Source: Bacteroidota bacterium (lineage in GTDB: Bacteria > Bacteroidota > Bacteroidia > B-17B0 > Aurantibacillaceae). From it: 33,688 nt of DNA. The notes beneath the pieces are model-generated. The model was not told where the DNA came from. It searched no databases and was given only the letters and a program-made list of their open reading frames with translations. Location of the stretch: positions 1 to 33,688 of the forward strand of contig JANYGR010000315.1 in NCBI GenBank assembly GCA_025359355.1, read 5' to 3'. Below, in pieces: positions 1 to 33,688 of the stretch (position 1 is the stretch's first letter; each line of letters begins with the position of its first letter). A program made the translations under genes and the position numbers.

Positions 1-336
1 TAAATGCTTGTTAGAGCATGGAGAACAATCAAAAGTGAATTCTTGTATCCCACAATATTTCAAATCATCTCCTTCCAAAGGAGGCAAATTAAAAACATAT
101 TTTACTTTAAACCCTTCGATGTCATTTTTATTAGAATAAAATAATGTGTCACCATTTTTACTTTCATATAAAGAAGCGGTCTCTGAGTTATTTTTCTTAG
201 CCTTTTTAATTTCTCTATTTATTTCTTTTAAAATAGTTTTTTTATCATAAACCCCGCATGTAACAAAGTAAGGTAAAGTTTGACTTTTAATTATAAAAGA
301 AAAAATTACGAATATCAATACAATTAATTGTTTCAT
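1..336 (-). CDS. hypothetical secreted protein, partial (N-terminal 112 codons; 3' end runs off the window)
   Basis: Absent from the ORF track because no stop lies inside the window. Reverse-strand ATG at 334-336 is followed by 112 stop-free codons down to position 1 (MKQLIVLIFVIFSFIIKSQTLPYF...). The N-terminus is hydrophobic and signal-peptide-like. No family recognised. Confidence 0.45.
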   Translation of the reverse strand, partial: MKQLIVLIFVIFSFIIKSQTLPYFVTCGVYDKKTILKEINREIKKAKKNNSETASLYESKNGDTLFYSNKNDIEGFKVKYVFNLPPLEGDDLKYCGIQEFTFDCSPCSNKHL

Positions 337-434
337 TTAGATCTTATCTTAAAACGACTCAAACACATACTCAACCAGTTTAACCCTCATCAAATAAGCG
401 TGTTAGACTAATTAAATCATATTTCACATTATTT

Positions 435-1865
435 TTACTGAATATAGCTCAACTTAAGCATGTTCGTTCTGCCTTTTTCTTTCATAGGCATACTCGCTAA
501 GTTAATTACTAAATCGTCTGCTTTTACAAAACCACCATCCTTAATATAATCTTTCAAATCAGAAATAGTGTCATCCGTACTTTCATATTTATCATAATAG
601 AATCCACGTACACCCCATACTAAACTCAAGGCGTTTAATAAATATTGATTATCTGTAAAAATATAAATGTTGGCTTTTGGTCGGTGACTACTTAATTTAA
701 AGGCTGTATACCCACTGTGTGTCATTGATACAATAGCTGTTACATTGGCCTGTTTAGCCATCACACTGGCATTATAACAAATACTATCCGTAATGTATGT
801 GACAGTTTTTAATTCAGGCTGATGTTCTTTGTAATAAATACGATCATCACTTTCTATTTGTGTGATGATACGTTTCATGTATTCAATAACCTTAACCGGG
901 TAACGCCCAACAGATGTTTCTGCACTTAACATTACCGCATCAGCACCATCAAGCACGGCATTAGCTACGTCGTTTACTTCCGCTCTTGTTGGTGTATAAG
1001 CCGTAATCATACTCTCCATCATTTGTGTAGCAATAATAACAGGCTTAGAGGCAAGGATACATTTATTCACAATCATTTTTTGTAATAACGGCACTTGCTC
1101 CATAGGCATCTCTACGCCTAAGTCTCCACGTGCTACCATCACACCATCTGTTACTTCAATAATTTTATCAATCTCTTTAATAGCTTCTGGTTTTTCAATC
1201 TTAGCAATAACACGCGCTGGTTTTTTCTTAGAACGAATAATGTCTTTTAATTCAATGATGTCTGTTACGCTTCTTACAAAGGATAAACCAATCCATTCAA
1301 AATTATTTTCGAGTGCGAAATCTAAATCGCGTAAATCCTTTAATGTCAAGCAAGGCAATGAAATTTTTGTATTGGGTAAATTCACTCCTTTTTTAGATGA
1401 TAAGTTGCCTCCCGCAATAATCAACGCGCGAACTTCATCCTTACGATTGGTTTCTATAACCTTCAGTGTGATTTTTCCATCATCAATTAATACTAATTCA
1501 CCCGCAGATACGTCTTGAGGGAACTGAGGATACGTCATAAATATTTTTTCTGCCGTACCTATGCATTCCTTGGTTGTAATGGTTATTTCGTTGCCATTGA
1601 TTAATTCAGCCCCATTATTTTCCATCACACCAATGCGTAATTTAGGTCCTTGAAGATCGCCTAAAATACCAACGTTACGGTTTAATTTTTTATTTAAAAT
1701 GCGAATATTATCTACGACATGTTTGATTGGTTCGTAATCGCCATGAGAAAAGTTAATGCGGCAAATATCTAAACCTGCTAAAAATAATTCTTCAAGAACG
1801 GCAATGTTTTCGGTAGACGGACCCATAGTGGCCACAATCTTAGTTTTGTTATAATTAAAATTCAT
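435..1865 (-). CDS. pyk: pyruvate kinase
   Basis: 476-aa ORF. N-terminal KTKIVATMGPS, plus MVARGDLGVE and the overall length and architecture are typical of pyruvate kinase. Confidence 0.95.
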   Translation of the reverse strand: MNFNYNKTKIVATMGPSTENIAVLEELFLAGLDICRINFSHGDYEPIKHVVDNIRILNKKLNRNVGILGDLQGPKLRIGVMENNGAELINGNEITITTKECIGTAEKIFMTYPQFPQDVSAGELVLIDDGKITLKVIETNRKDEVRALIIAGGNLSSKKGVNLPNTKISLPCLTLKDLRDLDFALENNFEWIGLSFVRSVTDIIELKDIIRSKKKPARVIAKIEKPEAIKEIDKIIEVTDGVMVARGDLGVEMPMEQVPLLQKMIVNKCILASKPVIIATQMMESMITAYTPTRAEVNDVANAVLDGADAVMLSAETSVGRYPVKVIEYMKRIITQIESDDRIYYKEHQPELKTVTYITDSICYNASVMAKQANVTAIVSMTHSGYTAFKLSSHRPKANIYIFTDNQYLLNALSLVWGVRGFYYDKYESTDDTISDLKDYIKDGGFVKADDLVINLASMPMKEKGRTNMLKLSYIQ

Positions 1866-2040
1866 ATGTAGATATTATTTTTTGTTGTCATATGGAATAC
1901 GCCTGTCTTCATTGATGTTTGTTAGAAACAAACTCTTTGTAAATGGCTATTTCATAATGCTTTTTATTACCACGAATGTAGTTATTTCGTTTGTAAATTC
2001 ATATTTATTAAATTATTACGCTATTAGCAGAATGAGCCTA

Positions 2041-3462
2041 TTAATGCGCTACATCTGATTTCACATCGTAGTCGATTCCTTGTGCCTTTAAGATGCCTTT
2101 TACTTTCCATGCGTAAAATGCTAAATATCCAAAACAAAATACAGTAACAATATATGATGCATGAGGATTAATGGCATCTACCAAAAGCCCTTGTAATGGC
2201 GGAATGATGGCGCCACCAAAAATCATCATCACTAATAACGATGAACCTTGATTTGTATATTTCCCTAAACCATTAATGGCTAATGCAAAAATACAAGGCC
2301 ACATCACCGAACAAAATAAACCACCACTCATAAAAGAATACAAGGCCAAATTACCAGTTGTAACTAATCCAACAATCATCATGGCACAGGCTGTTAATGC
2401 CAATATCAAAAGGGTTTTAGCAGGATTGTCGCCAGAAATAATAAAGATGACAGAAGCTAAAATAACATATGGGATGTAATATAAATAATCATCTACCTGA
2501 CTACCTCGCAATAAATTTACCCCATAAATAATGGCAAAAGCAATCAATGGCATGACTAATTGTAATATCAATTTATTAGTTTTTCCTACGTTAAACGCAC
2601 CAATAGAGCCTGTCCAACGACCTATCATTAAACTGCCCCAATACAAAGAAATAAAATGTGATATTTTAGTATGGTCCAACCCTTTGATTTCAGGCATTTT
2701 TAATAGTGCCCCCATATTACTTTGTATCGTCACCTCTACTCCTACATATACAAAAATAGCTAGCATTCCCAATGTCAATTGAGGAAATTTTAAAGCACCA
2801 AGTTCTTTCGTTGTTACATCGCTATCTTTTGAATTAGCTGATATAACAGGTAGTTTAGAGAACCATAAAATAGTAGCGCACAATATAAATAATAAAAATA
2901 AAATTAAGGCTGGTGTTTTAACAGCATCTAAACTACTGTCGGCTGCAGCTGGCGCATTGATATTGCCAAATAATGCAAAACTTAAAATAACAGGGCCTAT
3001 TGTGGTACCAAAGGAATTAATTCCTCCTGCTAAGTTCAAGCGTTGCGCTCCTGTTTCTTTATCTCCAAAATTAATTACAAAGGGATTCGCTACTATCTGC
3101 TGCAAAGCAAACCCTAAGCCTATAATGAACAAAGCGCAAAGTAACAATGGATATGAATTGAAACTAGCTGCTGGTATAAAAAATAAAGATCCGATAGCGG
3201 AAACTAATAAGCCAAGGATTAATGCTTTTTTATATCCCATTTTAAATATTGGATCGCCACTTGAGCGCGAAATAATAAAATAGATGAGCGAGCCTACGCC
3301 ATAAGCAGCATAAAAAGATAAATCTACTAACTGCGATTGAAATTGAGAAAGTTCGAATTTAGCCTTAAATAAAGGGATAAGAATGCCATTGCTTGCTGCA
3401 ACAAAGCCCCAAAAGAAAAATACAGAAATTAATGCGACAAAAGATGATTGAAGTTTTTGCAT
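2041..3462 (-). CDS. sugar MFS transporter (FucP / glucose-galactose GluP subgroup)
   Basis: 473-aa polytopic hydrophobic ORF. The N-terminal FFFWGFVAASNGILIPLFK segment and the 12-TM-like layout resemble fucose:H+ / glucose-galactose permeases. Confidence 0.8.
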   Translation of the reverse strand: MQKLQSSFVALISVFFFWGFVAASNGILIPLFKAKFELSQFQSQLVDLSFYAAYGVGSLIYFIISRSSGDPIFKMGYKKALILGLLVSAIGSLFFIPAASFNSYPLLLCALFIIGLGFALQQIVANPFVINFGDKETGAQRLNLAGGINSFGTTIGPVILSFALFGNINAPAAADSSLDAVKTPALILFLLFILCATILWFSKLPVISANSKDSDVTTKELGALKFPQLTLGMLAIFVYVGVEVTIQSNMGALLKMPEIKGLDHTKISHFISLYWGSLMIGRWTGSIGAFNVGKTNKLILQLVMPLIAFAIIYGVNLLRGSQVDDYLYYIPYVILASVIFIISGDNPAKTLLILALTACAMMIVGLVTTGNLALYSFMSGGLFCSVMWPCIFALAINGLGKYTNQGSSLLVMMIFGGAIIPPLQGLLVDAINPHASYIVTVFCFGYLAFYAWKVKGILKAQGIDYDVKSDVAH

Positions 3463-3605
3463 AATAGGTGTTTAATAATACCCCACAAGTTATATTTTTA
3501 GCTCGTACATTCATCGTCAAACTTATTGCATTATCAACAGTGTATTATTAACTACTTCATATAAAAAACTGATAACTCATCATACATAACTCATAACTTT
3601 AAAGC

Positions 3606-4493
3606 ATGGAATTACTAACACCAACACACTGGAACGATTACGAATTATTAGATTGTGGCGATTTTGAAAAGCTTGAACGCTTTGGCAAATACATCACCAT
3701 ACGCCCCGAACCACAAGCGGTTTGGAAAAAAATATATACCCAAGCAGAATGGGAAAAGCAAGCTCACGTTAAATTTATTTCTAAATCTTCATCTAGTGGC
3801 GAATGGAAAATGTTGAAGAAAATGCCAGAGCAATGGCATATCGAATATCCTTTAAACAGTGTGCAACACCGCACTCAAACATTAGATTTCAGATTGGGCT
3901 TAACCTCGTTTAAACATGTCGGTATTTTTCCAGAACAAGCTTGTAACTGGGATGTCATCCATCAATTTTTAGTAGGCTTAGATAAACCAAAATTTTTAAA
4001 TTTATTTGCCTACACAGGCGGGGCTTCAATTGCGGCGCGTGCGGCTGGTGCTGACGTTACACATGTTGATAGCATCAAACAAGTAGTTAGTTGGGCAAAT
4101 GAAAATATGCAAAATTCTCATTTAGATAATATTCGTTGGATGGTAGACGATGCGCTTAAGTTTGTGAAAAAAGAACAACGACGCGGAAATCTATATCAAG
4201 GAATTATTTTAGATCCGCCTGCTTTTGGCCATGGCCCTAATGGCGAAAAATGGAAACTAGAAGATAATATTTTAGAAATGATTGATAGCGTGTTGCAAAT
4301 TTTAGATCCCAAACAACACCTGCTTATTCTAAATGCTTATTCACTGGGGTTTTCAGCTTTAGTACCTCAAAATTTATTACAACCATTTGCAACAAAACAT
4401 AAATCAAAACTAAGTATTGGCGAATTATATTTAGAAGCAAAAAGTGGTGTTAACTTGCCGTTAGGCGTTTGGGGCAGATTGGAGAAGAAATAG
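3606..4493 (+). CDS. class I SAM-dependent methyltransferase (RlmI-like catalytic domain, no PUA domain)
   Basis: 295 aa. LNLFAYTGGASIAAR is a SAM-binding glycine-rich motif. ILDPPAFG is a DPP[AS]F catalytic motif as in the RlmI/YccW family. Confidence 0.75.
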   Translation: MELLTPTHWNDYELLDCGDFEKLERFGKYITIRPEPQAVWKKIYTQAEWEKQAHVKFISKSSSSGEWKMLKKMPEQWHIEYPLNSVQHRTQTLDFRLGLTSFKHVGIFPEQACNWDVIHQFLVGLDKPKFLNLFAYTGGASIAARAAGADVTHVDSIKQVVSWANENMQNSHLDNIRWMVDDALKFVKKEQRRGNLYQGIILDPPAFGHGPNGEKWKLEDNILEMIDSVLQILDPKQHLLILNAYSLGFSALVPQNLLQPFATKHKSKLSIGELYLEAKSGVNLPLGVWGRLEKK

Positions 4494-4596
4494 TTTTACT
4501 GTTAAAAAAATGTAATTCCAAATTGATTACATAAACAAGTTCAATATAATATATACTTTCATCGCGTTATTGAAACTATCATTTATTTGACGACGT

Positions 4597-5358
4597 ATGA
4601 AATACTCCCTATTTAATTTCTTTCTATTAGCCTTGTTTATTATTAGCGGAAGCTATAATTTATCAGCGCAAAAATCCGACTCTATTATGCTAATTAATAG
4701 AAAATATAAACATGAGGTTGGTATTGATGTTCAAGGGCTTATTCAAAGAAATTTGGGTTCAACACTTATTTTAAAAATAAAACGAAAAGAAAAATTAGTT
4801 AATCTAACTGGCAGTAAAAACTTTAGATTCCAACTAAATTTAAGCGGCACCTTTCCTGTTTCAGAAAAAACAACACAAATAGATTCTGCTCAGTATCGTT
4901 ATAGTAATAAAGGAGCAAGTTCATTCACAATTCAACCCATGTTTGGCATTGAACGTATTAAGTTTTACGGAAAATTCAATTTTTATTATGGTGTAGATTT
5001 TGGTCCATATTACTCATATATAGATAATGGTTATATGGCTTTTAAATATACTTATTTAAATAGTGGTGTTAATGGTTACAACAATACTAACGGTGGCCCT
5101 ATTGAAACTCAATCAAAAAAGTATGGTGTTTCTGTTGCTCCATTTATTGGTATAAAATACCGTATTTCTTCTCATTTCAGCGCTAGTTTGGAGTCTTGCT
5201 TTTATTTATCCTATTTTATAACTAAAGAAAAAAGTTACAATATCCCCTATTATTATAACCCAAGTAATTCAACTGTTTTAATCAGTGAAAAAACCGCTCA
5301 CGGCTTTGATTTTTCCATGAAATATCTTCGATTTCTAACTATTAATTATCATTTATAA
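4597..5358 (+). CDS. hypothetical exported protein, possibly an outer-membrane beta-barrel
   Basis: 253 aa. Signal peptide MKYSLFNFFLLALFIISGSYNLSAQ. Composition is rich in Tyr/Gly/Ser/Asn with alternating hydrophobic pattern. No family recognised. Confidence 0.5.
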   Translation: MKYSLFNFFLLALFIISGSYNLSAQKSDSIMLINRKYKHEVGIDVQGLIQRNLGSTLILKIKRKEKLVNLTGSKNFRFQLNLSGTFPVSEKTTQIDSAQYRYSNKGASSFTIQPMFGIERIKFYGKFNFYYGVDFGPYYSYIDNGYMAFKYTYLNSGVNGYNNTNGGPIETQSKKYGVSVAPFIGIKYRISSHFSASLESCFYLSYFITKEKSYNIPYYYNPSNSTVLISEKTAHGFDFSMKYLRFLTINYHL

Positions 5359-5374
5359 GAGGTAGTAATAATTC

Positions 5375-7357
5375 TTATTTCAAATAACTCACAGCGATGA
5401 TTTGTATTTTTCGTTCCATAGCCGCATAAGGGCTGTAAACGGAATTTCTCACATCTTTCACATCATCACTTACTTTACTAACTGGTAACTCACCAATGTC
5501 TTCATTCGTAAATTCAATATTTCCTTCCGCAGGGTTTGTATTATTGACATACTTCACAAACTCTCCATTGTTATATTCTAAAAAATAATTTTGCAAACTA
5601 CTAATACGTCGTTTTGCTAAGTTTACATTATAATCCGTGCTTGCTAACGGGCTACAATAGCCTTTCATGGTGATTTTTACTTTTTCGCCACGTGCTAAAA
5701 CTTGTTCTAATAATAACGCAAATTTTTCAAGGTCTTGCATTCCTGCATCTACACTGTCTTCAAAGAAATTCTCGACACGGTTTTGTGCTAAATTTTTCGC
5801 ATCGCCTTCCAATCCTTTTGTGTATTCTACAAAATATTTTGGTTTCAATACCGTGTAATCTTCATAGGTTTTTTTATAATTTTTTTTCGTAACAATCACT
5901 TTCGTTTTTGGTTCTGGTTCATCATTATGAAAATATAAAGTTAACGGACACAACACTTTCATTTGATTAATAATAAGCGCTGTTGTGTCAATTGGCTTTG
6001 GTGGCTCAGTAAGAGGAGTTATAGGAAAACTATAAATATCATTGCAGCAACTCGGTTTATCTTCAAAATAAGAACCTATACGATTAGAAGAAATATAGGC
6101 TTTATCTTTTTTAGAATTAATACTATAATAAATATCGTTATAACTACTATTAATCGGATACCCTAAATTTTGTGCGTCTGTAAATTCACGCTGTGCTGAG
6201 CTTGCCGAAGTATTGTTTTTATACTCCGATTTAAAAATATCAAAGTTACCTAAACCCTTATGCCATGTGCTGCTAAAAAAAAGCGTATTGTTTTCTTTCA
6301 CATACCAAGGAGTAATTTCATCTTCTATCGAATTTATTTTTTTTCCTGCATTTATAGGGGTTTCAAAAGATTCATCTTTATTCATATAAGCATACCAAAT
6401 ATCCATCGCTCCTTCTCCCGCCCCTCTATCACTGGCAAAAAACAACACATCCTTTCCATTCAATTCGCTAAAACATGGTTGCGTGGTATTACTTCCATCC
6501 ACATTAATGGGAGCAGGTAATTTTTGCAAATCGGTCCAATGTCCATCTTTAAAATTAGATACATAAATTTCACATTTATATTGACTGGCATTGATAGCGC
6601 CACAGCGCGATACAAAGATTTTAGTGAAATCCGCATTGAAACTCGTATTGGCATTATGAATTCCATTTTTATTAAACAAACTATCAAGCTCTTTGGCTTT
6701 TAAAAATTTATTTTCTTTAATGGGCGATTTATGAGCCGTATATAATTTATTAAACCCAACGCCATTAGCGTCACTCTTTGATTTATCTCGTAATGATGAA
6801 AAATATAACAAGCTGTCGTACTCAAAGGGAGCATACTCACTCACCTTAGAATTTACCATACTATCTAAATGTAAAATTTTTACGTCCACCGGATTTTTCA
6901 CTAAGATCTGAGCTATGTCGCAAGCCTCAAATTCTTGCTTCGCTTTAAGTGCCAATTGCTTTTTTATTTTGTCTTTACTGTTCTTTTGTTTTTTATAATA
7001 TTTGTCGAAATATTTTTTTGCATCCTTGTATTTACCAGTGTTTTTGAGCTGTGTAGCAATATAAAAAGGAACTTCGGTATATGTTTTACCATTATCTTGC
7101 TTAAAGATTTTTTCATACCAATGCAACGCCGTAGCATTATCATAATTTAAACGAGAGGCATCAGCAAACAATAATTGATATGTTACATTAGACGAATCGA
7201 TTAAAATAATTTGATTATAAATTTGTGTAGCTGATGAATAATCTTTTATACTGATGGCATCAGAGCCCTGTTTTAATAATTGCTTGATGCTTTGAGCCTT
7301 TGTATTAACAAGCATTCCAAAGCAAAGTATAAAAAGATAAATTGTTTTTTTAAACAT
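5375..7357 (-). CDS. PorE-like OmpA family protein (TPR + PD40/WD40-like beta-propeller repeats + C-terminal OmpA-like peptidoglycan-binding domain)
   Basis: 660 aa with a signal peptide. TPR-like N-terminal region (ATQIYNQIILID..., ALHWYEKIFK...). TolB/PD40-like repeats (SEYAPFEYDSLLYFSS; LFFASDRGAGEGAMDIWY; LFFSSTWHKGLGNFDIF). C-terminal OmpA_C-like segment (ITMKGYCSPLASTDYNVNLAKRRISSLQNYF). Starts 6 nt after the PorP/SprF stop. Confidence 0.8.
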   Translation of the reverse strand: MFKKTIYLFILCFGMLVNTKAQSIKQLLKQGSDAISIKDYSSATQIYNQIILIDSSNVTYQLLFADASRLNYDNATALHWYEKIFKQDNGKTYTEVPFYIATQLKNTGKYKDAKKYFDKYYKKQKNSKDKIKKQLALKAKQEFEACDIAQILVKNPVDVKILHLDSMVNSKVSEYAPFEYDSLLYFSSLRDKSKSDANGVGFNKLYTAHKSPIKENKFLKAKELDSLFNKNGIHNANTSFNADFTKIFVSRCGAINASQYKCEIYVSNFKDGHWTDLQKLPAPINVDGSNTTQPCFSELNGKDVLFFASDRGAGEGAMDIWYAYMNKDESFETPINAGKKINSIEDEITPWYVKENNTLFFSSTWHKGLGNFDIFKSEYKNNTSASSAQREFTDAQNLGYPINSSYNDIYYSINSKKDKAYISSNRIGSYFEDKPSCCNDIYSFPITPLTEPPKPIDTTALIINQMKVLCPLTLYFHNDEPEPKTKVIVTKKNYKKTYEDYTVLKPKYFVEYTKGLEGDAKNLAQNRVENFFEDSVDAGMQDLEKFALLLEQVLARGEKVKITMKGYCSPLASTDYNVNLAKRRISSLQNYFLEYNNGEFVKYVNNTNPAEGNIEFTNEDIGELPVSKVSDDVKDVRNSVYSPYAAMERKIQIIAVSYLK

Positions 7358-7363
7358 AAGGTT

Positions 7364-8419
7364 TTACATATAAATAGGGCACACGCGAGTTTTAGGTACA
7401 AACGGAATTACTTTTTTGAAAATATAGGTCACATAAAATTCAATGGCTCCCTTATGACTGGTAGCTGCATTAAATTTACTTGTATTAACGTCGTAACTAA
7501 TTCCAGCAGTTAATGTTTTAATTTGATAGCCAACACGAGCAATTACAGCATCACTTGTTCTATAATACAATCCTACGGACGCAGACTGATTTGTTTTTTG
7601 ATCTAACAAAAAGCGCAACTGCGTGCCAGGAACAATTTCGTTATACTTGCCTTGGTGTGAGTATAGTAACTCTGCAACAATGTCTATTTTGGGCGCAATC
7701 GGGTATTGAAAACACACATAATTATTTAACTTAGCATCTAATCGAATACTGGTATTATTTTGAAAAGTTAATGTAGGACTTGTAAAATGATGATACGAAA
7801 TGCCATACTGCACAAAAGCCCTTTGTTTAATAGCATACTGGAGAGCCGTACCAATATTGAAATCGCCAAAAGTAGTTGCGTTTTTTGCAAAATTTTCACC
7901 AGTATTATTAGAAGAACTGTAGGAATTACCTTGATACTGATCATCAAAGGTCATTCGGTTATAATTAAATGCACTGTTAGAAATGCCTGCCGTTAAGCCT
8001 GTAGTCCATAACAAGGTAGAATCTTTATTTACTTTATGAATATACGACCCCGATAAATACAATTGATTCGTATTGTAATACGTATCGCCTGCTTTATCAT
8101 TATTAAATACGATGCCTATTCCAAAACAATCGCTTTTCATTTTTTTAGTTTTAAAACGTCCGTCAGCTGCAAATGAAATGGTGCGATAAGGAACAGGTAC
8201 ACTCGACCACTGACTGCGATAAATAGCATTAACGCGGTAATCACCATCAAATAGCCCAGTAAAAGCAGGATTCGCGTTTAAGATAGAACCATTGTATTGA
8301 GAGAAGTGTATATCTTGCCCATATAAAAAGGTTACTTGAAGTAAGAGTAAAGTTGTTCGGAAAAAACTTTTTCTTAGCTTAAATAAACAAAAAAATATGT
8401 CGGATAACTTTTTTATCAT
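7364..8419 (-). CDS. PorP/SprF family type IX secretion system membrane protein
   Basis: 351 aa. Family N-terminal signature QDIHFSQYNGSILNANPAFTG, beta-barrel-like composition, and C-terminal tail FVPKTRVCPIYM. Its ATG overlaps the upstream adhesin stop (ATGA at 8416-8419). Confidence 0.85.
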   Translation of the reverse strand: MIKKLSDIFFCLFKLRKSFFRTTLLLLQVTFLYGQDIHFSQYNGSILNANPAFTGLFDGDYRVNAIYRSQWSSVPVPYRTISFAADGRFKTKKMKSDCFGIGIVFNNDKAGDTYYNTNQLYLSGSYIHKVNKDSTLLWTTGLTAGISNSAFNYNRMTFDDQYQGNSYSSSNNTGENFAKNATTFGDFNIGTALQYAIKQRAFVQYGISYHHFTSPTLTFQNNTSIRLDAKLNNYVCFQYPIAPKIDIVAELLYSHQGKYNEIVPGTQLRFLLDQKTNQSASVGLYYRTSDAVIARVGYQIKTLTAGISYDVNTSKFNAATSHKGAIEFYVTYIFKKVIPFVPKTRVCPIYM

Positions 8420-10134
8420 CGTATAAGTGTCACGTTTCCTTTTTTAAAAATCTCAACACTACCTTCACTACATTTCGCTTTTATATAATATCCAAAAACA
8501 CCTGCGTCTGATTGTTTGCCCTTAAATGTGCCATCCCAGCCTTGTGTAGGATCAGTCGTGTCATACATTAATTCTCCCCAACGGTCGTACACTGCTAAAT
8601 AAAATATTTCGTAAAGTGGTCCTCGTATTTTGAAAATATCATTATGCCCATCTCCATTAGGTGTAAATGTATTTGGAATAAATAAATCAGGATTAGGATT
8701 GATATTAACTGTTTGTGCAACTAAAGTATCAACACAATTAACCGAATTAGGAATATAGGTGATCAATGTAATCGGAAAACTTCCAGCTGCTGGAAAATTA
8801 TGTGAAGGGTTTTGAATGTGAGACGTATCGCCATCGCCAAAATTCCAATTCCACAGAGTTGTAGTGCCTGGAGGCGATTCCACACTTCCCTTAAATTCCA
8901 CTAAATTATTTGAACATGGCACAGGTGAAAATGTAAAGTTCGCCTTAAATGAATTACTGATTGCTACAGTAGTTGTTACCGTGTCGTTACATAACGGTTT
9001 GTTACTCACGTATGCCACCAAGGTAACTGAGTAAATCCCTGTGCTTGGATAGATATAGGTAGGATTCGTGAAATGCGATGTGTCGGCCATTGTAGTGGGA
9101 TCGCCAAAATACCAGTTGTAATTTAAACTTGTGCCTGTACTATTATTCACAAACGATGCCGATGTTGTGCCACAAATTGCCTGCGGTACTTGAGCAGCGG
9201 CTACAACCACACTAGGACAAGGCTTCACAATTAATTGAAAATCACGTTTTGTTTCACTTAAAAACACACCATGTCTATATTCTTTCACCTTAATTCCTAT
9301 TACAAAATAACCTTGCAGATTGGGAGTGGCTGTTACTAATCCTGTTTGCGCGTTCACAACCATAGGCACGCCTCCTAGCATATCTGTTGTGCTATAGGGT
9401 GCTTTCCATGGTACTGCAAAAAATGGTGGCGGAACGGGCGTGCTGGTACAACTTGCTGGAGGTGCACCACAACTGACTACTGTGCTTGGTCCAATGCTAC
9501 TAATGATAGGGCAATTAGCATTTAATCCATTATATGGTTGAAAGAGTTCATACACCAAGGAATCCCCATCATAGTCAATAGCCGAATGATCGAATATCCA
9601 TGGTTTATTAACACAAATAAATGGTGGTGGCCAATTTTTGAAAACTGGATTACTATTAATAGGCTCTACTTCCGATCCTGGAATGCTCGAATAATAAGTC
9701 GCACCAATGCATTCGGGTGTAATTAAATTTAAGATATTAATATTGCGACAACACCGTTGATACGATAATTGATAACCTCCTACTAATGGCGGTAATGTAA
9801 TTGTATCAATATAAGTAGTTACTTCATAACAAAAATCGAGAGGCGGTATAGTACAAGGATCGCTAATCGTAGGCGCTAAAGTGTCTAATCCTCTGAACAC
9901 CATTTGCAAGGTTTGCACAGGGTTATTGTTTTTATCGAAAACGCCCACTGTTGCTGGATTATCAAAAGGAGGAACGCCAACCCAACAGTCGCGATATACT
10001 GTTAAGCGAATCTCGTATTTATCAAATCCCAAATATTTATAATTCATTTCGCCACCCACAATATGGGTTGCTTGAATTCTATTCGTAAATAAGAATATGG
10101 CAAGAAGTGTTAAGAGTAATAAACGTTTTTGCAT
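8416..10134 (-). CDS. T9SS type-B sorting domain (gliding motility-associated C-terminal domain) surface protein with PKD repeats
   Basis: 572 aa. Signal peptide MQKRLLLLTLLAIFLFTNRIQA and an N-terminal THIVGGEMNYKY...VYRDC module. Two PKD-like repeats (NYNWYFGDPTT...GIYSVTLVAY; LWNWNFGDGDTSHIQNPSHNF). C-terminal FTPNGDGHNDIF...YDRWGELMY...GWDGTFKGK...GYYI...KKGNVTLIR. Confidence 0.85.
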   Translation of the reverse strand: MQKRLLLLTLLAIFLFTNRIQATHIVGGEMNYKYLGFDKYEIRLTVYRDCWVGVPPFDNPATVGVFDKNNNPVQTLQMVFRGLDTLAPTISDPCTIPPLDFCYEVTTYIDTITLPPLVGGYQLSYQRCCRNINILNLITPECIGATYYSSIPGSEVEPINSNPVFKNWPPPFICVNKPWIFDHSAIDYDGDSLVYELFQPYNGLNANCPIISSIGPSTVVSCGAPPASCTSTPVPPPFFAVPWKAPYSTTDMLGGVPMVVNAQTGLVTATPNLQGYFVIGIKVKEYRHGVFLSETKRDFQLIVKPCPSVVVAAAQVPQAICGTTSASFVNNSTGTSLNYNWYFGDPTTMADTSHFTNPTYIYPSTGIYSVTLVAYVSNKPLCNDTVTTTVAISNSFKANFTFSPVPCSNNLVEFKGSVESPPGTTTLWNWNFGDGDTSHIQNPSHNFPAAGSFPITLITYIPNSVNCVDTLVAQTVNINPNPDLFIPNTFTPNGDGHNDIFKIRGPLYEIFYLAVYDRWGELMYDTTDPTQGWDGTFKGKQSDAGVFGYYIKAKCSEGSVEIFKKGNVTLIR

Positions 10135-10153
10135 ATACTAAAATAGTCATTTT

Positions 10154-10222
10154 TTACATATAAATAGGGCATACTCGAGTTTTAGGCACAAAGGTTTTTT
10201 TGGAACACATATAATCTAGCAC
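10154..10222 (-). pseudogene. relic 3' end of a third PorP/SprF gene (last about 15-22 codons plus stop only)
   Basis: The reverse strand reads VLDYMCSKKTFVPKTRVCPIYM*, with an in-frame stop immediately upstream. The last 13 residues and about 45 nt match the 3' ends of both intact PorP/SprF genes (7364.. and 10768..). By manual alignment, 41/45 nt are identical to the 10768 copy. Confidence 0.65.
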
Positions 10223-10322
10223 TTAGTTGTAATTTAAACATTTTACGTTAGCTTTATTATAAGATTATTGCAACAAGATAAAATATACAAACATATTTAT
10301 TACTTCAGGGAAAAAATAGTTT

Positions 10323-10685
10323 ATGAAAAAAATAATAATTATAATAATTGCATCATTATTATTCCTTACGTATTTATATAATAATTTTTTTACAACAAGA
10401 ATGCTTATTGGTACTTATGTCAATATGAACTACAAAAATTCAATCGAAGATCCTAATATTCCTGACACATTAATACTTCTACAAAACAATACTTTTTCAA
10501 GTCAATACTTTGGAACAGGTAAATATTCATTAAGCTATTCAATATCAGGAAGTAAACTTAATTTAATTTTTGATGATGTTATTCATCAGATAAACATACA
10601 CCCTAATATCAAGAGAATTAATTTTAATCATACAAAAATTATTTTATGTTCTGATTTAAATCATTATTACGAAAAAATAAATTAA
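10323..10685 (+). CDS. hypothetical small membrane-anchored or exported protein
   Basis: 120-aa ORF with hydrophobic N-terminus (MKKIIIIIIASLLFLTYLY). It is the only plus-strand ORF inside the minus-strand T9SS island. Very AT-rich, no recognisable family. Confidence 0.4.
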   Translation: MKKIIIIIIASLLFLTYLYNNFFTTRMLIGTYVNMNYKNSIEDPNIPDTLILLQNNTFSSQYFGTGKYSLSYSISGSKLNLIFDDVIHQINIHPNIKRINFNHTKIILCSDLNHYYEKIN

Positions 10686-10767
10686 CACCGCGCTTCATCA
10701 ATACTCTGTAAGTTTGGCTCTTAAATATAATTTTATGTATACGTGAGCGCACTTTAAAATTACTATT

Positions 10768-11805
10768 TTACATATAAATAGGACATACCCTAGTTTTAGG
10801 CACAAAGGTTCTTTGCTTAGCATGAATGTAAATAAAAGAAATTTCAAAACCACCCTTGCCATTAGTGGCTCGTTTGAATTGAGAATAGTTATAATCATAA
10901 GATACTTGTAGTCTCATGTTAGTATATTCTAATCCAACAGTGGTGATGAATGCATCTCCTGTTCTCATAAAAAATCCAGCATTTAATTTCGTGTTTGTTT
11001 TTGGATCGATGGTGTAATAATACGAAAGACCAATCAGGTTTTCCTTAAATGCTTGTTGCTGATTACCATAGTATTCAAGCATTACAGCGGATATATTATT
11101 AAAACTATATTTCAATTGTAAGCTTTCGTTATGGCGCGGTCTTAATAAAACTCCTTTCGTATCGTTAAAAGAAATGTTCGGCTGATTGATGTGATTGATA
11201 GCATACCCTATGGTTGCTGTTAAATGTTGTTTGAATTTTTTTTGGATGACTGTACCCAACGAAATATCTGTTATCACTTTTGATTGTCTTACAAATGTTT
11301 CGCCGTTCGAGAGGCTTTGATTATACACATCGCCATCCCACTGTTGATCGTATGATAATCTGTTAGGATCAACACTTAAATTTGTAATGCCTGCTAATAC
11401 ACCAATACCAATGGTTAGGCCCGTATCTTTTTTAAATGTAAGTTTATGATTGATGGGCACTTTCACTTCTGTGATGCTATACTTCCCGTCGCCAGCCGCA
11501 TCATGATTAAACATTAAACCGATAGCTTCCTTTGTGCCTTTGATAAATGATTTATTCAAATTAAAATCCGTACCAAAACTAAAGGTATTATAAGGCACTT
11601 TTACACTTTGCCATTGATTTCTATAATTTAAAATGAAACGCACATCTCCTTCAAACATTCCGGCATTGGCAGGGTTTTGGTTTAGTGGCGACATTTGCCA
11701 ATTAGAATAATGAGGGTCTTGAGCATAGGCATTACAAACGCCAAGAACTAAAAGCAAGGAGCTTATGAGTTTCTTATAAAAATTATGTTGCTTGCTCTTT
11801 ATCAT
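10768..11805 (-). CDS. PorP/SprF family type IX secretion system membrane protein
   Basis: 345 aa. Signature QDPHYSNWQMSPLNQNPANAG, beta-barrel-like composition, C-terminal FVPKTRVCPIYM. Its ATG directly abuts the upstream adhesin stop (TAAATG at 11803-11808). Confidence 0.85.
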   Translation of the reverse strand: MIKSKQHNFYKKLISSLLLVLGVCNAYAQDPHYSNWQMSPLNQNPANAGMFEGDVRFILNYRNQWQSVKVPYNTFSFGTDFNLNKSFIKGTKEAIGLMFNHDAAGDGKYSITEVKVPINHKLTFKKDTGLTIGIGVLAGITNLSVDPNRLSYDQQWDGDVYNQSLSNGETFVRQSKVITDISLGTVIQKKFKQHLTATIGYAINHINQPNISFNDTKGVLLRPRHNESLQLKYSFNNISAVMLEYYGNQQQAFKENLIGLSYYYTIDPKTNTKLNAGFFMRTGDAFITTVGLEYTNMRLQVSYDYNYSQFKRATNGKGGFEISFIYIHAKQRTFVPKTRVCPIYM

Positions 11806-14800
11806 TTACCTCAACAAGGTTATATTTCCTTTTTTAAACGATTCTTGTCCATTATTACATTTAAAGGTCATGTAATATCCATACACACCTTGATCTAGCT
11901 GCTTACCTTTAAATGTACCATCCCATCCGTTTTTGATAGTATTGGTTTCAAATAGTTTTTCACCCCAACGATCGTAAATAGTTAAATAGACTTCTGTAAT
12001 AAAGTTACTTCTAATATATAACACATCATTTATACCATCGCCGTTCGGTGTAAATCCTGTTGGCAAATACACAGTGCCTTCATCACAAGCGTCTGTTATA
12101 ATTTCTATAAAGACTGTTTTTAAAAAGTGCTTGCAATTATTTTGATCTGTAAAATAAATGCTGTATTCACCTGTTTTTGTTGGGGTAAACGTAATGGTAT
12201 TATTTCCGGTAAACGAAAAAGGCACATAAGGTGTAATACTTATATTTCCTGAATAAGTAAATCCATTTAATGTAACGGTAGCTGTTTGCCCAAGCGTAAG
12301 TGTAGAGGAGGAAACTGTTATAGAACTAGTATTATACGTAAAAGGAAAAACCGATACAGTCGTTGTTAATTGACTTTTACAAGTATCTGTTCCATTAATC
12401 GCACTAATAGTAACCGTATAAATTGTAGTAACTGGAGGAAATGCTTTAGGGTTTGAGATAGTCGCATTGGTGAGATACTGCGAAGGCGCCCAAGCATAAG
12501 TGACTCCTCCACTTGCAAATAGCTGAACAGTATCAGGTTCGCATTTAGATAGAGAGGCATTAACTGCAACTGGCGAAAACCCAGATAAATTAAGCACTTG
12601 TTTGCTCGTATCTTTACAACCAAAACTATTAGTTGCGATTAACGAAACAGTATACGTGCCCGTAGAACCATAGTAATATAAGGGGTTTTGAACACCACTG
12701 CTATTTCCATCTCCATAACTCCATTGCCAACTCACAGGAGTAAGAGTTGATGCATCTGTGAATTGAACATTGTTATTACAACCTCCGATACTATAGGTAA
12801 AGGATGATGTAATCTTTGGATAAACCGTTATAGAGGTGGTTAATGTTTTGACACAAACCTTTCCAAACAAACTATTTTGTAAAATGGTAACCGAATAAAT
12901 GGTGGTTGTTTGAACATTACAAGAGGGTGATGCGGAGAACGGATTTGATAAACCAGTTGTTGGCGACCAAGTATAGCTAGTGCCTCCAGACGCTTGCAAT
13001 AATTTAGTTTCGTAGGTGCATTTTGATTGATGAGGGTTAATCGTAATCGAATCTACAGGAACAAGTATGGTTTTGGAAATAGAATCCTTACACCCAAAGT
13101 TACTTGTTGCTACTAACTTCACCGTGTATGTTCCTGCGCTATTAAAGGATTTTGTGGTGTTTGTTGTTGAAGAAAAAAGCACAGAGTTCGCATACCATTT
13201 AAAAGTACTTGTCAATGGACTTGATGTATTATTAAATTGAACGTTATTGGAACACGAATCAACTGTTATCGTGAAATTAGCTACAGGCTTTGGATACACT
13301 GTAATAACAAGGCTTGCGGTGTCATATAAATTAGTACAAATAGAGGATTTCACATACAAATGAACAGTGTATGTTCCAGATGCTGTAAATGTTTTAACAG
13401 GATTAAATACTTGAGATGTTGTATCATTACCTCCAAAGTTCCACAGATAGGCGTGTCCGAGCGTACTGGTATTATTGAAATTAACGACTAATGGAGTGCA
13501 ACCGCTTAAGGTGTTTGCAGAAATATTAGCTTGCGCAGAGTTTAATTGAAAATCTATTTTAAATACGCCATTATTACAATTTGTAGATTGATTTACATTT
13601 GAGCCATACAACGATGTTGGCCAAGCACCAGGAGTAACAGGGAAATCATCGTTACCATTACAGCCAGCGCATACAGATTGGTAGATGATTCCTTTTTTAT
13701 CAAAACGGCTCGTGCCACCATCTACATGCTCGTGACTTGATGCGCCTCCAAAATAACTTCCAAACAATAAACCATTCATGTTTGGTCCAAGTACCATTAA
13801 ATAAAAATTATAGGCATCGGTTGTTGATTGTATTGGGTTTAACAAGGGCATTCCGGTGGTAGGATTTAAAAAAATAATATTTCCTCCCCAGCCAGATATA
13901 TAAACATTTCCAGCACAATCAACCGAAAAAGCTGATGGTGAAATATTGATGGTTCCATTTCCATTACCAAACACAGTAGCTGCCAACAATATATTTAATT
14001 GCGAATTAAACATTTGAATGAATTGTTTACTATTTGCATTCGAATAAACTCCAGCGGTAACAGGCATATTGCCTAAAGATTGTCCGTATAAATATACTTG
14101 TTGTTGTTTATCCAATTGTACAAAATAACTTTGATCGTAATCATTAGTGCCTATAAAACTTGAGTGCATCATACTCGACCCATTCGCTTTTATTTTACAC
14201 ACATAGCCATCACATTTTCCGCCACCATACACCGTATGATAACTGCCAACAGTAACAGGGAAATCAGCACTACGTGTTCCTCCTGTGATATAAATGTTTA
14301 ATGTATCATCTAACGCTAAAGAATAACCAGCATCATTGTCACTTCCTCCTATAAACGTGCTAAACACCAAACTACTAAGCGTATGGTTAAACTTAACAAG
14401 CACCGCATCTTGTTGTCCACCAAGTGTATTATCAATCGCGTTTTGTGTAGGAAAATCAGCCGACTTAGTACTACTATAGATATAAATATTATACAAACTA
14501 TCAACTTGTATTTCACCGCGGTATTGGTCTCCGTAATTATATTGCAATGAATCTGGCGGATATTCTGTAACTGTGCCGTAAGCAGACGTGTATGAAGCAA
14601 TCACATTATTATAGTTGATACCATCATTTCCAGAACCGCCAATGAAGGTAGATGCTAATAGAGTCGTTCCCGTCACATTTAGTTTGGCTATATAAATATC
14701 AGTACCTCCGTTAAACGTTGTACCATTAAATACAAAGGAAATAGAAGAGCCTCCGTTAAACGTATTGTCATAACAACCCAGGGTAGTAGGAAAATCAGAA

Positions 14801-15846
14801 GAGCCCGTTGCTCCATACAAACATAAATTGTCATTTTTATCAACGATTAAACTCGTCACAATTTCACTAGATCCAGCGCCACCTATATAGGTAGAGTATT
14901 TTAAAAACACTCCCGATGAATCATATTTCGTGATAACTACATCGGTATATCCTGGCAAACTATTAAAGCTAACATCATAAGCACCACTTGTTGTTGGATA
15001 GCCAATATCAAAACAAGTTCCACCTGTATACAAACTTCCACGAGAATCATAGGTCGCTGTCATACCAAAATTATCGGCAGTACTGCCACTCGAAGCTGCA
15101 AATACAAGCAAAGGATCGATAATCAAATCAATATTATGATCATACTCTTTTAATAATTTGAATGAAACGGTGTTTTTATCTAACACAAATTTGCTTGGTA
15201 TTTCAATCGTATCTCCTGCTATTATCTGATAAACAAAGGGTTTCTGTTCGATTGATTCGCTCACAGAAGTGCTAATATACAATGCCCCGTTTTTAAGCTT
15301 TATGTTTTCTATGCCTATATACTGCAACTTCACCGAGCCTGGATTTCCATCTGGATGTACAATAAAATTATACTTAATAGATTGGCTTCCTCCGTTATAA
15401 AGCGCGTCTATTCCTTGATATAGCCCTTTAACAGTGATGTTTTTATAATGATGTACTTGTTTTGCCCAACGTTTCTGATCAGATCCTATAAAGTAATTAT
15501 CATAATCTTCGTAAGCATGGCTTGATTCAATTTGTGGTAATGAATTAGATCCAATAAAATCAATACTATAAGCGTGGTATTTTAATGTGGGTGAAATTAT
15601 TTTCCCTAAATGTCTGCTTCTGTATGTATCCTTATCATATAAATGAAAAGTCAGTTTTCCGCTTTGTTCTACAAATAAGGCGCCGCCATCTAATTGTGCC
15701 CGGTATTTAATTTGATTATCCCATTGCTGCTTGTTTTCCGTAAACCGAACAAAGGATTGTGTCTGAGGATGAGGCGTTTTAACTCGCTGTGCTTGCCCGT
15801 ATAAACATATACTTACTAATATGATTATGATTTTCAGTCTATTCAC
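11806..15846 (-). CDS. large T9SS type-B sorting domain adhesin-like protein (SBBP beta-propeller repeats + 3 PKD domains + Ig-like ASGG modules)
   Basis: 1346 aa with a GTG start; an in-frame TAA lies immediately upstream. Signal peptide MNRLKIIIILVSICLYGQAQ. SBBP-type repeats (YSTYIGGAGSSE, ASTFIGGSGNDG, FSTFIGGSDNDAGYSLALD, DFPVT/DFPTT). PKD repeats (LWNFGGNDTT...GTYTVHLYV; WQWSYGDGNSSGVQNP...GTYTVSLIA). C-terminal FTPNGDGINDVLYI...YDRWGEKLF...GWDGTFKGK...GYYM...KKGNITLLR. Confidence 0.9.
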   Translation of the reverse strand: MNRLKIIIILVSICLYGQAQRVKTPHPQTQSFVRFTENKQQWDNQIKYRAQLDGGALFVEQSGKLTFHLYDKDTYRSRHLGKIISPTLKYHAYSIDFIGSNSLPQIESSHAYEDYDNYFIGSDQKRWAKQVHHYKNITVKGLYQGIDALYNGGSQSIKYNFIVHPDGNPGSVKLQYIGIENIKLKNGALYISTSVSESIEQKPFVYQIIAGDTIEIPSKFVLDKNTVSFKLLKEYDHNIDLIIDPLLVFAASSGSTADNFGMTATYDSRGSLYTGGTCFDIGYPTTSGAYDVSFNSLPGYTDVVITKYDSSGVFLKYSTYIGGAGSSEIVTSLIVDKNDNLCLYGATGSSDFPTTLGCYDNTFNGGSSISFVFNGTTFNGGTDIYIAKLNVTGTTLLASTFIGGSGNDGINYNNVIASYTSAYGTVTEYPPDSLQYNYGDQYRGEIQVDSLYNIYIYSSTKSADFPTQNAIDNTLGGQQDAVLVKFNHTLSSLVFSTFIGGSDNDAGYSLALDDTLNIYITGGTRSADFPVTVGSYHTVYGGGKCDGYVCKIKANGSSMMHSSFIGTNDYDQSYFVQLDKQQQVYLYGQSLGNMPVTAGVYSNANSKQFIQMFNSQLNILLAATVFGNGNGTINISPSAFSVDCAGNVYISGWGGNIIFLNPTTGMPLLNPIQSTTDAYNFYLMVLGPNMNGLLFGSYFGGASSHEHVDGGTSRFDKKGIIYQSVCAGCNGNDDFPVTPGAWPTSLYGSNVNQSTNCNNGVFKIDFQLNSAQANISANTLSGCTPLVVNFNNTSTLGHAYLWNFGGNDTTSQVFNPVKTFTASGTYTVHLYVKSSICTNLYDTASLVITVYPKPVANFTITVDSCSNNVQFNNTSSPLTSTFKWYANSVLFSSTTNTTKSFNSAGTYTVKLVATSNFGCKDSISKTILVPVDSITINPHQSKCTYETKLLQASGGTSYTWSPTTGLSNPFSASPSCNVQTTTIYSVTILQNSLFGKVCVKTLTTSITVYPKITSSFTYSIGGCNNNVQFTDASTLTPVSWQWSYGDGNSSGVQNPLYYYGSTGTYTVSLIATNSFGCKDTSKQVLNLSGFSPVAVNASLSKCEPDTVQLFASGGVTYAWAPSQYLTNATISNPKAFPPVTTIYTVTISAINGTDTCKSQLTTTVSVFPFTYNTSSITVSSSTLTLGQTATVTLNGFTYSGNISITPYVPFSFTGNNTITFTPTKTGEYSIYFTDQNNCKHFLKTVFIEIITDACDEGTVYLPTGFTPNGDGINDVLYIRSNFITEVYLTIYDRWGEKLFETNTIKNGWDGTFKGKQLDQGVYGYYMTFKCNNGQESFKKGNITLLR
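12346..13296 (-). repeat. intragenic tandem duplication of a roughly 158-aa two-domain unit (PKD + ASGG Ig-like module) within the 1346-aa adhesin
   Basis: Residues about 851-1009 and about 1009-1167 align colinearly: YPK..NNVQF..S...W......GTYTV.L.ATN/S.FGCKD...SKC...T..L.ASGG..Y.W.P...L.N...S.P...TTIY.VTI...C...LTT...V.P. Confidence 0.6.
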
Positions 15847-15860
15847 TTAAGTAAATATAT

Positions 15861-15889
15861 AAAAAAACCCCGATATATTTATATCGAGG
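15861..15889 (-). terminator. rho-independent terminator downstream of the 70-aa membrane protein gene
   Basis: The minus-strand RNA reads CCUCGAUAU-AAAU-AUAUCGGGG followed by U7. That is a 9-bp stem with one G.U pair, a 4-nt loop, and the U tract at 15861-15867. It lies 22 nt after the 15912 stop. Confidence 0.7.
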
Positions 15890-15911
15890 TTGTGGTTAAA
15901 AGCATTAACGC

Positions 15912-16124
15912 TTATATCAACGTGTCATTTTTTTTGGCGTCTTTTGTTTGTTTAATAATTTGAAGTGTCCAGTATACTAATAAGCTAAAAATAATAACCC
16001 ATAAGATAATGTTTGGTCCATGACCCATTTTTTTCATCAAATCAAAAATCTTGTATGAAAATTTACCGATGCCATAAAACACATCAGTCATTGTTACCAT
16101 TAAAGAAATCATTAAAGCGCCCAT
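15912..16124 (-). CDS. small membrane protein (two predicted hydrophobic helices)
   Basis: 70-aa ORF with two hydrophobic segments (ALMISLMVTMTDVFYGI; IILWVIIFSLLVYWTLQII). It is followed by a canonical intrinsic terminator, which supports that it is expressed. Confidence 0.55.
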   Translation of the reverse strand: MGALMISLMVTMTDVFYGIGKFSYKIFDLMKKMGHGPNIILWVIIFSLLVYWTLQIIKQTKDAKKNDTLI

Positions 16125-16197
16125 AAGTATTATTTTTTGTAAGTTTACAGCACAAAAATATAATTTTTTTCTATATCATAGCAATTTCTCCTTAAAA

Positions 16198-17187
16198 ATG
16201 TTTGTTGCCCCTCTTAAAAATAATTTCCAAGCCTCCATTATCATCCTAATTATATTTAGTGTTGGATTATGGGCTTGTAGCTTTATGTTCTCATCGCCCT
16301 ACTCCATTCCATCAATTGGCGAAGAGCATGTGTTTTATCACTTATTATTTTCTAACGATACTTCTTTCTTAACTGAACAATTCATTACTTTTTTTAGCAT
16401 TATCATAGGCGCATTTTTTGTCGATTTTATTACCATTAATCAAGAGATTACGTCCAAAACTAACTATTTACCTGCTTTTTTATACATTCTGTTTGCATTT
16501 TCAGCTACGACCAATCGCCATATTGAACCCATTTTAATTGCCAATTTATTTGTGTTGCCTGCTATTTATTTTATTGCAAGTGCTTACAGACAAGATACAG
16601 CCTTATCTGCCATTTTTAAAGCAGGGCTTTTATTAGGTTTAGCTTCCTTTTTTTATGCGTATTACATTCTTCTTTTTCCAATTGCCTTTATAGCTGTTAT
16701 CATACTCAGATCATTCAATTGGAGAGAGTGGGTTTTGTTGATCATTGGCTTACTACTCCCTGTTTATATTTACATATGTATCAGTTACCTCAATGGCTAC
16801 GGAGCATTTACCTTATTGCATGTTTTCAAAAATAACATGGCTAACTTTCAAAAACCTGTTTTGTCGGAGTATTATCTGGTGTTTTTTATCATTACCATTT
16901 TTATATTCATACTTGCTATATTTTACAATGTTAGCAAGGGTTTTGGAAATAAAATAAAAACAGTGAAAATAAAATATGTAATCTTATGGCTTCTGTTTTT
17001 GTCTCTAATAGTGGTGTTTTACAGACAAACAACTGATATGACTTTATTGCCATGCATCATTCCTTTAAGTATGATTATGGGGGATTATTTATCAGAAATT
17101 AAACAATTAAAAATCGCTAATACTCTGTTGTTCCTCTTTTTATGTGGGTTTGTGATAGTTTATAGTCACGCCTTAGGTGCATTTTAA
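16198..17187 (+). CDS. polytopic integral membrane protein, family not assigned
   Basis: 329 aa with about 8-9 hydrophobic segments and no catalytic motif that I can recognise. Confidence 0.6.
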   Translation: MFVAPLKNNFQASIIILIIFSVGLWACSFMFSSPYSIPSIGEEHVFYHLLFSNDTSFLTEQFITFFSIIIGAFFVDFITINQEITSKTNYLPAFLYILFAFSATTNRHIEPILIANLFVLPAIYFIASAYRQDTALSAIFKAGLLLGLASFFYAYYILLFPIAFIAVIILRSFNWREWVLLIIGLLLPVYIYICISYLNGYGAFTLLHVFKNNMANFQKPVLSEYYLVFFIITIFIFILAIFYNVSKGFGNKIKTVKIKYVILWLLFLSLIVVFYRQTTDMTLLPCIIPLSMIMGDYLSEIKQLKIANTLLFLFLCGFVIVYSHALGAF

Positions 17188-17212
17188 ATTTAATTAGTGC
17201 TTACAAAAACAG

Positions 17213-17337
17213 AGTGTCTGATGAGAAAGTTATAAGTTCGAGGCTTGCGAAGACTTAAATAATGGGAGTTTGCTTTTCGCAAATGACCATTTTTAAAGCA
17301 AGCGTAACGAAGAAATTGGAGCTTTCTTGCTGACACT
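17213..17337. other. 125-nt imperfect long inverted repeat: candidate structured small RNA and/or bidirectional terminator between convergent genes
   Basis: Outer helix AGTGTC/GACACT (17213-18 / 17332-37). Second helix GAAAG/CTTTC (17225-29 / 17322-26). Inner helices GCTTGC/GCAAGC (17243-48 / 17298-303), or alternatively TTGCGAA/TTCGCAA (17245-51 / 17276-82). Flanked by A5 (17205-09) and T6 (17343-48). Locally more GC-rich than its surroundings. Confidence 0.35.
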
Positions 17338-17339
17338 AA

Positions 17340-17936
17340 TTATTTTTTCTTATGACCGTATGCTTTGAAGACAGCATCAACTTCATTAAACCACGCCTCA
17401 CCATATTTACGAATAAGGGGTTCTTTTAAAAACGCATAAACAGGCACGTTTAGCTGAGTGCCGCATTCGCAAGCGGCTTTGCAAATATGCCAAGAATGGT
17501 AGTTAACAGCATCATACTCTTTGTACTCTTGAATACGAATAGGGTATAGATGGCAAGAAATTGGTTTTTTCCAATCGTGCACAAACTCTTCTGTTTTCCC
17601 TTCTAAATAGGCTTGTTCAATGGCACACTTGGCAATATGCTTGTCGTCAAAAAACACAAAAGCACATTCAGCGCCATCACTTACTAAAGTTGTTGTGTAG
17701 TCTCCATCAGCATCTAACACGTAACTACCATGCTTTTCAACGGCAGCAATTCCTTTTGCATTCATATAAGGTTTTACAGCAGGATATATTGCATCTAAAA
17801 TTTTTAATTCTTTTTTATCCAAAGGAGCCCCACTATCCCCAGAAACACAGCACTCTCCCTTGCAGGCGTTTAAATCGCATACAAATTCTTTGTCAAAAAT
17901 ATCTTCGGAAATGAGGGTGTGACCAATTGCTATCAT
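17340..17936 (-). CDS. Cys-rich DUF3109-like protein
   Basis: 198 aa. The N-terminal FVCDLNACKGECCVSGDSGAPL cluster plus further conserved Cys/His (CAFVFF, SCHLYPIR, HICKAACECG) match my recollection of the DUF3109 family. Function unknown. Confidence 0.65.
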   Translation of the reverse strand: MIAIGHTLISEDIFDKEFVCDLNACKGECCVSGDSGAPLDKKELKILDAIYPAVKPYMNAKGIAAVEKHGSYVLDADGDYTTTLVSDGAECAFVFFDDKHIAKCAIEQAYLEGKTEEFVHDWKKPISCHLYPIRIQEYKEYDAVNYHSWHICKAACECGTQLNVPVYAFLKEPLIRKYGEAWFNEVDAVFKAYGHKKK

Positions 17937-17983
17937 GGTGCAAAAATACCAATTATAACTTTAAAAAAACAGGTGTGTCGTTT

Positions 17984-18331
17984 TTACTTCTGACTCATTA
18001 ATTCTTCCCAAAACTCGGCACCACGGCGTGTATGCGGAATGACGATAGTGCCGCCAACAATATTTGCCACTGCAAAAATTTCATAAACTTCTTCGGTGGT
18101 GCACCCTTGCTCGTAACATTTACCCAAATGGTATTTAATACAATCGTCGCAACGCAGCACCATACTAGCAACTAAACCAAGCATTTCCTTAGTTTTAACA
18201 TTAAGCGCGCCTTCACTATAGGTTTGAGTATCTAAATTAAATAAGCGCTTAATCACTAAATTATCTTTTCCTAAAATAACATCGTTCATCTTAGCGCGAT
18301 AGTTATCAAATTCTTCTATTTGTTTTGACAT
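17984..18331 (-). CDS. carboxymuconolactone decarboxylase (AhpD-like) family protein
   Basis: The AhpD-type CXXCXXXH motif is present (RCDDCIKYH). I start it at the internal ATG (MSKQIEEF..., 18331) rather than the track start at 18385, which would overlap the MBOAT 3' end. Confidence 0.8.
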   Translation of the reverse strand: MSKQIEEFDNYRAKMNDVILGKDNLVIKRLFNLDTQTYSEGALNVKTKEMLGLVASMVLRCDDCIKYHLGKCYEQGCTTEEVYEIFAVANIVGGTIVIPHTRRGAEFWEELMSQK

Positions 18332-18347
18332 GATTGTGGATTGGTTT

Positions 18348-20012
18348 TTAAAATTGAAAATAAATAAACGGTTGCATTTCGCCACTAACTAATTGATAAA
18401 AACAAAATACAAATATGACCACCACTATACTCATAATAGGTAACGGTAAGTCTGCAAATTTATTACGGTAGGCTTCTTTAATCCGCTCTGGTATCCAATG
18501 AATTAAATAACCAATTGCCATAACTGAAAACACAACGGCATATCCTTTAATAATATTAAGTGTGAGTGCTGCTCCAAAATGGTTGTTGATCCTATCGAAA
18601 ATAAGGCTAACGGTTTCGAGGTTGTCGCTTCTAAAAAAAATACGTGTAAAGCTAATAAACGTTAGAGTTATCAAAACCAACATGCCTTTTACAAAAAATG
18701 AGTTCGTCTTTTTAAAGGGCGATATTTTTAGCCAAAGTTTATGTACAACTAATCCCAATCCGTTTAAGCCTCCCCAAATAATAAATAGCCATGAACTCCC
18801 GTGCCAGAAGCCTCCAAGCAGCATTGTTACTAATAAATTTACATTAGTATTAATGCTCTGTTTTACTTTTGGAAAAAAGTACGACAACAAAACAAATACA
18901 GTTGCTAAACATAACAAAACTAACAACAACCAAATTTTTCCTGTAAGTAATACTAACACAATGGATAAAAAAGCAATACAGATATATGAACCAATAGTGC
19001 CTTTTTTATTTCCTCCTAAAGGAATATATAAATAATCTTTAAGCCACGATGATAAAGAAATATGCCAGCGTTTCCAAAACTCGCTCACGTCTTGTGATTT
19101 GTAAGGTGATTTAAAATTTGTTTTTAATCTATAGCCTAACAATAACGCTACTCCAATGGCAATGTCTGTATAGCCACTGAAATCGGCATAAATTTGAAGA
19201 GAATATCCAAAAACACCAAACACAGTTTCTACACCTGAATAATAATTTGGGTTATCAAAAATACGATCGATATAATTAACGGCAATATAATCCGCTACAA
19301 TTTTTTTTCCTAAACCGTTGATGATCCAAAAAATAGCTAAGCCAAATTCTTTGCGCTTTAAATTATATGGTAAATATATTTGATACAAAAACTCGTTAGC
19401 CTTCACTATTGGCCCAGCCACTAAGTGCGGAAAGAAGCATACAAAAAAACCGTAATCAAAAATAGATTTAACAGGCGTTACTTTTTCACGATACATATCA
19501 ATGATGTATGAAATAGATTGAAAGGTGAAAAAAGATATTCCTACTGGTAATATTAATTTATCAATCGGATCTTTTGTTCCTAAAAATGTATTGCTAAACT
19601 GCGCGAAGTGATTAAAGAAATGAAAATCAGTTCCCGCTAATTGATTAGTGCTTTCGGTAAAAAAATAGGCATACTTAAAATAACACAGTAAACTTAAATT
19701 TATAATCATACTTATTGTTAAGTACATTTTTTTTCGGGCATCTGTTTTTGCTTGGTGTATCAGCCTTCCCCAGTTATAGTCGCTACAAATAGTGAAAATG
19801 AGTAATATTAAAAAAACACCGCTGGTTTTGTAATAAAAGAAAAAACTCACTAACAACAAATAAAACGTACGCAGTGTGTTTTTTTTATATAACAACGAAT
19901 AGATAGCCAATACAACGGCAAAGAATCCCCAAAAATACAGTTGCGTAAAAATCACAGGTTGTCCCTTCACATAAAGGAAACAGGATTTAAGATATGTTGT
20001 TATGTCATCCAT
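18348..20012 (-). CDS. MBOAT family O-acyltransferase (AlgI / PatA / DltB-like)
   Basis: Signature RWHISLSSWLKDYLYIPLGGN and a second His block GGFWHGSSWLFIIWGGLNG in a polytopic protein. I prefer the ATG at 20012 (MDDITTYL...). The track start at 20051 is a TTG lying inside a 16-bp hairpin. Confidence 0.9.
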   Translation of the reverse strand: MDDITTYLKSCFLYVKGQPVIFTQLYFWGFFAVVLAIYSLLYKKNTLRTFYLLLVSFFFYYKTSGVFLILLIFTICSDYNWGRLIHQAKTDARKKMYLTISMIINLSLLCYFKYAYFFTESTNQLAGTDFHFFNHFAQFSNTFLGTKDPIDKLILPVGISFFTFQSISYIIDMYREKVTPVKSIFDYGFFVCFFPHLVAGPIVKANEFLYQIYLPYNLKRKEFGLAIFWIINGLGKKIVADYIAVNYIDRIFDNPNYYSGVETVFGVFGYSLQIYADFSGYTDIAIGVALLLGYRLKTNFKSPYKSQDVSEFWKRWHISLSSWLKDYLYIPLGGNKKGTIGSYICIAFLSIVLVLLTGKIWLLLVLLCLATVFVLLSYFFPKVKQSINTNVNLLVTMLLGGFWHGSSWLFIIWGGLNGLGLVVHKLWLKISPFKKTNSFFVKGMLVLITLTFISFTRIFFRSDNLETVSLIFDRINNHFGAALTLNIIKGYAVVFSVMAIGYLIHWIPERIKEAYRNKFADLPLPIMSIVVVIFVFCFYQLVSGEMQPFIYFQF

Positions 20013-20041
20013 TTTATGACTCAAAAGACTAAAGAGATCGA

Positions 20042-20083
20042 AGAGAATCAAGAGACGACACAGATTACGTCTCTTGATTCTCT
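20042..20083 (-). promoter_or_regulatory. perfect 16-bp stem / 10-nt loop hairpin in the SGNH-MBOAT intergenic spacer
   Basis: AGAGAATCAAGAGACG (20042-57) pairs perfectly with CGTCTCTTGATTCTCT (20068-83). It lies 10 nt after the 20094 stop. The downstream minus-strand sequence is only moderately U-rich (UCGAUCUCUUUAGUCUUUUGAG). Confidence 0.5.
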
Positions 20084-20093
20084 GCTGTCCCTT

Positions 20094-21344
20094 TTATCTC
20101 TTCTGTCCTTCGTTTACTTTACTATTATATTTATAACTTCTATCAATGGCATCAAACATTAAACCAGCCAGTAGTTTATAGCCTCGTCCATTAAAATGCA
20201 CCTTGTCTTTTGCTGCTAATCCTGCTTTAAACCATTTATAAATAGATTTGTATCCACCCATCACCGCATATAAATCATACACTGCCGCTTTATGTTTTTC
20301 CATTAAATCAAACATGGCTTCTTCTGCCTTAATAGGACGTTTGTTAGATGTTTTGCGTTTGATATAATTATCCGTAGTCGTTGTAAATAAGATAGCACAA
20401 TGAGGGGCAGCTTTTTTTATTTGAGCAATTAAACTATCGTAGTTAGCAATAAATTCTTCCTTGGTGAAATTTTTACCTTGCGTATCATTAACGCCTAACG
20501 AAAAAATAACTAAGTCGGGAGGTATGCTTTTTAATTCGTTAACAAATTCGGTGCAACGTAAAAAAGAATTGCTACTTGCTCCGTTAACGCCCATTGCGGC
20601 ATAATAAAATCCAGGATTACTATTTTCAATACTAAAGCCTCTCAACATAAAATCACGATGATTTGTGTCTTTTCTAATCGCAACAAAATTTAAGGAGTCA
20701 ATATATGATTCGAAGGTAAACTCTGTATAACCTTTATCCTTAAAATCTTTTCTTTCAAATTGTAAGGTCGTTTCATGGTTAAGCGCTAATTCAAAACTCG
20801 GATTAAAATTATGATATACTTTTACTGAATTAAATGTTTTGTTGTGATTGTTGGGTAATAATTTAAAACCAAATGTTATTACGCTGTCGTTCGTAATACC
20901 TGCAATGCCAGCCATTCCCAAGTTATTACACATTTCTTTGGCTAATGCACAACGACATCTTTTCCAATGACCAGAAGTAAACGATCTAAAAAAATGAGGA
21001 CTGTTTGCGTGTACAATTGCAAACGGAAAAATAAATGTACCACCTCCTTCGTATTTATTTAATCCTTGAAAACCATCCATTAAAACTTCTGTCCAAAAAC
21101 CCGCTTGAATGTGCGAACCGCCATAATGAACTATATTTACTCGCTTTCGTTTACCTACTTTCAGTTCATCTATCTTTTTATAGAAATCCATAAATCGAGA
21201 ACTATCCTTGCTAAAATATAATTTACTTTGGTTAAGATTTATAAATGGTGGGAGTTGCGATTTTACTGTAGAGACAAGACTAAAGAGACATAAGACTAAA
21301 AAGGCTTTACTCACTATTTTAATTTCTATTTTAATTGTTTTCAT
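20094..21344 (-). CDS. SGNH/GDSL-like hydrolase or acyltransferase, exported
   Basis: 416 aa with signal peptide. Block I variant VHYGGSHIQAG, block III SLGVNDT, block V DKVHFNGRG (DxxH). Confidence 0.7.
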   Translation of the reverse strand: MKTIKIEIKIVSKAFLVLCLFSLVSTVKSQLPPFINLNQSKLYFSKDSSRFMDFYKKIDELKVGKRKRVNIVHYGGSHIQAGFWTEVLMDGFQGLNKYEGGGTFIFPFAIVHANSPHFFRSFTSGHWKRCRCALAKEMCNNLGMAGIAGITNDSVITFGFKLLPNNHNKTFNSVKVYHNFNPSFELALNHETTLQFERKDFKDKGYTEFTFESYIDSLNFVAIRKDTNHRDFMLRGFSIENSNPGFYYAAMGVNGASSNSFLRCTEFVNELKSIPPDLVIFSLGVNDTQGKNFTKEEFIANYDSLIAQIKKAAPHCAILFTTTTDNYIKRKTSNKRPIKAEEAMFDLMEKHKAAVYDLYAVMGGYKSIYKWFKAGLAAKDKVHFNGRGYKLLAGLMFDAIDRSYKYNSKVNEGQKR

Positions 21345-21395
21345 ATTGCCTGTATTGATCCCTGTATTCCCTTCAATCTCTATTGTCTTTTTAAT

Positions 21396-22844
21396 CTATT
21401 TTTTATTTTTCACAAACGCATTATAATCGTTAATCAACGAAGCATATAGCAATACAGCTATTTTGCGAGCGCCGCCTGAACTAAAATGAATGTAATCTTT
21501 TGCGCCAATTCCTTGCTCCACCCAGGTGAGCATACTGTTGTAGCCACCCATACAATTATACATATCAAAAAATGCGCAATCATATTCAAAAGCTGTTTTT
21601 TTAATGGCATCTCGCAAATTTTCCAATTGAGGATGCGTCACATAATCCGCTACTTCTTTCACACTCATATCTGCTGGACCAATAACGAGTATAGATGCTT
21701 GAGGCGCTAATTTTTTAATAGTGGCTATTTGTACTTTTAAATACAATCCAAAATTATCAGCCTGTTCTTTTGTTTTAATATATGGCAATGCGTTTCCTCC
21801 AAACTGAAGGATGATTAATTTTGTATTGAGGTAATCATAAAAATTTTTAAGCTGAGTGAAATTAATTTGATTAAAAAAAGTTCCTGAACTGCCTCGTAAT
21901 CCGAAATTATCTACCATGACTCCTTTTCCACTTTCGAGCGAAATACCATAAAAATCAGGGCTATCCTTGCCTTTAAATTTAAACTCATGTAATAAAGCTG
22001 GTTGATTCAAATTAAATTCTTTGATGTTAAAGTTTCCTCCACTTACTAATGAATCCGAATTATTTAACGAACCATTTTCATATAATTCCACATGGGTTTT
22101 GGTTTGTGCTCCCCCATAAAATAATTTTATTTTTTTATATGCACCAGCCTTCGCCCCACCATTCTTACTCGTCACTATTTTTACCCAAGCCGATTTATAC
22201 TGAGTCGTATCAGATAACGGCGCATAATTATTAAAACGAGTGAAGTGTGCTAATGCTCCAAAATTAGTATGCTTCACGCGCTTATCTTTACCAGCAAATA
22301 CACAATATCTATCCCAATTAGTACTCCACGACATTTTATTAACCACACTTGGTGCCACAGGCATAAACGACACGAGCCCTGGGCCTTCGCCACCATATAA
22401 GTTTTGTAATTTTAATCTCAGATAATCACTAATCCGATCGCCCTCTATTTGCGAATCACCATAATGGAGAATCCGAATACTTTTTTCTTCCTTATTGATG
22501 TTAGATAAGGAATTAAAAAAATTAGCTAAAGCACTTTTGGTTGCGTTTTTATATTGTATGCTTGTGTTTAATTTGACAGCGGTATCTTTTAATTCTATGG
22601 CTGTTATTTCCTCAACTTCCGAATTGCTTTCAGTCACCTTTTCTTCTGCATCTGCTAAAGCGATAATGGCTGAAATATCTTTTTTTACTTCTTTCTTAGC
22701 ACCAAAAAGCGAATGCACGGTTGGATAATGAATACTATATGATTCGGTAATATAAAAACCCTTCTCAGGAAACACCATACTTATAGCACCTAACATCATA
22801 AATGTTAATCCTAAAAAAAGTAATGTGTAAAACGGCTTATGCAT
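21396..22844 (-). CDS. SGNH/GDSL hydrolase or acyltransferase with N-terminal membrane anchor
   Basis: 482 aa. Block I ILHYGDSQIEGD, block II LQFGGNAL, block V DYIHFSSGG. N-terminal hydrophobic helix FYTLLFLGLTFMMLGAISMVF. Confidence 0.8.
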   Translation of the reverse strand: MHKPFYTLLFLGLTFMMLGAISMVFPEKGFYITESYSIHYPTVHSLFGAKKEVKKDISAIIALADAEEKVTESNSEVEEITAIELKDTAVKLNTSIQYKNATKSALANFFNSLSNINKEEKSIRILHYGDSQIEGDRISDYLRLKLQNLYGGEGPGLVSFMPVAPSVVNKMSWSTNWDRYCVFAGKDKRVKHTNFGALAHFTRFNNYAPLSDTTQYKSAWVKIVTSKNGGAKAGAYKKIKLFYGGAQTKTHVELYENGSLNNSDSLVSGGNFNIKEFNLNQPALLHEFKFKGKDSPDFYGISLESGKGVMVDNFGLRGSSGTFFNQINFTQLKNFYDYLNTKLIILQFGGNALPYIKTKEQADNFGLYLKVQIATIKKLAPQASILVIGPADMSVKEVADYVTHPQLENLRDAIKKTAFEYDCAFFDMYNCMGGYNSMLTWVEQGIGAKDYIHFSSGGARKIAVLLYASLINDYNAFVKNKK

Positions 22845-23034
22845 AGCTATTGTAATTCAATAAAGATGCAGATTTGTTTTTAGTGAGATTAATGGCCCGA
22901 AATTAGTTTTTCACAATATCCATGTAGATAACATCCTTCGATTTTCCTCTAAAATTATTCTAATGAAAAACTAAAAGATATAAACATGAGGACATCTCTA
23001 TTAAATAGATTAATGTAAATTAGCACTCTATAAT

Positions 23035-23667
23035 ATGCAAAAATTAGCAACGATTATTTCTACTATATTACACCCATTGTTAATGGCAACTTATGGTTGT
23101 TTGTTAGTGTTTTTCGGCTTATATAATAGTATTTATGCGGTTTATACGCCTTTCAAAACCAAAATTGCAATTATTTTAATAGTGTTTGTATTCACTTTTT
23201 TTATTCCTGTTTTAAATCTATTTATTCTTTTTAAATTAAAATACATATCTTCTATTAAGTTAGAAAACCGTCAAGAACGAGTTTTCCCCTTGATTATGAC
23301 AGCCTTTTGTTATTTTGGATTATTTTATCTGATATACGATTTTAATATTTGGCCTGCCGTTAAGTTATTTGTGTTAGGTGGTGGTTTATGTATTTTATTA
23401 ACTGCTATCATTTCTATGTGGTGGCAAATTAGCGCTCATTTAATTGGCATTGGAGGCGTATTCGGTGTGCTGCTTGCATTTTGTTATTATATGCAAATGC
23501 CTGTTTTTACAGCCATTTCTATCAGTGTGTTATTGGCTGGTATTATTGGGTTTGCACGTTTACAATTACGCGCTCATGTTCCTAGTCAGGTTTACGTTGG
23601 TTTTATCGTTGGTTGCGTAATGCAGTTTGGTTTATTTGGATTAGCTCAATTATTTAGATTTTTGTAA
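23035..23667 (+). CDS. polytopic membrane protein with PAP2-like C-terminal motifs
   Basis: 210 aa, about 6 hydrophobic segments. QISAHLIGIGG and ARLQLRAHVPSQV resemble PAP2 motifs C2 (SGH) and C3 (R-x5-H-x3-D, here ending in Q). The assignment is tentative. Confidence 0.45.
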   Translation: MQKLATIISTILHPLLMATYGCLLVFFGLYNSIYAVYTPFKTKIAIILIVFVFTFFIPVLNLFILFKLKYISSIKLENRQERVFPLIMTAFCYFGLFYLIYDFNIWPAVKLFVLGGGLCILLTAIISMWWQISAHLIGIGGVFGVLLAFCYYMQMPVFTAISISVLLAGIIGFARLQLRAHVPSQVYVGFIVGCVMQFGLFGLAQLFRFL

Positions 23668-23669
23668 TC

Positions 23670-24683
23670 ATGAATTTAATAACAGGAGCAACAGGATTAG
23701 TAGGCGCACATGTTGCATTGCAATTATTAAAACAACAAAAGCCTGTTATAGCTATAAAAAGATTGAACAGCGACGTTACGAAAACAAAAAAATTATTTTC
23801 CTACTACACCACAGATTACGAAAAACTGTTTCAACAAATTAAATGGATAGATGCCGACATCTGCGACATTTATGCTGTATTAGATGCTTTAGAAGGAATT
23901 GATACCGTGTATCATTGTGCTGGTTTTGTCTCATTCAACAAAAAAGACATTAAGCAATTATATAAAATTAATGCTGAAGGCACGGCAAATATTGTTAATG
24001 CTTGTTTAGAAAAAAACATTAAAACACTTTGTCACGTTAGCTCTATTGCTACTTTACAAAACCCTGACATTACTCAAAATATTGATGAATCGGTTTATTG
24101 GAAGTCATCTCCAAGCGCCAGTGATTATGCCATTAGTAAGTATAACGGGGAACGTGAAGTATGGCGCGGTATCGAAGAAGGTTTAAACGCTGTTATCATT
24201 AATCCAAGTATTATTTTAGGCCCAGGTTTTTGGAATCAAAGCTCCAGTAAATTAATCCCTACTTGTTACAAAGGCACACCCTTTTACACCAATGGTTCTA
24301 GCTCAACTGTAAATGCCATGGATGTTGCTAATTGCATGATTGCCCTTGTTACTAAAAACCTAACTGGGAAACGTTACATCATTTCCGAAAATAATTATTC
24401 GTTTAAAGAAATTGTTTCTACCATTCAAAAACAATTTAATAAAAAAGCACCACATATACATGCAGGCAAAACCTTATTAACGCTAGCTAAATGGGCAGAT
24501 TCGTTACGTCATTTATTTACAGGCAAAGAACAAATCATTACAACAAATATGATTCATTCGGTTTTGGAAGAAAACACGTATTCTAATGCTCGTATTATAA
24601 AGGCATTAGATTATACATTTATACCGTTCTCGGAAACAGTAACATTTATATGCAATGCTTACCTGAATGATTTAAAAAATTAA
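23670..24683 (+). CDS. NAD-dependent epimerase/dehydratase family (extended SDR) protein
   Basis: N-terminal ITGATGLVGAHV Rossmann motif and catalytic YAISKYNGE (YxxxK). 337 aa. Starts 2 nt after the upstream stop. Confidence 0.85.
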   Translation: MNLITGATGLVGAHVALQLLKQQKPVIAIKRLNSDVTKTKKLFSYYTTDYEKLFQQIKWIDADICDIYAVLDALEGIDTVYHCAGFVSFNKKDIKQLYKINAEGTANIVNACLEKNIKTLCHVSSIATLQNPDITQNIDESVYWKSSPSASDYAISKYNGEREVWRGIEEGLNAVIINPSIILGPGFWNQSSSKLIPTCYKGTPFYTNGSSSTVNAMDVANCMIALVTKNLTGKRYIISENNYSFKEIVSTIQKQFNKKAPHIHAGKTLLTLAKWADSLRHLFTGKEQIITTNMIHSVLEENTYSNARIIKALDYTFIPFSETVTFICNAYLNDLKN

Positions 24684-24688
24684 CACGC

Positions 24689-25921
24689 ATGTCAAAATTC
24701 ATTTATATATTCTTTGCTTTATTGCTCAATTTAGTGTTAGGAAATAAATGCACTACTTCACAAAAGGCTGTAAATAAAGGAGCAACAGAAGAAAAAAAGT
24801 CCTCGCCAATTAATCACACAACTACTGCGGTTTATGATTACACGCCAAGCATTCCTTACTTTCCCGATTCTATTTCTGAAATGACTATTAATTTAGTGGG
24901 AGATTTAATGTGTCATTTACCGCAAACAAACAATGCTAAATTACCTAATGGCGAATACGATTTTAATCCAAGTTTTGAATATATCAAACCTTATTTACAA
25001 GATGCCAATATCACCATCGGAAATCTAGAAACTACATTTGCTGGCACTACACAGCCTTATGCGGGCTATCCTGCATTTAATTCTCCAGATGCATACTGCA
25101 AAGCTATTAAAGAAGCTGGTTTTGATTTTTTAGTAACTGCTAATAACCATAGCATGGATACTAGAGAAGACGGGCTTTTACGCACTATCGATGTGATTAA
25201 AAAAAATGGATTAGGTTATGCGGGCACATATTTAAATCAACGCGATCACGACTCTATTCGAATTATACCTATTAAAGGAATTAAATTGGGGATATTAAAT
25301 TACACCTATGGCACCAATGGTGCATATCCTCATACAGATCATAAATACATGTTAAATGTTATTGATTCTGCAGGAATTACTAACGCAGTAAAATTGGCTA
25401 AACAAAATGGCGCCGATATTATTTTAGTATTTTATCACATGGGATTAGAAAATATTACTGAACCAACATTAGCACAAAAAGACGCTGTACGTTTTGCTTT
25501 GGATGCAGGCGCTACACTGGTAATCGGTGCGCATCCTCACGTTGTAGGCCCAACCAAAACACTTTATTCAAGTGCAATTAATGATACGGCTTTCGTAGCA
25601 TACTCATTAGGCAATTTTCTATCTAATCAGTATTGGAGATATACAGATGCTGGTGTTATTTTAAAACTCACTATTCAGAAAAATGTAACGAAAAATAAAA
25701 CCTCCTTCAAAAGCGCAAACTATTTGCCAACATGGGTTTATAGAGGAGATGGTAGTAAAAAAATGCACATCTTGTTTCCCGCTCAATGGGCAAATGATAG
25801 CACTAAATTACCCTTGTTTTTAAATGTTAGCCATAAACAAAAAATGGCAGAAGCTTTTGAAGACACAAAATCAATTATTACTAAATATAATCCTCATATT
25901 ACACTGAAAACTGTAAATTAA
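24689..25921 (+). CDS. CapA (PGA_cap) family metallophosphatase-like protein, exported
   Basis: Motifs LVGDLMCH, GNLETT, ANNHSMD and GAHPHV, with a signal peptide. 410 aa. Confidence 0.85.
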   Translation: MSKFIYIFFALLLNLVLGNKCTTSQKAVNKGATEEKKSSPINHTTTAVYDYTPSIPYFPDSISEMTINLVGDLMCHLPQTNNAKLPNGEYDFNPSFEYIKPYLQDANITIGNLETTFAGTTQPYAGYPAFNSPDAYCKAIKEAGFDFLVTANNHSMDTREDGLLRTIDVIKKNGLGYAGTYLNQRDHDSIRIIPIKGIKLGILNYTYGTNGAYPHTDHKYMLNVIDSAGITNAVKLAKQNGADIILVFYHMGLENITEPTLAQKDAVRFALDAGATLVIGAHPHVVGPTKTLYSSAINDTAFVAYSLGNFLSNQYWRYTDAGVILKLTIQKNVTKNKTSFKSANYLPTWVYRGDGSKKMHILFPAQWANDSTKLPLFLNVSHKQKMAEAFEDTKSIITKYNPHITLKTVN

Positions 25922-26028
25922 TTGGAATACTATAGTGTCTGAAAAAAAACATTAAAAAGTTTTGTGTATTTAGATAAAACCGTATCTTAGTCTATTATAA
26001 ACCAGACGATTTTTACAAAGAGAGAATT

Positions 26029-26646
26029 ATGCATATAGCAATTGCCGGAAATATTGGGTCAGGAAAAACAACGTTAACTTCATTACTAGCCAAACATTAT
26101 AAATGGACGCCTCATTATGAAGATGCTGACGATAACCCTTATCTGAATGACTTCTACGACGATATGCAACGTTGGTCTTTCAACCTACAAGTGTACTTCT
26201 TAAACTCTCGATTCGGACAGGTTCAAGAGATTAGACAAGGCAAACAAAAGGTGGTTCAGGATAGAACTATTTATGAAGATGCCTACATTTTTGCTCCAAA
26301 CTTACATGCGATGGGTTTAATGACAACCCGCGATTATGATAATTATTTTAACTTATTTAAATTAATGGATAGCTTGGTAAAAGCGCCTGATTTAATTATT
26401 TATTTACGTGCATCAGTTCCAACTTTAGTAAAACATATACAAAAGCGTGGCAGAGATTACGAAAACTCGATTCGTTTAGATTACTTAAAAAGACTAAATG
26501 AACGCTACGAAGCATGGGTTACTACTTACGAAGGTGGCAAAATGTTAATTGTAGATATCGACGAAATTAATTTTAGTGAAAGTAAAGAAGATTTAGGAAA
26601 AATAATTCGCATGATAGATGGCGAAGTAAACGGTTTATTTAAATAA
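26029..26646 (+). CDS. deoxynucleoside kinase
   Basis: P-loop IAIAGNIGSGKTTL, plus DRTIYED and LRAS...RGRDYE, as in the dNK/dCK/dGK family. 205 aa. Confidence 0.9.
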   Translation: MHIAIAGNIGSGKTTLTSLLAKHYKWTPHYEDADDNPYLNDFYDDMQRWSFNLQVYFLNSRFGQVQEIRQGKQKVVQDRTIYEDAYIFAPNLHAMGLMTTRDYDNYFNLFKLMDSLVKAPDLIIYLRASVPTLVKHIQKRGRDYENSIRLDYLKRLNERYEAWVTTYEGGKMLIVDIDEINFSESKEDLGKIIRMIDGEVNGLFK

Positions 26647-26655
26647 AAATTATAC

Positions 26656-27228
26656 TTGAGTTCATTTTCACATAGCGAAAAAGAGTTTGTTCATAATGAA
26701 TATGAGCAAAAGCTACATCAATTTAAAGATGCTCAAACAGTGCTTGTGTCTCATTATGGCATGCTTTCTCAGGATGTTATTTCTAAAATTGAAAGTGAAG
26801 TTGAAAACGTAGTATCCTTTTTAGAAATACCGAAAGGTCCTCTTAAAAAAATATTTTTTATTAGTGTAGAAACGCTTCAAAATATGCTCATACATGGGCA
26901 AAAAAGTGGCGAAGGAGACCAACCAAACTTCTTTATCGTTTCTAAAAACGGTGTGAAAATAGATATCGTCTCTGCTAATTTAGTAGGAAACAACTCTATA
27001 CCCGCTTTAGAAAAACAAATAGAAGTTATCAATTCATTTGAAGATGAAAAAGCCCTAAAAGCGTATTATTTAGAACACTTAGAAAACAATCAATTAAGTG
27101 ATAAAGGTGGGGCTGGCTTAGGTTTCATTACTATCGGTATGAAAAGTGGTAATAAATTAAAAGTAGAATTCAAGAAAATAAATGATAAAATGTCTTTATT
27201 CATTCTTAATTCTACTATTAGTCTTTAA
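26656..27228 (+). CDS. SiaB-like / GHKL-type small kinase-like protein
   Basis: 190 aa with a TTG start (no in-frame ATG nearby). The C-terminal SDKGGAGLGFITIGMKSG resembles the glycine-rich ATP-lid of SpoIIAB/SiaB-type serine kinases. This is a family call from memory, not from a search. Confidence 0.5.
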   Translation: MSSFSHSEKEFVHNEYEQKLHQFKDAQTVLVSHYGMLSQDVISKIESEVENVVSFLEIPKGPLKKIFFISVETLQNMLIHGQKSGEGDQPNFFIVSKNGVKIDIVSANLVGNNSIPALEKQIEVINSFEDEKALKAYYLEHLENNQLSDKGGAGLGFITIGMKSGNKLKVEFKKINDKMSLFILNSTISL

Positions 27229-27282
27229 TCTTTTTTGCTATTTCGTAAAGAACCAACAACCCGTATTTATCCTAACTAGTAA

Positions 27283-27750
27283 ATGAAAAAACGATTTTCA
27301 CTCAAAAAAATTAGTTTAATTCTCGCTATCACATTATTATTTATTCAATCCTTCCGTATTGATAAATCTACCAAACCAGTTGATGCTTCAAAAGATTTAA
27401 TTTCTTTAACAATTCCAAACGCGGAAGTAACTCAATTATTAAAAACAGCTTGTTACGATTGTCATTCCAACCAACCCACCTTTCCATGGTATACTAATAT
27501 TGCGCCTGTATCTTGGTGGATTAAACATCATATAGATGAAGGTAGTCATCACCTTAATTTCTCTGAATGGGGAACTTATGAATTAAAAAGAAAAAATCAC
27601 AAACTTGATGAGTGCGTTGAAATGCTTGAAAAATATGAAATGCCCATGTCTTCCTATACATGGATGCACCAAGAAGCAAAACTAACGGATGCCCAGCGTT
27701 TATTGTTAGCAGAGTGGTTTAAAGGTTTAAAAGAAAACAGTCCTTCATAA
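27283..27750 (+). CDS. heme-binding domain-containing protein (c-type CXXCH)
   Basis: 155 aa with an N-terminal anchor or signal. CYDCHS is a CXXCH motif, followed by WYTNIAPVSWWIKHHIDEG..HLNFSEW, typical of the Haem_bd family. Confidence 0.8.
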   Translation: MKKRFSLKKISLILAITLLFIQSFRIDKSTKPVDASKDLISLTIPNAEVTQLLKTACYDCHSNQPTFPWYTNIAPVSWWIKHHIDEGSHHLNFSEWGTYELKRKNHKLDECVEMLEKYEMPMSSYTWMHQEAKLTDAQRLLLAEWFKGLKENSPS

Positions 27751-27757
27751 TTTTTTT

Positions 27758-28116
27758 TTACATCTCTGTTTTTACTCCAAACTCCTGAGCTTTTATAGCT
27801 AATTGCAATTCCAGTAAATCTTTTTTTCTTATAACAAACGTATCGCTCCATTTGTCGTGCCACCCCAATTCGCTTAAACAAGACAAGGATTCAAAAGGAA
27901 CAATTCGGCTATACGACCTACCAACAATTTGCTTTAAAGTTGGTTTTTTTCGTATTCATTTACCACAACTCTTCCTAACATTAATTTAGCAGGTGAGTTT
28001 TGTAATCCATATTCAAAAATAATATAATAGCCAGGATATAAAACGAACCAAAAGATTAATCCGTTTAATATATTAATTAAAAATAAAAAAAGGTTATTTT
28101 TTAATACAAGTAACAT
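27758..28116 (-). pseudogene. RDD-family-like membrane protein gene interrupted by a 1-nt frameshift in a homopolymer (T7 on the plus strand, 27944-27950)
   Basis: The 60-aa ORF (28116-27934) ends ...NSPAKLMLGRVVVNEYEKNQL*. The adjacent frame is open from 27955 to the stop at 27758 and reads IRKKPTLKQIVGRSYSRIVPFESLSCLSELGWHDKWSDTFVIRKKD.... An A8 run instead of A7 on the coding strand would fuse them into a roughly 124-aa protein. That protein would carry RDD-like GK.l.G.rVV and HD...T.V motifs. Confidence 0.5.
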
Positions 28117-28633
28117 TTATGTTAATTGTTACATTATCTGAAAGAATGAAACTGGAAGTGCCTACCTTAAAATCTAAGCGATTAAGGGTAAAATTACCTG
28201 CAAATTTTGCTTGGCCGTTTTGTTCGGTATACATAAAAATGATCGGAATAATTTTACTCACGCCTTTAACAGTTAATGTAAAAAGGCCTTTAAACCTTCC
28301 GTCTGGCTCTTTTGTAAAAGAAACGGCGCTCATATATATTTTATCAAACTTTTCTACCGAAAAGTATTCTTCTTTTTTTAAATGCCCGTCTCGGGTTGAA
28401 TTATCTGTGTTTATGGTATTTGCATAAATGTTTACATCTATTTTATTGCCGGAGTTTTTGGTTGCATCAAACTGAATAGTACCGTTTAATCCACCAAAAA
28501 ATCCATTAACTGTAAAACCTGCATTTTTTATTTTAAAACTTATGTTCGACGAAGAAATTTGCCATGCTTGATTTTGTGCAGTTCCGTTTAGAACAAAAAA
28601 TATAAGTAGAATAGAAAAAATTATTTTTTTCAT
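28094..28633 (-). CDS. YceI family (polyisoprenoid-binding) periplasmic protein
   Basis: 179 aa with signal peptide. ISFKIKNAGFTVNGFFGGLNGTIQFD and NSTRDGHLKKEEYF are typical YceI-like motifs. Confidence 0.85.
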   Translation of the reverse strand: MKKIIFSILLIFFVLNGTAQNQAWQISSSNISFKIKNAGFTVNGFFGGLNGTIQFDATKNSGNKIDVNIYANTINTDNSTRDGHLKKEEYFSVEKFDKIYMSAVSFTKEPDGRFKGLFTLTVKGVSKIIPIIFMYTEQNGQAKFAGNFTLNRLDFKVGTSSFILSDNVTININVTCIKK

Positions 28634-28643
28634 AATTATAAAG

Positions 28644-29774
28644 TTAGAAAGATTTTCCGTGTGTTAAAGCAATTATTTTTTGAGTAAACGAAGGCAATTT
28701 ATTTAAAGCTTTCAACGTAAAATGAGTTGTATGTTTTTTGCCGAATAAATATTGTAAATAATAACCAGTTTTTATACGCGTGTTAAAATTTTTATTCCAC
28801 TCATTATTATACTTATGTATTAATTCTTGTTTTGAAATAGCGCCATTAAAATAAATAACTAACAAATTTGATGCTAGTTTAGAGGCTTTCATAGCAATAC
28901 TCATCCCATTTCCGCAAAGCGGAGTGATAGAACCTGCCGCATCACCAACTAAAAGAAAAGGATTTTTATATGTGTCTTTTTTTTGAAAAAAAACATTACT
29001 GATAACTAATGGTGCATCGTAAAGAAATTCAGACTCGGTAAAATATTTTTTTAAAAAAGGGTTTTTAAACAAAATAGTTTCTTCCATTTTTTTGATGTCG
29101 TTTCCCGCTTGTTGCAGGTTTTTGGAGCTAGATAAATAACACAAGCAATGCGTATCGTTATCTACTTTAGAAACACCGCAATAACCATCTTTAAAGTTGT
29201 GTAACTCTATTCTATTTGAATTTAAATTAGTTTTAATATGATACTTCACTCCAATGTAATTTAACTTTTTTGACTTTTGTATTTCGTCATCCTTTACAAA
29301 AGCAGGCGTGTATTTCCCGTATGTTCCGCAAACAAATTCAGCCGTATAATGGCCAAGCGATGTATTTATTTGATAACTATTTTCTATTTTTTTTACGTCA
29401 AATACTTTACAATTATCTAATACGGTTATGTTTTTTGTAAGAGCTAATTCATATAAATAATTATCTAAACTATATCTACTAATGCCAAAACCTCCAAGGG
29501 GCAGTACACTATTTAACATAAATCCATTTTCGGAAGAAATGCCTAATTCGTTTATTTTTGGAAGATTCATATCCGCCAAAGGCAAGCCCAATTCAGTTAG
29601 AAAATTCCAACTTTCCATAGATATGTATTCGCCGCAAACTTTATGAAAAGGGTATTTGTTTTTCTCAAACAATATCACGTTGATTCCCTTATCCGCCAAT
29701 TGAATAGCCAAGCACAAACCCGCTAAGCCACCGCCAATTATAGCGCATTGATATGTTTTATGATTCATTTCCAT
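28644..29774 (-). CDS. FAD-dependent oxidoreductase / monooxygenase (geranylgeranyl-reductase / UbiH-like fold)
   Basis: N-terminal dinucleotide fold AIIGGGLAGLCLAIQLADKGINVILFEK and GDAAGSITPLCGNGMS motif. The track start (29780) is a TTG; ATGs at 29774 or 29768 are more likely. Either way the start overlaps the methyltransferase stop. Confidence 0.85.
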   Translation of the reverse strand: MEMNHKTYQCAIIGGGLAGLCLAIQLADKGINVILFEKNKYPFHKVCGEYISMESWNFLTELGLPLADMNLPKINELGISSENGFMLNSVLPLGGFGISRYSLDNYLYELALTKNITVLDNCKVFDVKKIENSYQINTSLGHYTAEFVCGTYGKYTPAFVKDDEIQKSKKLNYIGVKYHIKTNLNSNRIELHNFKDGYCGVSKVDNDTHCLCYLSSSKNLQQAGNDIKKMEETILFKNPFLKKYFTESEFLYDAPLVISNVFFQKKDTYKNPFLLVGDAAGSITPLCGNGMSIAMKASKLASNLLVIYFNGAISKQELIHKYNNEWNKNFNTRIKTGYYLQYLFGKKHTTHFTLKALNKLPSFTQKIIALTHGKSF

Positions 29775-30453
29775 ATACAATGACTTCGTGTCTAAATGCC
29801 CATTTATTTTTTACCGAACACTTTGTAACACCTGCTTTAATAAGAATATTAATCCATTCATGCTTTTTAAAACCACGTGCAACCGAAAGTGCCGCATCGT
29901 TTTTTACTAAATAGGATTTAGAAAATAATTTTGTTAAAATTTTAATAGCGTAATAGGCAAACGCATTTCTTTCAAGATCGTTTATAATTAAAATCGCTTT
30001 ATTTTTCTTTGCAAACCTCACCAACTCTATCAATTCTGCTTCCGATAAATGATGGCAAAACAAACACGCATGAATAACATCTACTTGTTTAAGATGATCG
30101 AAAATATTTCTATAATCATCGCAAATATATTGTATCGCCTCACCTGATGTGTTTTGAGTAGCATATTCAATGCATATTGGTTTTATATCTACGCCAAATA
30201 AATTAAACTGTTGTTTGTTTTTCTTTGCCCAATTATTAATGTGTTTTAAAGTATCACCGCCACCACAACCAATATCAACTAACGAATAAGTAGTGTTTGG
30301 TTTAATTATTTTTTTAAGTGCAGAAAAACTAATGTTATATCCACCCAGTAAGGTATTAATTGTGTCTAATTCTTTTATGTTTTGAAACAAATCTTCTTTC
30401 AAAATATCATCTCCATCTAATAATTCTTTTAATTGACTTCGGTGTTTAAGCAT
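29758..30453 (-). CDS. class I SAM-dependent methyltransferase
   Basis: 231 aa with motif I LVDIGCGGGD. Its ATG overlaps the PKS stop by 8 nt (ATGCTTAA). Confidence 0.85.
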   Translation of the reverse strand: MLKHRSQLKELLDGDDILKEDLFQNIKELDTINTLLGGYNISFSALKKIIKPNTTYSLVDIGCGGGDTLKHINNWAKKNKQQFNLFGVDIKPICIEYATQNTSGEAIQYICDDYRNIFDHLKQVDVIHACLFCHHLSEAELIELVRFAKKNKAILIINDLERNAFAYYAIKILTKLFSKSYLVKNDAALSVARGFKKHEWINILIKAGVTKCSVKNKWAFRHEVIVYGNES

Positions 30454-31528
30454 AACTAAGTTGCATAGTTTCTATACTTAAACCCGGACCAAACGCTGCC
30501 GAAAAAATGGTTTCTCCTTTTTTAGGATGTAGATTTTTATCTACTATTTGTTTTAAAACAAACAATACAGTTGGTGATGACATATTGCCATAATTCTTTA
30601 GCACATCATACGATTCGGATGCCTTTGACTTATCTAAATTCAGCGTTTCAAAAAAATCATCTACAATTTTTTTACCTCCCGGATGTATAGCCCAATGATT
30701 TATTAAGGTTGTATCAATTTTTAAAGAGTCCATCATTAACTTAATGTTTTCTTTAATTAAAGTAGATACATAAGAAGTCAGATTCATGATAAATCCAGTT
30801 TCTGATAATTGCCAAGCCATATCATTATAGCCGTTATGAAGTATTAACGAATTAAACGAATTTATTTTTAATACATGATTGCTTTCAGGAGCTTTTGCCG
30901 TTACTAAGGCTGCTGCACAGCCATCGGCAAACAACATGTTAGAAAGCAGGTAATCATCATTGAATTTTTTTTGAAAATGCAGTGTGCATAATTCGGTACA
31001 CACAATTAACACCTTCGCGTTTATTTCACTCTTGCAAATCATGTCAGCATTTTTTAAGGCTAATATAGCTGCATTACATCCCATAAAATTAATGCTGCTT
31101 CGGCTAATACTTGGATTTAGATTTAAATTTCTTATCAATTCAATATCTAAACCCGGCGCAAACATACCGGTACAAGTTACTGTAATTAAGTGGGTAATAG
31201 ATTGTTTTATTGCATCTATACTTTTAATCTTTTTAACTGCATTTACTGCTAGTTTAATGGCTTCTTCTCTGTATATAGTCATTCTTTTTGACAAAGAAGG
31301 TTCTGGAGTTAGTGATTGGTTTTTTTCGTAAAACTCAAATTTATCGTACGGTAAACTATAATCTTTTAAAACCGAATAACGAGTTTCTATACTAGCTTTA
31401 TCAGATATGATTTTTATTTTTCGTTTAATTGAATCATCTTCTGTTGCATTAGAAAAAAACTCGGCAAATGCTTTTTTAGTATGACAATGCTTAGGTACTA
31501 CGGTTTCTATGGCGACTATATAACTCAC
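30446..31528 (-). CDS. type III polyketide synthase (chalcone/stilbene synthase superfamily)
   Basis: 360 aa with a GTG start. Catalytic triad contexts are present: VTCTGMFAPGLD (Cys), IHPGGKKIVD (His), YGNMSSPTVLFVL (Asn). The start overlaps the UbiA stop by 1 nt (TAGTG). Confidence 0.9.
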   Translation of the reverse strand: MSYIVAIETVVPKHCHTKKAFAEFFSNATEDDSIKRKIKIISDKASIETRYSVLKDYSLPYDKFEFYEKNQSLTPEPSLSKRMTIYREEAIKLAVNAVKKIKSIDAIKQSITHLITVTCTGMFAPGLDIELIRNLNLNPSISRSSINFMGCNAAILALKNADMICKSEINAKVLIVCTELCTLHFQKKFNDDYLLSNMLFADGCAAALVTAKAPESNHVLKINSFNSLILHNGYNDMAWQLSETGFIMNLTSYVSTLIKENIKLMMDSLKIDTTLINHWAIHPGGKKIVDDFFETLNLDKSKASESYDVLKNYGNMSSPTVLFVLKQIVDKNLHPKKGETIFSAAFGPGLSIETMQLSYA

Positions 31529-32427
31529 TAATTTTTATTTATAAAATATAATGTAATAAAACAGGCGTTCATACAAATTGCTGCAATGCTATTCATGCGC
31601 ATGGTGTTTTTAAAATTTGCTTCGCTGTTATTTTTGTAAACCATATAAAACCAATATGCAAAATAAGCAACTATAGGAAAAAAGAATAGTTGAATGATAT
31701 AAAAATTCATTTCACGATTTATTAAATTAAAATGTAAAAAATAAAATACGTTGCATATAAAAAACATACAAGCTGTAAAAATAAATGTACCGATATAACC
31801 CAGCTTATAACTTAATGTAATCACGCCATCATTATAATCTTGTTTGTGCTGATACACTTGGGTTAACGGGTAAGCACCTGCAATTTGAAATGAGCAACCC
31901 AGCAATAAAAACAAGGTAGCTTTATGGATGGTTAATACGTGGTTTGCAACACCTAAATATGCTGTATAATAGGTAAATGCACCTTGGAAAAAAACTACAA
32001 GCAGAAATCCATAATACGGATATTTTTTTATCCTAATTTGTTTTGAACTATATGCCCGAGATGCCAAAATGTAACCTAAAATGCACAATGCAAAGAGTGG
32101 ATTAATTAAAATAAAAGATAAAATCACAGATAATAAATCCATTGCCAACGTTGTGTAAAATAGTTTTTTTGTCGGCATAGGAGGTTTTTCTAAACCCCCT
32201 ATTGGGCCCTCGTCTCTATCAATATAGCTATTGTATCCATTGCTGGCAGGATACACCAAAAAATGTATAATAAAAAAAGAAAAGCATGCTTTGTAAATTA
32301 CTACTTCTGTAGATTGGCTAAGTGCAAATAAAAACAAAGGCATTAAAAAAAAAGAGAAAGGAAATCTCAGTAATTTTATTGTATTTTTATCAAACAGCAT
32401 ACATACAAATTTACGTATATAAACCAT
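31528..32427 (-). CDS. UbiA family prenyltransferase (membrane-embedded)
   Basis: 299 aa, 8-9 hydrophobic helices. First Asp-rich motif region ASNGYNSYIDRDEG, second acidic motif YQHKQDYNDG. The true start may be the internal ATG at 32400 (MLFDKNTIKLLRFPF...). Confidence 0.75.
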   Translation of the reverse strand: MVYIRKFVCMLFDKNTIKLLRFPFSFFLMPLFLFALSQSTEVVIYKACFSFFIIHFLVYPASNGYNSYIDRDEGPIGGLEKPPMPTKKLFYTTLAMDLLSVILSFILINPLFALCILGYILASRAYSSKQIRIKKYPYYGFLLVVFFQGAFTYYTAYLGVANHVLTIHKATLFLLLGCSFQIAGAYPLTQVYQHKQDYNDGVITLSYKLGYIGTFIFTACMFFICNVFYFLHFNLINREMNFYIIQLFFFPIVAYFAYWFYMVYKNNSEANFKNTMRMNSIAAICMNACFITLYFINKN

Positions 32428-32759
32428 TTTCTTCTGCTATATTTTCAACTTTTATGCCAATAGCAATTAAAATCATAACAACTGGAACCGCAAGAACTAT
32501 CGTAAACATATAATTAAAATAAAAGATCTAACATATAATTTCCAACCTCGGTCAACCAGTAATGGTAAAAACTTCCCTAAACCTCGTAAAAGTTTTTTCT
32601 CAAAAGTGTCCCGCTCTTATGGCACCTTTCACACGAGTGTTTTTATATACGTTTCCTATCCTTTTGTGATTTTAGTTTTCGTATTCATACCCCATTTATA
32701 AACATTTATATTACTAAATCAAACGAGTAGCGATTTATAGGTAATGAAGCCATAAAATA

Positions 32760-32791
32760 TTTGCATGCCTACCATAAAAGTGGTATTTTTG
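32760..32791 (+). promoter_or_regulatory. putative Bacteroidota sigma-A type promoter for the suf operon
   Basis: TTTG (-33-like) at 32760-63, a 20-nt spacer, then TATTTTTG matching TAnnTTTG (-7 element) at 32784-91. It lies about 68 nt upstream of the 32859 ATG. Confidence 0.4.
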
Positions 32792-32858
32792 TATTCAATT
32801 TAGATTTAATCTAATTAAGAATAAGAACCAATTAACTAACCATTAATTACTTAGGAAA

Positions 32859-33185
32859 ATGATAACAGTAAGTAACGCCGCAAAAGAGCACGCTATCAAT
32901 TTAATCAAAGAAGAAAATAAACCAGTAGATACTTTCATTCGAGTGGGTGTAGATGGAGGGGGTTGTTCAGGATTAATGTACAATTTAGTGTTTGATAATA
33001 TATTAAAAGAAGGTGATCAATTATTTGAAGATAATGGCGTAAAAGTAGTGGTTGATCGTAAAAGCTTTTTATACTTAGTAGGTACCGAATTAGATTATAG
33101 TGGCGGATTGAACGGTAAAGGATTTATTTTCAAAAACCCAAATGCAACACGCTCTTGTGGTTGTGGCGAATCATTCTCAGTTTAA
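32859..33185 (+). CDS. sufA: iron-sulfur cluster assembly accessory protein (HesB/IscA/SufA family)
   Basis: 108 aa. GGGCSG and C-terminal CGCGESF cluster-ligand motifs. Immediately upstream of sufB. Confidence 0.85.
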   Translation: MITVSNAAKEHAINLIKEENKPVDTFIRVGVDGGGCSGLMYNLVFDNILKEGDQLFEDNGVKVVVDRKSFLYLVGTELDYSGGLNGKGFIFKNPNATRSCGCGESFSV

Positions 33186-33194
33186 ATATTCCAA

Positions 33195-33247
33195 GTTTCT
33201 TGTTTCTAGTTATTGTTAACACGAAACACGAAACGTCTAACTAGAAA
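33195..33247 (+). promoter_or_regulatory. two mutually exclusive hairpins in the sufA-sufB spacer
   Basis: Helix A: GTTTCTTGTTTC (33195-206) pairs with GAAACACGAAAC (33223-34), 12 bp with 1 mismatch. Helix B: TTTCTAGTTA (33203-12) pairs with TAACTAGAAA (33238-47), 10 bp perfect. They share nt 33203-06. Helix B ends 7 nt before the sufB ATG. Confidence 0.35.
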
Positions 33248-33254
33248 TTAAAAG

Positions 33255-33688
33255 ATGGCAAACGAAATATTAGAAGAACATATTAATAAGGATTACGAGT
33301 GGGGTTTTACAACCAACATTGATGCAGATGAAGCTCCTAAAGGGTTAAACGAAGACATTATTCGTTTTATTTCAGCTAAAAAAAATGAGCCAGAATGGAT
33401 GTTAGAATTCCGTTTAAAAGCATTTCGTAATTGGCAAAATATGGTAGAGCCTACTTGGGCTCATGTGTCGTATAAAAAACCTGATTTTCAAGATATCATT
33501 TATTACTCTGCACCTAAACCAAAAAAAGAATTGGCGAGCTTAGACGAAGTAGATCCTGAATTATTAAAAACCTTTGAAAAGCTTGGTATTTCTTTAGAAG
33601 AACAAAAACGCTTAAGTGGTGTGCAAAGCAATATTGCTGTTGACATTGTATTTGATAGTGTTTCGGTAAAAACAACCTTTAAAGAAAC
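33255..33688 (+). CDS. sufB: Fe-S cluster assembly protein SufB, partial (N-terminal about 144 codons; continues beyond the window)
   Basis: Translation [18 protein letters not shown]...[34 protein letters not shown] closely parallels the E. coli SufB segment [31 protein letters not shown]. The frame stays open to the window end. Confidence 0.9.

Follow-up and report, generated by a model that had tools for sequence, protein, structure and literature searches.

Organization of the operon

The locus at positions 28094-32427 of the analyzed DNA (the window, 33,688 nt in full) raises the question of whether five closely packed genes make up one pathway, and of what that pathway produces. All five are encoded on the minus strand, as seen in the ORF list and the reverse-strand sequence. 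They are, in order, a UbiA-superfamily prenyltransferase (31528-32427; longest ORF 299 aa), a type III polyketide synthase (PKS; 30446-31528; GTG start, 360 aa), a class I SAM-dependent methyltransferase (MT; 29758-30453; 231 aa), an FAD-dependent oxidoreductase (28644-29780; 374-378 aa depending on the start chosen) and a secreted YceI-like accessory protein (28094-28633; 179 aa). All five domain assignments of the earlier note were correct, with HMM searches matching PF01040, the N- and C-terminal chalcone-synthase domains and PF04264.

The close junctions that had been described could likewise be read directly from the sequence. The TAG of UbiA and the GTG of PKS overlap by 1 nt, the PKS and MT genes overlap by 8 nt (ATGCTTAA), and a 10-nt spacer separates the FAD and YceI genes. 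The longest FAD reading frame starts with a TTG at 29780 and contains in-frame ATGs at 29774 and 29768; counted from these ATGs it overlaps the MT gene by 17 and 11 nt, respectively, and counted from the TTG by 23 nt. The five genes are a real, tightly packed operon, and the overlaps suggest that the encoded proteins may be produced in fixed stoichiometry. The sole long non-coding gap flanking the operon is the 431-bp intergenic region at 32428-32858 (no strand), which extends upstream of UbiA to a divergent iscA/erpA-like gene and is presumed to be the promoter region. Sigma-70 and terminator scans of this gap gave no enrichment, and such scans do not cover Bacteroidota promoters. Neither a prenyl-diphosphate synthase gene nor an acyl-activating gene was found within the window.

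Conservation across Bacteroidota

Gene order was compared in 80 related Bacteroidota loci, 71 of which had enough sequence for this purpose. The order UbiA-PKS-MT-FAD is kept in 68 of those 71 (68 of 80 overall), and nine of the twelve other loci are broken by contig ends. The order-keeping loci span Cytophagales, Flavobacteriales, Chitinophagales, Saprospiraceae and others, with the four-gene core also found in Cytophaga hutchinsonii, and the PKS/MT and MT/FAD overlaps are seen again in almost all related loci. Since the same order recurs so often, the adjacency of these four genes is not a matter of chance. Additionally, UbiA and PKS form a single reading frame in 20 Dyadobacter genomes, represented in RefSeq by a 652-aa protein with PF01040 and chalcone-synthase domains. 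This in-frame fusion, combined with the strict co-conservation of the two genes, supports a functional tie between UbiA and the PKS. Co-conservation, which the earlier note proposed to check for all five genes, applied to the four-gene core but not to YceI, whose gene adjoins the core in only 21 of 66 related loci, at two positions and in several separate lineages. The unit is a four-gene core with a variable YceI gene, rather than a fixed five-gene operon.

Predicted product and pathway

The operon probably directs the biosynthesis of a phenolic membrane lipid that is part polyketide and part isoprenoid, a methylated and prenylated alkyl-resorcinol or hydroquinone. This reading starts from direct observations, namely the enzyme families, the intact catalytic motifs, the gene order, the fusion and the recurrent recruitment of YceI; the chemical steps and their order, the length of the prenyl chain, C- or O-prenylation and the YceI ligand are what we infer. 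The type III PKS would extend a fatty-acyl starter from primary metabolism with malonyl-CoA; cyclization would then give a long-chain alkylresorcinol, an alkylpyrone being the less likely outcome. The class I MT would methylate the ring, and the flavoprotein would most likely hydroxylate it to a methoxy-alkylhydroquinone that could be oxidized to a benzoquinone. The membrane-embedded UbiA protein would use a prenyl diphosphate to prenylate the ring at a carbon or an oxygen. In the periplasm, the secreted YceI protein may bind the product, which is hydrophobic, or a prenyl intermediate.

Methyltransferase and flavoprotein

The MT matches Methyltransf_25, 31, 11, 12 and 23 in Pfam and scores 125 bits against NCBIfam PRK06202, which is under that model's cut-off. 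Its predicted GCGGG SAM motif is present as DIGCGGGD, and over its full length the protein is 27-28% identical to the MTs that Paracoccus and Deinococcus encode beside type III PKS genes. The PKS-MT-flavoprotein trio, put forward earlier as a recognized module, is indeed widespread, and Proteobacteria and Deinococcus have it without a UbiA gene. The UbiA-less modules of Paracoccus, Sphingobium and Psychrobacter carry an MT and a flavoprotein homologous to those of the operon, which fits the idea of prenylation as an addition to a core module for phenolic lipids. The Deinococcus trio has a different flavoprotein of the GDAAH type, so trios from different groups do not make up a single uniform system.

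The N-terminus of the operon's flavoprotein matches FAD_binding_3, Pyr_redox_3 and DAO in Pfam (FAD-binding Rossmann), and the expected GGGLAG and GDAAG motifs are found as IIGGGLAGL and VGDAAGS. Its assignment as a clear SrsC-like hydroxylase did not hold up. The best NCBIfam match, ranking ahead of any monooxygenase model, is the geranylgeranyl reductase (GGR) superfamily TIGR02032, with 88 bits for a cut-off of 159, and the fold does not discriminate: the AF2 model (pLDDT 85) reaches TM-scores of 0.7-0.8 alike with halogenases, PHBH-type hydroxylases, UbiI, PqsL and GGR 3OZ2 in Foldseek. With the invariant residues H44, C47, G48, E49, G197-Y-C-G200 and G277-D-A-A-G281, the protein belongs to a 'KxCGE ... 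GYCG ... GDAAG' subfamily, which also adjoins type III PKS genes in UbiA-less loci of Paracoccus, Sphingobium, Novosphingobium and Psychrobacter.

Within the same pathway, the flavoprotein might therefore reduce a double bond instead of hydroxylating the ring. A GGR-like enzyme would act on the prenyl chain, saturating a double bond there, and the pathway would end in a methylated and prenylated alkylresorcinol whose tail is partly reduced, instead of in a hydroquinone or quinone. Besides the TIGR02032 match, such a role is suggested by the invariant Cys47 in its H-K-V-C-G-E context and by the invariant GDAAG, Cys-Gly-Glu and GDAAG being motifs that we take to be typical of GGRs. Homologs of the flavoprotein are called 'menaquinone-9 beta-reductase' by JGI, and the Agq products discussed below bear a reduced geranyl group (PMC3569393). 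However, the TIGR02032 score is under the family cut-off, and the fold matches hydroxylases equally well. The aromatic motif of GGRs is YxWxFP, and GYCG-x-SKV stands where it would be. Moreover, the proteobacterial PKS loci with this subfamily have no UbiA nearby, and hence no prenyl chain there to reduce. A GGR-like role is unlikely on balance, and ring hydroxylation is the reading that we prefer.

Type III PKS and predicted ring product

The PKS scores 103 bits for Chal_sti_synt_N and 82 bits for Chal_sti_synt_C in Pfam. The Cys/His/Asn triad, previously recognized from its sequence contexts, was confirmed by alignment: Cys151, His282 and Asn315 line up with the catalytic residues of stilbene synthase, Steely1 and PKS18 and are invariant among 12 homologs, and the enzyme appears to be catalytically intact. 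At least 8000 database proteins match the PKS at E<=1e-20 (8000 candidates were scored, which makes this a lower bound), and the named ones are all from Bacteroidota.

Cyclization by lactonization, like that of PKS18 or ArsC, would make the enzyme an alkylpyrone synthase, and the operon would then yield prenylated or methylated alkylpyrones. The three best solved relatives of the PKS include the pyrone synthase PKS18, and several homologs are labeled 'alpha-pyrone synthase' by JGI, although these labels are automatic. Against this, Trp239 is invariant and aligned with Gly256 of chalcone/stilbene synthase, at what is presumably the position of Trp281 in ArsB. The ArsB residue has been linked to resorcinol formation (PMC9927152), and an MT and a flavoprotein are partners typical of resorcinol-to-quinone pathways (PMC9927152, PMC8086630). 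Alkylpyrone formation is thus improbable, and an alkylresorcinol is favored as the ring product.

UbiA prenyltransferase

The UbiA protein scores 62 bits against PF01040 (cut-off 34). Since its relatives are 288-291 aa long and their alignment begins at about residue 10 of the 299-aa ORF, the true start is probably the ATG at 32400 (290 aa) and not 32427. The AF2 model (pLDDT 89.6; nine long helices) has the UbiA fold; in Foldseek it matches AfUbiA (4TQ3/4TQ4) with TM-scores of 0.68-0.72, as well as DGGGP synthase, UBIAD1 and ApUbiA. The Asp-rich motifs noted earlier are present and conserved: N63, N66, D70, D72, R124, Y126, R132, K134 and D197 in at least 95% of 72 homologs, and D200 in 90%. 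Nine TM helices in the canonical topology would place the C-terminus of the model on the non-cytoplasmic side, a position that does not sit easily with a cytoplasmic PKS fused at that end in Dyadobacter.

No MenA, UbiA or CyoE equivalog match was obtained for this protein in the NCBIfam search, and just 704 cluster representatives among 1.84 billion match it at E<=1e-3. It belongs to a small, distinct subfamily and is not a housekeeping MenA, UbiA or heme-O synthase. Were UbiA nevertheless to act elsewhere, in quinone or lipid-carrier prenylation, and be merely co-transcribed, the product would be an unprenylated phenolic lipid of the Srs/Hid type. PKS-MT-flavoprotein modules do work without UbiA in other phyla, and in one Bacteroidota locus (L015) the trio stands without it. 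However, UbiA lies immediately upstream of PKS with overlapping stop and start in the 68 loci, which belong to several orders, the two are fused in 20 genomes, the subfamily has no housekeeping equivalog match, and a UbiA-like enzyme does prenylate such polyketides in Agq (PMC4044012). An unprenylated product is very unlikely, and prenylation is retained as part of the pathway.

Halogenase hallmarks are a WxWxIP motif and a catalytic Lys; the flavoprotein is without the former, and the expected Lys position is not conserved (consensus LPxIxQLGI). Although its top PDB sequence and structure matches are the pyrrole/phenol halogenases PltA, Mpy16, Bmp2, ChlB4 and CndH, and hierridin C is chlorinated (PMC8086630), hydroxylases and GGR reach nearly equal TM-scores, and a flavin-dependent halogenase making a halogenated phenolic lipid is hardly credible.

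Comparison with characterized systems

The earlier note took srsABC as the precedent, which stands for the logic of the trio, but the closest characterized system is agqABCD of Actinoplanes missouriensis, missing from that note, and not srsABC alone. As summarized in PMC10896814, PMC3569393 and PMC4044012, which cite Awakawa et al. 2011 (ChemBioChem 12:439), agqABCD combines a type III PKS and a monooxygenase with a methyltransferase and a UbiA-like prenyltransferase; its products are 6-alkyl-4-O-dihydrogeranyl-2-methoxyhydroquinones. The prenylation logic was already known, because agqABCD makes O-prenylated methoxy-alkylhydroquinones. Compared by kind of enzyme, both systems have an alkylresorcinol-making type III PKS, a ring oxygenase, an MT and a membrane UbiA-like prenyltransferase, and the product of the Bacteroidota operon is predicted to resemble the agqABCD product class. 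In agq the UbiA gene reportedly closes the cluster, while in the Bacteroidota operon it comes first. The agqABCD genes are from Actinomycetota and, in the summaries above, have neither a UbiA-PKS fusion nor accessory genes for YceI, DoxX or DM13.

The Srs, Pkq and Hid trios lead to methylated, hydroxylated alkylresorcinols or quinones (PMC9927152, PMC8086630). In srsABC (Streptomyces griseus) and pkqABC (Mycobacterium smegmatis, Streptomyces sp. MNU77), methylated alkylresorcinols are converted to alkylbenzoquinones by hydroxylation, and the Pkq quinones are alternative respiratory electron carriers (PMC9927152). By kind of enzyme these clusters share the PKS-MT-oxidoreductase order with the operon, but they have neither a prenyltransferase nor YceI. 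An MT, an FAD oxidoreductase and an alkylresorcinol-forming type III PKS are also combined in hidABC (picocyanobacterial hierridins) and in Planctomycetota operons (PMC8086630, PMC10896814), where the same trio is widespread within a phylum but the PKS gene is last. One Raphidiopsis cluster has an extra prenyltransferase (PMC8086630), and the 'Saltatorellus ferox' operon has an extra lipid/isoprenoid-binding protein (PMC10896814). Both additions are rare in those groups; in Bacteroidota, by contrast, UbiA is present as a rule. When heterologously expressed, the planctomycete flavoprotein had no detectable activity (PMC10896814).

By description, the UbiA protein can be likened to Ubi-297 (EboC) of marine Flavobacteria, which is also non-housekeeping, about 299 aa long and part of a conserved Bacteroidota operon. 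Ubi-297 farnesylates quinoline acids in vitro and is encoded in an eboA-E cluster with a TatD-like hydrolase, a 3-dehydroquinate-synthase-like protein and a TIM-barrel protein (PMC9235831). That cluster is without a PKS, and the present operon is without ebo genes. The plant cannabinoid and daurichromenic-acid pathways, in which an alkyl-resorcinol or alkyl-resorcinolic acid from a type III PKS is C-prenylated by an intramembrane UbiA-family enzyme before a flavoenzyme step, share this succession of enzymes as an analogy only; they are eukaryotic, with unlinked genes, a BBE-like flavoenzyme and short alkyl chains. For the Bacteroidota version, neither a product nor a paper was found in the literature searched, as had been anticipated. 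Similar machinery is characterized in actinomycetes, and the operon is a conserved variant found in many Bacteroidota.

YceI accessory gene

The YceI protein scores 93 bits against PF04264 in Pfam, and its N-terminus (MKKIIFSILLIFFVLNGTA/QNQ) looks like a Sec signal peptide on direct inspection. Its best solved relatives are chains named 'polyisoprenoid-binding protein' (5W2X and related entries), followed by 3HPE, E. coli YceI (1Y0G) and TT1927b (1WUB). Neither Dyadobacter nor Cytophaga hutchinsonii has the gene beside the core, and two thirds of the 66 loci lack it. At least four separate PKS clades have it directly downstream of the core, and two further clades have it directly upstream; YceI has been recruited recurrently and is optional across the phylum.

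Conservation of the four-gene core in Bacteroidota

The operon at 28094-32427 on the minus strand is a widespread Bacteroidota counterpart of the prenylated type III polyketide synthase (PKS) phenolic-lipid systems. Its four-gene core encodes a UbiA-family prenyltransferase (31528-32427), a type III PKS (30446-31528), a class I SAM methyltransferase (MT, 29758-30453) and a flavoprotein (FAD, 28644-29780), and is followed by a gene for a YceI protein (28094-28633). Pfam and NCBIfam searches supported all five family assignments, the flavoprotein being an FAD-binding oxidoreductase. The system stands apart in its divergent UbiA subfamily, its unusual flavoprotein subfamily, the optional periplasmic YceI protein and the natural UbiA::PKS fusions.

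A scan for relatives of the PKS, with one genome per species, yielded at least 575 loci, and the best 80 were kept for comparison and searched with the window proteins by tblastn. Bacteroidota was the phylum in every one of these 80 records that named a taxon, and hosts included Dyadobacter, Cytophaga, Flavobacteriales, Fluviicola, Flavobacterium, Saprospiraceae, Haliscomenobacter, Chitinophagales and Sediminibacterium. All four core genes are present in the model organism Cytophaga hutchinsonii. The order UbiA-PKS-MT-FAD was kept in 68 of the 80 loci, which argues against the random adjacency that the earlier note had considered as an outcome contrary to its reading. The other 12 loci comprised nine cut by contig ends, one (L015) in which the PKS-MT-flavoprotein trio was present with no trace of UbiA, and two with a PKS-MT pair only. 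The latter two (L079 and L080 8001-9900, from Emticicia and a Cytophagaceae MAG) encode a divergent PKS of about 50% identity and a longer MT of 37% identity, with neither UbiA nor flavoprotein, and are a different type III PKS cluster type within the same phylum. The overlaps of PKS with MT and of MT with FAD were kept in nearly all loci. The trio is conserved as adjacent, co-oriented genes in Bacteroidota, and it was also found in this arrangement in Paracoccus, Sphingobium and Deinococcus.

Gene boundaries and junctions

Direct reading of the reverse strand confirmed every junction that the earlier note had described, with five minus-strand ORFs in the ORF listing of the window filling 28094-32427 without room between them. 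UbiA and PKS share a single G between the stop TAG and the start GTG, whereas PKS and MT have an 8-nt stop/start overlap (ATGCTTAA). The MT/flavoprotein overlap amounts to 17 or 11 nt from two ATGs, or to 23 nt when the longest ORF, with its TTG start, is taken, and 10 bases lie between the flavoprotein stop and the YceI ATG. Judged from alignment, UbiA probably starts at the ATG at 32400, because the UbiA proteins of relatives are 288-291 aa long and the alignment begins at about residue 10. A 32-aa hydrophobic ORF at 32411-32509 on the minus strand (MFTIVLAVPVVMILIAIGIKVENIAEENGLYT) shares 17 nt with the start of the longest UbiA ORF; it is missing upstream of UbiA in the close relative L004, was not counted and is probably not a gene.

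The G+C content of the operon is flat at 0.28-0.32, compared with 0.27-0.41 for the window, and base composition gave no sign of recent transfer of the operon region. Promoter and terminator scanning of 27700-33000 returned sites no more numerous than in shuffled sequence, with Bacteroidota promoters lying outside the models of the scan, and tRNA and Rfam scans over the window gave no matches.

Type III PKS and UbiA prenyltransferase

The PKS matched the Chal_sti_synt N and C domains with 103 and 82 bits (Pfam gathering cut-off 27) and aligned over its entire length with stilbene synthase, Steely1 and PKS18. Residues C151, H282 and N315 occupy the catalytic Cys-His-Asn positions of these three enzymes and did not vary across 12 homologues. 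The invariant Trp239 sits opposite Gly256 of chalcone/stilbene synthase in the alignment with the PDB relatives, and it may correspond to ArsB residue 281. In alkylresorcinol-forming ArsB that residue is a Trp in the cavity, and in the pyrone synthase ArsC it is a Gly (PMC9927152). ArsC, sought through PDB alignments for the placing of ArsB Trp281/ArsC Gly284, was not among the listed matches, including those of a proteobacterial query.

The UbiA protein scored 62 bits against PF01040 (cut-off 34). A sequence search of the PDB gave no match for it, and its structural relatives were found by fold search instead. The AlphaFold (AF2) model (pLDDT 89.6) has nine long helices and superposes on AfUbiA with TM 0.68-0.72 (Foldseek), with DGGGP synthase, UBIAD1 and ApUbiA also matching. 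The first Asp-rich motif, N66-x3-D70-x-D72, is a variant of NDxxDxxxD and was kept in 72 of 72 homologues; D197 of the second was likewise present in all 72 and D200 in 90%, and the central basic motif (R124, Y126, R132 and K134) was conserved in the same set. No NCBIfam model for the housekeeping equivalogs MenA, UbiA or CyoE-COX10 was listed at E<=0.01, and the sole NCBIfam matches were to BchG/ChlG, with 23-26 bits against cut-offs above 200. Just 704 cluster representatives amongst 1.84 billion were related at E<=1e-3 (phmmer), and a tblastn search of plasmids gave no match. By these sequence comparisons, the operon UbiA belongs to a small, distinct and divergent subfamily.

An identity with EboC/Ubi-297 was set aside, as the window has no ebo gene; this prenyltransferase of marine Flavobacteria is part of another operon (PMC9235831). 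Other members of the UbiA subfamily carry additional domains. P0506 (920 aa) has a C-terminal YdbH-like domain, from a family named for intermembrane phospholipid transport, and P0402, P0441 and P0467 (about 500 aa) have C-terminal extensions of about 200 aa with no Pfam match.

Natural UbiA::PKS fusions in Dyadobacter

The strongest evidence in this analysis that UbiA and PKS work in one pathway was the fusion of the two proteins. The UbiA frame continues into PKS without a stop in 20 Dyadobacter genomes, as in locus L005, where one in-frame ORF of about 652 aa (protein P0361) occupies 7128-9086, and in L006-L009, L012, L017, L020, L021, L026, L029-L031, L033, L035-L038, L041 and L046. The fusion is also found in RefSeq as a 652-aa 'UbiA family prenyltransferase' (WP_149244224.1) that carries UbiA and chalcone-synthase domains. 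On the PKS tree, the fusion clade is monophyletic save for the unfused L019 nested inside it.

With nine UbiA helices and the Asp-rich loops cytoplasmic, the topology of the model predicts a C-terminus outside the cytoplasm, where a fused PKS would be without malonyl-CoA. A working fused PKS is difficult to square with this predicted periplasmic C-terminus. The TTG start of PKS is still present within the fused frame, so a separate PKS may still be made from it. The natural fusion offers a handle on how substrate is handed from a soluble PKS to a membrane prenyltransferase.

Function of the flavoprotein

The flavoprotein is the least clear part of the operon. Its sequence matches in the PDB were weak and confined to pyrrole and phenol halogenases, and its model (pLDDT 85) gave near-equal TM scores of 0.70-0.81 to halogenases, PHBH-type hydroxylases, UbiI, PqsL and a Thermoplasma reductase. 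Across 29 homologues, the invariant residues were H44-x-V-C47-G-E-Y, G197-Y-C-G200 and G277-D-A-A-G281. Flavoproteins of this 'KxCGE' subfamily also adjoin type III PKS genes in Paracoccus, Sphingobium, Novosphingobium and Psychrobacter plasmids, with no UbiA gene nearby. If the subfamily has a single function, a prenyl chain cannot be required for it, and hydroxylation of the ring is favoured for this reason. We therefore prefer a ring hydroxylase over a side-chain reductase, with moderate confidence.

A role as a reductase of the side chain, similar to that of geranylgeranyl reductases (GGR), seems unlikely. The GGR motifs are a Cys in xCGE/G, GDAAG and an aromatic YxWxFP. The flavoprotein resembles these reductases in its invariant C47-G-E and GDAAG, but the aromatic motif is missing, with G-Y-C-G-x-S-K-V in its place. 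The best family match was indeed to the GGR superfamily model TIGR02032, but at 88 bits it fell below the cut-off of 158.8, and together with the missing aromatic motif this placed the protein outside the family. The occurrence of KxCGE flavoproteins beside PKS genes that have no UbiA nearby also counts against side-chain reduction. Flavin-dependent halogenases are recognized by a WxWxIP motif and a conserved catalytic Lys, and such an activity was rejected because the flavoprotein has no WxWxIP and no conserved Lys at the expected position, despite a fold match to PltA and Bmp2.

A paralogue of the flavoprotein (37% identical) was observed at L082 2048-7062 on plasmid pHsw1 of Hymenobacter swuensis, a locus with no PKS. 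Its gene is immediately preceded by those for an isonitrile-synthase-family protein and a TauD/TfdA dioxygenase, so the flavoprotein subfamily also serves another kind of biosynthetic cluster.

YceI and other genes flanking the core

The YceI protein scored 93 bits against PF04264 (cut-off 23.7), and direct reading of the sequence shows a typical Sec signal peptide at its N-terminus. Among solved structures, the closest relatives are chains that were deposited under the name polyisoprenoid-binding protein, together with E. coli YceI and TT1927b. The earlier note had proposed a five-gene unit with YceI as its last member; the four-gene core of that unit was conserved, but a YceI gene lay within the fetched flanks of only 21 of the 66 loci with enough sequence, and the unit was to that extent overstated. 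In at least four separate clades of a neighbour-joining PKS tree, including that of the window, YceI is directly downstream of the flavoprotein gene. It is directly upstream of UbiA in the Saprospiraceae/Haliscomenobacter clade and one other locus, lies a few kb off in several more, and is missing from C. hutchinsonii and all 30 Dyadobacter loci. Because the adjacency recurs in differing positions, it argues for a functional link of YceI to the core, of which it is an optional component, accessory but not random.

Clustering of the flanking ORFs revealed no further gene family common across lineages, and the large clusters represented Dyadobacter-specific synteny or antisense shadow ORFs. A gene at 27283-27750 on the plus strand is convergent to the operon and ends 343 bp from the YceI stop. 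It encodes a Haem_bd (PF14376) protein that contains a CxxCH motif (CYDCH) and a hydrophobic segment at its N-terminus. The gene was left out as an operon partner, since no related locus gave a tblastn match over half or more of the query.

In other lineages, a DoxX-like domain is fused to the N-terminus of UbiA. At L088 4460-11610, the order of genes is LysE, Crp-family regulator, DM13, DoxX::UbiA (P0190, 418 aa), PKS, MT, FAD, nitroreductase-family and thioredoxin-like, and DM13, DoxX and nitroreductase genes adjoin the core again in L016, L043, L063 and L073. The redox associations of several accessory families lend some colour to a redox-lipid reading of the product; they are not evidence of function.

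Proposed pathway and comparison with known systems

Among characterised systems, agqABCD of Actinoplanes missouriensis comes closest. There, an alkylresorcinol undergoes hydroxylation, O-methylation and O-prenylation, the last by a UbiA-like enzyme, and the products are 6-alkyl-4-O-dihydrogeranyl-2-methoxyhydroquinones (PMC3569393, PMC10896814, PMC4044012). All four enzyme kinds are present and co-conserved in the operon, where type III PKS, MT and UbiA-like enzyme correspond to those of agq and the flavoprotein is a candidate ring oxygenase. The proposal that UbiA and the trio together make a prenylated phenolic lipid was right in outline, and it already had an experimental precedent in agqABCD, which the earlier note did not cite.

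The Srs, Pkq and Hid modules of Streptomyces griseus (srsABC), Mycobacterium smegmatis and Streptomyces (pkqABC) and picocyanobacteria (hidABC) consist of a PKS, an MT and an oxidoreductase, with methylated alkylresorcinols being hydroxylated to quinones; in mycobacteria and Streptomyces spores these quinones are alternative carriers in respiration (PMC9927152, PMC8086630, PMC10896814). The operon has the same adjacent, co-oriented trio of enzyme kinds, but the homology shown was only to uncharacterised trios elsewhere. Homology of the window MT to the trio MTs of Paracoccus and Deinococcus spans its whole length; the flavoprotein in Deinococcus belongs to a different type, with GDAAH in contrast to the GDAAG of the operon. 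A prenyltransferase beside the trio in Raphidiopsis and a lipid/isoprenoid-binding protein in 'Saltatorellus ferox' are isolated cases (PMC8086630, PMC10896814).

We infer every chemical step of the pathway as follows. The PKS would be primed with a fatty-acyl group supplied by primary metabolism (the window contains no acyl-activating gene), add malonyl units and then cyclise the chain to an alkylresorcinol. The MT would methylate the ring, the flavoprotein would probably hydroxylate it, UbiA would prenylate it within the membrane, and YceI, where present, would bind the product in the periplasm. A more specific reading of the product, which we regard as quite improbable, is a prenylated polyketide benzoquinone/hydroquinone acting as a redox lipid of the envelope, with a head group derived from PKS rather than chorismate. 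YceI would handle it in the periplasm; in other lineages this role would fall to DoxX (in its fusion with UbiA), to DM13 electron-transfer domains, to a flavoprotein of the nitroreductase family and to a thioredoxin-like protein.

The Bacteroidota hosts are understood to rely on menaquinone. A quinone product would bear on the question of whether menaquinone-reliant bacteria have a second electron carrier of polyketide origin. Mycobacteria and Streptomyces are reported to have such a second carrier (PMC9927152). Should the product be no more than a phenolic lipid of the envelope, the operon would represent a useful, unsurprising spread of Agq/Srs chemistry to another phylum.

A survey of Flavobacteriaceae ranked type III PKS clusters second in frequency among biosynthetic classes, at 9% (PMC7440613). 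Although such clusters are common in Bacteroidota, we found no assigned product and no characterised example, and full-text literature searches returned no paper on the Bacteroidota cluster, on the type III PKSs of C. hutchinsonii or Dyadobacter, or on the UbiA-PKS fusion. Many of the Bacteroidota clusters share the one conserved four-gene core with its dedicated, divergent UbiA, and the core-bearing hosts include the genetically tractable or cultured Cytophaga hutchinsonii and Dyadobacter.

Other genes of the window

A gene at 26656-27228 on the plus strand encodes a SiaB-family protein-kinase-like protein (DUF6272; NCBIfam NF038262, 101 bits, above the cut-off), beside which no SiaA/SiaC-type partner gene was recognised. 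On the minus strand, 18348-22844 encodes an MBOAT-family membrane O-acyltransferase followed by two GDSL-family proteins and may be a polysaccharide or lipid O-acylation module. Two consecutive pairs, each of a large secreted protein and a PorP/SprF gene, occupy 7364-15846 on the same strand. PKD and CHU_C type IX secretion signal domains are found in the large proteins, one of which also has DUF7948 and beta-propeller repeats, and the pairs look like typical Bacteroidota T9SS cargo-partner modules.
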